The position numbers and the translations under genes are program-made. 64,000 bases of DNA from contig CAZPLO010000004.1 in assembly GCA_964587725.1 (NCBI GenBank), positions 16,323 through 80,322 on the forward strand. The letters run 5' to 3'. The DNA is from an uncultured archaeon (GTDB taxonomy: Archaea; Altiarchaeota; Altiarchaeia; IMC4; SCGC-AAA252-I15). The notes beneath the pieces are model-generated. The model did no database searches and had not been told where the DNA came from. It worked only from the letters and a program-made list of their open reading frames with translations. This document shows, one piece after another, positions 1-64,000 of the stretch. How positions within the stretch are numbered: position 1 is the first letter of the stretch; each line of letters opens with the position of its first letter.

Positions 1-659
1 TAGTAGCTTAGTTTCTCATACACTATGCAGTCGCGGTTGTCGTCCACCAGCTTATTCAACCTAGCCCCCACTACCCTGCAGACGGGACAGGCAGTGGATT
101 CATAGAACCGTATGTCCGCCTTGCCTTCGGCGAACGCCTGCTGGCGTTCGCTCGGCGTCAGCTCACGGATCACATCCCGGGAGGTGGCGTAGGTGTCGGT
201 GTCCACATCCAGTGTGACGGAGGCGTTCCCGTGGCCTTCCAGCGAGACGGTGACTTCATGCACTCCGCCTGGGACGCTCAAGACAAGGTACCCCCCATCC
301 TCGGTCGGGCCTTCGTAGCGGCCGTCAAAATACACGGAGGCGCCGGTGACCGGCTCTCCCGAGGAGCCGACGTTCAACCGGACATCGTCCCCTGAGTAGA
401 TTACGTCGGGCTCGTGGGAGACGGACAAGGGAGGATTGGAGATTGTTGTGGAAGTGGATGTCGAGGTAGTGGTGGACGGGTGAATGATGGTGGACGTTGT
501 GGTCGAGGGCATAGTGGAAGACGATGTTGTGGTTGATGGGGTTTCGGGCAGCTTCAGGGCGTCTTCGCCGCTGAAAACCACTAATCCAACGACCAGCGCC
601 CCGGCTGCAACCACCATGAACGCTATGAACGCCAGAGTCAGCAATAATCCCGTGTTCAT
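1..659 (-). CDS. Secreted Thr/Ser-rich protein with PEGA-like beta domain (N-terminal part; C-terminus off window)
   Basis: Manual reverse-strand translation from ATG at 659: MNTGLLLTLAFIAFMVVAAGALVVGLVVF (signal/TM), then a TSSSTMPSTTTST-rich linker, then VYFDGRYEGPTEDGGYLVLSVPGGVHEVTVSLEGHG. No stop codon before the window edge. Not in the ORF track because it is open-ended. The listed ORF 325..726 is in another frame and is R/H-rich junk. Confidence 0.6.
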   Translation of the reverse strand, partial: MNTGLLLTLAFIAFMVVAAGALVVGLVVFSGEDALKLPETPSTTTSSSTMPSTTTSTIIHPSTTTSTSTSTTISNPPLSVSHEPDVIYSGDDVRLNVGSSGEPVTGASVYFDGRYEGPTEDGGYLVLSVPGGVHEVTVSLEGHGNASVTLDVDTDTYATSRDVIRELTPSERQQAFAEGKADIRFYESTACPVCRVVGARLNKLVDDNRDCIVYEKLSY

Positions 660-707
660 CCTTCCAGATAGTGTTTAGCGGGAAAAAAACGGCAGGTATC
701 CACTTGG

Positions 708-1349
708 TTACCCTATGCTGCCGCACATCAGAAGGTCCTCGAACGCCTTCGGCGTCGGAACCACGTAGGCGTTAGCGCCCCTGACCACGACGGGGTAGTA
801 GCCGACGCGGGTGGCTAAGTCGTTGTTGTAGTAGAACTGTCCATCCTCCAGGTATTCCGCATTAATCTGGCTGTTGCATGCGTCCAGTTCCTCGTCCGAC
901 TTGCATTCTTCAATCCTGAACATCACCGAGTAGTCGTCGAGGTACAGTTCCAGGTTCTTTGAGGGGATGTTGTCGCTCAAATAAATCACGTCTGCGCGGT
1001 CGGCCATGCACGCGGCAATCTGGTACTGGCTGAAGGTGGATGAAGTGGACGCAGTGGTTGCAGTAGTGGACGTAGTGGACGTGGTTGACGTGGTGGTCGT
1101 CGACGTGGTAGTGGACGTGGTTGGCGTGGTGGTCGAAGTAACCGTCGAAGACGTGGTCGACGTATCAGGTACGACACCGGCGGGAAGGCCCCCGGAGGTC
1201 GAGAGTGTGTAGATTACCGCCGCCGCCAAAACAGCCAAAACAACCAGGGCAAGCAGCGTGCCTGACGCCACTATCATGCTAACATACCGGCGTGGGAGAT
1301 CCGCATCCTTTTTCTCCTCCCCGGCGCCCGTATCGGAAAGCCTGCTCAT
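708..1349 (-). CDS. Membrane-anchored Thr-rich surface protein
   Basis: 213-aa ORF with a short cytoplasmic N-terminus, one TM (LLALVVLAVLAAAVIY) and a long TSTTTPTTSTTTSTTTTSTTSTT linker, followed by a C-terminal globular domain containing Cys residues. Confidence 0.6.
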   Translation of the reverse strand: MSRLSDTGAGEEKKDADLPRRYVSMIVASGTLLALVVLAVLAAAVIYTLSTSGGLPAGVVPDTSTTSSTVTSTTTPTTSTTTSTTTTSTTSTTSTTATTASTSSTFSQYQIAACMADRADVIYLSDNIPSKNLELYLDDYSVMFRIEECKSDEELDACNSQINAEYLEDGQFYYNNDLATRVGYYPVVVRGANAYVVPTPKAFEDLLMCGSIG

Positions 1350-1411
1350 GAGACCACGTAATAGATTCTGACTCTATGTTTTAATACGGGATTGTTAAAA
1401 TACTTAATGAG

Positions 1412-2053
1412 ATGAATGCGAGACCGTGGGGGCTGGTTTTCGCGGTTTTCCTGGCTGTGTCAGGGGCCTCCCAGGAATTCAACTACACCATGCCCTCACA
1501 CAGTACCTCCTCCGCATCGTATTCCGCCAGTACGGCGTCTTCGTCGTCCACGTCCGCGGAAGAGGTTCGGCGCAGGACGACAGCAGCGGTGCCGATTGTG
1601 ACAACGACTCTGCCGTTCAAGGCGGGAAGGTACAGGTCGGGGGAAATTGAGGCCCTGAGGGGGAATCTCTCCGCGGCCACCACCACCCTCCGGGCGCCGG
1701 TGTGCGGAGGAACCTTTTCATTCTGCAGCATAGAGTACGACTCCGACTCCGACGGCAGACCAGACTGCTGCACCCCCGACAACAACCCCGTATGCGAGTG
1801 CCTGGACGAATGCAGGGACGTCTGCGGTGTGAACTACAGGGGAGTGGTGTCATGTTTCACAGACCCCAAATACGGAGTACAGTGTCACTGCAGCAAAACC
1901 CCCCCCACCTGCTACAGACTGGACATAACCCCCAACACGACGCAGCCGCCAGCCGCCGGCGGAGGCGGGAACATACTGGTCTACCTTTTTGTGCTAGGCA
2001 CCATACTATTCGGCCTTGCAGGTGCGGTTCACTTCCTCCACAGAACACGGTGA
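1412..2053 (+). CDS. Secreted Ser/Thr- and Cys-rich protein with C-terminal TM anchor
   Basis: Signal peptide MNARPWGLVFAVFLAVSGASQ, a Ser/Thr-rich segment, a Cys-rich block CCTPDNNPVCECLDECRDVCG and a C-terminal hydrophobic anchor ILVYLFVLGTILFGLAGAV. Overlapping ORFs in other frames are Arg/Pro-rich and look spurious. Confidence 0.6.
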   Translation: MNARPWGLVFAVFLAVSGASQEFNYTMPSHSTSSASYSASTASSSSTSAEEVRRRTTAAVPIVTTTLPFKAGRYRSGEIEALRGNLSAATTTLRAPVCGGTFSFCSIEYDSDSDGRPDCCTPDNNPVCECLDECRDVCGVNYRGVVSCFTDPKYGVQCHCSKTPPTCYRLDITPNTTQPPAAGGGGNILVYLFVLGTILFGLAGAVHFLHRTR

Positions 2054-2055
2054 AC

Positions 2056-2496
2056 ATGAGCGGCTACAGAACCCACCTCCTGTTCTACCTCGGTTTGTCG
2101 GCGCTGCTGGCGTACGCGTGGACCGGAACCGGCAGGCCTATGGGAGTGGGGGAGGTCTCCGCCGTTGCCTTAGGAGCCGTGTATACGCTGCTCCCGGACG
2201 CGGACTCGCCGTCGTCGAAGGTGAGGAAGATGCTGGGAAAGACGGTTTTTGCGGTGGTGGTTCTGGCCTTGGCAGCCGGAATCCTCTACCAGTCAACGCA
2301 CGCCCTTGTCGCCGCCGCCGGCTCGGCGGCGCTTTTCCTGATGCTGTGGAACGCCAGACACAGGGGTTTCTTCCACACAACATATGCGGGGGTTTTGCTG
2401 TCGGCTCCGCTGCTGCTGGCTGGCCCACTCTACGCGGCAATGGGTTTCATAGGATACTGCAGCCACCTGCTGTTGGACGGTAGGCTGCTCAGATAG
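2056..2496 (+). CDS. Membrane-bound metal-dependent hydrolase (DUF457/YdjM-like)
   Basis: Internal ATG of ORF 1702..2496. Product MSGYRTHLLFYLG...GYCSHLLLDG is polytopic, with N-terminal TH and C-terminal SHLLLD motifs typical of DUF457. The upstream part of the listed ORF is Arg-rich antisense junk. Confidence 0.5.
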   Translation: MSGYRTHLLFYLGLSALLAYAWTGTGRPMGVGEVSAVALGAVYTLLPDADSPSSKVRKMLGKTVFAVVVLALAAGILYQSTHALVAAAGSAALFLMLWNARHRGFFHTTYAGVLLSAPLLLAGPLYAAMGFIGYCSHLLLDGRLLR

Positions 2497-3019
2497 TGTT
2501 GTGGCGCAGGTACTTCAGGCGGAAAAGAGTCGCCGCCAGAGGTATGAGGAAGAACAACGTGGCCAGTACCATCTCATATTCTCGAAGGTCTACCATTTTC
2601 ACGAGCGAGCCGAACACCGCCCCCAACAGAGCGCCGACTACGGCACCGACATACACGGCCTTTCTAGTATGTAGTCCAAGCTTCAGGCGCGAGTACATGT
2701 AGAGAACCCCTACGGGGGCCATTACCAGCGAGTACACAGGCTCGACGAAGTATATGAAGACTATTGCGCCGATGGAGAGCAGGGTGTGGAGTGATGGGAT
2801 ATCGTATTTCACGGCGGGTATGCAGTGGTATTCCACCGGCCTCTCCGTCCTCAATACCGCCTTCAATGTGATGCCGACGGCCAGAGACGACACGAGGAAG
2901 AGTCCGGCGACCGCGAACACAGGCCGCGTGAAATCCGTGGGAGTCGACGCCACATACACGAGTGCGAGTATGAAATACGGCAGTTCCGGGACGCGGTCTA
3001 TGACGTAGTAGATATTCAT
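2489..3019 (-). CDS. PAP2-superfamily membrane phosphatase (polyprenyl/dolichyl pyrophosphate phosphatase-like)
   Basis: Polytopic 176-aa protein with KAVLRTERP (KxxxxxxRP), PSLHT (PSGH-like) and SRLKLGLHTRK (SRxxxxxH-like) motifs. Confidence 0.55.
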   Translation of the reverse strand: MNIYYVIDRVPELPYFILALVYVASTPTDFTRPVFAVAGLFLVSSLAVGITLKAVLRTERPVEYHCIPAVKYDIPSLHTLLSIGAIVFIYFVEPVYSLVMAPVGVLYMYSRLKLGLHTRKAVYVGAVVGALLGAVFGSLVKMVDLREYEMVLATLFFLIPLAATLFRLKYLRHNTI

Positions 3020-3024
3020 GGGTA

Positions 3025-3417
3025 TCAGGTTTCCAGTTTCTTCCTCAACGCTATCTCGCGCTGCTCCCTGACTTCCTCGTAGTCGGGTTTCATCCGCAAC
3101 ACGGTGTCGTAGTCGGAAATCGCCTTCTCATAGTCCCTCTGGTATTCGTGGAGGAGCCCGCGGGTGTAGTACGCCTCAACCAGGCCGGGGTCCAGCTCCA
3201 AAGCCCTGTCGTGGTCGTCTATGGCCTTGCCGAACTCCCGGAGACGAGTGTATGCGAGGCCGCGGTTGAAGTAGCTCTCCAGCATCTCCGGGTTGATTTC
3301 AAGGGCTTTGGTGTAGTGGTCTACGGCGCGCTCGTAGTCTCCGAGCTTGTAGTAGTCGTTGCCCAGGTTATGGTATTCGTATTCCATGTCTGCTTCAGGC
3401 ACCCTCTCCACCTCCAT
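3025..3417 (-). CDS. TPR-repeat protein
   Basis: Three to four 34-aa TPR units (YYKLGDYERAVDHYTKALEINP, YFNRGLAYTRLREFGKAIDDHDRALELDP, YYTRGLLHEYQRDYEKAISDYDTVLRMKP). Confidence 0.7.
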   Translation of the reverse strand: MEVERVPEADMEYEYHNLGNDYYKLGDYERAVDHYTKALEINPEMLESYFNRGLAYTRLREFGKAIDDHDRALELDPGLVEAYYTRGLLHEYQRDYEKAISDYDTVLRMKPDYEEVREQREIALRKKLET

Positions 3418-3443
3418 AATATTTTGGGAGACGCCAATATAAA

Positions 3444-3815
3444 TCAGGCCTTCTCCTCAGCTTTGATGCGGCGCCACAGCTCCATGACCTCGGCGGGGTC
3501 GTCGATTTTCTCGTTTCCGAAGACGTGTGGGTGGCGCCTCACAATCTTGTCCTCGAGCTCCGCCATCACGTCGTCGACGGTGAACAGCCCCCGTTCTTCG
3601 GCGATACGGCTCATGAACAGCACATGCCATAGTATGTCGCCCAGTTCCTCCCGGAGGTTGTCGTAGTCTTCCTTATCCAGCGCCTCCAGCACCTCCAGGG
3701 ATTCGTTGCTGAAGTGGACTTTGAAGTCGTCCAGCGTCTGCTCACGGTCCCATGGACACCCGTCGGGGCCGCGCATACGGGCCATCAGCTCCCTGAGTTC
3801 TTCGAAGGAGGTCAT
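3444..3815 (-). CDS. mazG: MazG-family nucleotide pyrophosphohydrolase (small archaeal type)
   Basis: 123 aa with EVLEALD...ELGDILWHVLFMSRIAEERG...VRRHPHVFG, i.e. the EExxE/D and HPHVF motifs of the MazG domain. Confidence 0.7.
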   Translation of the reverse strand: MTSFEELRELMARMRGPDGCPWDREQTLDDFKVHFSNESLEVLEALDKEDYDNLREELGDILWHVLFMSRIAEERGLFTVDDVMAELEDKIVRRHPHVFGNEKIDDPAEVMELWRRIKAEEKA

Positions 3816-3868
3816 CGGATGTACTGTTTAGTTTTAACGATTATTAAATAATGAGTTAATGTGATACT

Positions 3869-5386
3869 GTGATACCGTATTTCAACACGGCGGTGTGGAT
3901 CACTATACTGGGGGCTGTGACCCTGGTGTGGCTGCTTTGGCGCGCGTGGAGGGGCGGCAGGCCCTCGAACGCGAGTTTGGGTGACGCCCTCGCCATTGAA
4001 TCGTACTGGATGGAGTACCTGATAGCAGTGCTGCTGCTCTCTGCAGTGATACGGTTCTCCACGGTAGACCACATATCCATCACATCCGACGAAGGGTTCT
4101 TCATATACAGCGCATGGAGAATGCACGGGGGTTTGGAACCTTACACTGGGTTCATACTCACCCAGCAGCCCCTGTACATGTACGTGACCTCGTTCATATT
4201 CGGCGTCTTCGGGGTTGGGACGGTGCAGGCGAAGATTCTGCCGGTGCTCGCATCCACGGCCACCGTCGCGTTGACGTACGTTTTTGCGTCACGGTTTTGG
4301 AGCAGGCGGCACGGCATATTTTCAGCTGCGGTGATAGGTCTGTCCCCTTATGTGGTGAAGTACACGAACGCGGCGACCGCGTATGCGGAGATAATACTCC
4401 TGAACATGGCAGCATCCTACCTGTTTCTCACTGCGGAGGGCGGCAGGAAACGACTCTTGGGGGCGGGGGCGTGCGTTGGAGTCGCGGTGTTTTATAAGAT
4501 GCTGGGTGCGGCGGCGTTGGGGCCGATGGTAGTGTATGTTGTGTTAAGGGAGAGGAACAGGGTGAAAGACCTCGCGTATGTAGGATTAGGAGCCGGCGTG
4601 GTGTTCGCTGTGGGGACGGCCCTCCTGTGGTCTCCGGAGTACGTGTACCAGGTGTTCGTGCACCACAGCCTGTACGAGGACGGCGGCCTCTGGTGCAAGG
4701 CGACCGGGTTGCTGAAGGTTCTGGCTGTGGACCCGTGGTTCATGGTTCCAGGACTAGCGGGCGCCGCACTGGCGCTGCGGACGCGGAAGCGGCGGCCCGC
4801 GGAAGACTACATGCTATTGTATCTTCTGTCGACGGTGCCGCTATTGTTCATTTTGAAGTACCTGTGCGGGTTCGCCCACCCGTACCTCTATTTCACGCTG
4901 TCCATCCCGCCGATGGCTTTGCTGGGTGGGAAGACGGTTGAGGTTGTCCGTGAAAAACACGCGGTGGTGTTGGTTTCGCTGCTGCTAGCCACATCCGTCT
5001 CATACTACATCTACTTTGTGGCCGAATCCTACAACCATGCGGTCGTGGACGCGATGGCTGCGTACGTGGAAGAGAACAGTTCCCCCGGAGACCATATTAT
5101 GGGGATGTCGTATCTCGCCTGCCCCGTCGCATTCAAGACCGGGCGGATGATTCCGCCGGAGTTCATGGAGTTCTTCCACCTCCGCGTGGGCGTGGAAGGC
5201 TACGACGTAAACTATTACGTCAACGCCACCGACAATGTGAAGTATGCTATAATGTATGATGCACGGGAGTATCCGATCTTCAACCGGTTCCTTCGGGAGC
5301 ATGCGACTGTGGAGAAGACATACGGGGTCTTGAAGCCCATACGGATATACCGGCTGGACTATATTAAACCGGAGCCCGATATGTAA
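3869..5386 (+). CDS. Glycosyltransferase family 39/83 (PMT/ArnT-like) membrane protein
   Basis: 505 aa, multi-TM N-terminal half with a DE motif in the first loop (SDEGFFIYSAW), followed by a C-terminal soluble domain. Divergent promoter shared with mazG. Confidence 0.6.
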   Translation: MIPYFNTAVWITILGAVTLVWLLWRAWRGGRPSNASLGDALAIESYWMEYLIAVLLLSAVIRFSTVDHISITSDEGFFIYSAWRMHGGLEPYTGFILTQQPLYMYVTSFIFGVFGVGTVQAKILPVLASTATVALTYVFASRFWSRRHGIFSAAVIGLSPYVVKYTNAATAYAEIILLNMAASYLFLTAEGGRKRLLGAGACVGVAVFYKMLGAAALGPMVVYVVLRERNRVKDLAYVGLGAGVVFAVGTALLWSPEYVYQVFVHHSLYEDGGLWCKATGLLKVLAVDPWFMVPGLAGAALALRTRKRRPAEDYMLLYLLSTVPLLFILKYLCGFAHPYLYFTLSIPPMALLGGKTVEVVREKHAVVLVSLLLATSVSYYIYFVAESYNHAVVDAMAAYVEENSSPGDHIMGMSYLACPVAFKTGRMIPPEFMEFFHLRVGVEGYDVNYYVNATDNVKYAIMYDAREYPIFNRFLREHATVEKTYGVLKPIRIYRLDYIKPEPDM

Positions 5387-5391
5387 CTGCT

Positions 5392-7122
5392 ATGAGGAAA
5401 CTGCTGGTGTTGTTTCTGCTAGCCAACCTGGCGTGCGCGGCGGAGCCTCCGATAACGCTGGAGTGGAGCAAGCCGGTGATCAGGGGGATACACCGCACCG
5501 ACTTCCTGGATTTAAACGGCGACGGAACCGTGGAGGTGTATGCCGTCAGCCTGGACCCCACCAGAACCACCATATACGTGTACGATCTCAGCGGCGGCGA
5601 CATGTATGACACCGTCGTACCACGTCACGCTCAGAAGACTTACGGCGACGAGGACGTGGTTTCCGCCGCCGTGGCGGACTTCGAGAAAGACGGTTTCCTC
5701 GACATAGTGTCGACGACGGAGATAGTGGCTGCGGCCGTCAACAACCACCGAGTCTACAGGTTCCAGCGCATCCCCGAGGAGGGACTGGACAGACTTTACA
5801 ACCGCTTCGCATGGACTGTTAAGGACACCGGCCTAGTCACCAGTTTGAATCTGGCGGACGTCGACGCCGACGGGACGTTGGATATAGTCACATCCAGCGT
5901 CGACTACAGGATAAGAGCCTACAGCGCCGACGGCGAAGTCAAGACAGAGTACGTGCTTAATGGCAGCGTCTGGGACGCCGTTCCAGTGGAGGTGGGCAAC
6001 GACTCCTCCCCAGAATACCTTGCCGCATGCTTCCGGGGACTCTACCTCGTAAACGACAACAGTGTAGCCCTGATTGACGACGCCGAAGAACGATTCGACA
6101 TAGCGTACGCGGCGGATGTGGACGGCGACGAACTCCCTGAACTATACGGCGTCCGCGACAACACGATACTGGCATACGACCTTCACGGGGCTCTGCTGTG
6201 GAGCTACGGGTTGGATAACGTCGCCGACCTGGATTCAATGGACATAAGAGGCTCCGACAGCTACCTGGTTGCTGCAGCCGAGAAAACACTGACCTTCTTT
6301 GACCCTGAGGGCAGTGCTGTGTGGACGCACGACACCGGGTCTAGGATAAACTCGCTGGACACCCTGGATGAGCCGTCGATGCTGTACGTCGGCACCGTGG
6401 ACGGCCTCCAAGTTTACGGGGTCAACGAGGAGTATTTCAGGCGGATTGAAGCACGCGGGGAATACGAGAAAGCCCTGTCCAATATGGCTTCGGACGGGTT
6501 CAACCTCAGTCTCCAACACGCCAAACGGGCGGCTGAACTGTACCGGAGCCTGGGGTTGGTTGATAACCAGACCGCCGCGGAGGAGCTCGCAGTCAGGGCC
6601 GGACAACTCCTGGAGGCGCGGGAACTCTACCTGGAGGCCGAACGACACTATAACGCTGGCAGATACAACCTCAGCGTCGAATACGCGGGGCGGGCGCTTG
6701 ACATGTACCGGAGCCTCGGATACGATGAGGGGGTGAACCGGTCCATGGAATTGGGGTTGGTGGGCGGCGAACGGGCGGAGGAGATAATAGCGTACGCCGG
6801 CAGACGGGAGACCGCAGACGAACATTATGCGTTGGCGGAGGCTTTGTACGTAAACGGCTCCTTCAGGGAGTCGGTGGAGTACGCCCGCATGGCCCTGGAA
6901 GAGTACGGCGAGATAGGGTACGGCGAGGGCGTCAGCCAGGCGAGGATGCTGGTGTCCCTGAACCAGGGCCTGGTTTCTGAGACCACCACCACGATGCCTC
7001 CAACAACCTCCACGCTTCCTGAAAGGGGGTTGGAGACGGACGACATAGCCTTCTACGGAATCCTCGGTTTGGCTGCGGCCATTGTGGCTGCGGCAGCCAT
7101 CTGGAGCATAAAAAACAGGTAA
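5392..7122 (+). CDS. Surface protein: signal peptide, FG-GAP beta-propeller repeats, TPR-like helical repeats, Thr-rich linker, C-terminal TM
   Basis: Signal MRKLLVLFLLANLACA; FG-GAP-like units (DLNGDGTVEVYAVS, DFEKDGFLDIVSTT, DVDADGTLDIVTSS, DVDGDELPELYGV); three units of about 55 aa resembling YxxAxxLYRSLGxxEG; TTTTMPPTTSTLPE linker; anchor IAFYGILGLAAAIVAAAAIWSI. Confidence 0.7.
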   Translation: MRKLLVLFLLANLACAAEPPITLEWSKPVIRGIHRTDFLDLNGDGTVEVYAVSLDPTRTTIYVYDLSGGDMYDTVVPRHAQKTYGDEDVVSAAVADFEKDGFLDIVSTTEIVAAAVNNHRVYRFQRIPEEGLDRLYNRFAWTVKDTGLVTSLNLADVDADGTLDIVTSSVDYRIRAYSADGEVKTEYVLNGSVWDAVPVEVGNDSSPEYLAACFRGLYLVNDNSVALIDDAEERFDIAYAADVDGDELPELYGVRDNTILAYDLHGALLWSYGLDNVADLDSMDIRGSDSYLVAAAEKTLTFFDPEGSAVWTHDTGSRINSLDTLDEPSMLYVGTVDGLQVYGVNEEYFRRIEARGEYEKALSNMASDGFNLSLQHAKRAAELYRSLGLVDNQTAAEELAVRAGQLLEARELYLEAERHYNAGRYNLSVEYAGRALDMYRSLGYDEGVNRSMELGLVGGERAEEIIAYAGRRETADEHYALAEALYVNGSFRESVEYARMALEEYGEIGYGEGVSQARMLVSLNQGLVSETTTTMPPTTSTLPERGLETDDIAFYGILGLAAAIVAAAAIWSIKNR

Positions 7123-7123
7123 A

Positions 7124-7213
7124 CTATTTCTTGACGTGCCGCATCTTCTTCCTGCGCTTCTTCAGCTTGTGTTTCCGCATCTTCTGCAGCTTGCGCTTCT
7201 TACCGCATGGCAT
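7124..7213 (-). CDS. Very basic 29-aa peptide, ribosomal protein eL41-like
   Basis: Hand translation of the reverse strand gives MPCGKKRKLQKMRKHKLKKRRKKMRHVKK*, with an RRKKMR core like eL41. A TATA element on the reverse strand lies about 25 nt upstream (7235-7245). The gene is absent from the ORF track because it is too short. Confidence 0.4.
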   Translation of the reverse strand: MPCGKKRKLQKMRKHKLKKRRKKMRHVKK

Positions 7214-7220
7214 ACTACTA

Positions 7221-7245
7221 ATATAAATAGAACCGGTATAAATAC
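7221..7245. promoter_or_regulatory. Bidirectional promoter: two TATA boxes (atataaatag and ggtataaatac) serving the + gene at 7253 and the - gene at 7213
   Basis: AT-rich TATA-like elements about 25 nt from each divergent start codon in a GC-rich genome. Confidence 0.5.
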
Positions 7246-7252
7246 TAAAAAA

Positions 7253-7468
7253 ATGAGTTTCATACGGAACGTCCTAGACAGGTACAACGAACTCGATGAA
7301 GTTGACAGGAAGAACCTTTGGCTGGGGGTAGTAGGTGCGCTGCTGCTGCTTCTGCTGATGTTCAGTCTCGCGGACGTCTTCGGAAACCTTGACGAGATGC
7401 TCGGCCGCGGCGGAGAGGTAGTTAACCAGAGCCTCGCCGACGTGGAGAAAATAAACACCCTGAAGTAG
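7253..7468 (+). CDS. Small membrane protein (hypothetical)
   Basis: Internal ATG of ORF 7136..7468 preceded by a TATA element. The 71-aa product has one TM (LWLGVVGALLLLLLMF). Confidence 0.4.
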   Translation: MSFIRNVLDRYNELDEVDRKNLWLGVVGALLLLLLMFSLADVFGNLDEMLGRGGEVVNQSLADVEKINTLK

Positions 7469-7469
7469 T

Positions 7470-8288
7470 TCACCTGATTATTACGCCGCCGTAGCCGACC
7501 ACTGAAGAGTAGTCGCCGGTTGTGTCGCCGGACGTCATGTACTTCACCAGCTCGCCCTTTCGGGCACCCAGGCTCTTGCATGCGGCCAACACCACCGCAA
7601 CCGGGGCGTACCCGCACATGCTGATGCCCCTGTCACGAACCTCCCTGAACAGTTTTTCGGGGTCCAGGACAGTGATGGCGTCCAACGCGGCGCGGTCGTT
7701 TTCCTCAGCCACCTCCTGTTTCTCGTAGTGGGTGAGGTCGGTGCTCGCCACCAGCGTCACCTTCGCGTCGACTTTGGATATGACGTCCGCCACCGACTCA
7801 CCTATTTCAACGCACACCTTCAGGAAACCGTCGTCGGGCGCGTAATGCCGGACGCTTACGGGCACAATCTGGAAGTCTTCCGAAAGATGCTGCATGAACG
7901 GCACCTGGACTTCGAGGCTGTGCTCCCTCTGCTGGGCGAACGGGTCCTCCTCCAGGTGGGGGGTGTGCTTGAATATCTCCTTCGCAAGCAGAGAGTCGAC
8001 ACGTACCTCACCCAATGGGTTAACCCACACGCCGTCGGTCATGATGCTGAAGTCCGCGCCGACGCCGTAGTGGTTGGGGCCGAGTATTATGAAGGTGTCG
8101 GCAGGGTTTATGCGGGAGTAGACCGCCCCCGCGACGTCGCCGGAGTACATGAGTCCCGCGTGGGGGCAGATTATCCCCAGCGCATCGGATTTCTCGGCTT
8201 CGGATTCCATGTGGGACTGCACCTCCTCCGTCAGCGCCTTCATGCCGCCGCTGTAGAACTGACCCGCCACCGCAGCCTGCCTTATCAT
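7470..8288 (-). CDS. AmmeMemoRadiSam system protein B (Memo1 family)
   Basis: 272 aa with CPHAGLMYSGDVAG, HSLEVQVPF and TDLTHY motifs, which are characteristic of the Memo/AmmeMemoRadiSam B family. Confidence 0.8.
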   Translation of the reverse strand: MIRQAAVAGQFYSGGMKALTEEVQSHMESEAEKSDALGIICPHAGLMYSGDVAGAVYSRINPADTFIILGPNHYGVGADFSIMTDGVWVNPLGEVRVDSLLAKEIFKHTPHLEEDPFAQQREHSLEVQVPFMQHLSEDFQIVPVSVRHYAPDDGFLKVCVEIGESVADVISKVDAKVTLVASTDLTHYEKQEVAEENDRAALDAITVLDPEKLFREVRDRGISMCGYAPVAVVLAACKSLGARKGELVKYMTSGDTTGDYSSVVGYGGVIIR

Positions 8289-8363
8289 GGTTGTTAATTA
8301 ACTGCCTCGATTTAAATAGCTGTCTTCAGATGATTATATCTTTCAAAAGGTTTCTTTGGGAAA

Positions 8364-9761
8364 ATGAGCGGGCTGTTCGGGGTGATATGCGAAGGAGACT
8401 GCAGCGAACACCTGTTCCTGGGCGTGGACTACCACTCCCACCTCGGCACCCAGTACGGCGGAATGGCGGTGCTAAACGGCAATGGCGTGATAAAGAAGAG
8501 GATACACGACATAAGCCGAAGCCAGTTCAAGTCAAAGTTCTACTCAGAATACGAGGGGCTCGGGGGGAAGGCGGGGGTGGGTGTCATAAGTGACAGCAAC
8601 GAGCAGCCGCTGGTTTTCGAATCCAAGTTCGGGTCCTACGCCCTCTGCACCAACGGGAGGATAAGGAACAAGAGGGAGCTCGCCTCCAGGATGATAGAGG
8701 AGGGTGAGACCTTCGCAGAATACTCAAGCGGCGGCGTAAACACCACCGAACTGGTCGCCACCCTCATCGGCGAAGGCGACACAATATCGGCGGGGATAGA
8801 GCGTGTGTTCGACTCCATAGACGGGTCCATATCCCTGCTGCTCCTGAACCGGGACGGCGTATACGCGGCGAGGGACCGGCACGGCCGGTTCCCGCTGGTG
8901 GTGGCGGAATGCGAAAACGGGTGGGCTGTCGCCTCCGAAACGTGCGCATTCCCCAACCTGGGATACGAGGTCAGGAAATACGTGGGCCCGGATGAGGTGG
9001 TGCTGCTGACCCCGTCCGGGATGAAGGAGGTGAGGGATGCCAGCCCCGGAAGCAGAGTATGTTCTTTCCTGTGGATATACACGGGATTCCCGGCCTCGAA
9101 CTACGAGGGCATTAACGCGGAGGTGGTGCGGGAGCGCAGCGGCATGGCGCTGGCGAAACGCAACAACGTGGAAGCGGATTTTGTGGCGGGGGTGCCGGAC
9201 TCCGGAACCGCACACGCCATAGGTTACGCGCTGGGCTCGAAGCTCCCGTTCAGGCGGCCGCTGGTGAAATACACCCCCGGCTACGGGAGAAGTTACATTC
9301 CCCCGTCGCAGAAGACCAGGGACCAGATTGCGTTGATGAAGCTCATACCTAACAGGGACGTCATAGACGGGAAACGCATAATACTCTGCGAGGACTCCAT
9401 CGTCAGGGGCACGCAGCTGAAAAACTACACAGTCAACAAACTCTTCGACAGCGGCGCCAAGGAGGTGCATGTGCGGGTGGCTTGTCCGCCGCTGATGTTC
9501 CCGTGCAAGTACAACCTGTCCACGAAGACCGTGGACGAGCTGGCCGCCCGCAGGGCCATAAAAGAAATCGAAGGCGACGTGGAAGATGTCAGCGAATACC
9601 TGGACCACCGCTCCGAAAAATACGGGAGGATGGTGAAGTGGATACGCAGGGACTTGGGCGTGACGTCGCTGGAGTACCAGCACCTCGAAGACATGATAGA
9701 GGCCATAGGGCTGCCGCGGGAGAAACTGTGCACCCACTGCTGGATGGGCGGAAACGACTAG
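8364..9761 (+). CDS. Amidophosphoribosyltransferase (PurF)-like protein lacking the N-terminal Cys nucleophile
   Basis: 465 aa. The PRTase domain motif [13 protein letters not shown] is present and the N-terminal Ntn-type domain is homologous, but it begins MSGLFGV rather than MCGIxG, and HSHLGTQ stands in place of LQHRGQ. Confidence 0.65.
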
Positions 9762-10351
9762 GGCCAGAGGGTTAGCCTCTGGTCCTTGATGACGTCGGGT
9801 GTCGTGAACTCGACGACCGTGGTGGAGCCTGTACGGGGTATGAACTTTATTTTGACCTCCTTGTTCTCGGCTATGCCGCCTGCGGAGCCGCCGCTGCAGT
9901 CGGCGCAGCTGAACTTGACCTTGAGTATGTCGCCCCGGCTCAAATAGCCGAGGTCGTAGTCCGGCCCCTGCTTCACATAGTATACTACGAACGTCTGCGT
10001 GTCCGGGGCGAGGTCGCCGTCTGAGACGTTGCCCCCGTATTCGAGGCTCTGCGATGTCGTGGAGGTGTCGACCAACAGGACGGTGTGGTTGAGGTTCAAT
10101 GCCTGGCTTCCCGCCTGCAGCTTCGCAATCACCTCGAAGTATTCGAGGTCGTGGTCGTTGCCGTCCGTGGCCATCACCGACAGCACCTCCATGCCGGTGG
10201 CCACGCCCTCCTCGGTCTGGGAGCCGGTGGTCAACGCCCTCTGCTGAAGGCTCCCGGAGGTGTTGATTAAGACGGCCGCTGCCACGGCAGCCACCAGTAT
10301 TACCGCTATGAATATGATGAGCGTGCCTATGCCCATCAAACCCCGGTCCAT
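9758..10351 (-). CDS. flaB: Archaellin (archaeal flagellin) with class III signal peptide
   Basis: From the internal ATG: [56 protein letters not shown], the canonical archaellin N-terminal domain. The extended ORF start at 10405 is probably not used. Confidence 0.75.
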
Positions 10352-10413
10352 GTAAAAGGATTGTGCGTCCGGGAATAAAAGAACTATATATTGGAGGAAC
10401 CACATGTATTACC

Positions 10414-10611
10414 ATGGCCGAGATTCCCGTTGCGCCGATGGCGAGGATACTTAGGAAGGCCAACATCGACCGGGTCAGCGACGAAGCGGCCGTCGCCTTA
10501 CGCGACGTATTGGAGGAGTACGCGGTGGGGGTGGCGGAGCGCGCCGGCAAACTGGCCCGCCACGCAGGCAGGGTTACGGTGAAGGCGGACGACATCAAAC
10601 TCGCGAAATAA
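10414..10611 (+). CDS. Archaeal histone (HMf family)
   Basis: 66 aa, MAEIPVAPMARILRKANIDRVSDEAAVALRDVLEEYAVGVAERAGKLARHAGRVTVKADDIKLAK, a typical histone fold. Start taken at the internal ATG of ORF 10363..10611. Confidence 0.8.
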   Translation: MAEIPVAPMARILRKANIDRVSDEAAVALRDVLEEYAVGVAERAGKLARHAGRVTVKADDIKLAK

Positions 10612-10712
10612 TTACTTAAGCTCCGGGCCCTGGTGTGCGAAGTCAACGACCATGCGACTCGGCGGAGTATGCCCTGCAAGTATGCAGTAGTCTAGGTCGT
10701 CTGAGTGAAGCC

Positions 10713-11024
10713 TCATCTCATGTATGAGTTCCTTGGGGTTCTGAAGAACGGCTTGCTCCAGTCAGGCCGTGAGGTGATTTCCTCAAAAAACCGTTTGTTC
10801 TCCGGTTTGGAAACCACCTCATCCTTTATCCGGATATATTCTCTCATAACTCTCTCGTCTTCATCAGACACCTCTCCAGGATTCGTCGACGCCAGCACGC
10901 GGCTGGACTTCAGACCCGACTTCACACCCTCCAAGACCTGCAGGTAGTAGTTGCGTGACAGCTGCTCCAACGGCAGATTCTTAAGGTCATCCCGCCGACC
11001 GGCTGCTTCCTTATGCATGTTCAC
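10713..11024 (-). CDS. Hypothetical protein, 4-nt overlap with upstream GlmU-like gene (co-transcribed)
   Basis: 103-aa ORF of balanced composition. Its start overlaps the stop of 11021..12241. Confidence 0.45.
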   Translation of the reverse strand: MNMHKEAAGRRDDLKNLPLEQLSRNYYLQVLEGVKSGLKSSRVLASTNPGEVSDEDERVMREYIRIKDEVVSKPENKRFFEEITSRPDWSKPFFRTPRNSYMR

Positions 11025-12241
11025 CCCGTGTGGATGTTGTTTTTGACGACGCTGCCCGCGTCCACGTAGGCGTTGGGGTAGATTATGCGGCCAGGCATTA
11101 TGGAAACGTTTATGCCGGTTTTCACGTTGTCGCCCATGAGGCAGCCGAATTTCCTGCGGCCGGACTTAACCATCTCGTCCCTGACTTCGATGGCTATCTC
11201 TCCCTCGTCGAAACGGAGGTTAGCGACCTTCGTGCCGGCGCCGAAGTTGCAGCCCTCCCCGATGATGCTGTCGCCTAAGTAGCTGAGGTGGCCGACGTGG
11301 GTGCCGGACATGAGTATGCTGTTCTTTATCTCCACTGCATTCCCGACTTTGCAGCCGTCCATGACGACAGTGTAGGGGCGGATGTAGCAGTTCGGCCCCA
11401 CCACGCAGTCCCTTCCGATGTAGACCGGACCCTCTATGTATGCGCCTGATTTTATGAGAGTGCCGGCGCCGACGGAGACGTCGCCCTTCAACACCGCATA
11501 GTCTTCGACGACGGCCTCCTTGCTGACCCCGTGTTTTATGGACTTCATCACGATCTCGTTCGCGTCTAGCAGGTTCCACGGGACGCCGATGTCAATCCAC
11601 TGGCCTCCGCACGTGAACCCGTGCACCCGACCATCTTTTATGAGCTTCTTTATGGCGTCTGTGAGCTCGTACTCCATCCTGCTGGATTTTTTGATGCCCC
11701 TGAGGACGGGGAATATGCTGGTGTTGAAGACGTAGACTCCTGCGTTCGCCAGGTTGCTGGCCGGCCTCTTAGGCTTCTCCGTCAGCGACTTCACCTTCGT
11801 CCTACCGAGTTCGACGATGCCGTATGCGCTGGGGTCGCGCACCTCCACCAACGACATGCTCGTCTCCGACTTATGGTTTCTGTGCTGCTCAAGCAGCGTG
11901 GACAGGAACCCGCGGGTTACGAACGAGTCCGCGTTCATGGCTATGAACTCGCCCTTCAACCGGCCCTCGGCCACGGCGAGGGCGTCGCCGGTGCCCAACT
12001 GCTCCCTCTGCCCCATGTAATTGAGCTTCATGCCCCTGAACTTGGAGCCGACGCAGCCTTCAATAACCTCCCTCCTGTAGCCGACCACCAGGTGAACGTT
12101 TTTCACGCCCACGCAGTCGAGGGCCTCCAGGTTCCATTCGAGAATCGGCTTCCCCGCCACGGGCAGCATGGGCTTAGGCCTCGTCACGGTCAACGGCCTC
12201 ATCCGGGTGCCCTCGCCCGCCGCCAAAATGACCGCATCCAT
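11021..12241 (-). CDS. Bifunctional sugar-1-phosphate nucleotidyltransferase / acetyltransferase (GlmU-like, archaeal type)
   Basis: N-terminal MDAVILAAGEGTRMRPLTVTRPKPMLPV (NTP-transferase G-loop), followed by a C-terminal left-handed beta-helix of hexapeptide repeats. Confidence 0.7.
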   Translation of the reverse strand: MDAVILAAGEGTRMRPLTVTRPKPMLPVAGKPILEWNLEALDCVGVKNVHLVVGYRREVIEGCVGSKFRGMKLNYMGQREQLGTGDALAVAEGRLKGEFIAMNADSFVTRGFLSTLLEQHRNHKSETSMSLVEVRDPSAYGIVELGRTKVKSLTEKPKRPASNLANAGVYVFNTSIFPVLRGIKKSSRMEYELTDAIKKLIKDGRVHGFTCGGQWIDIGVPWNLLDANEIVMKSIKHGVSKEAVVEDYAVLKGDVSVGAGTLIKSGAYIEGPVYIGRDCVVGPNCYIRPYTVVMDGCKVGNAVEIKNSILMSGTHVGHLSYLGDSIIGEGCNFGAGTKVANLRFDEGEIAIEVRDEMVKSGRRKFGCLMGDNVKTGINVSIMPGRIIYPNAYVDAGSVVKNNIHTG

Positions 12242-12270
12242 CTTATATGAAAAGGTATCAGGGGTTTAAA

Positions 12271-14694
12271 TCAAGCGGTGAACTCCAGCGACAGCTCCTT
12301 CCCGTCTCTGTACTCTACTTCCATTATTCTGCCGGTGCCTTTGAAGTCCGCCTCCACCGCCTTAACTAGGTCGTGGACCTCCTTGGGGGCTGAGACCACA
12401 ACCTTCGACAGCTCCTTCCCGAGGCTGATGCCGTTGTCGCTCTTGTATTTGCGGGTCTCGGTGACTAGTTCCGCGAGCAGGTCGCCGTACTCCAGGGCCT
12501 TCAAATCCTCCCACCCGTCTTCGGGCTCCGGCCACCGCGTGTTGTGGACTGACTTCACGTTCTCCCTGCCGCGGAAGTATGTCTGGTAGATTTCCTCGGT
12601 TATGTGCGGCATTATCGGAGCCATCATCTTCACCACCGCCAGGAGACCGTGGTATAACGTGTACTGTGCGGCCTTCCTCGACTCTTCGCCGCGTACGTCG
12701 GGTTTGTAGAGGCGCTGCTTAACCATCTCCAGATAGAGGTCGCAGAGTATCTGCCAGAAGAACTTCTCCACCTCCGCCTTCGTCTTGCTGTACTCGTATC
12801 TCTCGAAGGATTCGGTGGAGTCCCGTATCACCTGGGAGAGGCGGGTCAGCAGCCACTTGTCCGCCACCTCCAGGTCCGGTTCACTTCCGTCGTAGTCCTC
12901 CAGGTGCATGAACACGAAACGGGACGCGTTCCATATCTTGGTTATGAATTTCTCGCCTGTTACGAGGTCTTTCTCGCTGAACGGCAGGTCGTCTCCGAGT
13001 TTGCAGCCCGCCGCCCAGAAACGCAGGGAATCGGCTGAATACTTTTCAATCATCTCCTGCGGCCCCACCACGTTGCCTTTGCTCTTGCTCATCTTCCTGC
13101 CGTGCGGGTCCTGGGCGTGGCCGGAGATGACCACGTCCCTCCACGGGTTCACGCGGTCGTGCATCCTCGACTTCACCACCGTATTGAACAGCCAGAAGGT
13201 TATGATGTCGTGGGCCTGCGGCCGCAGCGTCATCGGATATATTTTACCGTATACCGGATGGTCCTTGAACAAATCCGCGGCGAGGTGCGGGGTCAGCGAA
13301 GACGTCGCCCACGTGTCCAAGACGTCCTTCTCGGGCGTGATTTCCTTGCTGCCGCACTTCGGGCACTCCTTCACCGGCGGGTCGTCGGTGAGTGGGTCCA
13401 CCGGCAGGTCCTCTTTTCTGGCTATCACGGGCTCGTCGCACTTTGAACAATACCATACCGGGAAGGGGACGCCGAAGTACCGCTGCCTTGAAATGAGCCA
13501 GTCCCACTGGAGGCCGTTGACCCAGTGCTCGTAGCGGTGGCGCATGTAGTCGGGGTACCAGTTCAGCTGGCGGCCCCACTCCAGCATCTCGTCCTTCAAG
13601 TCCAGGTATTTGATGAACCACTGCCTGCTCTTCAGGTACTCTATCTCGGTGCCGCATCTTTCGTGGACGTTGACGGTGTGGGTTATCTTCTCCTGCCGCA
13701 CCAGCAGCCCCGCATCCTTCAAATCCTCTATGATGGCTTCCCGCGCCTCCGAAACCTTCACCCCCTCGTATTTGTCGGCGAGGGCGGTCATTTTTCCGCC
13801 GGGGGTTATAGCCACCTTTATTGGTAGGTCGTGGGCCTTCTGCCACTCCATGTCGGTCTGGTCTCCGAAGGTGCAGCACATCACGATTCCCGTTCCTTTC
13901 TCGGGGTCGGCGCGGGGGTCCGGGAGTATGGGGACTTCGAAGCCGAACAGCGGCACCTCCGCTTTCTTGCCTTCCATGCCCTGATACCTTTCGTCTTCGG
14001 GGTGGTAGAATACGGCCACGCACGCGGGCAGCAGCTCCGGCCGCGTGGTCGCTATGATGAGGTCTTTTCCGTCGACCTTGAAGACTATGTCGTTGAAGTA
14101 TGACTGAAGCTCCTTGTCCTCCGCCTCCACCTGGCTGATGCCGGTCTGGCATTCGGGACACCACATGGTGGGCGCGTCCTTGCGGTATTCCCTGCCCATG
14201 TCATACAGTTCTATGAAGGATTCCTGGCTGATTCGTTGCGAGTGCTCGTCTATGGTTGCGTAGAAGACGTTTAAATCGCAGCTCATCCCTATGCGGGTCC
14301 AGTCTTCGATGTATTTGGGCAGCAGCTCCTCCCTCAGGGTTTCCATGCACACGCGGTTGAATTCAGACCTGTCCATGTCCCGCGCGCGGATGTCCTTCAT
14401 GCGTTCCACTAGGCGTTCCGTGGGTATGCCGTTGTTGTCGACTCCGAAGGGGTAGAATACGTTGTACCCTCGCATCCTCTTGTATCTTACGATGAAGTCC
14501 TGCTGGCTGTAGCTGAACGCGTGGCCTAGGTGCATTTTGCCGGAGACCGTCGGCGGCGGGGTGTCGACGCTGTATACCTCGCCTTCTCCGTCCGGGTCGA
14601 ACCGGTACACGCCCTCGTCCTCCCAGAACCTCTGCCACCTGGGCTCGGAATCTTTCGGGTCGTATTTCTTGCCTGCAGCCATGTTTTGCACCAA
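12271..14694 (-). CDS. valS: Valyl-tRNA synthetase
   Basis: 807 aa with HLGHA (HIGH), FIVRYKRMRGYN and KMSKSKGNVV (KMSKS) motifs. The N-terminus PRWQRFWEDEGVY is ValRS-like. Confidence 0.8.
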   Translation of the reverse strand: MVQNMAAGKKYDPKDSEPRWQRFWEDEGVYRFDPDGEGEVYSVDTPPPTVSGKMHLGHAFSYSQQDFIVRYKRMRGYNVFYPFGVDNNGIPTERLVERMKDIRARDMDRSEFNRVCMETLREELLPKYIEDWTRIGMSCDLNVFYATIDEHSQRISQESFIELYDMGREYRKDAPTMWCPECQTGISQVEAEDKELQSYFNDIVFKVDGKDLIIATTRPELLPACVAVFYHPEDERYQGMEGKKAEVPLFGFEVPILPDPRADPEKGTGIVMCCTFGDQTDMEWQKAHDLPIKVAITPGGKMTALADKYEGVKVSEAREAIIEDLKDAGLLVRQEKITHTVNVHERCGTEIEYLKSRQWFIKYLDLKDEMLEWGRQLNWYPDYMRHRYEHWVNGLQWDWLISRQRYFGVPFPVWYCSKCDEPVIARKEDLPVDPLTDDPPVKECPKCGSKEITPEKDVLDTWATSSLTPHLAADLFKDHPVYGKIYPMTLRPQAHDIITFWLFNTVVKSRMHDRVNPWRDVVISGHAQDPHGRKMSKSKGNVVGPQEMIEKYSADSLRFWAAGCKLGDDLPFSEKDLVTGEKFITKIWNASRFVFMHLEDYDGSEPDLEVADKWLLTRLSQVIRDSTESFERYEYSKTKAEVEKFFWQILCDLYLEMVKQRLYKPDVRGEESRKAAQYTLYHGLLAVVKMMAPIMPHITEEIYQTYFRGRENVKSVHNTRWPEPEDGWEDLKALEYGDLLAELVTETRKYKSDNGISLGKELSKVVVSAPKEVHDLVKAVEADFKGTGRIMEVEYRDGKELSLEFTA

Positions 14695-14821
14695 GGATAG
14701 AGAATATGGAATGTGTTATTAAAAAACAGCTCCATGGGAGGAGTATGAATTATTTTGAATTTTTTCAAAATAATTTGAATTTTATCGCAGATAATTTAAA
14801 TACGCGGGTGCTATAGTTTAC

Positions 14822-15355
14822 TTGAAGGTGGACGCAAGGCACAAGAGGGGAATGGAGGTCGTGGTGGCCGTATCTCTCACGGCAGCCCTCGTCTTCCTCG
14901 TGAACCACCCCATCAGCACCGAAGTCAAAGCCTACCTCACCACCGCCGTCGGCGTGATACTGATTCTGTTCGCCTACTTCACGGGGATGATGGGGGTTGT
15001 TGTCGGGGTGGGGGCGGCGGCGGTGGGGTTCGTCCTCAGCCTGCCGGTCATAGGCTCCATGTACGCGCTCATAGCCGCTAACATAGTGTTCTTCTACAAC
15101 CGGGTGATAGGGTACGCCTTCAGGAAACTGGTGGACCGCGTTCCAGCCATACAGAAGCTGAAATACCGGGTTGAGACCAGCGAAACCTACGGGATGATAG
15201 CGAACGCCGTCAACAGCTTCCTCCACAAAGTGGGGATGAAGAAGGTGAAGAGGATACGGTGCTACGAAGTCGTCAGCTGCCCACACTGCATGCAGGACAT
15301 ACCCGTTGACAGTAGAGTGTGCATGCACTGCGGCAAGGAGGTCCTGCTCAGATAG
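14822..15355 (+). CDS. Membrane protein with C-terminal zinc-ribbon (CPHC...CMHC)
   Basis: Several TM helices followed by CPHCMQDIPVDSRVCMHCGKEV. Confidence 0.5.
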   Translation: MKVDARHKRGMEVVVAVSLTAALVFLVNHPISTEVKAYLTTAVGVILILFAYFTGMMGVVVGVGAAAVGFVLSLPVIGSMYALIAANIVFFYNRVIGYAFRKLVDRVPAIQKLKYRVETSETYGMIANAVNSFLHKVGMKKVKRIRCYEVVSCPHCMQDIPVDSRVCMHCGKEVLLR

Positions 15356-15680
15356 ACCTCCAGTATTCCCTCAGCTCCTCCGGGGTTTTGAAGTAGTGTT
15401 CGAACCAGTCGCCTTCGCCGTGGGCGAGACAGGACTCCGGGTCGTAGCCCCTGCACATTTCAGGGTGGTCCCCGTGGATGCTGCATCTGCCGTCTGCTGT
15501 GAGGGCCGTGCATGGGGTGATGAACTCCACGTACCAGTCGCCTTCGTCGTCTATGTACACCGCAATGTTTTCATGGAGTAGAAGCCACACAAGCTCGTCC
15601 AAATCCTCATCGTCTTCGGGCTCGTCAACTCCAACCGAAACATGGCGGCAGCACAGCGTGCAGCCCACACAGTCCACCAT
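15348..15680 (-). CDS. YkgJ/UPF0153-family Fe-S/Zn-binding protein
   Basis: CVGCTLCC (CxxCxxCC) signature near the N-terminus, with additional Cys/His downstream. Confidence 0.55.
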   Translation of the reverse strand: MVDCVGCTLCCRHVSVGVDEPEDDEDLDELVWLLLHENIAVYIDDEGDWYVEFITPCTALTADGRCSIHGDHPEMCRGYDPESCLAHGEGDWFEHYFKTPEELREYWRSI

Positions 15681-15699
15681 GCCATAGATTAGGGGGGAT

Positions 15700-15712
15700 G
15701 GGCTTTATAAGA
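15700..15712 (+). promoter_or_regulatory. TATA box (gggctttataag) about 25 nt upstream of the leaderless start at 15733
   Basis: AT-rich element at the canonical archaeal spacing. Confidence 0.45.
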
Positions 15713-15732
15713 CAAAAACTCAATGGATAACA

Positions 15733-16350
15733 ATGAATCTCAGGTGCATGCTGGCTGGATTCATTGCATTAGCACTCATCGTGTCAGGGTGCGTCGGCTC
15801 CGGAGGCGACGCCACCACCACCACATCCTCAACAACCGATTCAACCGTTGTCACCCCCTCCACAACCACGTCCACGACGGCAACAACCACCTCCTCCACA
15901 ACCTCTTCCACGGTCTCCGCAGAATACGCGGGCGACTGCGTGCAGGCTCCGAAACCCGGGTGCGAGTGCATACAGTGGGTGTGCCCCTCCACCAGCACCG
16001 TAACCACCTCCACTTCGACGTCGACCACCTGCGTGACCGTACCGTATCCGAGCTACACTCCCAGGGCGAGGAACGTGCAGCTCACCATCAGGGGCGACCG
16101 GTTCCGGCCGGACGAAGTCACCGTCTTCCTAGGCGACACGGTGATAGCTAACATAACCAACGAGCAGGGCCTCCACAAGATAAGGGAGACATACTCCAAC
16201 AAGACCATTATCCTGCCGCCGGGCGAAAGCCACGAGCTCATATTCTACGCCACGGAGGAAGGCGACTATTTGATGACCTGCAACCCCTTCTGCAAAGACC
16301 CCTTGGAGGCGGTCATACACGTGGTTGAACCCTACAGGCGGGTGTGCTGA
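15733..16350 (+). CDS. Secreted Thr-rich protein with cupredoxin-like C-terminal domain
   Basis: Signal peptide, a TTTTSSTTDSTVVTPSTTTSTTATTTSSTTSS linker, then GDTVIANITNEQGLHKI...PPGESHELIFYATEEGDYLMTCNPFCKDPLEAVIHV, which resembles the cupredoxin fold pattern but with an atypical ligand set. Confidence 0.45.
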   Translation: MNLRCMLAGFIALALIVSGCVGSGGDATTTTSSTTDSTVVTPSTTTSTTATTTSSTTSSTVSAEYAGDCVQAPKPGCECIQWVCPSTSTVTTSTSTSTTCVTVPYPSYTPRARNVQLTIRGDRFRPDEVTVFLGDTVIANITNEQGLHKIRETYSNKTIILPPGESHELIFYATEEGDYLMTCNPFCKDPLEAVIHVVEPYRRVC

Positions 16351-16351
16351 C

Positions 16352-16825
16352 TCACCGGAATATGGTGGCCATCACCTTGATGTCCCCTATGATGTCCTTG
16401 ATGATGGTCATGTTGATGTTCCTCGACGTCGCCACCCCCATAATCCTGTGGGAGTCCATCACCGGCACCTGCCGGAAGTCGTGTTCGTTCATCGTCAACG
16501 CCACCCTGTAGAGGGTCGTCGACGGCTCCATCACCTTCACCGGAGACGTCATGACATCCTTTAGCGTCGTCTTCTTGGCGTCGCAGCCCTTAGCCAGCAG
16601 ACGGTACACCACGTCCCGTGACGTGACGATTCCCACGATGTTCGGGTGTCGTAGAACTTCTGGTCTGGCTCCGTCGCCGGACTTGTCCACGACCAACACG
16701 CTGTCAACCTTCTTTTCAGCCATCATCTTGCACGCGGACTCCACGGTGGACTCCGGCGTCAAAATGATGGGCGTCTCCAGTGTTATTTCGCCCACAGTCC
16801 TGGAACTGCCTTTACACTGATCCAT
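16352..16825 (-). CDS. CBS-domain pair protein
   Basis: Two CBS units (VDSVLVVDKSGD..., VMDSHRIMGVATSRNI). Confidence 0.7.
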   Translation of the reverse strand: MDQCKGSSRTVGEITLETPIILTPESTVESACKMMAEKKVDSVLVVDKSGDGARPEVLRHPNIVGIVTSRDVVYRLLAKGCDAKKTTLKDVMTSPVKVMEPSTTLYRVALTMNEHDFRQVPVMDSHRIMGVATSRNINMTIIKDIIGDIKVMATIFR

Positions 16826-16921
16826 AGACCACCATCGTTAACCCATGTGAATGGGACGTAAAAAAAGGTTTTAAACGGTTTGCGGGCGGTTTTTTAGCGG
16901 GTAACACTTAATAGTACCCTA

Positions 16922-18718
16922 ATGCCACCGAGGTTCCTCACCATATCCAAGTACGAGGTGAAGCAGTACTCCGGCAGGTACTTCGAACAGCTGTTCGTCT
17001 TCGCGGGCATAATCCTCATATTCCTGATACTGTCTCCGTCGGATGCGGGCGCCGGCACCCTCGACACCCCCAGCTCCTACAGCATGTACCGCATAGGATA
17101 CAACAGGGGGAGCGCGTTCGAAGCCCACAACCACTACTCCCTCAACATGCTGCCGTACGACAGCCGCGCAGAGGCCCTGGAGGACCTGGAAGCCGGTGCG
17201 ATTGACGTGTACGCCTTCGAAGAATGCGGGGGGGCGTCGTTCGAGACCGCCGGCACGGTTAAGTCGGCTGCTGCATTGAAGCGGGTGCAGCAGGTGATGG
17301 TGGGCGTGAAACGGGACAGGATATACGCGCTCGCGGACGCGAACGAAAGCCTCGACGGCATACTCCTGCCCATAAAGGTGCGGACGGAAGAGATTGAGGT
17401 CGACTACGGCGGAGCCATAGACCCGTCCGTGCTGCTGCACAGGGTGCGGTTCATAAACCGCTCCCGAGACAACGGCAACGTGTCGGACGTCAACATACTC
17501 GACATAGACGAGGTGATGGGCCAGAACCTCTCCGGAATAAGGAGCGGGCGGAGATACAGCAGCGCCGAAAACGACACCGACGAAGTCGGCTTCACGCTGC
17601 CGGAGGAGTGGGAGATACCGTTCGTGTTCGAGAGCCTCTACCACAACATGAGCGTTGTTTCAGTGTCCATCCTGCTGGCGCTGCTGCTGACGCTGTCGTT
17701 CGCGCGGGAGAAGGTCAACGACACCATGGACGTGCTGCTGCAGACGCCCGCCGCCAAGTGGGAGATACTCGCCGGAAAGTCCATCCCGTACCTGTCGGTG
17801 ATGGTGGCTGTGAACCTCGCATACGGGTTCGTCACCGTCGGCCCGGTGGAGGGGCTGAAGATAGGTTACATCTTCACTGTGTTGTCTGTTACGCTGGTGT
17901 CTTTCGCGCTGTTCGCAGTGCTCGCGTCGCGGAGCTACCGGGAGCTCACGTTCACCAGCACCATATCGCTGCTGTCGTTCCTAATGTTCATCGTGTTGCC
18001 GAACATATTCTCCGGCTTGAACGTGCTCGCCTTCATCTCGCCGTTGGACACCATAACCAGCATAGAAAACAACGCCCCCGTCGGGTTAGGGGACGTGTTT
18101 TTGTCGCTGCTGCCGTACAAGTTCCTGTCGATGTTTTTCCTGGCTGCGTCGCTGATGTGCTTCAACGCCGACACCTTCCACAACACCCCCGGTGTCCTCG
18201 GGCTGGTGAAGCTGTTCTACACCAACCTGTCAAGACGCCTCGGGGGGGGCGTGAAGTACATGGTGGCGGGGGTGGCGCTGCTGGTGCCGTTCATCTACGT
18301 CGTCCAGAACATCACCGCCTACCTCATAATACCGTTGGGTCTCGCCGCCCCTTATGCGTCGCTGCTGGTGCTGGCATTGGCGGAGGAGCTGGCGAAGATT
18401 CTGCCCTACCACTTTAACCGGCGGATTAACCCCCTCCTCTACGGCGTGGTTGCCGGAGCGTCCTTCTTCGTAACCGAGAAGGTGTTCAACATATACTTGA
18501 TTTCGAAGGTGTACTCGTATCTGCCGCCGCCGTACACGATGTTCGTGTTCAAGGGCCTCGCCTACACCCTCTTCCTGCACGTGACGGTAACCGCCGCGTA
18601 CGCGTTCCTCCTGTCCAAGACCAGCGGCAGACGCAGCCTTTTCTACGGCCTCGCCGCAGCCACGGTAATACACGCAGCCTATAACCTGTTCATGCTCCGC
18701 GGAGGTGTGCTACGGTGA
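16922..18718 (+). CDS. ABC-2-type permease-like membrane protein with possible CPBP (CAAX protease)-like C-terminal region
   Basis: 598 aa. N-terminal TM, an extracellular domain of about 200 aa, and at least 6 TMs. The C-terminal region carries AEELAKILPYHF and IHAAYN (EE...H...HxxxN-like). No ATPase gene is adjacent. Confidence 0.4.
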   Translation: MPPRFLTISKYEVKQYSGRYFEQLFVFAGIILIFLILSPSDAGAGTLDTPSSYSMYRIGYNRGSAFEAHNHYSLNMLPYDSRAEALEDLEAGAIDVYAFEECGGASFETAGTVKSAAALKRVQQVMVGVKRDRIYALADANESLDGILLPIKVRTEEIEVDYGGAIDPSVLLHRVRFINRSRDNGNVSDVNILDIDEVMGQNLSGIRSGRRYSSAENDTDEVGFTLPEEWEIPFVFESLYHNMSVVSVSILLALLLTLSFAREKVNDTMDVLLQTPAAKWEILAGKSIPYLSVMVAVNLAYGFVTVGPVEGLKIGYIFTVLSVTLVSFALFAVLASRSYRELTFTSTISLLSFLMFIVLPNIFSGLNVLAFISPLDTITSIENNAPVGLGDVFLSLLPYKFLSMFFLAASLMCFNADTFHNTPGVLGLVKLFYTNLSRRLGGGVKYMVAGVALLVPFIYVVQNITAYLIIPLGLAAPYASLLVLALAEELAKILPYHFNRRINPLLYGVVAGASFFVTEKVFNIYLISKVYSYLPPPYTMFVFKGLAYTLFLHVTVTAAYAFLLSKTSGRRSLFYGLAAATVIHAAYNLFMLRGGVLR

Positions 18719-19806
18719 AGGAACGCATCATAGCGTGGAGGGAGTTCAAGGCGATGATGCGGGAGAAAAGCTTCGCCCTCATACTGGTGTTCGAGATACT
18801 GCTGGTTTCGTCGTCGGCGTTCCTGAGCGTCGGCTACAACATACTAACGTCGCCGGAGTCGAGCGAGTTCCTGGAGGGCATGCGGAACGTCGTCTACGTG
18901 GGGTTGGTTACGGAGTCGAGGCGGGAGTTCTCCCAGCCGCTTCAGCGGGCGGGGATAGCCTACTTCCAGTACGATAGCCTGTTGAATGCGGAAGATGACC
19001 TCCGAAGCGGCGTACTCGACGCCGTCATCATAGGGGACGTGGATTTGCGGGACGAACACAACGTCATCACAGTGTACATGCCATCCAACACCCCTAAGAT
19101 GGGGTTGATACGGCTGTCGCTGAAACGGTTTTTCCTGGACGTGGAGGAGCGTCTGAGAAACGTTAAGATGCTGATATACACACCGGACCTGGAGCTGCTG
19201 GAATACGAGGAGGCCGCCGACACCAGGACTGCGCGGCACTTCGAAGTCTTCTACATATTCACGGTGCCGCTGCTGTTCTTCATGCCCGCGATAATGGCGG
19301 GCAGCCTGATGGTAGACAGTCTGAGCGAGGAGTTCGAGTCCAAGAGGATACTGAACCTGGTGACCGCGCCGCTGAAGTACAAGACGATAGTGTACGGGAA
19401 GTGCCTGGCGGCGTTCGCCGTCACCCTACCCCACTGCCTGATATGGCTGGCGCTGCTTTCTTTCACGGACTTCAAACCCCACAACCCACTGGGGATACTG
19501 GCCGCGTTCACACTCTACACCTGCTTCTTCATCGCCGCCGGCGCGGCGACAGCGTTGAGGGTGAGGGGGAACAGGGGGTCGCAGATGACCTACACGGTGT
19601 TGGCTGTGGCTTCGATCGCGTTGTTTTCGCCGTCCGCAAACGCCTTCCCAGCTCTTTTAAAATTCTCGCCCGCGCACGTCCTGACTAATCTGGCGTTGGG
19701 GGCCGGCACAGCGAGCATGTGGTGGCAGTTCACGGTGCTGCTGGCTTTGACGGCCGCCGCAGCATACGTCATGCAGAGGGAGTCGGACGGCCTCAGAAGC
19801 GTTTAG
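18715..19806 (+). CDS. ABC-2 family transporter permease
   Basis: GTG start overlapping the upstream stop. MKERIIAWREFKAMMREKSFALILVFEILLVSSSAF is a typical ABC-2 N-terminus, with 6 predicted TMs. Confidence 0.5.
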   Translation: MKERIIAWREFKAMMREKSFALILVFEILLVSSSAFLSVGYNILTSPESSEFLEGMRNVVYVGLVTESRREFSQPLQRAGIAYFQYDSLLNAEDDLRSGVLDAVIIGDVDLRDEHNVITVYMPSNTPKMGLIRLSLKRFFLDVEERLRNVKMLIYTPDLELLEYEEAADTRTARHFEVFYIFTVPLLFFMPAIMAGSLMVDSLSEEFESKRILNLVTAPLKYKTIVYGKCLAAFAVTLPHCLIWLALLSFTDFKPHNPLGILAAFTLYTCFFIAAGAATALRVRGNRGSQMTYTVLAVASIALFSPSANAFPALLKFSPAHVLTNLALGAGTASMWWQFTVLLALTAAAAYVMQRESDGLRSV

Positions 19807-20735
19807 TCGACGCAGTATTTTATCATGCCTATGCTGCGACAGTCTCCGCTGCAGCAGTCACGGTCGCCTGCGCACTTGTTGCCTGCGGTTACGCAGCATC
19901 TGCCGTTGAGGCAACGGTTAGCGCACTCGTGGCGGAGTGTTTTCAGCTGCCCGGACTCGCAGTAGTATTCGAGAAGGTTGTCTGCGTCGATGCAGTACTC
20001 GCATAAGTCTTCCATGTAGGTGTCGTTAAGCCAGTAGCGGCCGGACACGTTGACGCTCCGGACGTCGTAGTCCCGTCCGTCGGCGTCAAAGCAGCCGGGC
20101 AAGGTGGTGGATGTGGTGGATGTGGTCGCACTCTTGTTGGCGACCCTGTCTAGTATGGAGTCGAAGCCAGAAGTCTGCAGGGGAGTGAGCGTGGTCGACG
20201 TCGTCGGTGAGGGAATGATGTCGTCCTTGTTCACGCACCCCACTCCGACCACGCACTCCTGCCAGCCGCCGCAGGGGTAAGAGCTTATCTCCCTGCTGCT
20301 ACGGTACAGGCACTTTCCCTCCAAGCAGCTTATTGCGGTGTAGTGTATGGTTATGGCGCGGTCGTGCTCGTCGCACGTTACGTTGGCGTAGGACACGCAA
20401 TCCTCCATGGATACACACTCCGCCTCCAACGTCGTGGACGTGGTCGAGGAGGATGTTGTGGTGGCTGTGGTGGAGGTTGCAGCCTCCGACGCAGTGGAGG
20501 TGGTGGACTCATCCCTGTCGCATATGTGGTTGAGGTTCGAATCCAGGCAACAATCGTTGTTATAGAGTATGTATGGGGGCCTGCATACCGGCTTGTCGAT
20601 GTCGCATATGCCGTCGTCGTTCTCGTCCAAACAGCACTCCCCGTAAACCAGCTTATACGGCCTCTCGCAGGACGGGCCGTTGACGCACGCCGACAGCAGC
20701 ACCGCCGCAGCCAGCGCCAGATACACCAGCTTCAT
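19803..20735 (-). CDS. Secreted Cys-rich, Thr-rich protein
   Basis: Signal MKLVYLALAAAVLLSAC at the internal ATG. Repeated CCLDENDDGICDID and CCLDSNLNHICDRD motifs, two Thr-rich linkers, and many paired Cys. Confidence 0.6.
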   Translation of the reverse strand: MKLVYLALAAAVLLSACVNGPSCERPYKLVYGECCLDENDDGICDIDKPVCRPPYILYNNDCCLDSNLNHICDRDESTTSTASEAATSTTATTTSSSTTSTTLEAECVSMEDCVSYANVTCDEHDRAITIHYTAISCLEGKCLYRSSREISSYPCGGWQECVVGVGCVNKDDIIPSPTTSTTLTPLQTSGFDSILDRVANKSATTSTTSTTLPGCFDADGRDYDVRSVNVSGRYWLNDTYMEDLCEYCIDADNLLEYYCESGQLKTLRHECANRCLNGRCCVTAGNKCAGDRDCCSGDCRSIGMIKYCVD

Positions 20736-20810
20736 CAGTAAGAATGGGGAACACACGTTAATAACCCCTTCTGCGGGGGGATTTATTTATCGTCCCTCAA
20801 AAGTTGTTTT

Positions 20811-22616
20811 GTGACCGTGGACTCCGACTTGGGCGGCATAGAAGTTAAGGAACTGGGCAGATTCAACCGCCAGATGAACGACGTGGTCGACGACATCAGC
20901 TCCAAGAAAACAGCTAAGAGAGACATCTACGACGAAATATCTATAGAACTGGAGGGTATATCGGAGCTCACCAACATAGACTCCCACAAGTTTATCGAAG
21001 TCGTGAAGAAACACGAGGAAAACTACGGAACCCTAGTTGAAGACTACCGTGGGAAGATATTGTCTAAGGTAGACTATCCGATGCCGCCTGGGATGGCCGA
21101 CTCCCTGGTGGAGGTGATGATAGGCCTTAACCTGCTAAAAGACCTGGTGTTCGAGGCCGGAGGCTACGAGAAGGCAGTGGAGTACGCGTGCAAAAGGTAT
21201 GGGGTCTCCAGGGAAGAACTAACTGTCAAGGCCGTGGAGGACGAACTTAAGGTTGCCATCGTAGAAGACAAATTCAGGATACGGGATGCCTTCAGGGTGA
21301 TAACGTCGTTCTGCGGGCCGGAACTCTGCCAGGACATCTTCTCCCTCTTCGTGATAGCCAACGCGGGGAAGGTGGTGTCCGTCAACGACGCCTCCGGCAG
21401 GATAGTTGGCGTCGTACAGTTGATGGTGGACAAATGGGGGGATTCTTACATGCCCGTCTACTCCGTGCTTAAAAGCTACAGGGACAGCAGCGTAGCCTCC
21501 ATCCTCTTGGACGCGGCCGAGGAAAACGCGGTGGGCCGGTACGTTTCAGCCACCCGCTCCCTCGACATGATATACAACATCCGGAACATGCTCGACCGCG
21601 GATACGTGGCCCGCACATTCATACCCGACTTCTGGGGGGAGGAGAAACCGAGGATAGTGTTGGAGAAGGACCTTGAGCAGCCGGCAGAGAAGATAGATTT
21701 CAACGTTAAAGACATTCCCTCCCTGACAGAATACCTGGAGGGAGTGGAGGCCTTCTCCACACCCGCGAAAAACACGGAACTCATAGATGAGGCGTTGAAC
21801 AGGAGGGGGTTCGAGCTCGTCGACTTCCTGCCCTCCGACTCCGTGGAAGACGAGCAGCTTGTACTGGTCAGAACAGACATGGAAAGCATATTCAACCCCC
21901 GAGAATTCCATTTCAGCTTCCCCGAACCAGCTAACGGGCTGGAATTCACCCTCATAAGGGGGTATGACGACATCTACGAGGCCATAGGGGTGACGGAACG
22001 CTACCGCAGGTCGAGGGGCGAGTCCGTGGACAGATACATAATCCACAAAAACTATCCAGTGCTGAAGATAATATCATATGTCGGATTGGTGGTGGGGCTG
22101 CGGGACGAAGAAGGCAGGCTGGCTGCGTTCGCAAGCCTCCTCTGGGACAAAGACGGCGGAATCTGCTTCCACACCCTCTCAGCGCTCCCGGAATACGGTT
22201 TGAGGAAGCCGAGGCTGACGCTCCTGGAGTTCCTCCGCAGCCTGGCGGAGCAGACCGGACGGAAGAGGGCCTGGTTCATCCACTCCATGCAGGACGCAGC
22301 ATTCATTGAAACCGTCCTGAACGAGACGGGATTCGACGCCACCAGCGTGTTCATAGACCCGTTCGGGAACGGACACGACTACCTGCTCCTCGAATCAAAC
22401 GTGCCCGCGGAGGATTCGAAGCCCGCGGAGCCGGGGGAGGCGCGCCACATACGCGGGTTCATCGAACTCCGGCCGGGAGACAACGCGGTTCTAGCCTCTG
22501 CCGGAAACCACGAGCTCATAGACCTGGTGTTGGGGGAGGGCTTCCGGCTGACGTCGGTGGTGGACGGAACCGCAGTCGACGAACCAGGGGAGAAACTCTT
22601 CCTGTTCAGGCGCTGA
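20811..22616 (+). CDS. Hypothetical cytoplasmic protein (601 aa)
   Basis: Long ORF with ordinary globular composition. No motif recognised by eye. Confidence 0.5.
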   Translation: MTVDSDLGGIEVKELGRFNRQMNDVVDDISSKKTAKRDIYDEISIELEGISELTNIDSHKFIEVVKKHEENYGTLVEDYRGKILSKVDYPMPPGMADSLVEVMIGLNLLKDLVFEAGGYEKAVEYACKRYGVSREELTVKAVEDELKVAIVEDKFRIRDAFRVITSFCGPELCQDIFSLFVIANAGKVVSVNDASGRIVGVVQLMVDKWGDSYMPVYSVLKSYRDSSVASILLDAAEENAVGRYVSATRSLDMIYNIRNMLDRGYVARTFIPDFWGEEKPRIVLEKDLEQPAEKIDFNVKDIPSLTEYLEGVEAFSTPAKNTELIDEALNRRGFELVDFLPSDSVEDEQLVLVRTDMESIFNPREFHFSFPEPANGLEFTLIRGYDDIYEAIGVTERYRRSRGESVDRYIIHKNYPVLKIISYVGLVVGLRDEEGRLAAFASLLWDKDGGICFHTLSALPEYGLRKPRLTLLEFLRSLAEQTGRKRAWFIHSMQDAAFIETVLNETGFDATSVFIDPFGNGHDYLLLESNVPAEDSKPAEPGEARHIRGFIELRPGDNAVLASAGNHELIDLVLGEGFRLTSVVDGTAVDEPGEKLFLFRR

Positions 22617-22650
22617 ACGCTTTTTAGACGGAGCCCGCCTAGAGTATATC

Positions 22651-23679
22651 ATGCGCAGAGTCCGGGAACATCACGTAGACCGGGGCGGTGACGAGCTCAG
22701 GGGCCCCAACATATTCGAGTACGGGGAGATTGTGTCCCAATACCCTCAATCCAGGAAAATACCTTCCCAGGCGTTCGAGGAAGCCTGCGACACAATAGTG
22801 GACGACTTCGAAGCCGCCTTCAGGAAGGAGCATGCGAGGGAGTACGCTGCGGCCGAGTCGATGAGCGGCGACCCCGCGACAGTGAAGCTGGTGAGCCGGC
22901 TTCCCGTCCACGCCCTCGAAGTGGGACCGGGCACGGGAAGAGCCACCATACCGTGGATTAAAAGAATGGATGAACGCTTCAGCCTCTCCTACTACGGCGT
23001 CGACGTGTCAGACCACATGACCGTGGAGGCGAGGAAAGCCGTCAGCAAAGGCTTCACAGGATATACCGAACCAGTGTATGCGGACTTCGGGGGAATCAGC
23101 ATAACAAACCGGGACATGGCGGATGTGAAAGCTGGCAGGGTCTTCGACACAGCCCTGCTGTCGTTCGTAGCCCACACCCTCGACGACTTCAAACCCGTGG
23201 TGGACAAGGTCCTGGACTGCATGGTCGGCGGAGGCAGGGCGTATTTCATCCGCTCGGACTGCGACTGGTACCGGTTGATAGCCGGCGACAGACCAGCCGG
23301 CGGAGTGGAGCCTGAAACCACAGCCTTCTGGAGGGAATACGCGCGGGTGAGGGCTGAAAGAGGCCTGCAGCCGCATGACGCGGTTAAACGATTGTATGAC
23401 TTATCAGACGTCAGGGAACACCTTGAATCCAGGGGATGGGGTTTGGACGAGAAAAAAGTTGATGGTTCTAAATACAGCTTCAGCTACTCGTTCAGGGACT
23501 TCCTCGACATGATAGGGGACGGCACATACACGGCGTTAGGCTCCAACCTCAGCGGAGGCGACAGGAAAATGCTCCACGACCACATGAGCAGGTGGGTCAG
23601 GGAGAACCGGGTGGACTTGGATAAACGGCAGGAGTTCGGATCACGGCTGGTCGTGGCCGTGGCTTCCAGGAGAAGCTAG
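22651..23679 (+). CDS. Class I SAM-dependent methyltransferase
   Basis: LEVGPGTGRATIPWIK (motif I, GxGxG) followed by an acidic residue two strands later (YGVDVS). Confidence 0.6.
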   Translation: MRRVREHHVDRGGDELRGPNIFEYGEIVSQYPQSRKIPSQAFEEACDTIVDDFEAAFRKEHAREYAAAESMSGDPATVKLVSRLPVHALEVGPGTGRATIPWIKRMDERFSLSYYGVDVSDHMTVEARKAVSKGFTGYTEPVYADFGGISITNRDMADVKAGRVFDTALLSFVAHTLDDFKPVVDKVLDCMVGGGRAYFIRSDCDWYRLIAGDRPAGGVEPETTAFWREYARVRAERGLQPHDAVKRLYDLSDVREHLESRGWGLDEKKVDGSKYSFSYSFRDFLDMIGDGTYTALGSNLSGGDRKMLHDHMSRWVRENRVDLDKRQEFGSRLVVAVASRRS

Positions 23680-24023
23680 GGCCCCGAAACCGTTAGGGAC
23701 GGCTTCAGCAGCTTCAACGCCGCCGCCAGCCCGTCGCGGTCGCGCATGTAGTATCGTTTCTCGCCTTCACGGGTCTTGATTATCAGCTGGTTGCGGCCGA
23801 CCCAGAAGATTTTGCTCACCAGCCAGTCGATGTTCTTCAGTTTCACCTCGAGTATGTCGCCGAGCTTCATCACATCCTGCATCCGCCCCGGCGCATCCTT
23901 CATGGGGCGGTTGTAGTGGAACACGAGGCCCTGCTGATACAGAATCAGAGTACCCCACTTCAGCCCGAACGCGCTGCCGTCGCACACGTCCTTCTCCAGA
24001 AACAATATGGTGTCCCTGTCCAT
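23676..24023 (-). CDS. Hypothetical small protein (possible PH-like fold)
   Basis: Internal ATG of ORF 23676..24149. A beta-rich product of about 115 aa. The upstream extension overlaps the promoter of the + gene. Confidence 0.35.
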   Translation of the reverse strand: MDRDTILFLEKDVCDGSAFGLKWGTLILYQQGLVFHYNRPMKDAPGRMQDVMKLGDILEVKLKNIDWLVSKIFWVGRNQLIIKTREGEKRYYMRDRDGLAAALKLLKPSLTVSGP

Positions 24024-24070
24024 ACAGAAAGTAATTAGATGCGGGGGGTTAATAGCGTCCACGGCGTCTA

Positions 24071-24080
24071 CTATAAAAAT
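24071..24080 (+). promoter_or_regulatory. TATA box (ctataaaaat) about 25 nt upstream of ATG 24103
   Basis: Canonical archaeal TATA spacing for a leaderless transcript. Confidence 0.45.
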
Positions 24081-24102
24081 GCGTACCCCACATAATGTAA
24101 CC

Positions 24103-24331
24103 ATGGCATCCGACAGGTGGCTGTGGACCGTACTGGCGGTAGCGTCCATAGCCTACCTCCTGAACCCCGGCATGGGGTTGTTCGAGTTCATCCCAGACAA
24201 CCTCCCCCCTGGTGGGGAACCTGGATGAAGCGGGCGCCCTACTACTGTTGCTGCGGAGCCTCGTGGAACTCGGCATACTCAAATCCGACAAAGCCGAGAA
24301 ACTACTCAACCTCCCGGAAAAACTCAAATAA
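24103..24331 (+). pseudogene. DUF1232 (YkvA-like) small membrane protein interrupted by a frameshift at a C6 homopolymer (24204-24209)
   Basis: Frame A: MASDRWLWTVLAVASIAYLLNPGMGLFEFIPDNLPP then a stop 6 codons later. Frame +1 continues as LVGNLDEAGALLLLLRSLVELGILKSDKAEKLLNLPEKLK*. Joined, this gives the DUF1232 signature FIPDxxPxxGxLDeaxxLLLLL. Confidence 0.6.
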
Positions 24332-24410
24332 TCCAGGAAAAAAAAGCATAAACAATTTAAAATTTTCTATAAACTATTTAAAAAATCACGCAGAGTCGGA
24401 GACCCCGCCA

Positions 24411-24450
24411 TTCTTTCTTTTTTCGTGAACGTTCTTTCTTTCTTTTTAAG
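24411..24450. repeat. AT-rich motif ttctttctttttttcgtgaacgttctttctttcttttt (copy 1 of 2)
   Basis: About 30/36 identity with 25621-25656. Followed by an imperfect palindrome ctttttaagaaagaaaaaagg. Confidence 0.5.
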
Positions 24451-24460
24451 AAAGAAAAAA

Positions 24461-24660
24461 GGTTCGCCGAGGCCGAGACCCCGCTCATCTCCGACTCGCT
24501 TGCCTCAACCAGGTATGTGACACACTATTGCTTAGACGTGATAAGAAAACGCCGAGGTCGAGATTCCGTCAGACCCTTCGGACCTGACTTATCTCTCCCC
24601 AGTGCGCGATACACATTCGCTCTGATGTGATAAGAATTCGCCGAGGTCGAGATTTGAACT
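24461..24660. repeat. Tandem duplications of about 80-90 bp of the tRNA-Ser 3' end plus flank (copies at 24461-24490 degenerate, 24536-24570, 24626-24660)
   Basis: gtgataagaaaacgccgaggtcgagatt versus gtgataagaattcgccgaggtcgagatt, 90 bp apart, with similarity extending about 48 nt. The third copy ggttcgccgaggccgagacc lies 79 bp upstream. Confidence 0.7.
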
Positions 24661-24725
24661 CGAGCTCCCTTTTGGGGAACACGCTTTCCAGGCGTGCGCG
24701 TTAGTCCAGGCTCCGCCACCTCGGC
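24639..24725 (-). tRNA. tRNA-Ser (anticodon GGA), type II with long variable arm, no encoded CCA
   Basis: Folded by hand on the minus strand: acceptor GCCGAGG/CCTCGGC, D-arm GCG-GAGCCTGGACTAA-CGC, anticodon stem CACGC/GCGTG with loop CTGGAAA, variable arm TTCCCCAAAAGGGAGC, T-arm TCGAG-TTCAAAT-CTCGA, discriminator G. 87 nt. Confidence 0.8.
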
Positions 24726-24858
24726 ATGAACGTAAGTGAATGCCGAGGTTAGCAACCCAGAGGGTTGCGCCTGCCTCGGCAAAGTGTTTTGTGGAGTAAG
24801 GCTTTTATATTTAATGCTTCATAGTATTTATTTCACGTTTTAATGTAGTGTGTTTGTT

Positions 24859-25617
24859 ATGAGGGTTTGGGCTTATTTGATGTTGGGTTTGGCGATTTTC
24901 GCCGGTCTGCTGTCGGTTTACATCATCACGGGGTGTGGCGGCGGGAAGGCGGCGGTGGTGAACAACACCGTGTATCCTGTGGAGGGGCTGCGGGTTGTTT
25001 ACCTGTATCCTGCCAGGTGCGCGGAATGTGATTTGGCGGTTCCGGGGCAGTGCAGCTACTGCAACTCATACTATGACCTGCGGCTTATGGATTTGCTGAG
25101 TCAGGAGGTGGGTGTGCCGGTGGAGTTCGCGGTCAGCGACATCGTGTCCAAGCCCAACGTGTTCGTCGTGGACGATGGGAGGGCAACCCTTGGTGACGCG
25201 AGGACGAGATGGAACATAGCCAACACATTATGTCGTTTCGCCGGCGTGGAGAAATCATGCCAGCTGTTCAACGAGGAGTTGGATAGGGTTCGGAACTGCA
25301 TCGCCGACTACGGGGTTGATGAAAATCAGCTGATTTACCATACCAGCAGCCGCAACTGCCCGGTGTGCACTAGGACTGACGGGATAATAGAGGATCTTGT
25401 GGACCTGGAGTACAATGACACACTAATGTACAGCGTATACACCGTAGATCACGCAGACCCTGGGGAGAGGAAGATGATTACGGAGTGTATGCAGGCGTTC
25501 GACTACGTCGACTATGCGCCGCAGCTGCTGTGCCCCGCATCCGGCAGGGATTTGACCGGCGACTTCACCCTCGGACGGGCCCGCGAATTCGCAGACCAGT
25601 GCATTGAAGCAGGCTGA
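24859..25617 (+). CDS. Secreted/lipoprotein-like protein with multiple CxxC motifs
   Basis: MRVWAYLMLGLAIFAGLLSVYIITGCGGG (signal plus lipobox-like), then CAEC, CSYC, CPVC and further Cys. TATA-like ggcttttatattt lies upstream. Confidence 0.5.
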   Translation: MRVWAYLMLGLAIFAGLLSVYIITGCGGGKAAVVNNTVYPVEGLRVVYLYPARCAECDLAVPGQCSYCNSYYDLRLMDLLSQEVGVPVEFAVSDIVSKPNVFVVDDGRATLGDARTRWNIANTLCRFAGVEKSCQLFNEELDRVRNCIADYGVDENQLIYHTSSRNCPVCTRTDGIIEDLVDLEYNDTLMYSVYTVDHADPGERKMITECMQAFDYVDYAPQLLCPASGRDLTGDFTLGRAREFADQCIEAG

Positions 25618-25620
25618 TGG

Positions 25621-25656
25621 TTCTTTCTCTTTCGCGAACGCTTTTTCTTTATATGT
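25621..25656. repeat. AT-rich motif ttctttctctttcgcgaacgctttttctttatatg (copy 2 of 2; ends in a TATA box for the gene at 25679)
   Basis: Matches 24411-24450. TATA ctttatatg lies about 25 nt upstream of ATG 25679. Confidence 0.5.
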
Positions 25657-25678
25657 GTGGGGCTCCCTAATTTTATTG

Positions 25679-26212
25679 ATGGTGAAGAGGAAGGAGTTCC
25701 ACCGGGACAATGTCGGGGGGGAGTTTCCAGAGGGTGTTAAGGATTTTGATGAGACAGGCAGAGTGGAGGTGCGGGGTTTCCTGCTTCCCCCCGTTCTGAT
25801 GCATGGGACAACCGCTGAAACAGCCAGGAGAAGGCTGAAAGCCGACGGCGGCTACTCGTGCAGCGGCTTGGGTGTCATGGACGCCATCAGCGGCGACACC
25901 AGGGCCTGGCCCCAGAACATGCATGGAGTGGACGTTAAAAAAGCCACTGTAGTGTTCTCCACAGCATTGGCTTTCCTGCCAGAGAAAGGAGGGGATGATT
26001 CTGGACTTCAGATTATAAGGGCGCCTAGGGAGGGGGATGCGTTTTCTTCTGCGCACATCAGGTTCAAACGGCCCCCACCAGGCTCCTTCGGGATCGTATA
26101 TGAGGATGAGGATGTGTCGTTTGAAAGAGGCACGCGCCCCTTGAAATCAGGATACGGGGAGAAAATCGATGAACTCAGAGGACGCCTAATACGGAAGGCT
26201 AGGGAGCGGTGA
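25679..26212 (+). CDS. Hypothetical protein (177 aa)
   Basis: Internal ATG of ORF 25604..26212, positioned about 25 nt after a TATA box. Globular composition, with an HGT motif of unknown significance. Confidence 0.4.
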   Translation: MVKRKEFHRDNVGGEFPEGVKDFDETGRVEVRGFLLPPVLMHGTTAETARRRLKADGGYSCSGLGVMDAISGDTRAWPQNMHGVDVKKATVVFSTALAFLPEKGGDDSGLQIIRAPREGDAFSSAHIRFKRPPPGSFGIVYEDEDVSFERGTRPLKSGYGEKIDELRGRLIRKARER

Positions 26213-26214
26213 AT

Positions 26215-29043
26215 TCATTCTATGTAGATGCCGGGCTTCATGGGGGTGGCGTATTTTGTTTTTCCTTCAGGGTCTTCCGGCGGGTTGACTTTGGCTTCAG
26301 CTTCGAACTCCTTCGACAGGAAGTCGGCGGCGTCAGCGAGTGCGGCGGCTTCGTCTTGAGGCGGCAGCATGTGAGCTGGTATTTCGTCGCGGCGGGTTTT
26401 CATCAGCTTCGCAGCATCCTTCCCGTGTTTTTTGATTTCTGGGTCCTGCATGACGTCCTTGATGGACTTGCCGTCAGCTATCGCCCCAAAGACCTGGTGC
26501 TTCCATTCGGGTGCGGTGTAGAAGCTGATTGCTGAAGGCTTCTTCTTCGTCACCTGCAGGATGCTCTGGACGTCCTCCATAATATTGGACAAGTATTCTT
26601 CAACAGCTTCGACGGACTCGTCGAGCTTGGAGTCGTCGGGGGCGGGGTAGGGTGCGTTGGATGCGAATCCTTCGCCGCCCATTTTCTCCCACAGTTCCTC
26701 GCAGGTGAACGGCGTGAACGGCGTCATCAGACGAACCCATGTGTCGGCGAGCTCCCGCATCACCGTAGGGTTGGGTTCGCCTCGGCGCATATACCATGCT
26801 ACGTCGTTGAACAGTTCATAGAATATGGTTTGAAGGGCTTTGCGCGTCTGGAAGCCCTCCAGGGCTTCGGTGGCGTCGGCTATGCGGCGGTTCAGCCGGG
26901 AGATAAGCCAGCGGTCTATGGGCCGCATCTTGGCGTCGCCTTCCATTGCTACTGCGTCTTCGATTATGCGGGTGAACTGTCTAAGGCGGCGGTTGACGCT
27001 CTCCACCAGGTTTTCACGCCAGTCGAAGTCCTGCCAAGGCTCCGCGTTCCCCATCAGGAATAGGCGGACGACGTCGGCTCCGTGTTGTTCAACAGCCTCT
27101 TTGACTAGGATGACGTTGCCTTTGCTGCTGCTCATCTTCTCACCCTCCAGCAGCCCCATCCCGAAGGAGGCTATGCCCCTGGGCCACTTGTCTGCGTTGA
27201 AGAGTGCGCAGTGGTGGAAGAGCATGAATGTGAGGTGGTTTTGCACGAGTTCGAGGGCGCTGCACCGCCAGTCCTGCGGGTACCAGTAGTCGAATGAAGA
27301 GCGGATTTCAATGAGCTTATCCTCGGGTACGCCGGTGGATTCTGCGACGTCCGCTGGTTTGCCTTCGCCCCTGAATGTGAAGTTGAAGAACTCGACTGTG
27401 AGCTGCTCAGGCTTCAAGTCCTTAATGAGGTGTGCTACGGTGTAGTATGCCATGTATATTGTGGAGTCGGACAGCGGCTCTATCATGAACCGGTCGTCGA
27501 GGGGGAGGCGGGTGCCGAGGCCGTAGTTGCGGATGCACGGCCACTCGTGCAGCCAGTCCACGGTGTTCATGTAATCCTGTTTCGTGCGTTCCGGGATGGT
27601 GTTGAGGTTGTGGATTGCTCCGCGGACCGTCTCCTTCCAGTCGGGGTTGCCGTAGTCTATGAACCAGCTGTCCGCCTTAGCAACCACCACGGTGCCGCCG
27701 CACCTGCAGGTTACCGGTTCGCTGAACTCCAGCATCGTGTCGGCGGCGCCTTCATCCAAAAGCTTTTGTTTCATCTTCTCCTTCGCGCGGACAACAGCCA
27801 TGCCCTTGTAGGGGCCGCAGTTCTCGTTCATGAACCCGGAGTGGAACCCCTCCTTGTAGACTTCCCGTGTGGCTTCCTCGAGTTTCTCGGTGTCATGCTG
27901 GCTTTTGATGCCCATCCGCTCCACGACGGTTTTAGCGGCTTCGGGGCCGTATCCTTCGATGTTGATGATGGGGATGGTCTGTATGGGCTTGACCTTGTCG
28001 TAGTCTATACCGTGTTTCTGGGAGATGCCTGGATTCTCCTGCAGGTCCTTCAACGCTATCCAGTCGTAGGGTGCGTCGCTGGGCACTGATGTGACGAGGC
28101 CTGTGCCTATTTTTGGGTCGGGGAAATCCGACGGCAGGATGATTATGTCTCGGTCGACTACGGGGGCGCGGCAGTATTCCCCCAACAGGTCGGCGCCCCT
28201 GACCTTATCTTTGACCTCCACCTCCCTGTCCTGGAGGCGCAGCTTTTCGGCGCATTCGGCGCTGACTATCCACGGCTCCCCCTCCACGTCGGCCTTTACG
28301 TATTCGACTCCGGGGTTCACCCACATGTTGGTCTGGCCGTACATGGTTTCGGGGCGGAGGGTTGCGGCTATTATGAATGAGTCGCCGTATTTGAACTTCA
28401 GGAGCGTGAACTCCTGCACGTCCGCGTCCTCGCCTTCGAGGAGGTCGTGGGTTGTCACAGGGTTCTCGTCTTGGGTGCAGTATTTCACGGGATGCAGGCC
28501 TTTTTTGATGAGACCGCGGCCGTTGAGGGTCATATACTGCCAGGTTATGAATTTGTTGTAGTGGGGGTCGTTGGTGGTGAACTGCCGGCGCCAGTCTATT
28601 GTGTAGCCGAGCTTCTTCATGCTTGGGCGGTAGTGGTTTGAGATGAAGTATTGGGCGAAATCCATAGGCTCCTTAATGACGGAGAGCTCGTCGTCGGTCA
28701 TCCCGTACACTTCCTTCAGCACCCGGAGCTGCTTCTCCTCCCCCTCCTTAAGCCTCTTCAACGCGCCGATAATGGGTGTGCCGGTGACGTGCCATGCCAT
28801 CGGGAACAGCACGTTGTAGCCCTGCATCCGCTTGAACCGGGCGATGACGTCGGGTACAGTGTAGGTTCGGGCGTGGCCGATGTGCATCCCCCCTGAGGGG
28901 TATGGGTACGCTACTGTAAGATAGAATGATTCGCGGCCGTCGGGGTCGCTGTCGAAGACACCACCCTCACCCCACCGTTTAAGCCACTTAGCCTCTGTTT
29001 CGGACGCGTCGGACATAATGGAAGAGAATATGGAATCCAACAT
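26215..29043 (-). CDS. leuS: Leucyl-tRNA synthetase (archaeal type)
   Basis: 942 aa with HIGHARTY (HIGH), KMSSSKGNV (KMSKS), and an editing domain. Confidence 0.9.
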   Translation of the reverse strand: MLDSIFSSIMSDASETEAKWLKRWGEGGVFDSDPDGRESFYLTVAYPYPSGGMHIGHARTYTVPDVIARFKRMQGYNVLFPMAWHVTGTPIIGALKRLKEGEEKQLRVLKEVYGMTDDELSVIKEPMDFAQYFISNHYRPSMKKLGYTIDWRRQFTTNDPHYNKFITWQYMTLNGRGLIKKGLHPVKYCTQDENPVTTHDLLEGEDADVQEFTLLKFKYGDSFIIAATLRPETMYGQTNMWVNPGVEYVKADVEGEPWIVSAECAEKLRLQDREVEVKDKVRGADLLGEYCRAPVVDRDIIILPSDFPDPKIGTGLVTSVPSDAPYDWIALKDLQENPGISQKHGIDYDKVKPIQTIPIINIEGYGPEAAKTVVERMGIKSQHDTEKLEEATREVYKEGFHSGFMNENCGPYKGMAVVRAKEKMKQKLLDEGAADTMLEFSEPVTCRCGGTVVVAKADSWFIDYGNPDWKETVRGAIHNLNTIPERTKQDYMNTVDWLHEWPCIRNYGLGTRLPLDDRFMIEPLSDSTIYMAYYTVAHLIKDLKPEQLTVEFFNFTFRGEGKPADVAESTGVPEDKLIEIRSSFDYWYPQDWRCSALELVQNHLTFMLFHHCALFNADKWPRGIASFGMGLLEGEKMSSSKGNVILVKEAVEQHGADVVRLFLMGNAEPWQDFDWRENLVESVNRRLRQFTRIIEDAVAMEGDAKMRPIDRWLISRLNRRIADATEALEGFQTRKALQTIFYELFNDVAWYMRRGEPNPTVMRELADTWVRLMTPFTPFTCEELWEKMGGEGFASNAPYPAPDDSKLDESVEAVEEYLSNIMEDVQSILQVTKKKPSAISFYTAPEWKHQVFGAIADGKSIKDVMQDPEIKKHGKDAAKLMKTRRDEIPAHMLPPQDEAAALADAADFLSKEFEAEAKVNPPEDPEGKTKYATPMKPGIYIE

Positions 29044-29055
29044 TAATAATGCTTA

Positions 29056-30201
29056 TTAAGGCTTGAAAGACCGCATACGCTCCAGCGCCTCTTTTATGGT
29101 GTCGCGTGACACCGAGTAGCTGCATCTCACGTACCCTCCTCCGCTGTCGCCGAAGGTGTTGCCTGGGACCACCGCCACCTTCGCTTCGTCGAGGAGGCGT
29201 TGGGCGAAGTCGTCGCTGTTTAAGCCGGTTTCACGTATGTTGGGGAAGGCGTAGAACGCGCCCTTCGGCGTGATGCATGATACGCCGGCGAGTTCGTTCA
29301 AACCCTTCACCAGCAGCCGGCGTCTCGCGTCGTATTCCTTCACCATGTCTTTCACGTACTTGGAGCATTTGTCGAACGCCAGTGCGGCGTACTGGGCGAC
29401 GGTGGGGGCGCTGAGCATCGTGTACTGGTGTATCTTCATCATCGCCTCAATAACCTCCGACGGACCTGCGGCGTATCCTAGGCGCCACCCCGTGAACGCG
29501 TAGCCTTTGCTGAAGCCGTTGATTGTTACCGTCCGGCAGGCCATGCCGTCGAATGAGCCTATGCTGTGGTGTTTCACGCCGTCGTAGAGGAGGTGTTCGT
29601 AGAGTTCGTCGGATATCACTGTCAGGTCGTGTTCGACCACCAGGTCGGCGATGTCCTCCAGGCCCTTCTTGTCCAGTACGCTGCCTGTGGGGTTGTTCGG
29701 CGACGCGACGATGATGGCCTTGGTTTTGTCGGTGAGCTTGTCCTCCACATCCCCTACCTGCACGCGGAAGTCGTGTTCCTCGTTCATGGGCACCGGCACG
29801 GGCGTGCAGTGGGCGAACCACACACACGGCTTATATGATACGTAGCTTGGTTCGGGGACGAGGACTTCGTCGCCGGGATCCAGTATCGCGCGGAACACCA
29901 AATCCAACGCCTCGCTGGTTCCTGTGGTTACGAGGACCTGGGTTTCCGGGTCCGCGTCGAGGTCGTTGTCTTTCTTCAGCTTGGATGAAATCTTCTCACG
30001 CAACTCCAAAAGACCGTAGTTGCTGGTGTAGTTGTTGTAGTCTGACTCGATGGAGTTTATGCCCGCAGCCTTCATGGGGTCGGGTGTGGGGAAATCCGGT
30101 TCGCCGACGCCGAGGCTGACCACGTCCTTCCTCTTCGACACCACGTCGAAGAACCTCCTGATACCTGAGAAAGGTATTTTGTCAACGCGCTCCGAAATCA
30201 T
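29056..30201 (-). CDS. Pyridoxal-phosphate-dependent aminotransferase, class I (aspartate aminotransferase family)
   Basis: 381 aa with GVGEPDFPTP near the N-terminus and SFSKGYAFTGWRLGY (the PLP-lysine region). Confidence 0.8.
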   Translation of the reverse strand: MISERVDKIPFSGIRRFFDVVSKRKDVVSLGVGEPDFPTPDPMKAAGINSIESDYNNYTSNYGLLELREKISSKLKKDNDLDADPETQVLVTTGTSEALDLVFRAILDPGDEVLVPEPSYVSYKPCVWFAHCTPVPVPMNEEHDFRVQVGDVEDKLTDKTKAIIVASPNNPTGSVLDKKGLEDIADLVVEHDLTVISDELYEHLLYDGVKHHSIGSFDGMACRTVTINGFSKGYAFTGWRLGYAAGPSEVIEAMMKIHQYTMLSAPTVAQYAALAFDKCSKYVKDMVKEYDARRRLLVKGLNELAGVSCITPKGAFYAFPNIRETGLNSDDFAQRLLDEAKVAVVPGNTFGDSGGGYVRCSYSVSRDTIKEALERMRSFKP

Positions 30202-30208
30202 TGTGTGG

Positions 30209-30697
30209 TCAGCTGACTGGGAGCCGCTTCCGCCTGGCCTCGTGGAAGACGGCGCCGTCCCGTTTGAACTCCTTCAGTATCACGTGCGTGTATGTTCCCG
30301 TGACCTCCTTCATGGGCGCGAGCTTTTCGGTAACGAACTCGCTTATTTCGTCGATGTCGTCCGCACGCACGGTAACCATCAAATCGTATTTACCGGAGGT
30401 GATGAGGACGTCGGACACACGCTTGTCCTTGGCTATGTCGTCGCAGACCTTGTCGAAGCCCGTCTTCCGCTGCGGCACCACCTTAACCTGTATGACCGCC
30501 ACAGCTTTTTTCCCGTCGACCTTACGCCAGTCGATTATCGCGTTGTAGCCCTTTATCACTCCCCTCTCGGACAAATCCTTCAACGCCTCCTCAACCTCCT
30601 CTTCTGAGGAGTCTAGCATGATGGCTAAATCAGCCGTCGAAATCCGCGCATCCGCTTCCAGAAGCTCCAGCAACCTCACATTATCCATCAAAAACAC
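30209..30697 (-). CDS. Lrp/AsnC-family transcriptional regulator
   Basis: N-terminal HTH (VRLLELLEADARISTADLAIMLDSSEEEV) and a C-terminal RAM domain. Immediately upstream of the aminotransferase and leuS on the same strand. Confidence 0.75.
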   Translation of the reverse strand: MFLMDNVRLLELLEADARISTADLAIMLDSSEEEVEEALKDLSERGVIKGYNAIIDWRKVDGKKAVAVIQVKVVPQRKTGFDKVCDDIAKDKRVSDVLITSGKYDLMVTVRADDIDEISEFVTEKLAPMKEVTGTYTHVILKEFKRDGAVFHEARRKRLPVS

Positions 30698-30768
30698 CCC
30701 GTGAGTTAAAGATACGGCTTAAACCAATAAAAATAGCCGATTTAAAGGTGTCCTTCGTAGAATAAGGT

Positions 30769-33153
30769 ATGGGGAACGGCCATAAAACGCCGGGGAGACG
30801 CCGGGTGAAAGGCGGTGAGATGCCGGGGCCCATGGAGCTGGGGGAAAACTCGGAAACCATGCTGGTGGGGCCGCATCCTCTTGAAACCGACGCTGAAGGC
30901 AGGCCGGTGAACACTGCAGCATGCCTGATACTGAAAGACGACAATCCTCTTGGGAAAAATCTTTTTGTGACCTCAAGGCCGGACCACCGCGCAGGCGCCT
31001 TCAAGACCGCGTTTCTGATAGCATATTCCATGGGGGACGGCGTAGAAGACCCGAATAGGGGCTTGAGCAATGACAGGGTTCCTTCTTCAGCCCAATTGGA
31101 TCAGCTGGCTCGGCTGACGCTCAAGAGGTCTAAATCCCCTGAAGAGGAGGGACTGGTCCGTAGGCTGGATGAGACCGCGATGAAACACGGAGAAAAGGTA
31201 ATTGGTAATTATGTGCCGGTGGTCATGCGCGGGTTCGGCGAAAACGTGGAGGTGTGCGTGAGAAAAGACCCTGAAGTGGATTTGGACACACTAGATGAGT
31301 CGGTGAGGGTCATAGAGGAGGATCTGGGGGTGCCCTACGACAGAGTGAAAGTTGTTTCTAACAGCATTGAAGGAAATGAGAGCCTCAGGAGACACTATGA
31401 ACGCCGGGGGTCGTTGTACAGGCTTTATCCCCCCACCATGTCAAAGGACAGGCAGGTGGAGTTCATCAGAGAATCCATGATAAAAACAGACCAGGGGGTT
31501 AGCCTCTACTATGCAGCGGGGAGTGGAGAACGTTTGCTGACTGAAGGAGGGTATAGGACGGTCGTTGAAGACTTTAAGGGGGGGAGGGTGGACAGGGAAA
31601 CCCTTGCCGGACAGTTCCATTGCATGACAGACCTCTACGGAAGACAGAACCGCACTGGAACCCCTTCCCTATCATTCTGTAAGGTGGCGTCTGGCAGGTT
31701 CGGGATAAAATATCTCAGGGACGTTTTAGAATCCGTAGAGGACAGTGGGAAAACCGACGCCGAAGTAGTCCGCGTGCTCCAAGAAAGTCTGGAACGGATG
31801 CACGACGCCACCGAAAACCACTTCCACGAAGACAATATGGATAACGAGCAGTGGAGGTGGAACATGTACAAGACACTCATGGGCATGGAGAAAGCCCCGT
31901 CGGAGGAGCTCAAGCTGGGTTTGGGCCGCGAGTTCATGGGGGAGGTGGAGTGGCTGCCCGGCGGGAGAAACGAAGATGACGGGTTCATTCTCGACCCCCA
32001 CCTGGACGCGATGATAGAGCAAGGTGACGTGCGCGCCCAGCACGTTAAGGCGATTATATCGGACTTCAGGGGATACTGCGGCAGGAAAGGCCATGAGCTG
32101 GAGCACATAAACGTGGGGCAGGTGATAGAGTCGCTTTCCAAGAGGGGGAAGGTGAGCCCTGAGGAGGTGCGTGAGGTGTACGTGGTCGAATGGCGTGTGG
32201 AAGGCGATGAGAGGAACAGGGTGGACCTCGTCAGAAGGCAGAAATGGGATGAACGATACTACCGGGAAGGCCGTGAATTCGACTTCGGCGACAGGAAAAA
32301 CTTCTACGGGAGAGTTAAACTGGAGGAGATGATGAAGGCCGGCGAGGCCGGCCGCGACGAAAGAGGATGGTATGTGGAGAGAGACGGCGTGAAAGTCTAC
32401 GGCAGGGAGCTGACCGAGGGGGAGGCTGAGACGTTAAGCCGAGAATACACGATGTTCGTTTTGGACCGGAACAGGTTCGACGAGGTGATATCACCGGGCC
32501 ACCCCCACATGGAGGTCATACCCTGCAAGGAGGTTGAGGGCGATGCAGAATACGACACCCCGTTTTTAACCCGCTCATACTCCGAGGGCGTCCCAGTCGA
32601 CAAGATACCGGATGAAATGTACGGCAACCCCGAATTCGTTAAGAGGCTGGCGATATACATGGGCGTGGAGGCCGCCCGCAACATGAGTTTGGGCAGGATA
32701 AACCCCCACACCGGATTCCACCTCTACGGGGACGGAGACGAGATAATAAAACTCAATGAGGGCGGCCTGCCCACAGGTTATATAAGAAACGATGAGACCA
32801 GCGTATTCGGGGACGTGGAAAAGCCGCTGGCGGAGTACGTATCAACGTTCAACGCGTGGATTGTGAAGACCCTGGATAAGGCGGCCGACAGGGGTGTGGG
32901 TTTGGAGGACATTGGCGCCATACATGAGAAGTATGTGGACGCGTTCAAGAGAGAATTCATCAGGATACAGAAACTGTTCAGGGACGACGGCGTAAGAAAC
33001 ATGTTCGACGGCAATCCCCCGAAGAGGGGGGAGGAACGTTACGGGTGGGCCGGCTGCAGGTATCTGGTGCCGAAGGCGGTGGACAGGGTGAGGGTGGCTG
33101 ACGTTGAAGAACTGGTCGGGGAGCTTAACAAGGGTTTCAGACCCGTCGGCTAA
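30769..33153 (+). CDS. Large hypothetical protein (794 aa)
   Basis: Uninterrupted ORF of ordinary composition. A TATA element gatttaaagg lies about 25 nt upstream. No recognisable motif. Confidence 0.5.
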   Translation: MGNGHKTPGRRRVKGGEMPGPMELGENSETMLVGPHPLETDAEGRPVNTAACLILKDDNPLGKNLFVTSRPDHRAGAFKTAFLIAYSMGDGVEDPNRGLSNDRVPSSAQLDQLARLTLKRSKSPEEEGLVRRLDETAMKHGEKVIGNYVPVVMRGFGENVEVCVRKDPEVDLDTLDESVRVIEEDLGVPYDRVKVVSNSIEGNESLRRHYERRGSLYRLYPPTMSKDRQVEFIRESMIKTDQGVSLYYAAGSGERLLTEGGYRTVVEDFKGGRVDRETLAGQFHCMTDLYGRQNRTGTPSLSFCKVASGRFGIKYLRDVLESVEDSGKTDAEVVRVLQESLERMHDATENHFHEDNMDNEQWRWNMYKTLMGMEKAPSEELKLGLGREFMGEVEWLPGGRNEDDGFILDPHLDAMIEQGDVRAQHVKAIISDFRGYCGRKGHELEHINVGQVIESLSKRGKVSPEEVREVYVVEWRVEGDERNRVDLVRRQKWDERYYREGREFDFGDRKNFYGRVKLEEMMKAGEAGRDERGWYVERDGVKVYGRELTEGEAETLSREYTMFVLDRNRFDEVISPGHPHMEVIPCKEVEGDAEYDTPFLTRSYSEGVPVDKIPDEMYGNPEFVKRLAIYMGVEAARNMSLGRINPHTGFHLYGDGDEIIKLNEGGLPTGYIRNDETSVFGDVEKPLAEYVSTFNAWIVKTLDKAADRGVGLEDIGAIHEKYVDAFKREFIRIQKLFRDDGVRNMFDGNPPKRGEERYGWAGCRYLVPKAVDRVRVADVEELVGELNKGFRPVG

Positions 33154-34205
33154 AGCAGCTTCTTCTTCAGCGCGAGTTCCGCGTTCAGTATGCTGGCGCC
33201 GGCTGCGCCGCGTATGGTGTTGTGGCTTAGGCAGGTGAACTTGAACTTCTTCTTCGTCTTCTTCCGCAGCCTCCCCACGGTGACGGCCATGCCTTTGCCT
33301 GCGTCGCGGTCGCGGCGCGGCTGCGGGCGGTCCTCCTCCTCCCGCACGATAATCGGCGGGTTGGGTGCGGTCGGCAGCTTCAGCTCCTGCGGCACGCTGC
33401 TGTAGCCCCTCAATACCGCTATGATGTCTTCTAGGTCGCAGTCCTGCTTAGTCCCGACGAAAACCGCCTTCAAGTGGCCGTCTAATGATGGAACCCGGTT
33501 GCATGACGCGAATATGTCCATCGAAGCGTCTTCGACATGGTCTTTAGACAAACTTCCGAGTATCTTCAGAGGCTCCGTCTCCACCTTATCCTCTTCGCCG
33601 CCGATGTACGGTATCACGTTGTCGACTGCCGCCATCGACGGCACGCCGTTGTAGCCTGCGCCGGACAGCGCCTGCATGGTGGTGACGTTCACCCACTCCA
33701 AGCCGAACTCGTCCAATATGGGCTTCAACGGCACCACCAGCCCGATGGTGCTGCAGTTGGGGTTCGTGACTATGTGGCCGTTCCAGCCGCGCTTCTCCTT
33801 CTGAACCTTGAGCAGGTCCAGGTGCTCGGGGTTCACGTCCCCTATCACCAACGGCACGTCCGGCTCCATCCTGTAGGTTTTGGTGTTGCTGTAGACGGGA
33901 ATCTCCTGGGCGAACGAGCCCTCAACCTCCTTAGCAATCGAGGAGGGGATTGCGCTGAACACCATATCGAGGTCGTATTCGCCTATGATTTTGGTGTCTA
34001 TCAAATCCACTTTCGTGTCGGCGACGGACTCCGGTATGTCGTCTGCGAGATACCATTTCGCGGCGTCGCGGTATTTCTTCCCCGCGCTCCTCTCCGACGC
34101 TGCTACGGCGGCCACCTTGAAGTATGGGTGGTCCTGCAGCCCCTCTATGAATCGTTGGCCCACCATGCCGGTGGCGCCGAGCACGCCGACGTTGAGTTTC
34201 TTCAT
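33150..34205 (-). CDS. asd: Aspartate-semialdehyde dehydrogenase
   Basis: 351 aa with GATGMVGQ (NAD-binding) and the TNPNCSTIGLV active-site Cys motif. Confidence 0.8.
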   Translation of the reverse strand: MKKLNVGVLGATGMVGQRFIEGLQDHPYFKVAAVAASERSAGKKYRDAAKWYLADDIPESVADTKVDLIDTKIIGEYDLDMVFSAIPSSIAKEVEGSFAQEIPVYSNTKTYRMEPDVPLVIGDVNPEHLDLLKVQKEKRGWNGHIVTNPNCSTIGLVVPLKPILDEFGLEWVNVTTMQALSGAGYNGVPSMAAVDNVIPYIGGEEDKVETEPLKILGSLSKDHVEDASMDIFASCNRVPSLDGHLKAVFVGTKQDCDLEDIIAVLRGYSSVPQELKLPTAPNPPIIVREEEDRPQPRRDRDAGKGMAVTVGRLRKKTKKKFKFTCLSHNTIRGAAGASILNAELALKKKLL

Positions 34206-34242
34206 CTCCAGTGTATAGGGAAAAAAGGAATAAAAAGCCGTG

Positions 34243-34857
34243 TCACAGCAGCCTCCTCCGGATAACGCCTATTCCATGGTTTATCAGCATCTGCACCCTG
34301 GGTTTGCTTTTGATTCTGACGCCTCCGGCTTTGAGTGCTGCGCCTAATTCGCCGTTGAAGTCTAGGGTTACGGAGCCGATTTCACGGAGTGTGTGCGCGT
34401 CGCTGCCCCCCACCATCGGCAGGCCCGCGTCGGCGCACGTCTTCACGGGATCGCGTGTATTGCCGAACGTGTGGCCGTTAACAACTTCGACGGCGTCGAA
34501 CGGCAGCTCCAGTATCAGGTCGCCCACGCCCCGCCGGTATGTGTCGTATGGGTGGGCCGCTATTGCCAGGCCGCCGAGTGAGTGTATGCGTTCGACTGTT
34601 TCAGCAGCGGAAAGGTCGCGGGGGACGAGCTCCTTTACGCCGAGGGCGAGTATGTGCCCTTCCAGGGAGGAAACCTCCACGCCAGATATGACCGTGAACG
34701 AGCCATCTGCGTATTCCAGAGCCTCCAGCGAACCGTCGATGACATCGTGATCCGTAATCGCTATGCCGTCCAGGCGCCTTCTCGCGTACTCTATTATCTC
34801 TGCGGGGCTGGCTTTGCCGTCGGACCTGCTGGAGTGGACGTGTATGTCATACAACAT
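34243..34857 (-). CDS. PHP-domain metal-dependent phosphoesterase
   Basis: MLYDIHVHSSRSDGKASP...ITDHD...GHIL, which is the PHP His/Asp pattern. Confidence 0.65.
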   Translation of the reverse strand: MLYDIHVHSSRSDGKASPAEIIEYARRRLDGIAITDHDVIDGSLEALEYADGSFTVISGVEVSSLEGHILALGVKELVPRDLSAAETVERIHSLGGLAIAAHPYDTYRRGVGDLILELPFDAVEVVNGHTFGNTRDPVKTCADAGLPMVGGSDAHTLREIGSVTLDFNGELGAALKAGGVRIKSKPRVQMLINHGIGVIRRRLL

Positions 34858-34864
34858 GGTTGTA

Positions 34865-34876
34865 TTATTTAAAGCA
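34865..34876 (+). promoter_or_regulatory. TATA box (ttatttaaagca) about 25 nt upstream of the hydB-like start at 34895
   Basis: AT-rich element at the canonical spacing. Confidence 0.45.
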
Positions 34877-34894
34877 GGTTTTAATTAGTAAGCA

Positions 34895-35863
34895 ATGGCT
34901 GTGGTTTTAGCCAAGAAAGACCTGGGGGGGTACCTTAGCTGGTTGTCGGGTGAATACGCGGTCTACGCGCCCGTCAGAAGGGGTGACGTGGTCACCTTCG
35001 ACGTGTGGCGGGAAGGCGACGAAGTCGTGTTAGACTACGACACCACCAACTCGCCTGTGAAGAGGGCTTTTTTCCCGCCGGAGGAGACGCTTCTGGGATA
35101 CAACGGAGACGTCAGGGCGCCGGCGCACAACCGGAAGGTGCTGGTGTTCGGCCTCCACCCCTACGACGTCCAGGCGATAAGGATACTGGATGAGGCGTTC
35201 GGCAAGCCTGTGAAGGACACATACTATCAGAGAAGGCGTAGGGGTTCCGTGCTGGTGGCCGTGGAACACGGGGACGTCCCCAACGCATTCTACAGCGAAC
35301 TGGACCTTGACCTTGAAAGCGGATACGACATCATGCTGTTAGACGAAGGCGACCACATCGTATTGGACGTGAAGACGGAGAAGGGGAAGAGGCTGGTGAA
35401 GAACGGGCACGTGAAGTCCAGGAACGTGAAGGCGAGGACGCCCCGCATCCCGGATGCGGGGGAGGGGAAAATCGATTTGGAGAAGACCATGGAGTTCCTC
35501 GACCGGGGCCCCGACCAGGAGCTGTGGCATGAAGTGGCGAAAGAGTGTTTCGCCTGCGGCGTCTGCGCGTACGTGTGCCCCATCTGCCACTGCTTCGACG
35601 TGGAAGACAAAACCCGGCTGGAAGGCGGCGGGGAGAGGGTGAGGAAGTGGGATTCATGCATGCTCGCCGACTTCGCATTGGTGGCAGGCGGCCTAAACTT
35701 CAGGGAAAAGAGACATGAGAGGATACACAACTGGTACCACCACAAATTCAGCCGCGCAGTCAAGGAGCGGGGGCACCCGGACTGCGTGGGGTGCGGACGG
35801 TGCATAACATACTGTCCGGCGGCGATAAAGATTCACGAAAACATCAGGAGGTGCGGGGAATGA
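34895..35863 (+). CDS. hydB: Sulfhydrogenase beta subunit / AsrA-like 4Fe-4S protein
   Basis: 322 aa with CFACGVCAYVCPICHC and CVGCGRCITYCP ferredoxin-type clusters. The fold family is that of Pyrococcus HydB / AsrA. Confidence 0.65.
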   Translation: MAVVLAKKDLGGYLSWLSGEYAVYAPVRRGDVVTFDVWREGDEVVLDYDTTNSPVKRAFFPPEETLLGYNGDVRAPAHNRKVLVFGLHPYDVQAIRILDEAFGKPVKDTYYQRRRRGSVLVAVEHGDVPNAFYSELDLDLESGYDIMLLDEGDHIVLDVKTEKGKRLVKNGHVKSRNVKARTPRIPDAGEGKIDLEKTMEFLDRGPDQELWHEVAKECFACGVCAYVCPICHCFDVEDKTRLEGGGERVRKWDSCMLADFALVAGGLNFREKRHERIHNWYHHKFSRAVKERGHPDCVGCGRCITYCPAAIKIHENIRRCGE

Positions 35864-36690
35864 ACACGTACATGCCGTATAATACGAGGGTGGAGGGGGT
35901 TACCGACCTCGGCGGGGACAGCGTGATGCTGACCCTCCAGTTCACAGACGAGTCGGTGAGGAAGAAGTTCACGTTCACGCCCGGGCAGTTCATACAGCTG
36001 TCGCTACTCGGCCACGGAGAAATACCGGTGGGCCTCGCATCCAACCCCGGCGACAGGAAACACATTCAGGTGTCGGTGAGGAAGGCCGGCAACGTGACCC
36101 AGGCCGTCCACCGCCTCGAAAAAGGGGATGAAGTCGGCGTGCGTGGGCCGTTCGGCAACGGCTTCAAGGAGGAGTGGATTAAGGGCAAGGACCTGCTGGT
36201 GATATCAGGCGGCTGCGGGATACCCCCGATGAGGGCGCTGATGCTGCACGCCATGGAGAACAGTAAAGACTACGACGGCATCACGTTGTTGTACGGGGCG
36301 AGGACCCAACAGGACCTGCTGTTCCGGCAGGAATACAAAAAGTGGGGCAAGAAGGCGAGGGTGTTGCTGACCGTCGACACGGAGGATGAGCCGGACCCGG
36401 AGCTGGGCTTGGAGTGCGGCGTCGGCGTGGTTACGACGCTCATAGACGACGTTGAAATTAAAGACAACACGGTGGCTGTGATGTGCGGCCCCGGAATCAT
36501 GTACAAGTTCGTTGTGAATAAACTGCTGGAGGAGGGGATGAAGCCCGAAAACATGCTGCTGTCACTGGAGAGACGAATGAAGTGCGGGGTCGGCAAATGC
36601 CAGCACTGCAACCGCGGCTCAAAGTACGTGTGCCTCGACGGCCCAGTATTCACATACAAGGAGCTGCTGGAGGAATACGGGGGACTGTAA
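35860..36690 (+). CDS. hydG: Sulfhydrogenase gamma subunit / AsrB-like FAD-NAD(P)-binding oxidoreductase with C-terminal 2Fe-2S
   Basis: ATGA overlap with the upstream gene and an AGGAGG SD sequence. An FNR-like fold followed by CGVGKCQHCNRGSKYVC. Confidence 0.65.
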   Translation: MNTYMPYNTRVEGVTDLGGDSVMLTLQFTDESVRKKFTFTPGQFIQLSLLGHGEIPVGLASNPGDRKHIQVSVRKAGNVTQAVHRLEKGDEVGVRGPFGNGFKEEWIKGKDLLVISGGCGIPPMRALMLHAMENSKDYDGITLLYGARTQQDLLFRQEYKKWGKKARVLLTVDTEDEPDPELGLECGVGVVTTLIDDVEIKDNTVAVMCGPGIMYKFVVNKLLEEGMKPENMLLSLERRMKCGVGKCQHCNRGSKYVCLDGPVFTYKELLEEYGGL

Positions 36691-37469
36691 TGAAGGCTCT
36701 GCCGAAACCCAGGATTGCGGTGTTCGACTTCACCGACTGTGAAGGCTGCGAGGTCGAGTTCATCAACCTCAAGGAGAAACTGATGGATTTGCTGGAGGAC
36801 GTGGAGATAGTGAACTGGCGGCTCGCGAAGGAGGGGAACGAGCCGGGGCCGTTCGACATAGCATTCATAGAGGGAACCCCGGTGACCCCGGACGAGCAGG
36901 AGCTGCTCCGGCAGATAAGGGGGAAGACCAGAATCATAGTGGGGTTGGGGGCGTGCGCGTGCACCGGCGGCGTGCCCGCGATAGTGAATGATGAAAAAGA
37001 CCGCCTGGACTTCTACGGGAAAGTGTACCCGCCGGAGTACAAGCCGCAGGGCACCATGGCTAAGCCGCTGAGCGCCTTCGTCGAAGTCGACTTCACGTTG
37101 AACGGCTGCCCCGTAGACAAAAACGAGATAGAGCGGTTCCTCACCGCGTTCCTCAAGGGAGCGAGCCCCGAAGACAGGGACAACCCCGTGTGCATGGAGT
37201 GCAAGATAAACGACAACCAGTGCAGGCTCGTCAACGGCGAAGTATGCCTGGGGCCGATAACAAGAGGCGGGTGCGGCGCCTTCTGCGTGACCCACGGGAA
37301 ATACTGCTACGGCTGCTACGGGCTGGTGAAGGACGCGAACTTCGAACGGATGGTTGAGGTGCTGGAGGATTTGGTCGGCGCGGAGGAGACTGAGAGGATA
37401 CTGAACATGTTCCTGAGCGAATCCGAGGAATACAAGAAACACTACCGCCTCGACATGGTCCAGCCCTGA
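36690..37469 (+). CDS. hydD: [NiFe]-hydrogenase small-subunit homologue (sulfhydrogenase delta-like)
   Basis: TAATG overlap with hydG. Carries CEGCE, GACACTGG and GCP motifs plus a C-terminal poly-Cys region for medial and distal clusters. Confidence 0.65.
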   Translation: MKALPKPRIAVFDFTDCEGCEVEFINLKEKLMDLLEDVEIVNWRLAKEGNEPGPFDIAFIEGTPVTPDEQELLRQIRGKTRIIVGLGACACTGGVPAIVNDEKDRLDFYGKVYPPEYKPQGTMAKPLSAFVEVDFTLNGCPVDKNEIERFLTAFLKGASPEDRDNPVCMECKINDNQCRLVNGEVCLGPITRGGCGAFCVTHGKYCYGCYGLVKDANFERMVEVLEDLVGAEETERILNMFLSESEEYKKHYRLDMVQP

Positions 37470-38723
37470 CTATCTGGCGCAGCCGCCGACGGGAACGGAC
37501 AGTATCGAGTTCTCCATGTAAATCAGCTTCGCATCAGGCCCCTTCTCCTCCAACGCCGCGTCAACGGCCTCCTGGGCGTTGGGATACGGCTTCATGAACA
37601 CACGCTCCAACACGCTGTCATCCAATTCGGTGACGCCGTACATGCTAGCCCACAGTGAAATGTCCAGGAGGCGCGCGGCCTTGTGGTAGCCGAGCTTGTA
37701 CTTCTGCTTAATCGACATCAGTATGGTCTTGGGGTCTGCGCTGGAGCTCATCAGCGCATAGTAGTTTTCAGGCCCCACGCCGTTCTCGCACGACGACACG
37801 AACACCAGTATCCCGTCTTTCTTCAGCGCGTACTTCGCGGACTCGATGACCTTCTGGGTCTGGTACAGGTCCTGGTTCATGGGCTCGTGGACGGCCGCCA
37901 ACACCACATCCGCCTTCTCCTTCAGGGGATACGTGTATTTCGTGGACGCGAAGTCACACGCGCTCCTGAAGGAGCCGCGGAGGTCGCCCGCGTAGACGGC
38001 GGCGACGTCGCTGTCCTCGTCCAACACCAGGTTGAAGCTGAACACGTCCGCCTCCACCATCGACGCGGCCCCCTCCATGTCCTCGTTGACGGGGTTGCCG
38101 TCGAGCCTGCACAGCTGCGACCCCTCCTCCAACGCGAGGGAGTGGTTCTTGGTTATCGTCTTGTACCCTGCAACCCCGGGGAGGAAGCTTTTCCTGCCGC
38201 CCGTGTATCCTGCGAAATAATGGGGTTCGACGCTGTTGATGTTGACTATTCCGTCGGCCTCCCAGATTATCTTGTTATAGTATACGCTGGTAGCCCGTGC
38301 GGTGTCGCCTGCGTAGCGGAGGCATTCGTCGTCCCTGCTTTCATGACCTACGACGGAGTCCCTGTGCAGCTCATAGTTTTCCCTGCCCATAATCTTCCGG
38401 AGCGCAGGCTTCTCAGGCGGCTTATGGGAGCCGGTGGCTACCACGAACTTCAGCTCCTTCCCCTCCAGCTTCGGAAGCAGGGCGTCCAAGAAAGGAGCCG
38501 TCGGCGTCGGCCGGGTGAGGTCGTTGAGTATGAGGAGTACCGTGTCTTTACCCTTCAGGAACTCCTGGAAGGACGTTCCAGAAGGATTTTGAAGACCTTC
38601 TTCCAGGAGCTCGTTCAAACCCCTTTTCTCGAACGACGACGGCCGGATGACCTCCAATACTCTGTCGTCGTCCACGCGGACGGAGACGGTGCCGTCTCCG
38701 TAGGGCATGTTGAACTCCATCAC
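37470..38723 (-). CDS. LarA-family protein (nickel-pincer lactate racemase-like, DUF2088)
   Basis: 417 aa. The N-terminus MMEFNMPYGDGTVSV matches the LarA start M..ELPYGK. Followed by conserved GSHKP and HYFAGYTGG-type segments. Confidence 0.6.
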   Translation of the reverse strand: MMEFNMPYGDGTVSVRVDDDRVLEVIRPSSFEKRGLNELLEEGLQNPSGTSFQEFLKGKDTVLLILNDLTRPTPTAPFLDALLPKLEGKELKFVVATGSHKPPEKPALRKIMGRENYELHRDSVVGHESRDDECLRYAGDTARATSVYYNKIIWEADGIVNINSVEPHYFAGYTGGRKSFLPGVAGYKTITKNHSLALEEGSQLCRLDGNPVNEDMEGAASMVEADVFSFNLVLDEDSDVAAVYAGDLRGSFRSACDFASTKYTYPLKEKADVVLAAVHEPMNQDLYQTQKVIESAKYALKKDGILVFVSSCENGVGPENYYALMSSSADPKTILMSIKQKYKLGYHKAARLLDISLWASMYGVTELDDSVLERVFMKPYPNAQEAVDAALEEKGPDAKLIYMENSILSVPVGGCAR

Positions 38724-40066
38724 AGATCACCTTCAGACCGCATCGCCTTCATCATCTCCAGCACCGAAAAGGATGCGCGGGTCACGCCCATGCTCCGCGT
38801 GTCGGTGTCGGTGCCCGCCAGGTAGAGCCCGCCCAACGGCGCGTTCGGCGACGGAAACCTGGAGCCAACGGTTATCGCCGCCTTCTCGGGTATCGTGACC
38901 TGCATATGCTTGAAGTCGACGTGTCCCTCCACTCCTGGGACGGCGGTGTATATGGACTCCATCAACGCCTTCTCCTCCGACTCCACACCATCCTCGACTA
39001 TGGACGTGAATCCCACCAGCTGATGGCCTTCCGGTGCGAACGAACCGTTGTAGTTGCTGACCGGCATGGCCCAGTAGGATTTCCCCTCCTCGAACCACAC
39101 CTCCGCCCCAATGTAGTCGAACTCCGGAAGCCTTGTGTCGAGGCCCAGCCACACCGTGATGGAGGTGGTCTGCTCCAGGGTATCCAGGGCCCTGACGTAG
39201 TCTTTGGGGAGGCCGCTGGTGAGTGAAGGAAGGTCCTTCACGAAACCCGTGTATACGACAGAATCCGCCTCGTAGCTGCCTTCACCGGTTGAGACGCCGG
39301 TCACCCGTCCGTCGCCGTCTATGGAGGTCACCTCCTCCCCCGCCTTGACGGCCACCCGTCCGCGGGGGAACGACTTCATTATGCAGTCTGTGACGACGCC
39401 GGCGCCCAGCCGCGGATAAGCCTGGTGGTAGCTGCCGTCGTATGCGAGGAGCTTCGCGAAACTCGCTATCCCGCCTATTACTTTGTCGCCTATGAACTCG
39501 CTCTGCGTCTCCTCCATGTACCGGGCTCCCTTCACCAGCCGCCACACGGGAGTCTTCCTCATACTCTTACCGCTCATGAAATAGCAGAATGTGTCTATGA
39601 ACTTCCACGTCTTCTCGCTGAAGTCGTTCGCCTTCAAGTAGTCGTATACGCTCTGGCCCCGGTCCACCGACCCGAACACGCTGAACGCCACAGACGAGCC
39701 GAGGATGCTGGTTATCAGTATCCGGTCCTTCTGCGGGAGGACGTCGAAGTTCACCCACGCCTGCACCGTCCACGGGAAGACGACCAGCTTGTCCCTGGTG
39801 CGGATGTGGTAGTCGCCGTAGGGCATGAACTTGGGTATGACGTCGAAGTAACGGTCCATCAGCTCCGTCAGCGGCCCGTTGTCGACGTGGGTTATCGCAT
39901 GAAGACCGGTGTCGACTGTGTAGCCGTCGAGGCTGTACGTGCGGAGGTTCCCGCCGACCTCGCTGCTTTTCTCCAGCACCAGCACGTTCTTCCCCTCCTT
40001 CGACAGGGCGAGTGCTGAGAGCAGGCCGCTCACGCCGGCACCCACCACTATTGTATCGTATTCCAT
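38720..40066 (-). CDS. FAD-dependent oxidoreductase (phytoene desaturase/amine-oxidase-like)
   Basis: MEYDTIVVGAGVSGLLSALALSKEGKNVLVLEKSSEVGG, a dinucleotide-binding GxGxxG...E motif. 448 aa. Confidence 0.65.
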   Translation of the reverse strand: MEYDTIVVGAGVSGLLSALALSKEGKNVLVLEKSSEVGGNLRTYSLDGYTVDTGLHAITHVDNGPLTELMDRYFDVIPKFMPYGDYHIRTRDKLVVFPWTVQAWVNFDVLPQKDRILITSILGSSVAFSVFGSVDRGQSVYDYLKANDFSEKTWKFIDTFCYFMSGKSMRKTPVWRLVKGARYMEETQSEFIGDKVIGGIASFAKLLAYDGSYHQAYPRLGAGVVTDCIMKSFPRGRVAVKAGEEVTSIDGDGRVTGVSTGEGSYEADSVVYTGFVKDLPSLTSGLPKDYVRALDTLEQTTSITVWLGLDTRLPEFDYIGAEVWFEEGKSYWAMPVSNYNGSFAPEGHQLVGFTSIVEDGVESEEKALMESIYTAVPGVEGHVDFKHMQVTIPEKAAITVGSRFPSPNAPLGGLYLAGTDTDTRSMGVTRASFSVLEMMKAMRSEGDL

Positions 40067-40067
40067 T

Positions 40068-40589
40068 CTACCAGGGCTTCCTCTTCAACCTGATAACCCA
40101 TGCGACGATGTTGGCGATGACGTGCAAGGGTATGGTGAGCATGCACGCCAAAATCAGGTATCCGAAGTCGACGGGCAACACAGTCCACGCCAGGAAGAAC
40201 GCCCCGAAGATGTAGTCGAGCTGGTCCAGGAAGAATACTGGGTGGCCGCGGCCCAAACCCGCACGCCTTTTTATGAAGCTTGCGGCCAAATCCCCAGCCA
40301 ACGCGCCGAACCCCAGGAGAAAACCCAGGTACGGAGTCATCGCGATGAACCCCGCCGGCTGAATCTGCTGCTGTATCGCGGCCGCAGCCACCGCCGCCAG
40401 CACCCCGAATACGAAACCCCGCCAGGTTTTTCCGTCCCCGAATATCCGCTTCCCTGCGAATTTTTTCCCGAAGTCCATGGGGGTGGAAAAATCTTTGAGG
40501 ACCGGAAACCCCGACACGTCTATGGCGGCGGAGTTGGCGACGTACGCAGGGAATATGAGCCACATCACATTCAGGAGACCTGGAAGCAT
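40068..40589 (-). CDS. carS: CDP-archaeol synthase
   Basis: 173 aa with GDGKTWRG, FGALAGDLAASFIKRR and DQLD motifs, co-linear with Archaeoglobus CarS. Confidence 0.8.
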   Translation of the reverse strand: MLPGLLNVMWLIFPAYVANSAAIDVSGFPVLKDFSTPMDFGKKFAGKRIFGDGKTWRGFVFGVLAAVAAAAIQQQIQPAGFIAMTPYLGFLLGFGALAGDLAASFIKRRAGLGRGHPVFFLDQLDYIFGAFFLAWTVLPVDFGYLILACMLTIPLHVIANIVAWVIRLKRKPW

Positions 40590-40628
40590 GATAGATATAA
40601 TTACCTGGATTAATATAAGAGCTTGGGC

Positions 40629-41351
40629 TCACATCAGCAGGATGAACGCCCCCGACACTAGCAAGACCGCGGACATTATGCCCGAAACCAGCCTGCCGTC
40701 GAGCGACGGGGGGGTGACTCTCCCCAGGAGGACGGTCAGGTACATGAACGGCAGCGCTATGATGGAGTGGACGAGCGTCGTCGAGTATATGATGCCGGAG
40801 AGGGCGTAGACTGCCACCTGAAGTGCCGACGCCGCCAACACCACGGAAGCCACCGGCCGGGGAGATTCGATTACGTGCCTCTCCCTTACCCCGTGGAGGA
40901 GAGGCGGTTTACCTGCATTGAATAAGCCGGTGAGGAATCCTCCTGAGAGCATGTAAACCCAGTCGGGGACCTTCAGGGCGCGGACTCTCATCCCCTCACC
41001 CAGGAATATCTTCAAGGCGTAGAACACTGCCAATGCGCCGAACGCTATCCTCAGCGCTGACGCCGGCGTCAGCCGTAGCAGCAGCGCACCCAACACCACG
41101 CCGAACAATATAGGAGCCAGGGCGGGAGCGTAATGCATTAGTGACGGCCCCGGAGGGAGACTTCGATACGATGATATGGCGTACACAAGCTCCACCACCG
41201 CCAGTACTGCAACTGCAAACTTCACATCCTCGAACAATAGAACAAGCAGGGGCATCGCCGCCAAGGTGCTGCTGAACCCGGATAGTGAGCGCAGGAAATA
41301 CGCCAGGAACACCACCAGCCCAAGGGCGAAGAATGCGAGAACCGACGCCAT
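40629..41351 (-). CDS. TauE/SafE-family sulfite/anion exporter (DUF81)
   Basis: 240 aa, 7-8 TMs. Two-fold internal repeat with G-rich helices. Confidence 0.6.
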   Translation of the reverse strand: MASVLAFFALGLVVFLAYFLRSLSGFSSTLAAMPLLVLLFEDVKFAVAVLAVVELVYAISSYRSLPPGPSLMHYAPALAPILFGVVLGALLLRLTPASALRIAFGALAVFYALKIFLGEGMRVRALKVPDWVYMLSGGFLTGLFNAGKPPLLHGVRERHVIESPRPVASVVLAASALQVAVYALSGIIYSTTLVHSIIALPFMYLTVLLGRVTPPSLDGRLVSGIMSAVLLVSGAFILLM

Positions 41352-41384
41352 GGATAGTGATTAAAAACACGGGAATAAAACCCT

Positions 41385-42584
41385 TTACTGCGGCTTATCC
41401 AGCATGCGGGAGACCGCCACCGCAAGCAGGCACACCGCCCCGGCCGGGATGAACGCCCACAGGTAGCTGCCGGTCATATCGAAGACGCTGCCCGCCAGTA
41501 TCGGCCCCGCTATGCCCGCTACACCATATGCGGTGAACACGAGCCCGTAGTTGACTCCCACGTTCTTGGTGCCGAAGAAATCCGCGGTGGCGGACGGGAA
41601 CAATGCGAAGTTGCCTCCGAAGTTGAACCCCACCCACGCGGCCGCCACCGTCAAAAGAAGCTCCGACGACCCCATGTTAATCAACGCGAGCATCATCAAC
41701 CCCTGGAGCAGGAACATCAGTGACATCGCGTTCTTCCGCCCCATCCGGTCGGAGACCGCACCCCATATTATGCGGCCGGCTCCGTTGAACAGAGCAAGCA
41801 CGCCGACTGCGTTGCCGGCGACGGCGGGGGTGAGGCCACTGTATACTCCGTAGGGCTTCAGTATCCCAATCACCATCAACCCGGCGGCTGCTCCGAAGAT
41901 GAACATGAGCCAGAGCATCCAGAACTGCCGTGTCCCGAGCATCTCACGGTATTCGAAGTCGACCTTCGAAACCGTTTCCTTCGCCTCCGGGGGACTCCAG
42001 TTCGAGGGCTTCCAACCCATCGGCGGGTTCTTCAGCAACTGCGCGCCGGCAACCACTGCCAGCAAAAATATTATGCCGAGGTTGGTGAACGCCTGCAGTA
42101 TGCCGGATGACTCGATGAAGATGGTCGCGACCTTGGCGAACACCCACGCGCCCGCCCCGAATCCTGCGACCGCGAGGCCGGTTATCAACCCCCTCTTGTC
42201 GGGGAACCATTTCACGCACGCCGCAATCGGGCACACGTACGCTAGGCCTATGCCTGCGCCTCCGATGACGCCGAGGGTCAACGCCACCAATGGGAAGCTG
42301 CCGCCGGTGAAACCCGCAAGCAGGTATCCTGCTCCGAGGACCAAGCCGCCGGCGGTAGCCACGACGCGGGGGCCCCTGCAGTCCTGCTGCCGGCCAGCAT
42401 ACACCATCACCACCGCGAATGTTGCGAGGGCGAGGGAGAATATGATCTGGGTTTCGGTGGTGGAGTAGTCGAACGCGTCCTTCAACGGGTTCACGAACAC
42501 GCTCCAACTGTATATGGCGCCCAAACACAACTGTATGACGAGGGCGCCTGCCACAACCAGCCACCGATTGCCTGACATTTTCAC
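41385..42584 (-). CDS. MFS transporter, oxalate/formate antiporter (OFA) family
   Basis: RWLVVAGALVIQLCLGAIYSWSVF N-terminus typical of OFA. 12 TMs. Confidence 0.7.
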   Translation of the reverse strand: MKMSGNRWLVVAGALVIQLCLGAIYSWSVFVNPLKDAFDYSTTETQIIFSLALATFAVVMVYAGRQQDCRGPRVVATAGGLVLGAGYLLAGFTGGSFPLVALTLGVIGGAGIGLAYVCPIAACVKWFPDKRGLITGLAVAGFGAGAWVFAKVATIFIESSGILQAFTNLGIIFLLAVVAGAQLLKNPPMGWKPSNWSPPEAKETVSKVDFEYREMLGTRQFWMLWLMFIFGAAAGLMVIGILKPYGVYSGLTPAVAGNAVGVLALFNGAGRIIWGAVSDRMGRKNAMSLMFLLQGLMMLALINMGSSELLLTVAAAWVGFNFGGNFALFPSATADFFGTKNVGVNYGLVFTAYGVAGIAGPILAGSVFDMTGSYLWAFIPAGAVCLLAVAVSRMLDKPQ

Positions 42585-42602
42585 AACAAATGGTAGCAGG
42601 CC

Positions 42603-42616
42603 TTTAAATATTAAAG
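42603..42616 (+). promoter_or_regulatory. TATA-like element (tttaaatattaaag) upstream of the giant-ORF operon
   Basis: The only AT-rich block in the 65-bp intergenic spacer before ATG 42650. Confidence 0.35.
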
Positions 42617-42649
42617 TAATAACCCCGTCCTACCCCATCATATAACAGG

Positions 42650-45586
42650 ATGCACAAGCCCGTTGAACGCCCGCGCGGGAGGGGCGGAGAACCGGGAGCC
42701 CCCGACGACCGCGGAACAGAGGCGCAGAGGGACATCATAGTCGTAACCGCCCCCACAATCAAGGACAAACTGATGTATCAGGGGATGCTGCATGCCGCCC
42801 GTTTGAAGGGGCCGGAAGACAGGGACGCCATAAGGGTAGTCGACTACCTTGCCACGCATGTCCGGGGGTTCCGGAACGTCGACCCCGACCGTCAGAGGGA
42901 AAGCCTTATGGAGGCTGTCGGGGGGGACGTCGACGCCAAGGCCATATACGTCAAAGACGAGAGAGGTTTCGTGAGAAACGCGAACGAAATCCGGGAGTCG
43001 CTCCGAGAAGGCGACATGAAGGATGTGGTGAAGCTGCTGAAGGCCGTTGAGGGGAGGGTCCACCGGGACGAGTACCTGTTCTACAAAGGCATGGTGGACG
43101 ACTACGCCGCCGAACACTGGTCTGAAGGCCCTAAACCCGAGGGCTGGAGCGACTACGAAGGCATCAGGGGTGAAGTGGAGGATAACCCCCTGATGAGGCG
43201 CGGGAAACAGGACGTCGGATTGGGCAGACGGCAGATAGAGTTGGTTGAGGCTAGCATCGAGGCATACAACCGGGCTGCTTCCCCCATGCTTCAGGGAATG
43301 GACGGGGAAACCCAGAGGGAGGCCAGCGCCCTCACCTCCTGGATGATGATAGACGAGATGAGCGAGGAAACACGGCTGGAGACTGTGGAGAGGCTGAGGC
43401 GGGTGTCCGAATCCGACATAGGCGCCGGCGTGAAGACGGACGTCATGGGGGACATAGTGGGCAGAGGCCTTAACATAGAGGTGGAGAAGACCATGCTGTC
43501 GTGGGTGGATGAGGGCCCTGAAACGTTCTTCAAAAACATAAGCTACATGGAGGGGGCGTGGATGTTCTCCAGGCCCCCGCAGGAGGAGGTGGATGAGGTT
43601 AAGGGCATAGTTGACTCCCTCCCCGAAGGGGATGGGGAGCAGTTCCTGAAGACCTACGTCAGACTCATTAAAATACGGTCCCCCATAGCCACGGAAGACC
43701 CGGACCGGAAAAACCCCACAAGGCGGCGGTACGTGAGAGACGTTAAACATGCCGTCGACTCAGGAGATGAATTCGGGTGGGTGATTGGCAGATACCACTA
43801 CAGAGCCATGGTCAACGGACTAGTCAACGAACTGGACCTCCTGCCGTCTGACGGGAAGCTCCGGCTGATTACGGGACTATACGACCTCCGGGGGAACGCG
43901 GAAACAGGGGATGACATGAAGAGGGTGGCGCAGGTTCTGGAGGTCTGCGAGAGGATGGACCCCGCCCACCGGCTCCCGTCGGTTTCGGAGATGCTGGTTG
44001 CGACCGAGTTCCTGTGGGCGGCCGCCGGAAAAAAGCCAGGGGCGGAGGCGATGTACACTATGTCCCTGGTGGCGTCGAACCACGAGCACCTGGAAAACCT
44101 TTTCAGATACACGAAGATGGTTGATGACAGACAGTTCAGGAAGATGGTGGGTGAGCTTGCAGACACCTCCGCCCAGCCGGCGCAGACCATCGAGGGAGTA
44201 AGGGAGGACAGTTACGCGGAAGAATACGGCAAGATGCTTGACAGGGGGGAGGTGGAGGGTTTGAGCGAAGGCGAGATCGACCGGCAGAAACACATGTTCT
44301 CCCTGTACGGAATCCTGGCGGACGACATACGGTACATGGACGCGGTGGGGCGGGCCGCCAACAGCATCGCCGACGTTAGCCCCGGGGCTGCGAAGGCTTA
44401 CTGGAACACATACTATGTGGAGCCTGCGGAGACGCTGTGGGACGGCTCCCTCAACGAGGAGAGGATGGCGGTCGGAGAGCTCGTTGATTCCGTGGGCAGG
44501 ATAACGGACCACATGTTCATCGGCGCCTTCGTTGAACATTACGCCGAGAACCCCGGTTCCATTGAGAGGGTAAATGATTTGGACGGCATGAAAATCAGGG
44601 GCGAGAGCCTCTCCAAGGAGGTGGCGCTGGCCATGGGCAGGAGCCCCGAACACCTGAAAATCCTCGGAGGAGACACCATAGACAAACTCGCCGACAACTA
44701 CCACGGCGGACGATACCTGGTGGAGGAGTTCCTCGATAGTTTGAAGAACGACGAACTCAACATGGCGAGGGCGTACGACGCACTGCTCCACGCGGACAAC
44801 AGGACCGCACAGAAACTTCGGAACGATTACTTGAGGGGCGGGCTGGCTGACGCCGACCTCGAGGGGGTGGAGTTGACGGCAGAGAACATAGGGGACGAAT
44901 TGGAGAGGGTTGCTGGGGAGAAGAAGGCGCGGGAGGATGCTGAACGGAGGTTCCGGCAGACTGTTTCAAAGGAACTCGGTGCCGTCGGAAAGGACTACCT
45001 GCATCTGGCTGATGCCGTTCCGGTGCTGCGCACTCCGGAACATGTGGAGTCGTTCGGCAGGTTGTATAGCGGAGTCGGCGAAAGGATGAGGTCGAGGGTT
45101 GTGGGGCTGGCGTTGGATGCGGCTGAGAGGCGGAAGACTGAAACCGCGGCGGAAATCATGGAGTCGGCAGATCTCGCGTCAAAACTGGAGAGCCTGTCTA
45201 AGACGCCTTATGCGGCTAACAATTTCATGGACGTATTGTACGCGGCAGCGCTCACCTCGGATGAGGGGGAGTTCGACGCGGGGGTGCGGCGGGTCTTCAG
45301 ACTGCGCGAGATACAGGAGGCCCTGGTGGTTGAGGGGGTGCTCGACTTCACCGGCGTCAAAGACGAGATGAGGGGAGACGCGGTTGAGATGGTGTTGAAC
45401 ACACCGCTGAAGCAGCGGCCGTTCCTTACGGCACTGCCGACCTCCGAAATGCTTGAGCACGGGGAGGGGCTGCGGAGGTTCATGGACGAGAACCCACACA
45501 TCGTCGAAGCCATGTCCAACACCGTTTACGTTGAGGCGAGGGAAAACGGCAGAACATACGTTCTGGGAGGTGGCGGCGGTGAATAA
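42650..45586 (+). CDS. Giant hypothetical cytoplasmic protein 1 (978 aa), acidic, no recognisable domain
   Basis: Uninterrupted ORF with protein-like composition. Antisense ORFs are Pro/His/Arg-rich junk. The stop overlaps the start region of the next giant ORF. Confidence 0.6.
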   Translation: MHKPVERPRGRGGEPGAPDDRGTEAQRDIIVVTAPTIKDKLMYQGMLHAARLKGPEDRDAIRVVDYLATHVRGFRNVDPDRQRESLMEAVGGDVDAKAIYVKDERGFVRNANEIRESLREGDMKDVVKLLKAVEGRVHRDEYLFYKGMVDDYAAEHWSEGPKPEGWSDYEGIRGEVEDNPLMRRGKQDVGLGRRQIELVEASIEAYNRAASPMLQGMDGETQREASALTSWMMIDEMSEETRLETVERLRRVSESDIGAGVKTDVMGDIVGRGLNIEVEKTMLSWVDEGPETFFKNISYMEGAWMFSRPPQEEVDEVKGIVDSLPEGDGEQFLKTYVRLIKIRSPIATEDPDRKNPTRRRYVRDVKHAVDSGDEFGWVIGRYHYRAMVNGLVNELDLLPSDGKLRLITGLYDLRGNAETGDDMKRVAQVLEVCERMDPAHRLPSVSEMLVATEFLWAAAGKKPGAEAMYTMSLVASNHEHLENLFRYTKMVDDRQFRKMVGELADTSAQPAQTIEGVREDSYAEEYGKMLDRGEVEGLSEGEIDRQKHMFSLYGILADDIRYMDAVGRAANSIADVSPGAAKAYWNTYYVEPAETLWDGSLNEERMAVGELVDSVGRITDHMFIGAFVEHYAENPGSIERVNDLDGMKIRGESLSKEVALAMGRSPEHLKILGGDTIDKLADNYHGGRYLVEEFLDSLKNDELNMARAYDALLHADNRTAQKLRNDYLRGGLADADLEGVELTAENIGDELERVAGEKKAREDAERRFRQTVSKELGAVGKDYLHLADAVPVLRTPEHVESFGRLYSGVGERMRSRVVGLALDAAERRKTETAAEIMESADLASKLESLSKTPYAANNFMDVLYAAALTSDEGEFDAGVRRVFRLREIQEALVVEGVLDFTGVKDEMRGDAVEMVLNTPLKQRPFLTALPTSEMLEHGEGLRRFMDENPHIVEAMSNTVYVEARENGRTYVLGGGGGE

Positions 45587-48500
45587 ATTCTACAGGGTCG
45601 ACGACGGACGCCTGCGTGAAGAAGACCCTGATGCCGTCGGAGGGTTGAAACGGACCAGGGCAGATGTCAACGCCGAAAGGATAACGGAGGGTGAGGTGCC
45701 GCCGCAGTTGATGCCGCCTCTGATGCATGCTATGGCGGACGAGCCACGCCGCATGTACGACGCATACCTGTTCAGCGCCAAAAACCCGGAAGGCTTCGAA
45801 ACAGTCAATGGCCTCCTCAGGGACGGTAGGATAGATGCGGACGAATTCAACACAGCCGTGAAACTGGGGGTGGACCGGCCGGCGGCGTTCAAGGATTTGA
45901 AGGACGTCATCTCCGAAGGCGGTGAAATGGTGGAGCGGTCGAGACTCGTCCTGGCGGTGGCTGCCAGAGGCTATGACAGGTTCGTTGAAGACAGTCTGCT
46001 GGCGGCCATGGACGACGAGCTGGGACTGGAGGATGTGAGGAAGCTGACGCGGGAGCTGAAGGCTGGCGAGGTAGGGGAATCAGAACTCAAGGGTAAACTT
46101 GAATCCCTGTGGCCGCAGCCGGAACCCCTGGAGCAGGAAGTCCGGGAGGTGGTGCAGCCGGAGGTACGTGAGCCGGAGATCACGCCGGAGGAGAGGAAAG
46201 CCAACCAGGTTGAAGACAGCATAATGACCACCTTCCCCGACGAGCACTGGAACCGGGCCGCCGACGCCTACGCCAGGTTCAAGGACGGCGGCCACAGCCT
46301 CACCGAAACCGAATGGCGGGACGTATTCCACGCCGTCGGGAGAACCCATGAAGACCGTTTCCCGGAGGAGAAGATACTCTATTTTGAAAACATGATGGCG
46401 CAGCCGGAGCACATAAGCATGTACGTGAACAATGAGAGACTCAGCAGGGCTTGGAAGCTGATGGAGGGTGTGGGCGCGGACATAAGATACAACCCAGACC
46501 AGGATTTCAGGAGGGAGTCGTTCAATACAGTATTCCTCAGAGAGCCCGAAGTCTTCCAGTTCCTGACAGGGGAAAAATCAGATTCCATAGGGGAAGCGGT
46601 TAATGGGGTGAGGGTTGTGTGCGGACGCGATAACGCGCTGAAGTACCTGAGGCACATTATCTCCCACCGCGGACAGGCGGACGTGCTTGCTGACGCGTCT
46701 CGGGTGACCAGGGCGGGTATGCTGGTGGACTCGGTCAATGAAGAGGAAGGCGGGTTGCGGGAGAGAGCATTCTATGACGTGTTCCTGTCCGAACCCGGCG
46801 ACTTCCAGCTGCTGACGGGAGAGATGGCAGGCGGCCTCCGGGAGGCTGTGTCGACGGTGGACTCCCCCGTCGAACACCGGCTGAGGTTCCTAGAGCACAT
46901 GCTGTCACCGGAAGACCCCGGCAGAGACTACATGGAGGCTGTGGCGGACGGCAAAAGCTTCGGCATCGCGGCGAACGTCATGGACGGCCTGCGGCACATC
47001 ACCCACGAATTCAACAACGGCAGGGGCGTGTTCAAATCCGACGAGGCGCTGGCGGAGGCAATGGCGGGATACGGCCTGGAGGGAAGATACGACGACATGG
47101 TGTTCGAGAGCGTGTTCATCCGCTCCCCTGACACCTTCAGAAGAATCGCCAGCGGGAAATCCCACGAGGCCATGAGGGAGATACTGACGGACAACGATAA
47201 AATCCGGAGTGCGGGCCACTACATGAAAGACTACATACTGCTGCTGGGCAAGAGACCCGAGGTGCTGGGGAACTTCATAGAGGTGGAGGAGGGCAGGATC
47301 ATATGGGCGGACAGGATACCCGTGTACATCAGCGCAGTCTCGCGGCTGCAGGACGGGGACAGACGCGTTAAACGGTACTTCCATGCGATGATGGGCGGCA
47401 GCGAATACGCGACGGCTTTGAGCAACCCCGAAGTCATCGACAGAGCCCTTGGCTACCTCCGAGACCCCAACGTTATGCGCTACCTGCAGCCGACTACGGC
47501 AGTGCACCCCGACTTCATGGCCATGGACAGGGAGGAGCAGGCGGCTGAGCTGAACACAGTCCGCAGAATCATAGAGGAGGAAGAGAGGGTTGAGGCTCCT
47601 CATAGGGAGGGGCCTGGGGTCAAGGAACCCCGGCGACGGGAGAGGGAAGCCGGCGTGGAGAGGGAACGCAGGCCTCTGAGGCTGACCACAACGTTGCACG
47701 GGGTTATGATACCGAATCCCGAGTACGCGTCGATGGAGTGGGAGGGAGTGGACTCCGAGGTCCGGAGCATGTTCACGTTGAACACCACCCACATGAGCGC
47801 GAGCGAGATAGGGAAGCTCAGGGAGCTGAACCTGCCGTACCACCAGTCGCTGATATTCAACGTGCTGACCAACGTCAGCGGCAGACTGGAGGCTTCAGTG
47901 GACGAACTTCAGAGGATTATGATGATGCATCCGCTGGTGGGCGTGGTCTACGGAGGCGAGGGGGGCAGGGACAACCTGCTCGCCGACATACGGGCCATGA
48001 GCGAAGGAAACATGCCCCTCTACGCCGCAGGGGGCGTTGTGGGCATAAGGGAGGATTACACCAACATAGGCAGGACCGACGTCGGCGAAGCCAGGGGCAG
48101 CATCATGCGGGAGGCGGGAGGCGAAGACCAGGTCGCCGTACTGACTGCACTGGCGGAGTCAGAGGACCATCACGCCAGGATAGACGACGTCATAACCAAG
48201 GTGGCGGGCTTCACGGGCCGGCACCCCTCCGACATTTCAGACACAGTCAGGGGGGTGGTGGGCGAGCTGAAGAAGCAGGGTGTTTTGGTGAACGCGGAAC
48301 CCACGGGCAACGAGGTGTTGTTGAGCCCGTCGTTCATAGCCGAGGTCCAGGGCATGAAGGTGCCTGAGGCCTACTGGAGCACGTACCGGCACGTGGTGGA
48401 TCCGCTGGCGAGGGTGCGTGGCATGTATTTGGCTGAGTTCGGAGACGAACCCGGCGTAGAGGACTTCAACCCCCGTATGGTGTCAACAGAGCAGGGGGTG

Positions 48501-49208
48501 CGGGATGCGGTCGCGATGTTCAGCAGCAGGGACGACGCCATCATAACACGGAGGCTGGCTCTGCTGAAGATTATGTCCAGGCTGAACCTGGACCTGAACC
48601 ACGGCGCCAAGCTGGAGAACATCAGGAGGCATGCGGGTGAGGCGGGGTTGAGCGACACGATGGTGAACAGGGTGCTACCGCAGCTGGTGGACGACAGGGA
48701 AGGCGTGTTGCAGAGGGTGGCGCTCGGATACTACAGGATAAACCCGCGATACTGGGCCAAGAAGGAGACCGTCTACGGGGAGATAGAGTACGGTGAGTTC
48801 GACCGCACGAATCCGGAGATGCATGGGAACATAGACGGTGAACGAGTGGAGGCAGATGTGATGAGAAAAGTGGATGAGAGGGACGTGGGGGATGCTATGA
48901 CGCTTCTGAAATCCATCTCCCACCAGCACCGGCGGAGACGGTACTGTGCGAGAGCCAGCGACCTCCGGGATTTGATGAGGATGTGGGGGGTTGACGTCTC
49001 ACTGGAGGATGTGACACGCGACCTTGACGCCCTAGGGAAGAGCATCGAGGCGCCGGTGCGGGTGAGGGACAGGTGGGTGGACGGTGAACTGGTTCAGGAG
49101 GAGGTGCCCGTGGGCGCGTCGTATCCTCCGCTGGTTGACAAGTATTCGCCGCCGGAGGCGTCTCAAGAAAGATATTTCATATTCAACCCCAGCGGACACT
49201 ACAGCTGA
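45579..49208 (+). CDS. Giant hypothetical cytoplasmic protein 2 (about 1210 aa) with three internal repeats of about 90 aa
   Basis: A likely GTG start at 45579 (or 45570) is preceded by GGAGGT at 45565-45570 and overlaps the upstream TAA, so the listed ORF from 45453 is probably over-extended. Repeats FNTVFLREPEVFQFLTGEKS, FYDVFLSEPGDFQLLTGEMAG and FESVFIRSPDTFRRIASGKS. Confidence 0.6.
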   Translation: MNKFYRVDDGRLREEDPDAVGGLKRTRADVNAERITEGEVPPQLMPPLMHAMADEPRRMYDAYLFSAKNPEGFETVNGLLRDGRIDADEFNTAVKLGVDRPAAFKDLKDVISEGGEMVERSRLVLAVAARGYDRFVEDSLLAAMDDELGLEDVRKLTRELKAGEVGESELKGKLESLWPQPEPLEQEVREVVQPEVREPEITPEERKANQVEDSIMTTFPDEHWNRAADAYARFKDGGHSLTETEWRDVFHAVGRTHEDRFPEEKILYFENMMAQPEHISMYVNNERLSRAWKLMEGVGADIRYNPDQDFRRESFNTVFLREPEVFQFLTGEKSDSIGEAVNGVRVVCGRDNALKYLRHIISHRGQADVLADASRVTRAGMLVDSVNEEEGGLRERAFYDVFLSEPGDFQLLTGEMAGGLREAVSTVDSPVEHRLRFLEHMLSPEDPGRDYMEAVADGKSFGIAANVMDGLRHITHEFNNGRGVFKSDEALAEAMAGYGLEGRYDDMVFESVFIRSPDTFRRIASGKSHEAMREILTDNDKIRSAGHYMKDYILLLGKRPEVLGNFIEVEEGRIIWADRIPVYISAVSRLQDGDRRVKRYFHAMMGGSEYATALSNPEVIDRALGYLRDPNVMRYLQPTTAVHPDFMAMDREEQAAELNTVRRIIEEEERVEAPHREGPGVKEPRRREREAGVERERRPLRLTTTLHGVMIPNPEYASMEWEGVDSEVRSMFTLNTTHMSASEIGKLRELNLPYHQSLIFNVLTNVSGRLEASVDELQRIMMMHPLVGVVYGGEGGRDNLLADIRAMSEGNMPLYAAGGVVGIREDYTNIGRTDVGEARGSIMREAGGEDQVAVLTALAESEDHHARIDDVITKVAGFTGRHPSDISDTVRGVVGELKKQGVLVNAEPTGNEVLLSPSFIAEVQGMKVPEAYWSTYRHVVDPLARVRGMYLAEFGDEPGVEDFNPRMVSTEQGVRDAVAMFSSRDDAIITRRLALLKIMSRLNLDLNHGAKLENIRRHAGEAGLSDTMVNRVLPQLVDDREGVLQRVALGYYRINPRYWAKKETVYGEIEYGEFDRTNPEMHGNIDGERVEADVMRKVDERDVGDAMTLLKSISHQHRRRRYCARASDLRDLMRMWGVDVSLEDVTRDLDALGKSIEAPVRVRDRWVDGELVQEEVPVGASYPPLVDKYSPPEASQERYFIFNPSGHYS

Positions 49209-49263
49209 AGTTTAAATTATTTTGAATTTTTTATAAATTATTTATAAAATATTCTAAATTTTT

Positions 49264-50148
49264 TCAACTCGATTTGATGCCGGAGAACAGAGCCAGAACC
49301 TCCACCCCCTCGGCGCTGTCGTCGACCGTGTTAGTCCATATGAGGCTGGCTTCCCCTGCCTCCGCGGATATCCTGTCCAGCGCATCCTGCAGGCCGCGCA
49401 ATGCCTTGGAGTGGGTGGTGAAGTTCAGCAACACCCCGGACGCGGTGCCGACGTCCCCGCCTACGAGCGGAGAAGACAGCGCCGACTCAACCGCCTTGGC
49501 CAGGGTGGGTCCGACTCCGTGGCCGATGGCCCCGTAGCCGGTGAGCAGCGGCCGCAGGTTATCGAGGCCGGAGTCGATTATCAGCTTCACCATGCCACGG
49601 ACAGCCTCCAACAGCAGGTGGTTGACTTTCGTGAACGCATCCCGTATCGACAAATCCGGAACCACCTTCAGGAAACGGTCGTTCTCTATCACCACTATCA
49701 GGTCGCAGTAGGGGTGGAGGTTGTCGAGCGCGGCTTTGGCGTTGCTCCTGCACACCTTCCCCTCCGCAGTGAACGGTGTGTTCACGAAAGCCACAACGGT
49801 GCTGCCGTGCTCCTTCGCAGCCTCCGCCACAATCGGCGACGCCCCCGCGCCGGTGCCGCCCCCTATGCCCGCGATGACAAAGGTTGCTTCCGCGCCGGCG
49901 AGCACGCCCGCCAGTTTGTCGCGGTCGCCTATGGCTGCCTGCTCCCCCAGCATGATGTTGTTGCCGGTGCTCCTCCCCTTGGTGACATCCCGTCCAATCA
50001 ACACCTTGGTGGGGACCTTACGTTCCAGCAGGGACATTGCGTCGGTGTGTACGGCTATGAGCTCGCAGCCGCATTCACCCATGCGCTCCACGGTCGCGCA
50101 CCCGCTGCCTCCGACCCCCACCACCTTGATTGCGTGCCCGGAAGACAT
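49264..50148 (-). CDS. ftsZ: FtsZ/tubulin-family GTPase, compact (294 aa, no C-terminal linker/tail)
   Basis: IKVVGVGGSGCATV (G1), GGGTGAG (T4 tubulin signature), DLIVVIENDRFL (FtsZ NDxxL). The C-terminal domain ends VEVLALFSGI. The T7 region GLDNLRPLL is divergent from GLINVDFADV. Confidence 0.7.
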   Translation of the reverse strand: MSSGHAIKVVGVGGSGCATVERMGECGCELIAVHTDAMSLLERKVPTKVLIGRDVTKGRSTGNNIMLGEQAAIGDRDKLAGVLAGAEATFVIAGIGGGTGAGASPIVAEAAKEHGSTVVAFVNTPFTAEGKVCRSNAKAALDNLHPYCDLIVVIENDRFLKVVPDLSIRDAFTKVNHLLLEAVRGMVKLIIDSGLDNLRPLLTGYGAIGHGVGPTLAKAVESALSSPLVGGDVGTASGVLLNFTTHSKALRGLQDALDRISAEAGEASLIWTNTVDDSAEGVEVLALFSGIKSS

Positions 50149-50149
50149 T

Positions 50150-51064
50150 CTATTTCAGCATCTGCCCTTCATCGGAGAACATGGACTCCAGCCACTTCAT
50201 CAGCTCCGGGCCCCCACGCCGGATTGGCTGGCTGGACAGCACCTCCTTGAACACCATGTCGGAGGTTTCATCCGGTTCCCTCTCACCCCCGAGTACCTGA
50301 GCGGCATCGCCAAGGAGTTCACCCGGCTTCTTCTCCACCCCCCGATCTGCAAGCTCATTGGCCAGCTTCTCCGACGAATCAGCCATGGCCAAAACCATCT
50401 CCTGCCGGCTTTCCGGCACACCCTGCTCCGTCAGAAGCCTCTTTGCCTCGTCCCTGCCTTCTGCAGCGGATTCCACAACAGCCTTGGCAGCCTCCAGGTT
50501 AACGACCATGTCGTCCGCGCTCGCCTTCACACGCATATCAGACACCTGGTCGTCGAGCACGCTGTTAATCTTCTCCTCCGCACCGGGAAGCTTCGATGAG
50601 TCGACTCCGCGCGACGTCTGAATGACCTCCGCCGCCACGGTGCCCTCGGCGGTGCGGGCCATCTCGTCCGCCTCCCCCGGAGTCACATTTATGGAACCCT
50701 CGCGGTTGGCTATGGACCAGGTCTCCCGGCCGAGGTCTTCAGCACCTGTCAAATCCCCCTGCGAAGCCATGGACTCCGAAGCCACCGCGGTCCTCAGCTC
50801 AGTGTCGGTCGTCGCCTGGTCCTGCCCCCCGGTGTCGAGCAATGACTTGTTACGTCCCACGGGGCTGCCGGGCCTGTCCAGTTCGGGGGCCTTCTCCAAT
50901 TTCACCCCGTGGCCGGCCTCGACCCCCACCAACTGCTCATTCAACCTTTTTTTCTCGTCCGGCGGCAGCTGCCTCCTTAACTCCTCGGCGGACACCCTAT
51001 CTGTCCCGGCCATTTCAGCCACGTCTTCGGCCGTGGGCCTACGCTTCAACGCCGTGTCCGCCAT
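50150..51064 (-). CDS. Acidic low-complexity (likely disordered) protein translationally coupled to the FtsZ-like gene
   Basis: Internal ATG of ORF 50150..51553 (the upstream extension overlaps the divergent promoter and the + gene). 305 aa, rich in A, E, D, G, S and T. The C-terminal peptide PELMKWLESMFSDEGQMLK is amphipathic. Its stop lies 1 nt from the ftsZ-like ATG. Confidence 0.5.
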   Translation of the reverse strand: MADTALKRRPTAEDVAEMAGTDRVSAEELRRQLPPDEKKRLNEQLVGVEAGHGVKLEKAPELDRPGSPVGRNKSLLDTGGQDQATTDTELRTAVASESMASQGDLTGAEDLGRETWSIANREGSINVTPGEADEMARTAEGTVAAEVIQTSRGVDSSKLPGAEEKINSVLDDQVSDMRVKASADDMVVNLEAAKAVVESAAEGRDEAKRLLTEQGVPESRQEMVLAMADSSEKLANELADRGVEKKPGELLGDAAQVLGGEREPDETSDMVFKEVLSSQPIRRGGPELMKWLESMFSDEGQMLK

Positions 51065-51118
51065 AACGTTTAATACTGGGCAGTATGTACTTAAATCCGT
51101 TGAATCCAAGTTCAATAG

Positions 51119-52081
51119 ATGGAGAACGAGCTTCGGCGTGACTATTTTCTGGACCGCCATGTTATCATCGCGGTCGGGCGCGGGAAGCGGCCGACCGACT
51201 TCAAAAAAGATGGTGCGGCAGAGGATGGCGGGGGGAAGACCTGCTTCTTCTGCCCAGGCAACGAGCACACGACGCCACCGGAGATAAGCAGGGTTGAAGA
51301 GGACGGGAGGTGGGTGATACGGGTGTTCCCCAACAAATTCCCCGCGGTAACGAAGGAGGAGGGGGAGGCAGGAGAGTATCTGATGCCCGCCTACGGCGAC
51401 CACGAGGTGGTGGTGGAAAGCCCAGTCCACGGGGAGACGGTGGCGGACTTGAGCTTGAACAGGATAGCCCAGGTCCTGAAGGTGTACATGGAGAGGGTTG
51501 AGGCGATGCTGTCCGACCCGAAGGCAGAGTATGCGCTGGTGTTCAAAAACCACGGCAAAAAAGCTGGTGCGTCTCTAAGCCACACCCACACCCAGATAAT
51601 TTCGCTGCCGGTGGTGCCGGAGCTGGTCCGGGAGGAGGCTGACGCCGCCGACGCCCACATAACCTGGAAGGGCTCGTGTCCGCTGTGCGACGCCTGGAAA
51701 AAAGAATCCGGCGGGCCCAGGAGCGTGTGGGAGGACGAAAACGTCTCAGTATTCACGCCCTACGCCTCCAGATCCCCCATGGAGGCCTGGGTGGTGCCTA
51801 AAAAACACGCTCTCCAGCTGAGCGACTTGACGGGTGAGGAGATGGGAGGCATGGCCTATGGTTTGAAGCTGCTGCTGCAGTCTTTGAAGGAGAGGCTGGG
51901 AGACCCGGCATACAACATGGTCCTGCATTTAAGCCCCGCGGGAAGAGACCTCCACATGCACTTTGAACTGCTTCCTAGGCTTTCAAACTGGGCTGGGTTC
52001 GAACTGGGTTCCGGGATAATAATCAACAGCATGCCGCCGGAGACGGCTGCGGAGTTCTACAGGAGCGGAGAGGGTATTTAA
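51119..52081 (+). CDS. Galactose-1-phosphate uridylyltransferase-like HIT-superfamily nucleotidyltransferase
   Basis: CFFCPGNEHTTPPE zinc knuckle and HTHTQ (HxHxQ) catalytic motif. 320 aa. Confidence 0.7.
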   Translation: MENELRRDYFLDRHVIIAVGRGKRPTDFKKDGAAEDGGGKTCFFCPGNEHTTPPEISRVEEDGRWVIRVFPNKFPAVTKEEGEAGEYLMPAYGDHEVVVESPVHGETVADLSLNRIAQVLKVYMERVEAMLSDPKAEYALVFKNHGKKAGASLSHTHTQIISLPVVPELVREEADAADAHITWKGSCPLCDAWKKESGGPRSVWEDENVSVFTPYASRSPMEAWVVPKKHALQLSDLTGEEMGGMAYGLKLLLQSLKERLGDPAYNMVLHLSPAGRDLHMHFELLPRLSNWAGFELGSGIIINSMPPETAAEFYRSGEGI

Positions 52082-52100
52082 TCCAGTATTTTATATTTTT
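52072..52100 (+). promoter_or_regulatory. AT-rich promoter region (gtatttaatcc ... ttttatatttttt) before ATG 52105
   Basis: The only AT-rich block near the start. It overlaps the 3' end of the upstream gene. Confidence 0.35.
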
Positions 52101-52104
52101 TAAG

Positions 52105-53982
52105 ATGAGGACTGCCCTGTCGCTGACGCTGGTCTTGCTTCTGACATGCTGTTCCGCAGCACAGGAACCCAGTGTCCTCACCCAGATGTGGGAGCAGAGC
52201 CCCATACCCCTCGGAGAAACCGCAGTGGTGGTGGACGCCTACGTGGGGGACCTGGACAACAACGGCGTTGAGGAAGCGTGCGTTGTTACGTCAGGGGTGG
52301 CGACCGGCCGGACCGCAACCCAGAAGAACAGGGTGGTGGCCTACGGCGCCAACGGCACAGTCTTCTGGACCTATGGAGTAGACGGCAGAGTGCGGGCCTC
52401 CGCCCTCTACGACATAAACAACGACCGCAACCTCGAGTTCATAGTTTCAAGCGGGGAGAAAATGAACCTGCTGCAGAGCGGCAGCATACGGGTGATAGGG
52501 GGTTTCGGAAACCTTCTGAGGAGTTTCAGCTCCAGCGCCATAGTAGATTCCATGTACGTGACCGACATGGACGGCGACAGATACTATGAGATAGTGGGTG
52601 GGGGCGTGAAGAGGGTGTTCCTGTACAGGAGCTTCGGGGAGAACATATGGCATTACCCCCCCGAAGGCGGGGGAGGATTCAACGTCTCGGTGAACGCCGT
52701 CCACTCAGCAGACATAAACGGCGACGGCGTAAGCGAAGTCGCGGCTGGAGCGGACAGGATATACTACATAGACTTGGAGGGAAACCTCATGGGTTCGGTG
52801 GACACGGAGCCGGAAGTCCACCAACTCAAGAAGGGATTCAAATACCTTGAGATGGTAAGGCTGGGCGGGGGAGGGTACCTGGACACCCTCGCCGTCACCG
52901 AATCGGACAGGATAGTGGCCGTCGGCGTGGAGGACGGCATGATGCAGCAGGATGTTTTTAAGATAAAGTTGAACATCCGCTGGACCACCGACCTCGGGTG
53001 CACCGTCAACGCCGTGGAGACATACAACATAGACACAGACGATTTCACAGAGGTGATAGTGGCGTGCTCCGACAACAAGGTCTACGCCATAGACAACAAC
53101 GGGTGGACTGTCTGGGAGTACCCCCTCGACGGGGAGCCCATGGACCTGTACATAAAGGACATGGACGGCGACGGCCTGGAAGACCTGTTGGTGGGGACTT
53201 CAAGCGGCTCCATCTACCTGCTCGACCTTTCAGGAGACTTTAAGTGGATACACAAGACCGGCTCCCCCGTGGTGAAGGTCGCCGCCGGGGACATCGACGG
53301 AGACAGGATGAACGAGGTGTTCGTGGTCTCGGAGGAGCCGCTGGCGAAGGCCTACGCGGTGAACGAGACATATACGCTTAGAAGGAGGGCGGACACCACC
53401 TTCAACATGGGTCAGGAAGCGTACATAACCTCCGACTACGACGACGCCCTCAAGTACTTCAGGGAGGCTTCGGACCTGTACAGGCGCCTAGGCAGTGAAA
53501 AAGGGGTTATGGATTCTCAGACCTTCATAGCCAAGATAGAGTCCAGGATACTGGAGGAGAGGAGGGCGGAGGCGGACATATTCTATGAGCGCGCGCAGGA
53601 CGCGTTCATCGCAGGCGACTATGCCGGAACACGGCAGCATGTGGGACGGGCGAAAGGCATATACGAGGAATTCGGGGACATAGACGGGGTAGTGAAGTGC
53701 GAGCTGCTGGAGGTGAGGATAGACCAGCAGACAGGGGTGGTTGAGCCCACGGTGACACTGCCCAGGTCCACCTCCACCACCGTCCCCGACACGGGCGGAG
53801 GCGGGGACAACACCCTCCTGATTATTCTCGCCGGAGGCGTGGGACTGCTCGCCGCCGTATTCATCATGAAAAGACGGTCGGCTGGCGCCGAAACCATAGA
53901 TGAGTCCGTGGACTCGTCCAAGGACGCGTGGGAGCGTGAGGTTCTCGGGTTGGACGATGAAACAGAGGAGGATGTGAAATGA
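52105..53982 (+). CDS. Surface protein: signal peptide, FG-GAP beta-propeller repeats, TPR-like helical repeats, C-terminal TM
   Basis: Signal MRTALSLTLVLLLTCCSAAQ. FG-GAP-like units (DLDNNGVEEACVVTS, DINNDRNLEFIVSSG, DMDGDRYYEIVGGG, DINGDGVSEVAAGA, DMDGDGLEDLLVGTSSG, DIDGDRMNEVFVVS). Helical units YDDALKYFREASDLYRRLGSEKG and YAGTRQHVGRAKGIYEEFGDIDG. Anchor LLIILAGGVGLLAAVFIM. Confidence 0.7.
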   Translation: MRTALSLTLVLLLTCCSAAQEPSVLTQMWEQSPIPLGETAVVVDAYVGDLDNNGVEEACVVTSGVATGRTATQKNRVVAYGANGTVFWTYGVDGRVRASALYDINNDRNLEFIVSSGEKMNLLQSGSIRVIGGFGNLLRSFSSSAIVDSMYVTDMDGDRYYEIVGGGVKRVFLYRSFGENIWHYPPEGGGGFNVSVNAVHSADINGDGVSEVAAGADRIYYIDLEGNLMGSVDTEPEVHQLKKGFKYLEMVRLGGGGYLDTLAVTESDRIVAVGVEDGMMQQDVFKIKLNIRWTTDLGCTVNAVETYNIDTDDFTEVIVACSDNKVYAIDNNGWTVWEYPLDGEPMDLYIKDMDGDGLEDLLVGTSSGSIYLLDLSGDFKWIHKTGSPVVKVAAGDIDGDRMNEVFVVSEEPLAKAYAVNETYTLRRRADTTFNMGQEAYITSDYDDALKYFREASDLYRRLGSEKGVMDSQTFIAKIESRILEERRAEADIFYERAQDAFIAGDYAGTRQHVGRAKGIYEEFGDIDGVVKCELLEVRIDQQTGVVEPTVTLPRSTSTTVPDTGGGGDNTLLIILAGGVGLLAAVFIMKRRSAGAETIDESVDSSKDAWEREVLGLDDETEEDVK

Positions 53983-55832
53983 GGTGTTGGACGGCCTTGG
54001 CTGTTTTGATGCTCGCAGCCTCGGCTGCGGCGGTGACTTCAGAGTTCGAAGCCGACAGCCTCTACCAGACCGCCGACTCGTTCTACAAGAGCGGAGACTA
54101 CGAGAACGCGTTGAAGAGCGCCCACTTATCCAGGAGAATCTACGAGGACATGGGGAACAGCTGGGGCGTGGACAGGGCCAACGCCCTCATCAACAACATA
54201 GAGTCTATGCTTTCGAAGAAGCAGCTGGCCGACACATACTACAACATAGCCGGCGACTACTTCCTGCAGACCCATCAGAACCCGGAGATAATGGACAGGG
54301 CGGTGAACATGGCCGGGAGGGCGAAAAGCCTTTATGAAGACCTCGGCGACTCATCCGGAGTACTGAAGTGCGAGGACCTTATTGAACGCGCCAACAACCG
54401 CATAGACGCCATATTCAACCAGTGCGTGAAGGAGGGGGACCAACTGTACCAGGACGCTCAGAGCAGCTTCTTCCTCCAGGAGTACGTGGACGCCCGGGAG
54501 TACGCTTTAATCGCAAGCGAGAAATACGCCAGCTGCCCGTACCAGCAGGGCATGGACAGGACAGACTCCCTGCTGTCGTCGATAAACGCGAAGATAAGAG
54601 AGATAAAGATAAACGCGCAGGCCAGCTACGACAAAGCCATAGACTACCTCGCCGAAGACGACTACGAACGGTGCAAGGAATATGCCGCATCCTCGCAGAG
54701 GCTGTTCCAGCAGATAGAGGATGACGAAGGCATCACCAGCGCGACCTCCCTGCTGACCAGATGCAACAGGGGCATCGTGGAGTGGGAGGAGGACATGGTG
54801 AGGCAGGCTGAGTCCTGCATGGCGGAGGCGCGGACATACTCCATAATACCCAACTGCCTCAACGCCACCGAGAAGGTCAGCTGCGCCAGAGACATCTACC
54901 AGGAACTCTACAGCTACTGGCGCGAAAGGGAGAAGGGACTGTCGGCACACCTGCAGGTTAAGACCGGATTATATCAGTCTTACCTCAGCGAAGTCAACGC
55001 ATTGAGTTCCAGCATAGACGCCACCTGCGGGGAGCAGAGGATGCTGGGGATAGCGGAGGACTTCTACCGGCAGAGCCAGGGATACTACCTCGAAAACGAC
55101 CTCAACGAGGCCATGTCCTACGCCAACAAGGCCAGGGAGCTTTTCGTCCAGTTCCAGAGATATGTGGGGATATCGAAGGTGGACTCCCTGATAGCGCAGA
55201 TAGAGGCGCGGATGAGGCAGCGGACGGAAGCGGATTCGTTTATGAAGAACGCGGAGTCATACTACACCACCGCAGCCTTCGAGGACGCGTTAATTGATGC
55301 TACCAAGGCCCGGACCATTTACTCGAACATGAAGGATGAGGAGAACATTCAGGCGGCGGAGGAGCTGATTGAGAGGATAAACAACGGCTCCCAGCGGCTG
55401 GACGCAGCCAACGGCCACTACAGCAGGGCCAGGAGCTATCTGGAGTCTGGGGACTACAGGAACGCCCTCGAATACGCGAGGCAGGCCGAGTCAGGGTATT
55501 CCGCAGTCAACTACACCCTCGGGGTCGCGGAGTCCCAGGCGATAATAGAGGAGAGCAGGGAGGCCTTGGCCGAGGACGAGGCCGCGTTCAGGAACACATT
55601 AATCATAATAGGGTTCATAGCGTTGGTGGCCGGCTTCCTGATTATACAGTTCATGCGCCGCCGGAGGATGATGGAGATGCAGTATGAGGAGCGGAAGGCC
55701 GAGGAGGAGGCTTTGACCAAGAGGCGTGACGAGGAATGGGCTCTCAGGAGAGAGGATGAGACCAAGACCCAGGTGGAGGACGAGCTCCGCAAACTCATAG
55801 AGGATGAGAGGAGCAAGGCGGAGGGGCCGTGA
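53979..55832 (+). CDS. Surface protein composed of about eight tandem 55-60-aa TPR-like helical repeats, with a C-terminal TM and charged tail
   Basis: ATGA overlap with the upstream gene. Signal MRCWTALAVLMLAASAAAV. Units such as YQTADSFYKSGDYENALKSAHLSRRIYEDMGNSWGVDRANALINNIESML and YYNIAGDYFLQTHQNPEIMDRAVNMAGRAKSLYEDLGDSSGVLKCEDLIERANNRIDAIF. Anchor LIIIGFIALVAGFLIIQFM, then a KR/E-rich tail. Confidence 0.65.
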   Translation: MRCWTALAVLMLAASAAAVTSEFEADSLYQTADSFYKSGDYENALKSAHLSRRIYEDMGNSWGVDRANALINNIESMLSKKQLADTYYNIAGDYFLQTHQNPEIMDRAVNMAGRAKSLYEDLGDSSGVLKCEDLIERANNRIDAIFNQCVKEGDQLYQDAQSSFFLQEYVDAREYALIASEKYASCPYQQGMDRTDSLLSSINAKIREIKINAQASYDKAIDYLAEDDYERCKEYAASSQRLFQQIEDDEGITSATSLLTRCNRGIVEWEEDMVRQAESCMAEARTYSIIPNCLNATEKVSCARDIYQELYSYWREREKGLSAHLQVKTGLYQSYLSEVNALSSSIDATCGEQRMLGIAEDFYRQSQGYYLENDLNEAMSYANKARELFVQFQRYVGISKVDSLIAQIEARMRQRTEADSFMKNAESYYTTAAFEDALIDATKARTIYSNMKDEENIQAAEELIERINNGSQRLDAANGHYSRARSYLESGDYRNALEYARQAESGYSAVNYTLGVAESQAIIEESREALAEDEAAFRNTLIIIGFIALVAGFLIIQFMRRRRMMEMQYEERKAEEEALTKRRDEEWALRREDETKTQVEDELRKLIEDERSKAEGP

Positions 55833-55834
55833 AT

Positions 55835-57277
55835 ATGATAGACAGTATAATGGACATCTCCAAGAGGAGGGGCATCGTCTACCCGTCCTTCGAAATATAC
55901 GGGGGAGTAAGCGGGTTCGTCGACTACGGACCCATGGGTTCGCGGATAAAACAGAACATAGAGGACCTGCTGCGGCGACACTATGTGGTCTGCCAAGGCT
56001 GCTTTGAAGTCCAGTGCCCCACGTTGAGTCCGGAGGATGTGTGGATTGCGTCCGGCCACGTCAACAGCTTCGCCGACGTCATGACGGAATGCAATAAATG
56101 CGGGGAATGCTTCCGCGCCGACAAACTCTTGTCCGGGGCGGGGGTGGAGGCTGAGGGTATGCCGCCGGAGCAGATGCATTCGCTGCTGGTGGAGAACAAA
56201 ATCGTGTGCCCCGACTGCGGGTGCGGGCTATCGGAGCCGTACGAATACAACCTCATGTTCCAGACCAGCATCGGCGCCGGCAAAGGCGGTAAGACAGGTT
56301 ACATGAGGCCTGAGACCGCGCAGTCCACGTACCTGGCGTTCAAGCGGCTGTGGGAGTTCGCCCGCAGGCGGCTGCCGTTCGGCGTCATCCAGATAGGACA
56401 CTCCTTCAGGAACGAGATAAGCCCCCGGCAGGGCATGATTCGGCTGCGAGAGTTCAACCAGGCGGAGATACAGTTTTTCATGGACCCCGAAGACAAGTCC
56501 GCGCCGGGGTTCTACGAGGTATTGGGGCGGAATGTCACGATAAAGGACAAGAACGACCGGATGCTGGAGACGACGCTGGGTGAGGCCCATGAAAAGGGCG
56601 TTATAGAGATACAGTTCATCGCCTACCAGCTGGGGAAGGCGTTGGATGCATTCGAGGACATGGGAATAGACCCGGGGAAGCTGCGGCTGCGGCAGCACCG
56701 CGACGACGAGCGCTCCTTCTACAGCAGCGACACTTGGGACGTCGAGTACGTGAGCGACGTGTACGGGGAGATAGAGATAGTCGGCATCGCAGATAGAACA
56801 GACTATGATTTGAAGCAGCACATGGAACACAGCAAGGAGAGGATGACTGTGTCTTATGATGGGCGGAAGTTCGTCCCCCACGTAGTCGAAGTAGCATACG
56901 GCATAGACCGTCCGATATACTGTGTCCTGGAGAGCTGCCTCCGCTCCGAAGAGGATAGGACAGACTACTTCGCGTTCCCCAAACAGGTGGCCCCGTATCT
57001 GGCTGGTGTTTTCCCTCTGGTGAGGAAAGACGGCATCCCAGAGAAGGCGGATGAAGTGTTCAAGTTGTTGACGGACATGGGCCTGTACGTGTTCTCGGAC
57101 CGCTCCGGAAGCATCGGGAAACGGTACGCCCGCGCAGACGAAATAGGGGTTCCATACTGCGTGACAATAGACTACGACACCCTCGAGGACGACAAAGTCA
57201 CCGTCCGCAACAGGGACAGCACAGAGCAGGAGAGGGTTAATGTGGAGGAACTTGGGAACTTCCTTCTGCACTTATAA
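55835..57277 (+). CDS. glyS: Glycyl-tRNA synthetase (alpha2 type)
   Basis: MIDSIMDISKRRGIVYPSFEIYGGVSGFVDYGPMG, RPETAQSTYLAFKRL...GVIQIGHSFRNEISPR and EIGVPYCVTIDYDT are co-linear with class II alpha2 GlyRS. The ATG lies 2 nt after the upstream stop; the track's GTG 55829 is an alternative. Confidence 0.85.
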   Translation: MIDSIMDISKRRGIVYPSFEIYGGVSGFVDYGPMGSRIKQNIEDLLRRHYVVCQGCFEVQCPTLSPEDVWIASGHVNSFADVMTECNKCGECFRADKLLSGAGVEAEGMPPEQMHSLLVENKIVCPDCGCGLSEPYEYNLMFQTSIGAGKGGKTGYMRPETAQSTYLAFKRLWEFARRRLPFGVIQIGHSFRNEISPRQGMIRLREFNQAEIQFFMDPEDKSAPGFYEVLGRNVTIKDKNDRMLETTLGEAHEKGVIEIQFIAYQLGKALDAFEDMGIDPGKLRLRQHRDDERSFYSSDTWDVEYVSDVYGEIEIVGIADRTDYDLKQHMEHSKERMTVSYDGRKFVPHVVEVAYGIDRPIYCVLESCLRSEEDRTDYFAFPKQVAPYLAGVFPLVRKDGIPEKADEVFKLLTDMGLYVFSDRSGSIGKRYARADEIGVPYCVTIDYDTLEDDKVTVRNRDSTEQERVNVEELGNFLLHL

Positions 57278-57300
57278 AGCGGCTATTTTAATGTTGATTA

Positions 57301-57873
57301 ATGATGATTCCCCTTATCCCGTCGGACAGCGGCGGCGAAGACCCTGTTGAGGAGATAGTCGGCACCACGACAGACGAGGTTGTGCTGGCTGTGACCTCGC
57401 CCATAAACTACTTCCCCCTCTACGTCAACACTCTGAAGATGCTCCTGAAGACGGAGCAGACAGGTGTGTGCGTGACCTTCAACCGCTCCGCGAAGGCGGT
57501 GGCCGACGTCCTCAAAAAGGAGGGGGTGGACATCAGCAGACTGTATTTCGTGGACTGCATATCCAAGGTGTCCGGCGTCAGGGACGAGGGCGAGAGGACA
57601 GAGTACGCGGAGAGCCCGTCGGCGCTGAGCAGCATAGGCATCGCCGTCAACGCCTCCCTGGAGAAGACGGGGGGCGGAGCATTCATAGTCTACGACTCCA
57701 TACCCACCCTCCTCATATACAACGACCTGGAGGACGTGCTGCAGTTCACAGACTACATCATAAACAAGATGCGGGAGAAGACGGGGAAGACCGTGATATT
57801 CGCCGTCGAGGAGGGAGATGTTAAACTGATGAATCATCTGATGCAGTCCTGCGACAAAGTGGTGAAGACTTAG
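57301..57873 (+). CDS. RecA/KaiC-superfamily-like domain protein without Walker A (hypothetical)
   Basis: 190 aa with alternating beta-alpha layout (VTFNRSAKAV..., YFVDCISK..., AFIVYDSIPTLL...). No GxxxxGK[ST] motif. Confidence 0.3.
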   Translation: MMIPLIPSDSGGEDPVEEIVGTTTDEVVLAVTSPINYFPLYVNTLKMLLKTEQTGVCVTFNRSAKAVADVLKKEGVDISRLYFVDCISKVSGVRDEGERTEYAESPSALSSIGIAVNASLEKTGGGAFIVYDSIPTLLIYNDLEDVLQFTDYIINKMREKTGKTVIFAVEEGDVKLMNHLMQSCDKVVKT

Positions 57874-59384
57874 GCGTAGCCTTTTGGGCGGACTTCACGC
57901 AGCAGCTGCTCCAACCGTTCGGTGGCGGAATCTATCATCCGGTGCCGGACAGCCCTCTTGTCCATGGAATCGTATCCCCTTTTTATGTTCTCAAAATCGC
58001 GGGCGAGCTTCACATCGCAGATGACCTTCTCCAACCACACGCTGAAGTCGTTGACGTCGCTGCGTAGGTGGTGGTCGAGCGAAGAAAGCTCCACCTGCTT
58101 CAGCGTGTTGTTGAACTCCCATAGACTCCGCGCCCTCAACCCCGTGTAGGATACGTGGTTGCCCTCGTTTTTGTTGAAGTAGAAGGCTTCCTCGGGGGTT
58201 AGGCTGCGGAGCGTCCACCGGGGTTCTGAACGCACCTCGTTCGCAGGTACGAACCTGCGGAGGGTTCCGTTGACCATGGTGTTGCAGTCGATTACCATGT
58301 TGGGCCATATCCTGGAGCCGTTGGCTACTGACACGTTCTCGTGCAGGAGGCATCCTCCGCCTATGAGGACGTCAGACTGTATCCTGTCGCCGGCCCCTAT
58401 CCTGCAGCCTTCCGCGATAACAGAGTTCATTATCTCGTTTCCGGAGCCCACCACGTTGTGCTCGTACAACACCGCGCTGGATAATAGAGTGTATCCTCTG
58501 ACTTCCGTGTGGGGTCCGAGGACAGTATATGGCCCGAGCACGCAGTCGCCCTCCACCTTGACGTTGTCGCCGAGCATGACCGGGCCTAGGAGGTGGGTGC
58601 GCGCTCCCAACTCCACGCCTTCGCCCAATACCACCGGACCCTCGATTCTGCCGCCGACGGACGCGGTGTCGTGTATGCTGGACTCCATCTTGGACATCAG
58701 CCAGCGCTTGGCGGTGTTGTATCCGCCGGGCCGGCCGGTGTCCACCCAGAAGCAGTCCTCAACAGACGCGAACAGGCTGTGCCGCTCCAGCAACACCGGA
58801 AACAGGTCCTTGGAGAAGTCGTAGAACGTGGCCGGCGGAACATGGTCGAGGGCCTCCGGCTCCATCACGTACACCCCCGTGTTCACCAGATTGATTATGC
58901 ACTCGTCCACCATCGGCTTCTCATAGAATTGTTTGATTCTGCCGTCATCCCGCAGCTCCATGACTCCGTAGTTCCACGGGTCCTCCACGGTCACCGCCCC
59001 CACGGTTGCGAGACCGCTGTAGTATCGGTGCTGCGTGAGAAGAGCGGTTAAGTCCATGTCGGTTACGGTGTCGCCCTGCATAACGATGAATGTGTCGTCG
59101 AAGTAGTCCTGTATGTTCTTCACCGACCCCGCGGTGCCGAGGGGCTGCTCCTCCACGGGGCATGTGAGTTTCACGCCCGCGTACTCGTCGCCGAAGAACT
59201 CATGAATCTTCTCACGAAGGTAGTTGGTTGTTATAGCCGCTTCTGTCACGCCGTGACGACTGAGGTGCTCTAGTATATGGGCTATGATGGGTTTGTTGAG
59301 CAATGGCAGAAGGGGTTTCGGCCGCGTGAACGTGAGGGGCCGGAGCCTGGTCCCGAATCCGCCCGCTAGGATGACAGCTTTCAT
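57870..59384 (-). CDS. Sugar-1-phosphate nucleotidyltransferase with left-handed beta-helix and extra C-terminal domain
   Basis: Internal ATG (MKAVILAGGFGTRLRPLTFTRPKPLLP). Hexapeptide repeats in the middle. A unique C-terminal domain of about 110 aa. The track's upstream extension is G/R-rich junk. Confidence 0.7.
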   Translation of the reverse strand: MKAVILAGGFGTRLRPLTFTRPKPLLPLLNKPIIAHILEHLSRHGVTEAAITTNYLREKIHEFFGDEYAGVKLTCPVEEQPLGTAGSVKNIQDYFDDTFIVMQGDTVTDMDLTALLTQHRYYSGLATVGAVTVEDPWNYGVMELRDDGRIKQFYEKPMVDECIINLVNTGVYVMEPEALDHVPPATFYDFSKDLFPVLLERHSLFASVEDCFWVDTGRPGGYNTAKRWLMSKMESSIHDTASVGGRIEGPVVLGEGVELGARTHLLGPVMLGDNVKVEGDCVLGPYTVLGPHTEVRGYTLLSSAVLYEHNVVGSGNEIMNSVIAEGCRIGAGDRIQSDVLIGGGCLLHENVSVANGSRIWPNMVIDCNTMVNGTLRRFVPANEVRSEPRWTLRSLTPEEAFYFNKNEGNHVSYTGLRARSLWEFNNTLKQVELSSLDHHLRSDVNDFSVWLEKVICDVKLARDFENIKRGYDSMDKRAVRHRMIDSATERLEQLLREVRPKGYA

Positions 59385-59485
59385 CTCTGGATACACCCAA
59401 CACCCCCATCGGATGCGAATAGGTAGTAATAGATGGGCGTGATGAAAATAAAAATCAAGGATATGAACGGGGTAATATGGGTTTT

Positions 59486-60367
59486 CTATAGTTCCCCGCC
59501 CGTTATCAGCCGGTAGGCTTCCACGTACTTGTCTGTGGTGCCCGCGACCACCTCGTCCGGCAGCTCCGGCGCAGGCGGCTCCTTGCTCCATTTGATGCTC
59601 TCCAGGTAGTCGCGGACGTACTGTTTGTCGTAGCTCTTCTGCGGACCGCCTGGTTCGTATGATTCTTTAGGCCAGAACCGGCTGGAGTCCGGCGTCAAAA
59701 CCTCGTCTATCAGCACGAGTTCTCCGTCGCGTAACCCGAACTCGAACTTTGTGTCCGAAACGATAATGCCCTTCTCCTCCACCTTCTTCGACGCTTCATC
59801 GAATATCCGGAGGGTGGCGTCCCGCATCTGTGCCGCGAGCCCCTTGCCCACTATCTCCTCCACCCGCTCATAGGTGATGTTGATGTCGTGTCCGCTCTCC
59901 GCCTTCGTCGCGGGCGTGAATATTGTCTCCGTCAGCTTATCCGACTCAACGAGTCCTTCGGGGAGTTCGATGCCGCAGATGGCGCCAGTCTCCTGATATT
60001 CCTTCCACGCGCTGCCAGCCAAATAGCCGCGGGCGACGCATTCTATCGGCAGCGGCTCCGTCTTGTCCACCAGCATGCTCCTGCCTTCGACGACGTCGCG
60101 GTGTTTCTGAACCTCCTCGGGCATCTCGTCCACGTCGATGGTTATCATGTGATTCGGGATTATGTCTTCCGTCTCCTGGAACCAGTAGGCGCTTATCTTG
60201 TTCAGCACCTCACCCTTACGGGGAATACCGTTCGGCAATACGGAGTCGAAGGCGCTAATCCTGTCCGACGCCACCATCAGCAACCTGTCATCCAAATCGT
60301 ATATGTCCCTCACCTTGCCCCTGCCGTGCAGTTTCAGCGGCAACTCGGTCTCCAACACAACATCCAT
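59486..60367 (-). CDS. purC: SAICAR synthetase
   Basis: LHGRGKVRDIYDLDDRLLMVASDRISAFD, characteristic of PurC. 293 aa. Confidence 0.85.
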   Translation of the reverse strand: MDVVLETELPLKLHGRGKVRDIYDLDDRLLMVASDRISAFDSVLPNGIPRKGEVLNKISAYWFQETEDIIPNHMITIDVDEMPEEVQKHRDVVEGRSMLVDKTEPLPIECVARGYLAGSAWKEYQETGAICGIELPEGLVESDKLTETIFTPATKAESGHDINITYERVEEIVGKGLAAQMRDATLRIFDEASKKVEEKGIIVSDTKFEFGLRDGELVLIDEVLTPDSSRFWPKESYEPGGPQKSYDKQYVRDYLESIKWSKEPPAPELPDEVVAGTTDKYVEAYRLITGGEL

Positions 60368-60399
60368 GGAATCAAATATGAAACAGGCTTAAAAAGTTT

Positions 60400-63300
60400 T
60401 CACATCTCCTTCAGTCTGCTGGGCTTCCCCCACCGAGGGGGGGTGTGGATGAACATGAAGAAGTAGTATCCCATGAGGGACATGAGGATTGTGAGTGCGC
60501 CGAGTTCAACTTCGTCGGCTGGGAACACCCGCTCGGGGACGGTGGATGTGGTGGTCGACGAGGTCGTGGTTGTTGTCGTGGAAGAGGTCGTCGAAGACGT
60601 CGTGGTCGTCTCCGGCTGCAGCGTCGTGGAAGTGGTGGTCGACGTAGTGGTTGTGGTGGTTGTTCCGAACACGTAGAGTGTGCCGTCGTCGCTGCCTACG
60701 GCAATCTCCAATACGCCGTCGTTGTTGATGTCCGCCACCGCGGGGGAGGAGCGGACGAACCCTCCGGTCTTATACTGCCACCTGGAGACTCCGGACGCGT
60801 TAAGTATGTAGATTCTGCCATCGTCACCCCCGAATATTATCTCCGGTGAGCCGTCGCGGTCTAGGTCAGCCAGCGCAGGAGAGGTGCGGATTGGGCCGTC
60901 TGTGGTGTACCTGAACAGGCGGCTGCCCGTCTTGTTAACCACATAGAGGTTGCCGTCGGTGGAACCCAGCGCCATCTCCAGTCCGTCGTCGTCGGCCAAA
61001 TCCGCGACTGCGGGGGAAGAATGCAGTTCCCCGCCTAATGGAATCTCCCATCTGGCGCGGAGGCGGGTTACGGAGACTCCCTCCCGGACGCAGCCTTCAG
61101 GCCCACACACCCGCTGATATGATTCCGTGCCAGCGGAGGACTGGTAGAGGTCGTATAATATGCCGTCAGCCGCAGCCACCAGAACGTCCGTCCTTCTGCT
61201 GCTGTATATGTTCGCTACTGTAGGGGCTGCGGTTACGTCCCCGTTGGTCTGGTACATCCACAGCTTATATGGGGGGGTGTTCAACGCATACAGTGTGTTG
61301 TCTCTGGACCCTATCATCACCTCCACTCCGCCTTCAGAGTCCAGGTCGCCGAAAGCAGGCGGAGACAGCACGTAGTCGGAGGCCGTGTAAGACCAGACCA
61401 GGCCTCCGTAATAATCTACCGCGTATATGTTCTTGTCGAAGCTGCCGAACACCACCTCCTTACCTGTTTTTCCGTCGACGTTCAACGCCTCAGGCGTTGA
61501 GGTCACTGGGCCGCGGGTCCAGTAGCTCCACATGAAGGCGCCGTCGGATTTGAACGACGTGACGCGGCCGTCTTCCGAGGCCACGAGGACTTCGGGGATT
61601 CCGTCGCCGTCGAGGTCGGATGCGGACACGCCGTTGACGCCGCCGACGAGAAACGCCCTCCACAGCAGTTCGCCTTCCGGGTCGATTGCGTAGACGTAGC
61701 CGTCGTAGCTGCCGAACACCGTCTCCAGTCGTCCGTCGCCTAGGCGGTCCAAATCCACCAGTATCGGAGGAGAAGCTATCCTGCCGCCGGTGCTGTAGTT
61801 CCACAGCACCGTGTAGTCTGCCAAATGCGGCTTCACCGGCGATGAGAGCATCCTGGCCAGGGAACCGTATCCCCTGAAGCCTGCAATGTCTTTGAGGGAG
61901 TGGTTGCTGTCGTAGTCGTCCCTGCACCGCCACGCCGCTGTGAGGTTGTATGGGCTGGTTTGGTATCCGCTTCTGACGTCGCACCCCCACTCCAACTCGG
62001 CCACCGGCAAAGGTATTTCATCGTTGCCGGTGGCCGTGCAGTTGAAGGACACGGTGAAGTCGGACACGTTGAACGGGTACTTGAAGTAGGATTTGTCGTG
62101 GGTGCGGTTGTAGTCGGTTTCGTTGAACGTGTTGAGGTAGTTGAGCATGGAGCGTAGGTTCCTGTCAGAATACCCCGTCGTATTGTAGGGTGTGCAGGTC
62201 CAGTTGCTGTACACCCTGTCCACAGGGTAACCCCTCCGCTCATAGTAGTAGCAGGTGAAGTTGAGCATCCAATCCCGTATTTTGAATGCAGTGGTGTTGG
62301 CTGAATCCCACAACACCATTACGTCGTCCATGGTGCGGTTGGAGGAGTTGAGTTCGCACCTCCACCTCAGCTGCCTGTCCCTGACGTCGAAGGAGTCGGT
62401 GAAGTCGAGGTAGCCTGTGCGGCGGCTGTTCTGCTGGAGCGTCGGCCACTCCCCCGCCACAGAGTATATTATGCCGTAGCGGTTGTTGCCTTCGTCCGAC
62501 TCTATGAGCTCGTCTTCCGGGTCGGCGATAACCTCTAGGATGTGTCTGCCGTACGACGCGTTCACAGTGTAGGTGAGGACTTCACTGCCTCCAGGCGCCA
62601 CGGTGACGTAGTCGACGTATTCTGTGTCGCGGTCGAAGTAGACTGTGACCGGGGTGTCCGCAGCCAACGCGCTGCCCGGGTTAGATAGCGTAACATCCAC
62701 CTTCACTGTGCCACCGGCTACGCCGACCGCAGGGTCGACGGTGACCTCCTCCACTGTCAGGTCGGCTGCGCCGCCGAAGGCTTGAATGTATGAGCCCGCC
62801 GGCACATACACGACACCGTTGTAGACTGCGGGCCGGTACCGTATCCTCCCGGAGGTGTTCAGACGCCAGATTATGTCGCCTGTGGACTTGTTCAACGCTA
62901 TCACGTCCTCGTCGGCGCCCACGTACACCGTGTCTTCGGCCGCCATCGGCGTATGGTATACGCTGCCGTTGACGTACGCTGTCCATTCTACGCCGCCGAA
63001 GTACGCGCTCAACGAGTACACGAAACCTTCACGGTCCGCGTACAGTACGCTGTCTCCGGAGACGACTGGTGAGCCGTATATTGTGCCGTTGGCGGTGTGG
63101 TTCCACAGCTGCTCCCCCGTGTACTTGTCCACTGCGTAGAGTCGTTTGTCGCTGGCTGTGAAGTAGACGATGTCCCGATATAATGCGGGGTTGGAGGTTA
63201 TTCTCCCGCGTATGCTGTATTTCCATATTGTCTCGCCTGTGGTGCGGCTGATGCAGTAGAGTGTGCTGCCGGCTCCGACGTAGAGTTTCCAGTCCTCCAG

Positions 63301-63837
63301 CAGCGGCCTGGATTCTATGCTGTCGCCTATGTCATAGTCCCACAGCTCCCTCCCGGTCGACTCCCGGAGCGCATACAGCAGGCCTCCTTCGCTGCCCACA
63401 TACACTGTTCCGTTTCCGACAGCCGGGGGGCTCTGAACCCGTCCTTCAGCAAGGTGGGTCCATATTCGCCCGCCAGTCATGTTGACGGCGTAGACTACGT
63501 TGTTGTCGCATCCGAACAGTATCCTGTCCCCCCTGACCTCGGGCGTGGACCGTATGGCCGCAGTCGACGTGTAGTTCATCGCCGGCTTCCCCGTGGTGGC
63601 GTTGAGGCCGTAGAGCATCCCCGACGACGTGCCATAGTATATGACGCCGTCTTCGGCGACGAGGTCGGTGTACGCGCTGCCCCTGCCCCTGTACTCCCAC
63701 ATCAGCCGGGGCTGCGCGGATGCGGCGGCTGCGAGAAACATTATGAGCAGGGCGTACGCCAGCGTTTTACCGTGCATTAAGGTAGAATAAGGGATTTCAG
63801 AGTAAAAAGAAAAGGGTTGGGTGGGGGGCGTGCGCAC
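60400..63837 (-). CDS. Giant surface protein (1145 aa): signal peptide, PQQ-like beta-propeller repeats, FG-GAP repeats, Thr-rich linker, C-terminal TM
   Basis: Signal MHGKTLAYALLIMFLAAAASAQ. PQQ-like units (LYGLNATTGKP, LYALRESTGRELWDY, LYAVDKYTGEQLWNH). FG-GAP units (DLDGDGIPEVLVAS, DLDRDGSPEIIFGG, DINNDGVLEIAVGS). TTTTTTSTTTSTT...TTSTVPE linker. Anchor LGALTILMSLMGYYFFMFI. Confidence 0.75.
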   Translation of the reverse strand: MRTPPTQPFSFYSEIPYSTLMHGKTLAYALLIMFLAAAASAQPRLMWEYRGRGSAYTDLVAEDGVIYYGTSSGMLYGLNATTGKPAMNYTSTAAIRSTPEVRGDRILFGCDNNVVYAVNMTGGRIWTHLAEGRVQSPPAVGNGTVYVGSEGGLLYALRESTGRELWDYDIGDSIESRPLLEDWKLYVGAGSTLYCISRTTGETIWKYSIRGRITSNPALYRDIVYFTASDKRLYAVDKYTGEQLWNHTANGTIYGSPVVSGDSVLYADREGFVYSLSAYFGGVEWTAYVNGSVYHTPMAAEDTVYVGADEDVIALNKSTGDIIWRLNTSGRIRYRPAVYNGVVYVPAGSYIQAFGGAADLTVEEVTVDPAVGVAGGTVKVDVTLSNPGSALAADTPVTVYFDRDTEYVDYVTVAPGGSEVLTYTVNASYGRHILEVIADPEDELIESDEGNNRYGIIYSVAGEWPTLQQNSRRTGYLDFTDSFDVRDRQLRWRCELNSSNRTMDDVMVLWDSANTTAFKIRDWMLNFTCYYYERRGYPVDRVYSNWTCTPYNTTGYSDRNLRSMLNYLNTFNETDYNRTHDKSYFKYPFNVSDFTVSFNCTATGNDEIPLPVAELEWGCDVRSGYQTSPYNLTAAWRCRDDYDSNHSLKDIAGFRGYGSLARMLSSPVKPHLADYTVLWNYSTGGRIASPPILVDLDRLGDGRLETVFGSYDGYVYAIDPEGELLWRAFLVGGVNGVSASDLDGDGIPEVLVASEDGRVTSFKSDGAFMWSYWTRGPVTSTPEALNVDGKTGKEVVFGSFDKNIYAVDYYGGLVWSYTASDYVLSPPAFGDLDSEGGVEVMIGSRDNTLYALNTPPYKLWMYQTNGDVTAAPTVANIYSSRRTDVLVAAADGILYDLYQSSAGTESYQRVCGPEGCVREGVSVTRLRARWEIPLGGELHSSPAVADLADDDGLEMALGSTDGNLYVVNKTGSRLFRYTTDGPIRTSPALADLDRDGSPEIIFGGDDGRIYILNASGVSRWQYKTGGFVRSSPAVADINNDGVLEIAVGSDDGTLYVFGTTTTTTTSTTTSTTLQPETTTTSSTTSSTTTTTTSSTTTSTVPERVFPADEVELGALTILMSLMGYYFFMFIHTPPRWGKPSRLKEM

Positions 63838-63855
63838 CCCCCCACATTCAGACGT

Positions 63856-64000
63856 TATTTGACTTCACGCTTCATCAACTGGGTGTCACGAGCCCACACC
63901 GCATAACCCGCCATCAGCACCAGCAGGATGATGAGGTTCCTCAGGCCGCTGCTCCTCAACCCCGAATAATCTATGGGCAAGGCCGCGTAACCGATAATCT
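63856..64000 (-). CDS. C-terminal fragment of a membrane protein (N-terminus off window)
   Basis: The reverse strand reads ...IIGYAALPIDYSGLRSSGLRNLIILLVLMAGYAVWARDTQLMKREVK* with the stop at 63856-63858. Confidence 0.35.

Follow-up and report, generated by a model that had tools for sequence, protein, structure and literature searches.

Partial copies of a tRNA gene that lie beside the gene are routinely read as integration scars, and the limits of proviruses and genomic islands are drawn from them. In archaea such partial duplications, of the attL/attR type, are left by tyrosine-integrase elements of the SSV, pTN3 and TKV types (PMC9897764, which cites Reiter 1989 and Williams 2002 for att-type tRNA duplications). 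The window, by which we mean the whole 64-kb stretch of DNA analysed here, comes from an Altiarchaeales-like archaeon and holds a tRNA-Ser gene that is followed by copies of its own 3′ end and preceded by a hairpin built on its 5′ end. Does this arrangement record lost integrative elements, or were the copies made at the locus, and do any of them serve the tRNA precursor?

Results

The tRNA gene and its genomic context

The minus-strand type II cloverleaf of a tRNA-Ser(GGA) described in an earlier note on this DNA was recovered both by ARAGORN (24638-24726) and as a full-length match (1-71) to Rfam RF00005 at 24639-24725, scoring 52.3 bits against a gathering score of 29. The GGA anticodon and a 13-nt insertion in the variable region follow from the ARAGORN prediction and the RF00005 alignment (Table 1). 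The gene stands in a housekeeping context of an adjoining LeuRS gene, an aminotransferase, a second class I aminoacyl-tRNA synthetase and an ABC transporter. At least 10 related loci, given here by their L numbers (L002, L003, L013, L084, L089, L090, L038, L082, L030 and L106), have the orthologous tRNA-Ser gene in synteny on the downstream side of LeuRS, and introns at the canonical position are present in the orthologues of L030, L038, L082, L090 and L106. Between 24200 and 24900 no curated Rfam family except the tRNA came near its gathering score (RAGATH-19, 27.9 versus 85.6; gyrA RNA, 22.3 versus 45). An Rfam search of the whole window at the gathering thresholds missed even the tRNA. An independent Logan assembly (L086, SRR7048220) reproduced the whole arrangement with one SNP, and the repeats are therefore not the artefact of a single assembler.

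Table 1. Features of the tRNA-Ser(GGA) locus in order of the minus strand (window coordinates)
Feature	Position	Strand	Description	Support
TATA-like box	24802-24814	-	AT-rich, ttaaatataaaag, about 27 nt upstream of the first G of the hairpin; putative promoter	
Leader hairpin	24741-24781	-	5′ arm tGCCGAGG (24781-24774), equal to tRNA positions -1 to 7; 3′ arm CCTCGGCa (24748-24741), its complement	
Inner stem of leader hairpin	24768-24762 / 24758-24752	-	GCAACCC/GGGTTGC	
Spacer between hairpin and tRNA	24726-24740	-	ttcacttacgttcat, 15 nt, homologous to the L030 and L089 spacers TTGCTCACTNACGTTCG	Alignment with L030 and L089 units
tRNA-Ser(GGA)	24639-24725	-	Type II, long variable arm, CCA not encoded	ARAGORN and Rfam RF00005
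DR1	24639-24654	-	The tRNA's own 3′-terminal 16 nt, AATCTCGACCTCGGCG: end of T-loop, 3′ strand of T-stem, 3′ strand of acceptor, discriminator	
Trailer unit A	24566-24638	-	73 nt, T-rich start aattcttatca, conserved blocks TTATCACATCAGAGCGA and GGGAGAGATAAG; includes small hairpin 24569-24589	
DR2	24550-24565	-	Exact 16-nt copy of the tRNA 3′ end; CGG before (as in L002), TTTTCTT after	
Trailer unit B	24481-24549	-	69 nt, diverged paralogue of unit A, tail aagcgagtcggagatgagcgg like that of the L002 unit	
DR3	24465-24480	-	Degenerate copy of the tRNA 3′ end, GGTCTCGGCCTCGGCG, 13/16 match; read as displaced ancestral 3′ end	
Terminator-like element	24411-24464	-	Conserved oligo-T hairpin element aaccTTTTTTCTTTCTTaaaaaGAAAGAAAGAAcgttcacgaaaaaagaaagaa	Directly 3′ of the tRNA in relatives; hairpin z = -3.6
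DR4	24389-24406	-	Fourth, strongly degenerate 3′-end-like copy, ggggtctccgactctgcg; repeat family D2, 76% to the DR3 region	

Copies of the tRNA 3′ end and the trailer units

Along the copies of the tRNA 3′ end the spacing is 89 nt from DR1 to DR2, 85 nt on to DR3 and 76 nt on to DR4. The last 20 nt of the tRNA and about 30 nt of flank had previously been noted as repeated; the copies are real, including the degenerate third one (13/16 at 24480-24465), but the identical core of DR1 and DR2 is 16 nt long (24654-24639 and 24565-24550), while the 3′ flank remains similar over a further 50 nt or so (repeat family D1, 67 nt, 73% identity). With at most one mismatch the 13-mer CTCGACCTCGGCG occurs four times in the 64-kb window, three times in the DR copies and once at an unrelated site (34638-34650). 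DR4, absent from the earlier list, is a weak copy that could have arisen by chance.

Unit A is 67% identical to the corresponding unit of L002, compared with 43% at 4-fold sites, and the window and L002 have DR2 with its preceding CGG in identical form. Moderate constraint or homogenisation is seen in both unit A and DR2, which probably belong to a longer 3′ trailer. Unit B is 58% identical to unit A and 63% to the L002 unit. The earlier note had held that absence of the repeat units from close relatives with a conserved tRNA would point to an assembly artefact. On this point the picture is mixed, since the unit is present in L002 and absent from L084 and L038, and the L106 contig ends 113 nt past the tRNA; apart from L086, which is of the same population, the relatives compared share 77% LeuRS identity at most.

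Neither unit folds better than its shuffles (z = -1.2 for A, +1.3 for B). The small hairpin within unit A does exist, although the C(UUCG)G tetraloop that had been ascribed to it is true of the plus strand only (-7.2 kcal/mol); on the tRNA-sense strand the loop is GAAG and the stem, with a G-U pair, reaches -10.5 kcal/mol (z = -3.1). Inspection led us to reject unit A and the leader hairpin as box C/D or H/ACA RNAs, since RUGAUGA and CUGA do not occur in the proper order and no ACA box follows the stem. Rfam returned no family for either unit or for the leader hairpin, and none for the larger elements, rich in hairpins, that lie downstream in L019, L023 and L030.

A displaced terminator-like element

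DR3 and its flank align with the 3′ end and flank of the tRNA in L038, L020 and L084. The T-run TTTTTTCTTTCTT is separated by 4 nt from DR3 in the window and, in these three relatives, by 4 nt from the tRNA itself; it is a run of at least 5 T just past an RNA 3′ end, the pattern by which oligo-T terminators are recognised. The terminator-like element is near-identical to positions 5483-5540 of L038, where 4-fold sites are only 24% identical. Because the element after DR3 so closely matches the one directly after the L038 tRNA, DR3 is taken to be the old 3′ end of the tRNA. This 3′ end and its putative terminator now lie about 170 nt downstream, displaced by two trailer units of about 89 nt, which implies that added DNA has parted the body of the tRNA from the 3′ end it once had.

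Like archaeal oligo-T terminators, TTTTTTCTTTCTT with its hairpin directly follows tRNA-Ser and tRNA-Arg genes in the relatives. It differs from them in being unusually conserved, near-identical at about 66% LeuRS identity, and in that similar elements also occur within tRNA introns and truncated upstream gene copies; elements of the form CCTTTTC...AAAAGAA are found within the tRNA-Ser introns of L030 and L090.

The leader hairpin and its putative promoter

The nested hairpin on the 5′ side, earlier described as reusing the acceptor-stem sequence in its outer stem, proved to be sound. An outer stem of 8 bp encloses an inner stem of 7 bp, with an energy of -25.6 kcal/mol on the tRNA-sense strand (z = -4.9) and of -29.3 kcal/mol on the plus strand (z = -6.6). 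The 64 kb contain about 13 perfect hairpins whose stems reach 8 bp or more, compared with 4-9 in shuffled sequence, and hairpin richness is no general feature of the genome. A role as an antisense terminator was dismissed, since the plus-strand T-run that follows the hairpin in the window is not present in the relatives.

The spacer at 24726-24740 is too short for a separate TATA box, and in L030, L038, L082, L084, L089 and L090 a box similar to that at 24802-24814 precedes the first hairpin by 20-40 nt. The box may accordingly represent the promoter of a transcript of hairpin and tRNA; from such boxes we infer a transcription start, co-transcription and processing. The 3′ arm of the hairpin (anti-5′) is a perfect 10-nt complement of the tRNA 5′ end (repeat I6, tRNA positions -2 to 8), and in the predicted fold of a 391-nt transcript model the anti-5′ segment is free to pair with the 5′ end of the tRNA unless the hairpin retains it.

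Conservation of the hairpin among related loci

Leader hairpins are present at 10 of 14 related tRNA-Ser loci, sometimes in arrays of two or three, and those tested in relatives fold significantly (z from -2.3 to -5.5). The copied segment of the tRNA 5′ end is 7-8 nt in the window and 12-13 nt in relatives. Its sequence tracks the acceptor stem, being GCCGAGG in the window, L002 and L030, GCCAGGG in L082 and GCCGGGG in L089. In the alignment of type I leaders, a small set of six sequences of which some are paralogues from one genome, 95.8% of the cells at 12 pairs are paired and 4 of the 12 pairs show double changes; the covariation score was reached by none of 500 shuffles, and slid controls were 30-52% paired. 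Pairs were counted on type I hairpins only, the MAFFT alignment of type II hairpins being too poor for counting. The structure of the family is thus conserved through compensatory changes at homologous positions. In L030, three diverged units each have a different, fully paired inner stem, and the anti-5′ arm of L090 is a closer match to the tRNA than to the upstream copy.

A covariance model (R1) run on 467 kb matched only upstream of tRNA-Ser(GGA), including L103, a second and independent assembly of an array of the L030 type. Between L002 and L082 the leader is 87% identical, compared with 36% at saturated LeuRS 4-fold sites, and the conservation extends through the unpaired spacer. The family persists in L013 and L020, whose LeuRS is only about 50% identical to that of the window. 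Because changes in one arm are matched in the other and in the acceptor stem, these comparisons argue that the hairpin is kept by selection. It is absent or vestigial in L003, L019, L023 and L106 and is therefore dispensable. The stem mismatches in L030, L038 and L090 are A-C on the tRNA-sense strand, that is, G-U on the opposite strand; together with the greater stability of the window hairpin on the plus strand, this leaves room for a palindrome acting at the DNA level or for an antisense function. The earlier suggestion of a tRNA-derived minihelix or processing structure agrees with these data, in that the hairpin behaves as a tRNA-derived, conserved leader or processing-type structure.

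Partial copies in relatives and the search for mobile elements

The survey of partial copies covered tRNA-Ser and tRNA-Arg loci; LeuRS-anchored contigs that end before the tRNA or show no synteny were left out (L001, L004, L083, L085, L087, L091 and L105). Copies of the 5′ end occur upstream of tRNA-Ser in L002 (two), L020 (three), L038, L082, L084, L090, L013 and L081, and at tRNA-Arg in L019. Copies of the 3′ end occur downstream of tRNA-Ser in the window (two to three), L002, L023 and L019, and at tRNA-Arg in L013. Every partial copy at the 14 related tRNA-Ser loci lies within about 300 nt of the gene; none is kilobases away and no element of kilobase scale is bracketed. Haloarchaeal tRNA-Ser(GGA) genes in the same scan had no partial copies, and a metagenome scan with a 28-nt tRNA core returned a single locus, the more distant L081.

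That no integrase is near, as had been noted, holds for the ORFs from 5.4 to 41 kb of the window, where Pfam, PHROGs and NCBIfam returned housekeeping or unknown proteins only and no integrase or mobile-element gene. An exact-match scan of IMG/VR found no contig with the 21-mers of the tRNA 3′ end or the 20-mer of the 5′ end, and thus no matching attP. IMG/VR matches to the unit-A block and to GATAAC spacer motifs were set aside as chance matches in unrelated coding sequence. A simple scanner found no bulge-helix-bulge (BHB) motif at the repeat boundaries or at 55- and 89-nt spacings; this carries little weight, because the scanner also missed the known canonical introns of relatives.

Discussion

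The hypothesis that best explains these observations, to which we assign a probability of about one half, is that of a functional tRNA-Ser(GGA) gene whose terminal copies, on both flanks, would have been generated locally, in a layout typical of the lineage, and whose leader hairpin would be selected and co-transcribed. On the observed anatomy, conservation, covariation and absence of mobile-element genes one may build the following scheme for transcription of leader and trailer, duplication and function. A copy of the 5′ end, followed by a short inner stem-loop and then by the reverse complement of the copy, would give the stable hairpin. Since it lies between the TATA-like box and the tRNA, this hairpin would most likely be transcribed as the 5′-terminal part of a pre-tRNA leader of about 55 nt and be removed by 5′ processing. 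It could act in cis on the precursor by locking away the anti-5′ segment so that the cloverleaf can form, and it may cap the 5′ end or offer an acceptor-stem-like helix to the processing machinery. On the 3′ side, the two units of about 89 nt, each consisting of flank and the last 16 nt of the tRNA, may stem from an event of insertion or duplication type followed by tandem duplication. Simple tandem duplication fails to explain the first of these events, since A-type and terminator-type flanks are not homologous. Through these units the ancestral 3′ end and its conserved oligo-T terminator would have come to lie about 170 nt further off, with DR3 and DR4 as decaying relics.

That the copies are instead scars of integrase-mediated integration or fossil att sites, as the earlier note had proposed, was not borne out, and we consider it improbable. 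Successive viruses or plasmids would have integrated into the 3′ (and 5′) end of the tRNA and been deleted nearly wholly, leaving partial copies of attL/attR type. The resemblance to documented cases is genuine: direct repeats of the tRNA terminus stand by an intact tRNA, the most degenerate copies are the most distal as though older copies had decayed, the ancestral 3′ end and terminator are displaced as expected if incoming DNA brings a new 3′ end, and integration-derived partial tRNA genes are common in archaea (PMC9897764). The dimensions are nevertheless of another order. The exact core identical to the tRNA terminus is 16 nt and not about 40-60 nt, copies are 76-89 nt apart and the intervening DNA is 69-73 nt, whereas documented archaeal cases have 44-bp repeats bracketing 9-23 kb (PMC9897764). 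There is no integrase or mobile-element gene at 5-41 kb and no IMG/VR contig with the tRNA ends, only chance matches to unit-A and spacer motifs; a distant copy was seen at none of the 14 related loci; and partial copies are found at tRNA-Arg genes and on the 5′ side as well. Conservation of the leader and of one unit is well in excess of neutral expectation, and the downstream unit is shared with L002, a relative with saturated 4-fold sites, with the same boundaries, which independent deletions would not yield. Mobile elements of a miniature kind, site-specific or intron-like and of tens to a few hundred nt, that insert into a tRNA gene, at its T-loop or 5′ region, and bring a copy to replace the displaced terminus seem to us very improbable. 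Their attraction lies in the unit of 72-73 nt with the junction CGG/AATCTCG, found twice in the window and in L002, in the patchy occurrence of type I and type II leaders relative to LeuRS similarity, and in the terminator-like CCTTTTC...AAAAGAA elements inside the L030 and L090 introns. Against them, no dispersed copies of a MITE-like kind were detected in the 64-kb window or the 467 kb of related loci, where the unit motifs, GCAACC-N-GGTTGC and the covariance model matches are confined to the tRNA-Ser locus, and we know of no recombinase that works on sites 89 bp apart.

Two further explanations concern the hairpin more directly. Template switching or fold-back at a heavily transcribed tRNA could have produced the copies as neutral by-products of replication, with arms kept matched by quasi-palindrome correction and gene conversion and with no function as RNA. 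The L002 leader has the direct-inverted-direct order that this suggests (flank and 12 nt, loop, inverted 12 nt, flank and 12 nt again), L002 and L020 hold perfect, recent tandem copies, the stems are almost purely Watson-Crick with A-C mismatches and no sense-strand G-U, and several lineages lack the hairpin. It is, however, difficult to reconcile a neutral origin with 87% identity of the leader, unpaired spacer included, against 36% at neutral sites, with the separately paired inner stems of the three L030 units, or with persistence of the family at about 50% LeuRS identity, and we regard it as unlikely. A switch in the precursor, in which the leader (5′ copy and anti-5′) and the trailer (GGGAGAGAT and the 3′ copy) serve as alternative partners of the acceptor strands, with start-site choice, 5′ trimming or a trans factor deciding whether the cloverleaf folds, would find encouragement in designed leaders that sequester the pre-tRNA 5′ region and are described in PMC8925977 as controlling RNase P cleavage. 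In the minimum free energy fold of the 391-nt transcript ACCUCGGCAU is paired to AUGCCGAGGU and the tRNA 3′ strand to GCCGAGG of the leader, the hairpin 3′ arm perfectly complements the tRNA 5′ end over 10 nt, and the L090 anti-5′ arm fits the tRNA better than it fits the upstream copy. Such pairings arise automatically from any duplicated terminus, however, the order of co-transcriptional folding favours the leader hairpin first, and in the trailer the pairing is a weak one of 5-7 bp that does not reach significance. We know of no ligand, protein or condition for such a switch and find it highly doubtful.

Returning to a selected leader hairpin with locally generated copies, the gene may be compared with the split, permuted and multi-intron tRNA genes of Nanoarchaeota and Thermoproteales, reportedly described by Randau in 2005 and Fujishima in 2009 and 2010. 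In both, tRNA termini are tied to extra complementary sequences, and relatives carry introns in the same tRNA; here, in contrast, the gene is complete and contiguous and the extra copies duplicate the exon rather than complete it. Another parallel is offered by pre-tRNA 5′ leaders whose structure modulates cleavage by RNase P, among them the designed 5′-sequestering leaders described in PMC8925977, and archaeal RNase P has been studied with model substrates (PMC3035440). Shared features are a hairpin near the cleavage site, an arm that can compete for the 5′ strand of the acceptor and a resemblance to an acceptor-stem minihelix. Unlike designed leaders, the present hairpin is natural, conserved in a lineage and built on a literal copy of the tRNA 5′ end, sometimes in tandem arrays of two to three. 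One may speculate, with little confidence, that Altiarchaeota tRNA-Ser(GGA) precursors carry a dedicated and selected system of cis-elements undescribed for any tRNA, in which arrays of acceptor-mimic hairpins in the leader and 3′-end copies in the trailer would provide alternative partners for the acceptor strands and thereby gate folding, processing by RNase P and tRNase Z, or turnover, as a natural riboregulator templated by the tRNA itself.

For the annotation of archaeal genomes, reading such copies as integration scars would be wrong in this lineage, where they lie within 300 nt, on both sides of the gene and partly under purifying selection. The locus also shows tRNA genes undergoing micro-duplication at a high rate and a tRNA terminator element whose sequence is very strongly conserved. 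Should the leader hairpin prove functional, it would offer a natural example of a pre-tRNA leader derived from the 5′ end of its own tRNA, would add a new RNA motif to annotation, and would provide a handle on how leaders affect folding and RNase P processing in these poorly known, uncultivated archaea.

Gene neighbourhood and layout of the locus

The 942-aa ORF adjoining the tRNA gene encodes leucyl-tRNA synthetase (LeuRS), with its best relatives in Altiarchaeales and other Altiarchaeota MAGs, the closest at 77% identity. The ORFs between 5.4 and 41 kb encode housekeeping proteins, including a second class I aminoacyl-tRNA synthetase, an aminotransferase, an Lrp-family regulator, LarA, a Memo-like protein and components of an ABC transporter. 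Part of them matched nothing in Pfam, PHROGs or NCBIfam, and with the same databases no integrase or recognisable mobile-element gene was found among them. The second synthetase (807 aa, tRNA-synt_1 and Anticodon_1) lies 10 kb from LeuRS, and one is likewise found near LeuRS in the related locus L084. Two overlapping ORFs convergent with the tRNA gene, both without family match, look like one small gene split by a frameshift near 24200-24230.

ARAGORN places the sole tRNA of the window, tRNA-Ser(GGA), on the minus strand at 24638-24726, and the Rfam tRNA model matched 24639-24725 over its full length with 52.3 bits and a long variable arm, which bears out the type II tRNA described in the earlier note. 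Rfam run on the whole window (1-64000) at gathering thresholds gave no match, a filter artefact, as the same 52.3 bits were obtained in a local search. A repeat finder identified a 67-nt repeat pair (73% identity, 89-nt spacing) and further copies at 85- and 76-nt spacings. With at most one mismatch allowed, the 64 kb contain the 13-mer CTCGACCTCGGCG four times; three occurrences are tRNA 3'-end copies and the fourth, at 34638-34650, is unrelated to these. Direct copies of the tRNA 3' end are thus present as first described, but the core they share exactly measures 16 nt, not 20 nt, and a fourth copy had not been listed. Likewise, the inter-repeat hairpin exists (in unit A), but its UUCG loop belongs to the plus strand (-7.2 kcal/mol) and is GAAG in the tRNA sense (-10.5 kcal/mol). 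For the nested 5' hairpin the folding energy is -25.6 kcal/mol (z = -4.9). These tool calls, and an identical arrangement 1 SNP apart in L086, an independent Logan assembly of the same population, confirm the repeats and the hairpin with small corrections.

Features of the window in 5' to 3' order of the tRNA-sense strand, followed by features of the neighbourhood and of related loci
Feature	Locus	Position	Strand
TATA-like box ttaaatataaaag	window	24814-24802	-
Leader hairpin tGCCGAGG-caggc-GCAACCC-tct-GGGTTGC-taa-CCTCGGCa	window	24781-24741	-
Spacer, 15 nt	window	between hairpin and tRNA	-
DR1, tRNA 3' end AATCTCGACCTCGGCG	window	within tRNA-Ser(GGA)	-
Unit A, 73 nt	window	between DR1 and DR2	-
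DR2, exact 16-nt tRNA 3'-end copy	window	24565-24550	-
Unit B, 69 nt	window	between DR2 and DR3	-
DR3, 13/16 copy of tRNA 3' end	window	24480-24465	-
Hairpin and oligo-T element	window	24464-24411	-
Fourth tRNA 3'-end copy, very degenerate	window	about 24406-24389	-
Overlapping ORFs	window	24007-24228; 24117-24428	+
Second class I synthetase	window	12271-14694	-
Hairpin and oligo-T element	L038	5483-5540
Hairpin and oligo-T element	L020	about 12868-12935
Hairpin and oligo-T element	L084	8915-8960
Hairpin and oligo-T element	L019	about 4330-4390
Hairpin and oligo-T element	L013	about 6390-6480
Larger hairpin-rich element	L023	14390-14540	-
Larger hairpin-rich element	L019	12960-13190	-
Larger hairpin-rich element	L030	13990-14150	+
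GATAACAC motif	L002	14530-14557; 14605-14632
GATAACAC motif	L038	5335-5358
GATAACAC motif	L082	5148-5162; 5228-5240
GATAACAC motif	L090	8637-8659
GATAACAC motif	L023	about 14690	-
tRNA-Ser(GGA) intron	L030	13789-13856
tRNA-Ser(GGA) intron	L090	8765-8819
tRNA-Arg(TCG) with repeat	L019	4460-4600	-
tRNA-Arg(TCG) with repeat	L013	6380-6500	-
ARAGORN 'tmRNA' or 'tRNA-SeC with 207-nt intron'	L030	6090-6372	-
ARAGORN 'tmRNA' or 'tRNA-SeC with 207-nt intron'	L103/L104	1153-1435	-

The leader hairpin

Related loci carry upstream copies of the tRNA 5' end. Each copy serves as the 5' arm of a hairpin, pairing with its own reverse complement as the 3' arm (z -2.3 to -5.5). Type I leaders, GCCGRGGC-inner stem-GCCYCNGC followed by the conserved spacer TTGCTCACTNACGTTCG, are found in the window, L030 (three diverged units) and L089, and also in L013, in a gene copy that lies upstream and is truncated. 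In type II leaders (L002, L082, L038, L084, L090) a stretch of 12-13 nt from the tRNA 5' end is paired with its complement. Because the inner stem-loop GCAACCC/GGGTTGC is common to the window hairpin and the type II hairpin of L002, the two types are homologous, with a symmetrical change in stem length. The arms track the local acceptor stem: GCCGAGG/CCTCGGC in the window, GCCAGGG/CCCTGtC in L082 and GCCGGGG/CCCCtGC in L089. In the type I alignment (n = 6 sequences) 95.8% of cells are paired, 4 of 12 pairs have double-sided changes, the covariation score was reached by none of 500 shuffles, and sliding the partner by 1-3 columns reduced pairing to 30-52%. A covariance model built from it matched only upstream of tRNA-Ser(GGA) in 467 kb of window and related loci, including L103, in which the three-unit array was recovered again by an independent assembly. 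Conservation and covariation support the suggestion of a tRNA-derived leader hairpin. A purely RNA-level view calls for caution given the A-C stem mismatches on the sense strand (L030, L038, L090), the higher stability of the window hairpin on the strand opposite to tRNA sense, and the missing hairpin in L003, L019, L023 and L106.

Wherever the hairpin is present, its first copy is preceded by a TATA-like box at a distance of 20-40 nt, and since the type I spacer leaves no room for a promoter, the hairpin would form the 5' end of the putative primary transcript and be taken off with the leader. The hairpin 3' arm and flank, ACCUCGGCAU, perfectly complement tRNA positions -2 to 8, and the minimum-energy fold of the whole putative 391-nt transcript uses this alternative pairing. 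As to function, which we infer, the simplest reading is that the 5' copy would hold the anti-5' segment locked in the hairpin so that the cloverleaf forms; the hairpin may also cap or present the 5' end, and a true switch is possible. Positions -11 and -23 from the first G of the tRNA or upstream copy carry the motif GATAACAC, in many cases in the doubled form GATAACACAAAGGATAACACAAT, which might act in these tRNA genes as an initiator or promoter-proximal element.

The downstream flank

LeuRS fourfold degenerate sites are saturated in these comparisons (identity 43% for window and L002, 36% for L002 and L082, 24% for window and L038). Against this background, the L002 and L082 leaders show 87% identity across 107 columns, and their differences cluster at co-varying acceptor positions. 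Unit A and the single L002 unit share 67% identity; the blocks TTATCAYATCAGAGCGA and GGGAGAGATAAG are conserved between them, and their CGG+16-mer junctions are the same. Units A and B share 58% identity, and B and the L002 unit 63%. Either A and B were duplicated long ago, or B evolves without constraint; alone, neither unit folds better than shuffled sequence. The oligo-T element 3' of DR3 has clear homologues in L020, L084 and L023 and is nearly identical to that directly after the L038 tRNA, and we therefore read DR3, together with its putative terminator, as the ancestral 3' end, which the addition of units A and B moved about 170 nt away.

This element, ACC-TTTTCTTT-loop-AAAGAAAA-CGTKCACGA-AAAAGAAAG, recurs 3' of tRNA-Ser and tRNA-Arg across Altiarchaeota and, being T-rich on both strands, may be a bidirectional terminator. 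A larger hairpin-rich element without Rfam match (tggggt-loop-accccac; GGGGAGgGTCAGG...CCTG; ACTGGGGAGGGGTGAAACCCCTCCGCGGTT) lies downstream of tRNA-Ser, ahead of the distal 3'-end copy, in L023, L019 and L030, and has ACTGGGGAG..GTCAGG in common with unit A. The window tRNA has no intron; orthologues in L030, L090, L038, L082 and L106 carry canonical-position introns of 20-68 nt, and those of L030 and L090 contain a CCTTTTC...AAAAGAA element that resembles the terminator-like element of the tRNA 3' flank. The ARAGORN calls in L030 and L103/L104 may represent a tRNA-Arg with an unusually long intron, as their termini GGGCCCGTGGGG...CCCAGCGGGTCC resemble tRNA-Arg of related genomes.

Origin of the terminal copies

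All collected tRNAs, including those of 14 tRNA-Ser(GGA) loci gathered with LeuRS as anchor, were scanned by script for their first 10 nt upstream and last 13 nt downstream. The former recur in L002 (two tandem 77-nt units), L020 (three perfect 53-nt units), L038, L082, L084, L090, L013 and L081, and the latter in the window, L002, L023 and L019; haloarchaeal tRNA-Ser(GGA) genes had no terminal copies in the same scan. For tRNA-Arg(TCG), a perfect repeat of 31 nt in L019, made of 11 flanking nt plus the initial 20 nt of the tRNA, sits 140 nt upstream with a terminator-like element after it, and in L013 the 3' end is repeated perfectly over 24 nt at a distance of 99 nt downstream.

Partial tRNA genes left by integration are common in archaea (PMC9897764), and the earlier note suggested that the 3'-end copies may be fossil scars of integrase-mediated integration and excision, or of att-site duplication. 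The order of the DNA, incoming sequence between tRNA body and old 3' end with the oldest copies most distal, is indeed that of integration. However, documented archaeal cases have repeats of about 44 bp bracketing 9-23 kb (PMC9897764), unlike the exact 16 nt about 70 nt apart found here. The 5.4-41 kb ORFs hold no integrase or element genes, exact-match scans of IMG/VR found no viral contig with the tRNA ends, none of the 14 genomes has an occupied site, copies occur at both tRNA termini, and unit boundaries are identical in two lineages with saturated neutral sites. As the defining features other than DNA order fail, integration is not supported.

Across the 14 loci all terminal copies lie within 300 nt of their tRNA, and none was found at kb distance. 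Truncated upstream gene copies in L013 and L019 (promoter, 18-20 nt of tRNA, then terminator) and the perfect tandem leader units of L002 and L020 point to frequent local duplication with internal deletion rather than integration, and the direct-inverted-direct layout of the L002 leader is that expected of replication template switching. tRNA-flanking partial duplicates and structured pre-tRNA leaders are kinds of feature already known, and the window gene is an ordinary tRNA with unusual flanks typical of its lineage.

What the first reader, a model, noticed from the sequence alone, without database searches (positions are those of the whole stretch)
34895..38723. HydB-HydG-HydD sulfhydrogenase-like operon lacking the catalytic large subunit, abutting a convergent LarA-family gene
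Three tightly overlapping genes (ATGA and TAATG junctions, AGGAGG SD) encode homologues of the beta (AsrA-like 4Fe-4S), gamma (FAD/NAD(P) plus 2Fe-2S) and delta ([NiFe] small subunit with CxxC...GxCxxxG...GCP motifs) subunits of group 3b hydrogenases. In Thermococcales the canonical order hydBGDA ends with the [NiFe] large subunit. Here the slot where hydA would sit is filled instead by a LarA-like gene on the opposite strand whose stop codon directly abuts the hydD stop. Either the large subunit is encoded elsewhere, or this is a hydrogenase-derived NAD(P)H:acceptor electron-transfer module that has lost hydrogenase function.
Basis: partly seen in the sequence, partly recalled or inferred. 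Interest (0 to 1): 0.6.

Follow-up and report, generated by a model that had tools for sequence, protein, structure and literature searches.

The report
Split group 3b hydrogenase operon
Three of the four genes of an ordinary NADP-linked [NiFe] hydrogenase sit here in an Altiarchaeales archaeon, and the missing catalytic gene was not lost: a genome rearrangement moved it to another locus, so this is a split operon and not a new enzyme.

Summary
Window 34895-37469 carries three overlapping genes for the beta, gamma and delta subunits of a group 3b (sulfhydrogenase-type) [NiFe] hydrogenase. No large-subunit gene follows. A convergent LarA-family gene ends on the base next to the hydD stop.

The source is an Altiarchaeales archaeon. 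All seven relatives examined (HydD 62-81% identical) have hydA directly after hydD, or after one 66-aa ORF. Their upstream gene order matches the window. The break lies within about 10 bases upstream of the ancestral hydA start.

An intact orphan hydA, followed by hypC, occurs in the same sequencing-run series. It has no hydD upstream, but its downstream gene order matches the relatives. Its divergence from the relatives matches that of the window's hydD. Its tetranucleotide composition is as close to the window as the window's own 3-kb pieces are.

HydD and this HydA match the consensus at every highly conserved column. dN/dS for all four genes is 0.09-0.27, the same range as in relatives.

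Most likely the enzyme is a normal four-subunit H2:NADP(H) oxidoreductase encoded at two loci. The reading that hydrogenase function was lost is disfavoured. That the two contigs belong to one genome is inferred, not proven. Interest is low.

The parts
34858..34894 (.). 37-bp A/T-rich divergent intergenic region between the PHP-domain gene (34243-34857, minus strand) and hydB. It is the presumed promoter region for hydBGD.
   Evidence: Sequence (ttatttaaagcaggttttaattagtaagca). The PHP|hydB arrangement is conserved in L004, L005, L009 and JGI 3300075153. Promoter function is inferred, not tested.
34895..35863 (+). hydB: beta subunit of a group 3b [NiFe] hydrogenase, AsrA-like, carrying [4Fe-4S] clusters. 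322 aa.
   Evidence: Pfam Fer4_22, E = 4e-31. NCBIfam ShyB 2.8e-47, HydB 1.3e-43, AsrA 1.4e-36. Best PDB match is sulfhydrogenase 1 beta, 9nez_B, E = 1.6e-38, over residues 5-319. 73% identical to the L004 and L009 orthologues.
35860..36690 (+). hydG: gamma subunit with FAD, an NAD(P)-binding domain and a [2Fe-2S] cluster. 276 aa. The start overlaps the hydB stop (ATGA) and has an AGGAGGTG Shine-Dalgarno sequence.
   Evidence: Pfam FAD_binding_6, NAD_binding_1 and DHODB_Fe-S_bind. NCBIfam PRK08345 1e-79 and ShyC 2e-68. PDB 9nez_C, E = 4e-61. Junction sequence.
36690..37469 (+). hydD: delta subunit, the [NiFe] small subunit with three [4Fe-4S] clusters. 259 aa. The start shares one base with the hydG stop (TAATG).
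   Evidence: Pfam Oxidored_q6, E = 3e-21. ShyD 1e-53 and HydD 7e-51. PDB sulfhydrogenase 1 delta (9nez_A, 9e1j_A, 9e15_A), E about 9e-47, with all Cys aligned. No deviation at any of the 65 columns that are at least 93% conserved among 120 homologues.
37446..37469 (+). New 3' tail of hydD (RLDMVQP plus stop) created by the rearrangement. Homology to the relatives' hydD stops after ...EEYKKHY (37445).
   Evidence: DNA and protein comparison of the junction with L004, L013, L014 and L009. In the relatives the last codons run into the hydA ATG (ATGA overlap).
37470..38723 (-). LarA-family gene for a nickel-pincer-nucleotide-type 2-hydroxyacid racemase/epimerase homologue. 416-417 aa. It is convergent with hydD, with no intergenic base between the two stops. 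It is not part of the hydrogenase.
   Evidence: Lar_N 4e-48 and LarA_C 7e-14. NCBIfam malate racemase LarAH6 328 bits (cut-off 500) and LarA 262 bits (cut-off 460). Conserved motifs. In relatives it lies on a different contig from hydBGDA, behind CarS and an FAD oxidoreductase.
38720..40589 (-). Context genes: an FAD-dependent amine-oxidase/phytoene-desaturase-like oxidoreductase (38720-40066) and CDP-archaeol synthase CarS (40068-40589). With the LarA-like gene they form a conserved trio that was brought next to hydD by the rearrangement.
   Evidence: Pfam Amino_oxidase 4e-22 and CarS-like 2e-42. The same order CarS, FAD oxidoreductase, LarA is found in L011 (WJMO01000011.1), and the FAD oxidoreductase-LarA part in L012, whose 98-aa first ORF at the contig start was not identified.

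Best explanation
The three genes encode the beta, gamma and delta subunits of a cytosolic group 3b (sulfhydrogenase-type, NADP-coupled) [NiFe] hydrogenase of an Altiarchaeales archaeon. The ancestral operon was hydB-hydG-hydD-hydA. In this lineage a rearrangement cut the chromosome within about 10 bases upstream of the hydA start codon. hydBGD stayed with its upstream neighbours, and hydD gained a seven-codon tail that abuts the 3' end of a CarS-FAD oxidoreductase-LarA block. hydA stayed with its downstream neighbours (hypC and an MscS-like gene) and now sits at another locus behind a new A/T-rich upstream region. The enzyme is still assembled from all four subunits. H2 is split or formed at the [NiFe] site of HydA. 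Electrons pass through the three [4Fe-4S] clusters of HydD, the clusters of HydB, and the [2Fe-2S] cluster and FAD of HydG to NADP(H). Shown here: the gene identities, the break position, the conservation of the proteins, and the existence of an orphan hydA in the same samples. Inferred: that both loci belong to one genome, that the subunits assemble in trans, and the electron path, which is taken from the solved sulfhydrogenase 1 and from family knowledge.
For: **Ancestral state**
- hydA (416 aa, PF00374) follows hydD directly in L004/L007, L005, JGI 3300075153, L008, L013 and L014. In L009/L010 it follows after a 66-aa ORF.
- The upstream order IleRS, aminotransferase, AsnC, large unknown protein, Asd, PHP, hydB is shared by the window and L004.

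**Orphan hydA**
- P0122 (429 aa) is 76% identical to L004 HydA and 86% to the N-terminal part of L009 HydA. The window's HydD is 73-74% and 77-78% identical to the same two relatives.
- It is encoded in Logan run SRR7048220. The window's hydD occurs in SRR7048218, SRR7048219 and SRR7048220.
- Its contig has a TauE-like gene and a 94-aa ORF upstream, with no hydD. Downstream, hypC and the C-terminus of an MscS-like gene are syntenic with L008 and L007.
- P0122 carries RICGVCPTAH and DPCITCSVH.

**Composition**
- The tetranucleotide distance from L006 to the window is 0.0200. The window's own 3-kb pieces average 0.0205. The distance from L006 to the relative Bin_400 is 0.0300.

**Constraint**
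- HydD deviates at 0 of 65 highly conserved columns and HydA at 0 of 96.
- dN/dS is 0.09-0.27 for B, G, D and A, the same range as between relatives that have an intact operon.

**Family and break point**
- The best solved-structure hits of all four proteins are the four chains of sulfhydrogenase 1, entry 9nez.
- The break point is mapped.
- Group 3b [NiFe] hydrogenases are already reported in both Altiarchaeota clades (PMC8755723).
Against: - The window's contig and the hydA contig were not shown to lie in one genome. The source assembly is not in the genome collection, and the 36-kb NCBI contig carrying P0122 could not be retrieved.
- Several Altiarchaeales strains could co-occur in these samples.
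- Pairwise dN/dS averages over the whole divergence, and dS is near saturation. A recent relaxation would therefore not show.
- No expression or biochemical data exist.
- Apart from hypC, the hyp genes of this organism were not seen.
Confidence: 0.8

Rival explanations
1. True loss of the catalytic subunit. This organism has no partner HydA, and the orphan hydA belongs to another strain. HydBGD then survives as a hydrogenase-derived NAD(P)H:acceptor module, for example a polysulfide or ferredoxin reductase.
For: No hydA or hyp gene lies in the 64-kb window. Genome membership of L006 is inferred only. From general knowledge, the beta-gamma pair resembles AsrAB and has been discussed as the sulfur-reducing part of sulfhydrogenase. 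Small subunits can partner with other catalytic modules in archaeal hybrid hydrogenases (PMC11216029).
Against: An orphan hydA without hydD needs a small subunit just as BGD needs a large one, and the two occur in the same run series. Their divergence and composition match. HydD retains every conserved residue, including all cluster ligands, and shows no faster evolution than relatives. The break spares both reading frames precisely.
Confidence: 0.08
2. Assembly artefact. The hydD|LarA junction is a chimeric join, and the real genome has hydBGDA.
For: The sequence comes from a metagenome. The zero-base junction between two stop codons looks odd.
Against: The same junction appears in three independently assembled runs, and the same protein is on record in an NCBI contig. 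The orphan hydA contig shows the reciprocal junction with unrelated upstream sequence. hydD has a proper in-frame tail and stop, and LarA is full length.
Confidence: 0.03
3. HydBGD functionally partners with the neighbouring LarA-like or FAD-oxidoreductase products, forming a new redox system that replaced HydA.
For: There is physical abutment, and both HydA and LarA are nickel enzymes of about 416 aa.
Against: The genes are convergent, so they are not co-transcribed. In the relative Bin_400 (L011) the full CarS-FAD oxidoreductase-LarA trio lies on a contig with no hydBGDA within 10 kb, and the FAD oxidoreductase-LarA pair recurs in L012. The adjacency is seen only in this lineage. HydD keeps the residues conserved across enzymes that pair with HydA.
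Confidence: 0.02

Closest known systems
Pyrococcus furiosus / Thermococcus sulfhydrogenase 1 (SHI, HydBGDA; PDB 9nez, 9e1j, 9e15, 5yxy), a group 3b [NiFe] hydrogenase
   Same: The four subunit types, the domain content and the cysteine patterns are the same. Each protein's best solved-structure hit is the matching SHI chain: beta 1.6e-38, gamma 4e-61, delta 9e-47, alpha 5e-70. The ancestral gene order in Altiarchaeales relatives is also BGDA.
   Different: The alignments are full length, but the scores are far below the NCBIfam equivalog cut-offs for HydB/G/D and ShyB/C/D. This is a distant group 3b relative, not an orthologue of SHI or SHII. The source is Altiarchaeales, not Thermococcales. 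HydA ends at the His of DPCxxCxxH without a C-terminal extension. In this genome hydA is unlinked from hydBGD.
Group 3b [NiFe] hydrogenases of Altiarchaeota (Alti-1/Alti-2), reported by Bornemann et al. 2022 (PMC8755723)
   Same: This is the same phylum-level lineage and the same enzyme class. The closest homologues of all subunits are Altiarchaeales or Altiarchaeota proteins.
   Different: All seven relatives examined here keep hydA next to hydD. Only the window's lineage has the split.
Anaerobic sulfite reductase AsrAB
   Same: HydB and HydG are homologous to AsrA (1.4e-36) and AsrB (6e-64).
   Different: No AsrC-type sirohaem subunit is present. The third gene is a [NiFe] small subunit, and the Asr scores are lower than those for the hydrogenase families.
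Split hox operons of cyanobacterial group 3d hydrogenases (from general knowledge: hoxEF and hoxUYH at separate loci in some Synechococcus strains)
   Same: Both are multi-subunit soluble [NiFe] hydrogenases encoded at more than one locus and assembled in trans.
   Different: In the cyanobacterial case the small and large subunits stay together and the diaphorase part is separated. Here the cut falls between the small and large subunits.

Membership tests
Group 3b [NiFe] hydrogenase (HydBGDA / sulfhydrogenase type) | Small subunit (delta) with an Oxidored_q6 fold and cysteine ligands for three [4Fe-4S] clusters | tested here: met
   Pfam PF01058, E = 3e-21. Full-length alignment to SHI delta with all Cys aligned. 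No deviation at any of 65 conserved columns.
Group 3b [NiFe] hydrogenase (HydBGDA / sulfhydrogenase type) | Beta subunit (AsrA-like, Fe-S) and gamma subunit (FAD, NAD(P) and [2Fe-2S]) as the diaphorase part | tested here: met
Group 3b [NiFe] hydrogenase (HydBGDA / sulfhydrogenase type) | Catalytic large subunit with RxCGxCxxxH and DPCxxCxxH motifs, encoded in the same operon | tested here: not met
   There is none in the window. An intact one (P0122, with both motifs) is encoded on a separate contig from the same run series. That it belongs to the same genome is inferred.
Group 3b [NiFe] hydrogenase (HydBGDA / sulfhydrogenase type) | Phylogenetic placement in group 3b (HydDB-type classification of the large subunit) | tested here: inconclusive
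   No classifier was available. The best PDB hits of P0122 are SHI alpha (5e-70), ahead of MvhA (8e-49), group 3d (8e-36) and Frh (4e-24). The literature assigns Altiarchaeota enzymes to group 3b.
Group 3b [NiFe] hydrogenase (HydBGDA / sulfhydrogenase type) | H2:NADP(H) oxidoreductase activity of the assembled tetramer | not testable with these tools
   This needs biochemistry.
Thermococcales SHI / SHII equivalogs (NCBIfam NF040833/35/36 and NF040829/30/31) | Score above the curated equivalog cut-off | tested here: not met
   149-230 bits against cut-offs of 460-750. These proteins are homologues, not equivalogs.
LarA family (nickel-pincer-nucleotide racemases/epimerases), for the abutting gene | Lar_N and LarA_C domains | tested here: met
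LarA family (nickel-pincer-nucleotide racemases/epimerases), for the abutting gene | Conserved His/Lys motifs for catalysis and cofactor binding (TGxH, EPHYFxGxTGGxKS, NH, QxQK). The assignment of these motifs to function is from memory of L. plantarum LarA. | tested here: met
   The motifs are visible and conserved in the alignment.
LarA family (nickel-pincer-nucleotide racemases/epimerases), for the abutting gene | Score above an NCBIfam equivalog cut-off that would name the substrate (lactate, malate or other) | tested here: not met
   328 bits against 500 (malate racemase LarAH6) and 262 bits against 460 (LarA). The substrate is unknown.
LarA family (nickel-pincer-nucleotide racemases/epimerases), for the abutting gene | Cofactor-synthesis genes larB, larC and larE in the genome | tested here: inconclusive
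   None appeared among the 37 window ORFs scanned. The rest of the genome was not available.

The most novel reading that the evidence does not exclude
Cutting hydA away from hydBGD uncouples their expression. HydBGD would then also work on its own as an NADPH-linked Fe-S/flavin reductase, for example of polysulfide or ferredoxin, and would dock HydA only under some conditions. It would be a natural example of a [NiFe] small subunit serving as a free-standing electron-transfer module.
Probability: 0.08. Interest if true: 0.45.

Novelty: new member of a known kind. Interest (0 to 1): 0.2.

Why it matters
The main value is as a caution for annotation. A hydrogenase survey that scores only contiguous operons, or only the large subunit next to its small subunit, would misjudge this organism, either as lacking a hydrogenase or as having a degenerate one. 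The locus also shows that the small and large subunit genes of a [NiFe] hydrogenase can be separated by a rearrangement while both stay intact and conserved. That implies assembly in trans and independent promoters. For Altiarchaeota physiology it supports H2-linked NADPH supply, as already proposed for the phylum. It opens no new mechanistic question.

Tried and rejected
- **Large subunit or hyp genes inside the window.** tblastn with two Altiarchaeales HydA proteins gave only noise. The best hit, at 5650-6156, is an FG-GAP repeat protein. Pfam scans of 37 ORFs found nothing.
- **Placing both contigs in one public assembly.** I scanned genome contigs with one 64-base IUPAC pattern built to match both window hydD and L006 hydA. 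It found nothing, so the source MAG is not among the species representatives.
- **Fusion query.** A HydD+HydA fusion protein against genome contigs returned only two relatives, both with hydD and hydA adjacent.
- **The 36-kb NCBI contig carrying the orphan hydA.** Two look-ups returned only the 3-kb Logan contig.
- **NCBI accession of the source.** The cluster look-up gave no accession. The ProRS gene of the window is not on record.
- **Single-inversion model.** If one inversion explained the split, the gene after LarA in the relative Bin_400 should match what now precedes the orphan hydA. It does not: YD-shell genes follow LarA there, whereas a TauE-like gene and a 94-aa ORF precede hydA here. 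The rearrangement path is therefore unresolved.
- **Papers.** Searches for the run accessions found nothing. No open paper on the SHI cryo-EM structures turned up.
- **Selenocysteine or split hydA in L009.** Rejected. The 66-aa ORF is an unrelated small membrane protein, and hydA starts intact right after it.


Full report
**Observation**

Window 34895-37469 holds three + strand ORFs of 322, 276 and 259 aa. The hydB/hydG junction is ATGA, preceded by AGGAGGTG. The hydG/hydD junction is TAATG.

Pfam gives these domains:
- first protein: Fer4_22;
- second protein: FAD_binding_6, NAD_binding_1 and DHODB_Fe-S_bind;
- third protein: Oxidored_q6.

For the first and third proteins NCBIfam ranks the Thermococcales sulfhydrogenase families first (ShyB/HydB, ShyD/HydD). 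For the second it ranks the cytochrome-c3 hydrogenase gamma subfamily PRK08345 first, followed by ShyC. AsrA and AsrB follow closely for the first two proteins. All scores are far below the equivalog cut-offs.

The best solved-structure match of each protein is the corresponding chain of sulfhydrogenase 1. These are 9nez_B at 1.6e-38, 9nez_C at 4e-61 and 9nez_A at 9e-47, each over nearly the full length. All cysteines of the delta subunit align.

The hydD stop (37467-37469) is followed on the very next base by the stop of a minus-strand gene with Lar_N and LarA_C domains. No [NiFe] large subunit and no hyp gene lies anywhere in the 64-kb window. This rests on tblastn and on Pfam scans of 37 ORFs.

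**Source and relatives**

The closest homologues of HydD are from Candidatus Altiarchaeales and Altiarchaeota MAGs, at 62-81% identity. The next tier, at about 50%, is from Patescibacteria and other uncultured bacteria.

I inspected seven relatives:

| Relative | HydD identity to window | Arrangement after hydD |
|---|---|---|
| L004/L007 (Bin_400, WJMO01000005) | 74% | 416-aa PF00374 gene overlaps the hydD stop |
| L005 | 62% | same |
| JGI 3300075153 | 73% | same |
| L008 (JAHIYG010000264) | 70% | hydA follows |
| L013 | 81% | hydA overlaps the hydD stop |
| L014 | 78% | hydA overlaps the hydD stop |
| L009/L010 | 78% | 66-aa membrane ORF, then hydA |

The genes upstream of hydB are in the same order in the window and in L004: IleRS, aminotransferase, AsnC-type regulator, a large unknown protein, Asd and a PHP-domain protein. 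The ancestral state is therefore hydBGDA, and the window shows a derived state.

**Where hydA went**

I searched with the L004 HydA. After the self-hit, the best match is P0122 (429 aa, 76% identity), held by NCBI and Logan.

Its retrievable contig is L006, 3 kb, from run SRR7048220. The window's hydD is found in SRR7048218, SRR7048219 and SRR7048220. L006 reads as follows:
- the C-terminus of a TauE-like gene (+);
- a 94-aa ORF (-);
- 154 bp of A/T-rich spacer;
- hydA;
- a 117-aa ORF;
- hypC;
- the C-terminus of a minus-strand gene.

hypC and the last gene are syntenic with the region downstream of hydA in L008 and L007. P0122 carries both nickel-binding motifs, RICGVCPTAH and DPCITCSVH. Its best PDB hit is sulfhydrogenase 1 alpha, at 5e-70.

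At the DNA level, homology of the window to the relatives' hydD ends after the codons for EEYKKHY (37445) and is replaced by a seven-codon tail. Homology of L006 to the relatives begins at the hydA ATG. The cut therefore lies within about 10 bases of the ancestral hydD/hydA overlap, and both reading frames survived.

**Are the two pieces from one genome?**

This was not shown directly. The source assembly is not among the GTDB species representatives. The 36-kb NCBI contig with P0122 could not be fetched.

The indirect evidence is consistent:
- Both pieces occur in the same run series.
- Divergence matches. Window HydD is 73-74% identical to L004 and 77-78% to L009. P0122 is 76-78% identical to L004 and 86% to the L009 N-terminal part.
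- Composition matches. The tetranucleotide distance from L006 to the window (0.0200) equals that of the window's own 3-kb pieces (mean 0.0205). It is well below the distance to Bin_400 (0.0300). Of the window's pieces, 95% are closer to the window than to Bin_400, and none of Bin_400's pieces are.
- The two loci need each other. An orphan large subunit and an orphan BGD set are complementary.

**Constraint**

The window's HydD matches the consensus at all 65 columns that are at least 93% conserved among 120 homologues. P0122 does so at all 96 such columns among 118 HydA homologues. Pairwise dN/dS is 0.09-0.27 for all four genes, the same as between relatives with intact operons. dS is near saturation, so a recent relaxation could not be detected. 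Protein identities show no consistently longer branch for the window.

**Mechanism**

The best-supported reading is a normal group 3b enzyme encoded at two loci. H2 is oxidised or formed at HydA. Electrons run through three [4Fe-4S] clusters in HydD, the Fe-S clusters of HydB, and the [2Fe-2S] cluster and FAD of HydG to NADP(H). The path is inferred from homology to sulfhydrogenase 1 and from established knowledge of the family.

[quoted passage not shown] A role in H2-linked NADPH supply is therefore plausible.

**The LarA-like gene**

It is intact and keeps the family's conserved His/Lys motifs, but it scores below every NCBIfam cut-off. In Bin_400 it is the last gene of a CarS-FAD oxidoreductase-LarA trio on a different contig from hydBGDA. 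In ERZ27266623 the FAD oxidoreductase-LarA pair is seen on a short contig. The same trio is present in the window on the minus strand. Its position in the hydA slot, and its similar length, are coincidences of the rearrangement. The genes are convergent, and the adjacency is unique to this lineage.

A simple single inversion relative to Bin_400 does not explain both junctions, so the path of the rearrangement remains open.

**Verdict**

This is a known enzyme class in a phylum where it is already described, with an unusual but explicable gene arrangement. The loss-of-function reading is disfavoured, at about 0.08. An assembly artefact is unlikely, because the same junction appears in three independently assembled runs and the same protein is on record in an NCBI contig. 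Interest is low.

Noticed in passing
window 37470-40589 (minus strand); L011 8129-11245; L012 301-2888: CarS (CDP-archaeol synthase), an FAD-dependent amine-oxidase/phytoene-desaturase-like oxidoreductase and a LarA-family protein form a tightly packed trio with overlapping or near-overlapping stops and starts. The full trio is seen in the window and in Bin_400 (L011), and the FAD oxidoreductase-LarA pair also in L012. A nickel-pincer racemase homologue coupled to a lipid-synthesis gene is unexplained.
   Followed up: partly
L009 3776-3976; L010 978-1178: In the relative from ERZ27266623 / JGI 3300033513, a 66-aa hydrophobic ORF with no Pfam hit is inserted between hydD and hydA, with ATGA overlaps on both sides.
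   Followed up: partly
JGI 3300075153 contig (no DNA held), genes at 4176-8129 of the listed locus: An Altiarchaeota relative carries a three-gene [FeFe]-hydrogenase set (HydA-like with Fe_hyd_lg_C, NuoF-like, NuoE-like). It is transcribed divergently from hydBGDA, directly upstream.
   Followed up: no
L006 947-2236 (P0122): The orphan HydA has a 13-residue internal insertion that repeats the motif YSTAK. This makes it 429 aa where relatives have 416. All Altiarchaeales HydA proteins seen end exactly at ...DPCITCSVH, with no C-terminal extension for endopeptidase processing.
   Followed up: no
window 30769-33153, 42650-45586, 45453-49208: Three large ORFs (794, 978 and 1251 aa) are without family hits: the 794-aa ORF had none in Pfam or NCBIfam here, and the precomputed Pfam record lists none for the other two. 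The first has a 980-aa counterpart at the same position in L004.
   Followed up: no
window 5392-7122, 52105-53982, 60400-63837: Several large FG-GAP / PQQ beta-propeller / CARDB repeat proteins are present, probably cell-surface proteins. An archaeal flagellin/pilin-type gene lies at 9758-10405.
   Followed up: no
L011 11262-15129: In Bin_400 the LarA-like gene is followed by YD-shell (Rhs/teneurin-like) genes. This is a variable region that may mark a rearrangement-prone spot.
   Followed up: no

Follow-up and report, generated by a model that had tools for sequence, protein, structure and literature searches.

Two very large genes that lie end to end in the analysed window, a 64,000-nucleotide stretch of Candidatus Altiarchaeota DNA, are tentatively read here, at somewhat less than even confidence, as a two-gene operon encoding both subunits of a scaffold or adaptor complex, cytoplasmic and non-enzymatic. 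The genes and the elements around them are as follows.

41385-42584, divergent from ORF1: MFS transporter gene, the 5′ neighbour of ORF1
42603..42616, + strand: TATA-box-like A+T-rich element TTTAAATATTAAAG, read from the sequence, 34-47 nt 5′ of the ORF1 ATG
42650..45586, + strand: ORF1, 978 aa, ATG start
45566..45572, + strand: Shine-Dalgarno-like GGAGGTG within the 3′ end of ORF1, with 7 nt between GGAGGT and the ORF2 GTG
45579..45586, + strand: 8-nt stop/start overlap GTGAATAA, comprising the ORF2 GTG (45579-45581) and the ORF1 TAA (45584-45586)
45579..49208, + strand: ORF2, 1209 aa, GTG start, in an open frame spanning 45453..49208
49209..49263, no strand: A+T-rich spacer of 55 nt with an 11-nt tandem unit, between the convergent stops of ORF2 and the FtsZ-like gene
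49264-50148, convergent with ORF2: FtsZ/tubulin-like gene, 294 aa, the 3′ neighbour of ORF2

ORF1 and ORF2 are real genes, and their codon usage resembles that of the host. Their relative synonymous codon usage (RSCU) correlates with that of 14 neighbouring genes at 0.92 and 0.88 in frame, compared to -0.35 to 0.51 out of frame, and their GC3 of 0.76-0.77 is that of the neighbouring genes. Because codon usage is frame-specific and GC3 is neighbour-like, they are not chance ORFs. The start of ORF2 at GTG 45579, proposed in an earlier note on this DNA, is borne out by a public gene call of the same 1209 aa and by alignment with the N-termini of relatives, which share the consensus MAKxxFxxxGGxLxxVDP. 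The overlap of this GTG with the ORF1 stop, and a suitably spaced GGAGGT before it, were likewise confirmed. The ORF2 frame is open for another 126 nt 5′ of the GTG, as might be expected if a sequencing frameshift had split one gene, or if the ORFs were spurious in GC-rich sequence; this reading retains virtually no probability. The peptide encoded by this extension (LSTGRGCGGSWTRTHTSS...) looks off-frame and has no counterpart in relatives, whereas the C-terminus of ORF1 and the N-terminus of ORF2 are both conserved. Moreover, the two families are unrelated by hhalign, an independent Logan assembly gives the same 978- and 1209-aa gene calls, and the stop/start overlap is found again in seven independently assembled loci. 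Together with the frame-specific codon statistics, this refutes the split-gene and spurious-ORF reading and upholds the claim of two separate genes.

When 1.84 billion representative proteins were scanned exhaustively with HMMER, only 10 relatives of ORF2 were recovered. Every named relative comes from a Candidatus Altiarchaeota metagenome-assembled genome, so that the pair is apparently restricted to this phylum among named relatives rather than distributed across archaea, a possibility raised in the earlier note. The pair does co-occur. In six of the seven independent related loci (L001, L004/L005, L006, L007, L008 and L009), an ORF1 relative lies immediately 5′ of the ORF2 relative and overlaps its start, at protein identities of only 17-35% among paired loci. 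The 8-nt overlap of the form NTGNNTRA occurs in the window, L001, L008 and L009, and also in L006 if GTG 7569 is used there, which places this geometry in four to five of seven loci; the overlap is 4 nt (ATGA) in L004 and 1 nt (TGATG) in L007. Purine-rich elements (GGAG, GGGAG or GGTGAGG) occupy the equivalent position in L001, L007 and L009. An overlapping stop and start with a Shine-Dalgarno-like element, kept in orthologous loci, identifies a translationally coupled pair, and ORF1 and ORF2 are very probably co-translated. Their conserved adjacency and overlap also suggest a physical complex. The stoichiometric complex of the earlier note stays conjectural: L009 carries three tandem ORF1 paralogues per ORF2, therefore strict 1:1 stoichiometry is not universal, and in contig L002 the 1.8 kb 5′ of the ORF2 relative contains no ORF1 relative.

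From this arrangement we infer a single mRNA for both genes, which would start from the A+T-rich promoter region 5′ of 42650. The TATA-box-like element TTTAAATATTAAAG sits in the 65-nt divergent intergenic region common to ORF1 and the MFS gene, and could be a putative promoter for either. At the other end, the 55-nt spacer has T-runs on both strands and is likely a bidirectional transcription terminator. At the gene junction, the ribosome would end ORF1 at TAA 45584-45586 and re-initiate at GTG 45579, aided by GGAGGTG. Side-by-side synthesis of this kind could allow the two large proteins to assemble while emerging.

Neither protein has a recognizable motif, as the earlier note had stated, or a described family, and this holds in Pfam, NCBIfam, PHROGs, PADLOC and PDB sequences. 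Pfam contains no family matching ORF1 at E<=1 and gives only a sub-threshold WH2 match for ORF2, while NCBIfam, PHROGs and PADLOC return only noise-level matches far below threshold and PDB sequences return none. When each family member was scanned individually for known families, DUF7343 appeared in two of eight ORF2 relatives (E 0.002) and nothing matched the ORF1 relatives. Walker A, CxxC, HExxH and DEAD motifs are absent from ORF1 and ORF2, and Walker A, metal and nuclease motifs are absent from all members of both families. The two proteins contain 1 and 2 cysteines, respectively, with no TM-like segment (maximum KD19 of 1.03 and 0.81) and no signal peptide. Both are acidic as had been noted (pI 4.93 and 5.07), but this is not distinctive, since housekeeping proteins of the same genome have pI 4.6-6.1. 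The designation "scaffold" rests in part on this absence of catalytic signatures, and a novel active site would escape notice.

Structure models (AF2) were built from shallow alignments of 8-11 sequences with pTM of 0.42-0.51, and for this reason the inter-domain arrangement in them is unreliable. ORF1 is modelled as almost wholly α-helical apart from a small α/β element (aa 29-100), and its C-terminal tail VYVEARENGRTYVL is conserved and hairpin-like. Its fold has no PDB structural analogue beyond generic helices. In the scaffold reading, ORF1 would be a ~110-kDa α-helical platform whose fold has no PDB counterpart.

The ORF2 model (pLDDT 74.7, pTM 0.51) consists of a helical N-terminal arm followed by a C-terminal array of four winged-helix (WH) domains, with the following features.

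45933..47588, + strand: all-helical region, aa 119-670, holding the repeats (DSSP of the AF2 model)
46119..46184, + strand: Pro/Glu-rich low-complexity linker, aa 181-202, predicted disordered (pLDDT <50 at model residues 171-192)
46419..46727, + strand: helical repeat 1, aa 281-383, motif FNTVFLREPEVFQFLTGE at nt 46521-46574, conserved in relatives
46683..46982, + strand: helical repeat 2, aa 369-468, motif FYDVFLSEPGDFQLLTGE at nt 46770-46823
46974..47258, + strand: helical repeat 3, aa 466-560, motif FESVFIRSPDTFRRIASG at nt 47103-47156
47754..48047, + strand: WH module A, aa 726-823, conserved LPYHQ..I and HPL.G.VY
48081..48323, + strand: WH module B, aa 835-915, third helix with conserved V..R[IL]..L...G.[LI]V.
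48471..48740, + strand: WH module C, aa 965-1054, conserved HGAKLE and wing LGYYRI, DUF7343 match in two of eight relatives
48837..49184, + strand: WH module D, aa 1087-1202, extended β-wing, conserved CARA.DL.DL with invariant R1125 and D1128

Fold searches with the all-helical region found no PDB fold match above the WH matches. The P/E/K-rich linker varies in length among relatives, and it is the source of spurious profile matches to myosin light chain. The three internal repeats described earlier were recovered: the motif F..VF[LI][RS][ES]P..F[QR].[LI][TA][GS][GE] occurs exactly three times in ORF2, at aa 315, 398 and 509 (spacings of 83 and 111 aa), and hhalign self-comparison aligns repeat 1 with repeat 2 (E = 3e-5 over ~100 columns) and with repeat 3 (E = 0.017). 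F509 of repeat 3 is invariant across the family. The core insert of repeat 2 (aa 354-428) is absent from all seven full-length relatives (gap at A1 columns ~470-560), and its pLDDT falls below 50 because the region has no alignment depth. The three-repeat arrangement is confined to this genome, relatives having two copies, and repeat 2 is a lineage-specific tandem duplication of repeat 1.

The WH assignment of the C-terminal 480 aa, made from the AF2 model and fold searches, means that the description "domain-less" does not hold for ORF2. At the domain level, the modules show a three-helix bundle followed by a β-hairpin wing, superposable on known winged helices. WH domains often bind nucleic acid, and it is possible, though unlikely, that the pair forms a chromosome- or nucleic-acid-organizing complex in which the four WH domains bind DNA or RNA and ORF1 serves as a helical bridging arm. 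Models for such a complex include the four-WH C-terminal array of SelB, linker histone H1/H5, ORC/Cdc6 and a fused KITE-like tandem-WH dimer. The module C region has weak profile matches to MCM and SelB WH domains, the four modules amount to two tandem pairs as in KITE proteins, and the third helix of module B is conserved, basic and rich in Arg, so that DNA or RNA may be a ligand. However, each module carries a near-neutral or acidic net charge (-6 to +3) in a protein of pI ~5, and in modules A, C and D the third helix is not basic but acidic or neutral. In addition, no neighbourhood includes an SMC or other ATPase partner, Walker A is missing from both families, and Pfam gives no ScpB, MukE or kleisin match. 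The near-neutral modules and non-basic third helices fit protein docking better than sequence-specific DNA reading. In the scaffold reading, ORF2 would supply the helical-repeat arm and flexible Pro/Glu linker, and its WH array would probably be where partner proteins or nucleic acid dock.

Several known systems resemble ORF2 in part. KITE proteins (ScpB, MukE, Nse1/Nse3) are tandem WH pairs that act as protein-protein adaptors, and ORF2 has the number of WH domains found in a KITE dimer, but with all four joined in a single chain that follows a long helical arm. Systems of the SMC-kleisin-KITE kind (ScpAB, MukEF, Wadjet JetAB) combine an adjacent SMC-type ABC ATPase, which has a long coiled coil, with kleisin/KITE profile matches; no locus has an SMC or kleisin gene, neither family gives such a match, and PADLOC, Wadjet included, is negative for the pair. 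The SelB C-terminal domain comprises four winged helices that bind SECIS RNA, and ORF2 likewise carries four consecutive C-terminal WH domains in a large protein; the SelB profile matches (E 0.15-0.35, at ORF2 profile positions 912-953) are below significance, and ORF2 differs in having no EF-Tu-like GTPase part and near-neutral or acidic WH surfaces. Extended WH arrays of the RPC62/Rpc82 (RNA polymerase III) and TFIIE/TFE type have no sequence similarity to ORF2. Compared to RPC62/Rpc82, ORF2 is two to three times larger, with a 650-aa helical arm and a giant helical partner, the matches span a single WH domain (~70-110 residues), and the pair is unlinked to RNA polymerase genes. Cullins are defined by cullin repeats, a cullin-homology domain, a neddylation WHB and a RING-box partner. 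The Foldseek match of ORF2 to CUL9 in this Cullin/APC2 comparison is not significant (E 0.12, TM 0.09-0.10), the F..VF...P..F hairpin motif that defines the ORF2 repeats has no relation to those of cullins, Pfam Cullin does not match, and there is no RING protein in any neighbourhood or ubiquitin-like system in that of the pair. Finally, MarR/Fur/TrmB-type regulators are small (~100-250 aa), dimeric proteins with one DNA-reading wHTH, unlike ORF2 with its 1209 aa, four WH domains and no Pfam or NCBIfam regulator match.

The genomic surroundings add further alternatives. The neighbours given in the earlier note, a transporter on one side and a convergent FtsZ-like cluster on the other, were verified. 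It is very improbable that the pair encodes accessory factors of the FtsZ-like protein in a cytoskeletal or division module, as its convergent adjacency to the 294-aa FtsZ/tubulin-like gene and the family-less acidic ORF accompanying that gene might suggest. Convergent genes are on different transcripts, and a tubulin/FtsZ gene adjoins the pair in none of the seven related loci; the proposed link is conserved in no related locus, which largely refutes this reading. The FtsZl1-type operon combines an FtsZ-like gene with a vWA protein, a divergent GTPase and OmpA-family/membrane proteins (Makarova & Koonin 2010, PMC2875224), and the vWA, GTPase and OmpA components are all absent here.

No third gene is conserved beside the pair, and the flanking genes differ in every locus. 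This variation, the tandem ORF1 paralogues in L009, the very high divergence and rarity, and the L006 neighbourhood (a PIN toxin, a DNA methyltransferase-like gene, a NikA-like gene and a KaiC-like ATPase) would suit fast-evolving, patchy and paralogue-expanding mobile-element cargo or a novel defence or conflict system. This is nevertheless improbable: context differences are expected between genomes so divergent, GC and codon usage are those of the host and show no compositional step, and the flanks of the window consist of housekeeping genes (LeuRS, asd, CarS, ProRS) and lack an integrase, tRNA edge or repeat boundary. In addition, the pair lacks nuclease, ATPase and other effector domains, has no PADLOC or PHROGs match, and has nothing related in viral contigs.

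The Altiarchaeota, a deep-branching and uncultured group of archaea, have an unusual cell biology, and most genes specific to their lineage are blank. Against this background stands a 6.5-kb putative operon encoding ~245 kDa of protein per copy, kept as a unit at 17-35% identity, with no detectable relative outside the phylum among the 1.84 billion proteins scanned, and an ORF2 architecture (helical repeat arm and four winged helices) not catalogued elsewhere. In addition, the pair provides a clean natural case of conserved putative coupling by termination-reinitiation (NTGNNTRA) in archaeal genes of very large size. Its practical value now is as a defined target for testing, with two HMMs, the boundaries of the domains and, at the gene junction, a predicted interface region. 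More speculatively, and with little probability, the pair could be a new phylum-specific machine that organizes the chromosome, or tethers it to another cellular structure, without an SMC-type motor. Such a nucleotide-independent scaffold would join one to three copies of ORF1, a new α-helical fold, to an ORF2 whose helical arm bears a fused four-WH array equivalent to a KITE dimer, and would constitute a new class of prokaryotic architectural complex. In the preferred scaffold reading, if ORF1 and ORF2 do form a complex, it would be a candidate for a structural machine that defines the phylum, and would provide a new fold.

Two giant genes, ORF1 and ORF2, overlap on the forward strand of the window and apparently form a two-gene unit that is conserved in, and restricted to, Altiarchaeota.

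Features of the gene pair and its flanks (window positions)
41385-42584, divergent from ORF1: MFS transporter
42650-45586, + strand: ORF1, 978 aa, ATG start
45453-49208, + strand: open frame of ORF2; the in-frame GTG at 45579-45581 yields 1209 aa
45566-45572, + strand: SD-like GGAGGTG; 7 nt separate GGAGGT from the GTG of ORF2
49209-49263: convergent spacer of 55 nt, roughly 90% A+T, between the stop codons of ORF2 and the FtsZ-like gene
49264-50148, - strand: FtsZ/tubulin-like gene, 294 aa, convergent with ORF2
50150-51553, - strand: family-less acidic ORF, upstream of the FtsZ-like gene and 1 nt apart from it

ORF1 and ORF2 are clearly both coding. Their RSCU correlates with that of 14 neighbouring genes at 0.92 and 0.88, respectively, compared to -0.35 to 0.51 for the other frames, and their GC3 is 0.76-0.77, as in the neighbours. 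Identical gene calls of 978 and 1209 aa are found in a separate public assembly (Logan SRR7048219). Coordinates, codon usage and this assembly thus bear out the two long overlapping + strand ORFs with an SD site that an earlier note had read from the sequence. The start of ORF2 is placed at GTG 45579 because the N-terminus of the family is conserved in the full-length alignment (MAKxxFxxxGGxLxxVDP), and this GTG gives an 8-nt overlap with the ORF1 stop codon TAA (45584-45586), GTGAATAA. The second public copy of ORF1 (P0004) carries one substitution compared to the window, M907R (45368-45370, codon 907), which is the sole difference and adjoins R908, one of three invariant residues in the ORF1 family.

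It was claimed earlier that neither protein has a described family, and this holds: no family in Pfam, NCBIfam, PHROGs or PADLOC and no PDB sequence matches ORF1 or ORF2; against the PDB, sequence and profile comparisons alike gave no more than noise or weak winged-helix (WH) matches, and the literature searched does not describe the family. In word-indexed searches of 5.8 billion clusters, ORF1, ORF2 and an 8-sequence ORF2 alignment each recovered nothing but the query. The family becomes visible only when 1.84 billion representative proteins are scanned exhaustively by phmmer with ORF2 (aa 10-1209), which yields just 10 relatives (E 8e-148 to 4e-8) at 22-38% identity in the alignment and 27-43% across the matched stretches. 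Seven of these are full-length (1026-1265 aa), with homology from the first residues through the C-terminus. All named relatives of ORF2, and likewise of ORF1, are hypothetical proteins from Candidatus Altiarchaeota MAGs, so a spread across archaea at large is not seen, and an Altiarchaeota genome is the most likely source of the window. One published survey of hypothetical proteins specific to archaeal lineages states that Altiarchaeota could not be evaluated, because genomes passing quality control were lacking (PMC9258230). Two scans of metagenome contigs found nothing, although some relatives derive from JGI, and a scan of viral contigs found no relatives. Within the window there is no further ORF1 or ORF2 paralogue and no Rfam match, and the two proteins are not paralogues of each other (best blastp E 0.03, hhalign probability <1%). 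The 90%-identity cluster of ORF1 (P0001) also includes P0003, 53 aa long and encoded in a 963-kb bacterial genome (GCA_015473165.1, locus L010). This protein was considered as an ORF1 fragment, but it is a piece of an F-ATPase epsilon subunit, grouped there by a clustering artefact and no relative of ORF1.

DNA was recovered around eight ORF2 relatives (loci L001, L002 and L004-L009), of which L001 and L002 are two short loci from a genome-contig scan with alignment A2. The earlier question of whether the pair co-occurs is answered by an ORF1 relative directly upstream at every locus except L002.

ORF1 relatives directly upstream of ORF2 relatives, and their junctions
L001: tblastn E 1.7e-57; GTGGCTAA, 8-nt overlap
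L004/L005: 1180 aa, phmmer 1.4e-51; ATGA, 4-nt overlap (L004)
L006: 1109 aa, 2.4e-21; GTGCCTAA, 8-nt overlap if GTG 7569 replaces the called upstream GTG
L007: cut by the contig end, profile E 2e-12; TGATG, 1-nt overlap
L008: 1194 aa, hhalign probability 97.9%, E 3.5e-13, 690 columns; ATGCCTGA, 8-nt overlap
L009: 985 aa, 7.7e-45; GTGGCTAA, 8-nt overlap

Overlaps of stop and start codons by 1-8 nt thus recur in the related loci, and since they persist where the proteins are only 17-35% identical, they are strong evidence that ORF1 and ORF2 are translationally coupled, as was first proposed for the window alone. The same conservation across divergent loci excludes a frameshift artefact, and with it a single gene split in two. 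The sole exception to the pairing, L002 (1-5799, CAYXON010000080.1), is a 5.8-kb contig with no ORF1 on it; its 1178-aa ORF2 relative has an extra C-terminal extension of ~100 aa and is preceded by genes for a DJ-1/PfpI-family protein and an SDR. At L009 (2-8364, Logan SRR31558123), a single ORF2 relative follows three ORF1 paralogues in tandem (819+, 984 and 985 aa; 24-28% mutual identity); the genes are joined by a gap of 4 nt and overlaps of 14 and 8 nt. Subunit number or stoichiometry would therefore differ between lineages.

No third gene is conserved with the pair, and no other neighbour is kept across the related loci. The ORFs downstream at L004, L008 and L007 (343, 421 and 426 aa) are not related among themselves, nor to the 467-aa ORF of the window. 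Such varying contexts, together with the expansion of ORF1 paralogues, would fit a defence system or mobile element, but PADLOC, PHROGs and viral searches give this reading no support, nor does composition, and we consider it quite improbable. No compositional step occurs across the window, and the genes farther from the pair are archaeal housekeeping genes (LeuRS, aspartate-semialdehyde dehydrogenase, CDP-archaeol synthase, LarA, ProRS and SAICAR synthetase). A 794-aa ORF at 30769-33153 (+), flanked by an aminotransferase and the aspartate-semialdehyde dehydrogenase, has no Pfam or NCBIfam match and is unrelated to ORF1 and ORF2. At 52105-55832 (+), an FG-GAP beta-propeller protein (625 aa) is followed by an overlapping 617-aa TPR-like protein; the two have in common a ~120-aa segment (best 32% identity), present in four copies in the TPR-like protein.

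The immediate flanks are as first described, with a divergent transporter on one side and a convergent FtsZ-like gene on the other. The FtsZ-like protein matches Pfam Tubulin (1.2e-28) but reaches 199.8 bits against TIGR00065 ftsZ, below the cut-off of 295.2; it is short and without a C-terminal tail. In the ORF upstream of it, the first ~130 codons look non-coding and an internal Met is the probable real start. Together, the two genes may represent a divergent paralogue of FtsZ and a partner specific to the lineage. An FtsZ-associated function for ORF1 and ORF2, suggested by this proximity in the earlier note, is essentially refuted, as no FtsZ-like gene lies near the pair in the related loci. 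The intervening spacer, which contains an 11-nt tandem unit, TAAATTATTTA, in 4.9 copies and T-runs on both strands, suggests a bidirectional archaeal terminator.

Both proteins were described as acidic and free of recognisable motifs. The pI values are indeed 4.93 (ORF1) and 5.07 (ORF2), and the motif scans are empty: there is no TM-like segment, Walker A, CxxC, HExxH or DEAD motif in either protein, which have one and two Cys, respectively, and catalytic, nucleotide-binding, metal-binding, membrane and secretion signatures are absent in every family member. Such acidity is ordinary here, however: the window's housekeeping proteins range from pI 4.6 to 6.1. The three internal repeats reported for ORF2 are real. 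The motif F..VF[LI][RS][ES]P..F[QR].[LI][TA][GS][GE] occurs exactly three times (aa 315, 398 and 509; nt 46521-47156), and profile self-comparison supports units of ~100 aa (repeat 1 against 2, E = 3e-5; repeat 1 against 3, E = 0.017). The aligned relatives have two copies, matching repeats 1 and 3, and repeat 2 lies within an insert (aa 354-428) missing from all of them; repeat 2 arose from repeat 1 by a recent tandem duplication.

"Domain-less", the earlier description of both proteins, fails for ORF2. Its AlphaFold2 model (11-sequence alignment; mean pLDDT 74.7, pTM 0.51) begins with ~60 low-confidence residues and continues with helices at ~aa 119-670, broken by a disordered Pro/Glu linker (aa 181-202) and the low-confidence lineage-specific insert. 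In the model, each helical repeat starts with a helix-Pro-turn-helix hairpin, to which the repeat motif maps. A basic linker then leads to four helix-helix-helix-strand-strand modules, mostly at pLDDT 75-92, which are predicted WH domains: A (~aa 726-823), B (835-915), C (965-1054) and D (1087-1202). Weak profile matches to the WH domains of MCM and SelB and to Pfam DUF7343 are consistent with these. ORF1 is predicted to be all-helical. Both models were built on shallow alignments; domain folds are credible, inter-domain geometry is not. The ends flanking the junction (window 45530-45625), VYVEARENGRTYVL of the ORF1 C-terminus and KFYRVDDGRLREEDP of the ORF2 N-terminus, are both conserved and resemble beta-hairpins, with low pLDDT when each protein is modelled as a monomer; they may be elements of an interface between the subunits.

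Net charges of the WH modules, from -6 to +3, are close to neutral, and the third helix is acidic or neutral in A, C and D; for this reason, protein docking is the favoured role of the array. Module B has a conserved V..R[IL]..L...G pattern in its third helix. Nucleic-acid binding by the array, the main rival, appears unlikely. We propose that ORF1 and ORF2 would be co-transcribed from an A+T-rich region at 42603-42616, with the transcript ending in the 55-nt spacer, that ORF2 would be translated via termination-reinitiation, and that the products may assemble into a heteromeric scaffold. This scaffold model has, in our judgement, a little less than an even chance of being correct.

The nearest analogies are architectural and not homologous. 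They are multi-WH scaffolds: RPC62/Rpc82, TFE/TFIIE, the SelB C-terminus, the cullins, whose helical repeats precede WH domains, and, from SMC complexes, the KITE proteins with their tandem WH domains. The WH fold of single domains is all that is shared with these systems: there is no profile match, whole chains give no significant structural match, and the pair lacks an SMC, RING or GTPase partner. Coupling, pairing and the lack of a described family thus stand from the original reading, while its domain-less proteins, archaea-wide scope and FtsZ link do not. On purely computational evidence, none of the described families or systems tested accommodates the pair. It constitutes a well-delimited, conserved 245-kDa module of narrow, apparently phylum-specific distribution, in which one fold is unmatched and the multi-WH architecture is novel.
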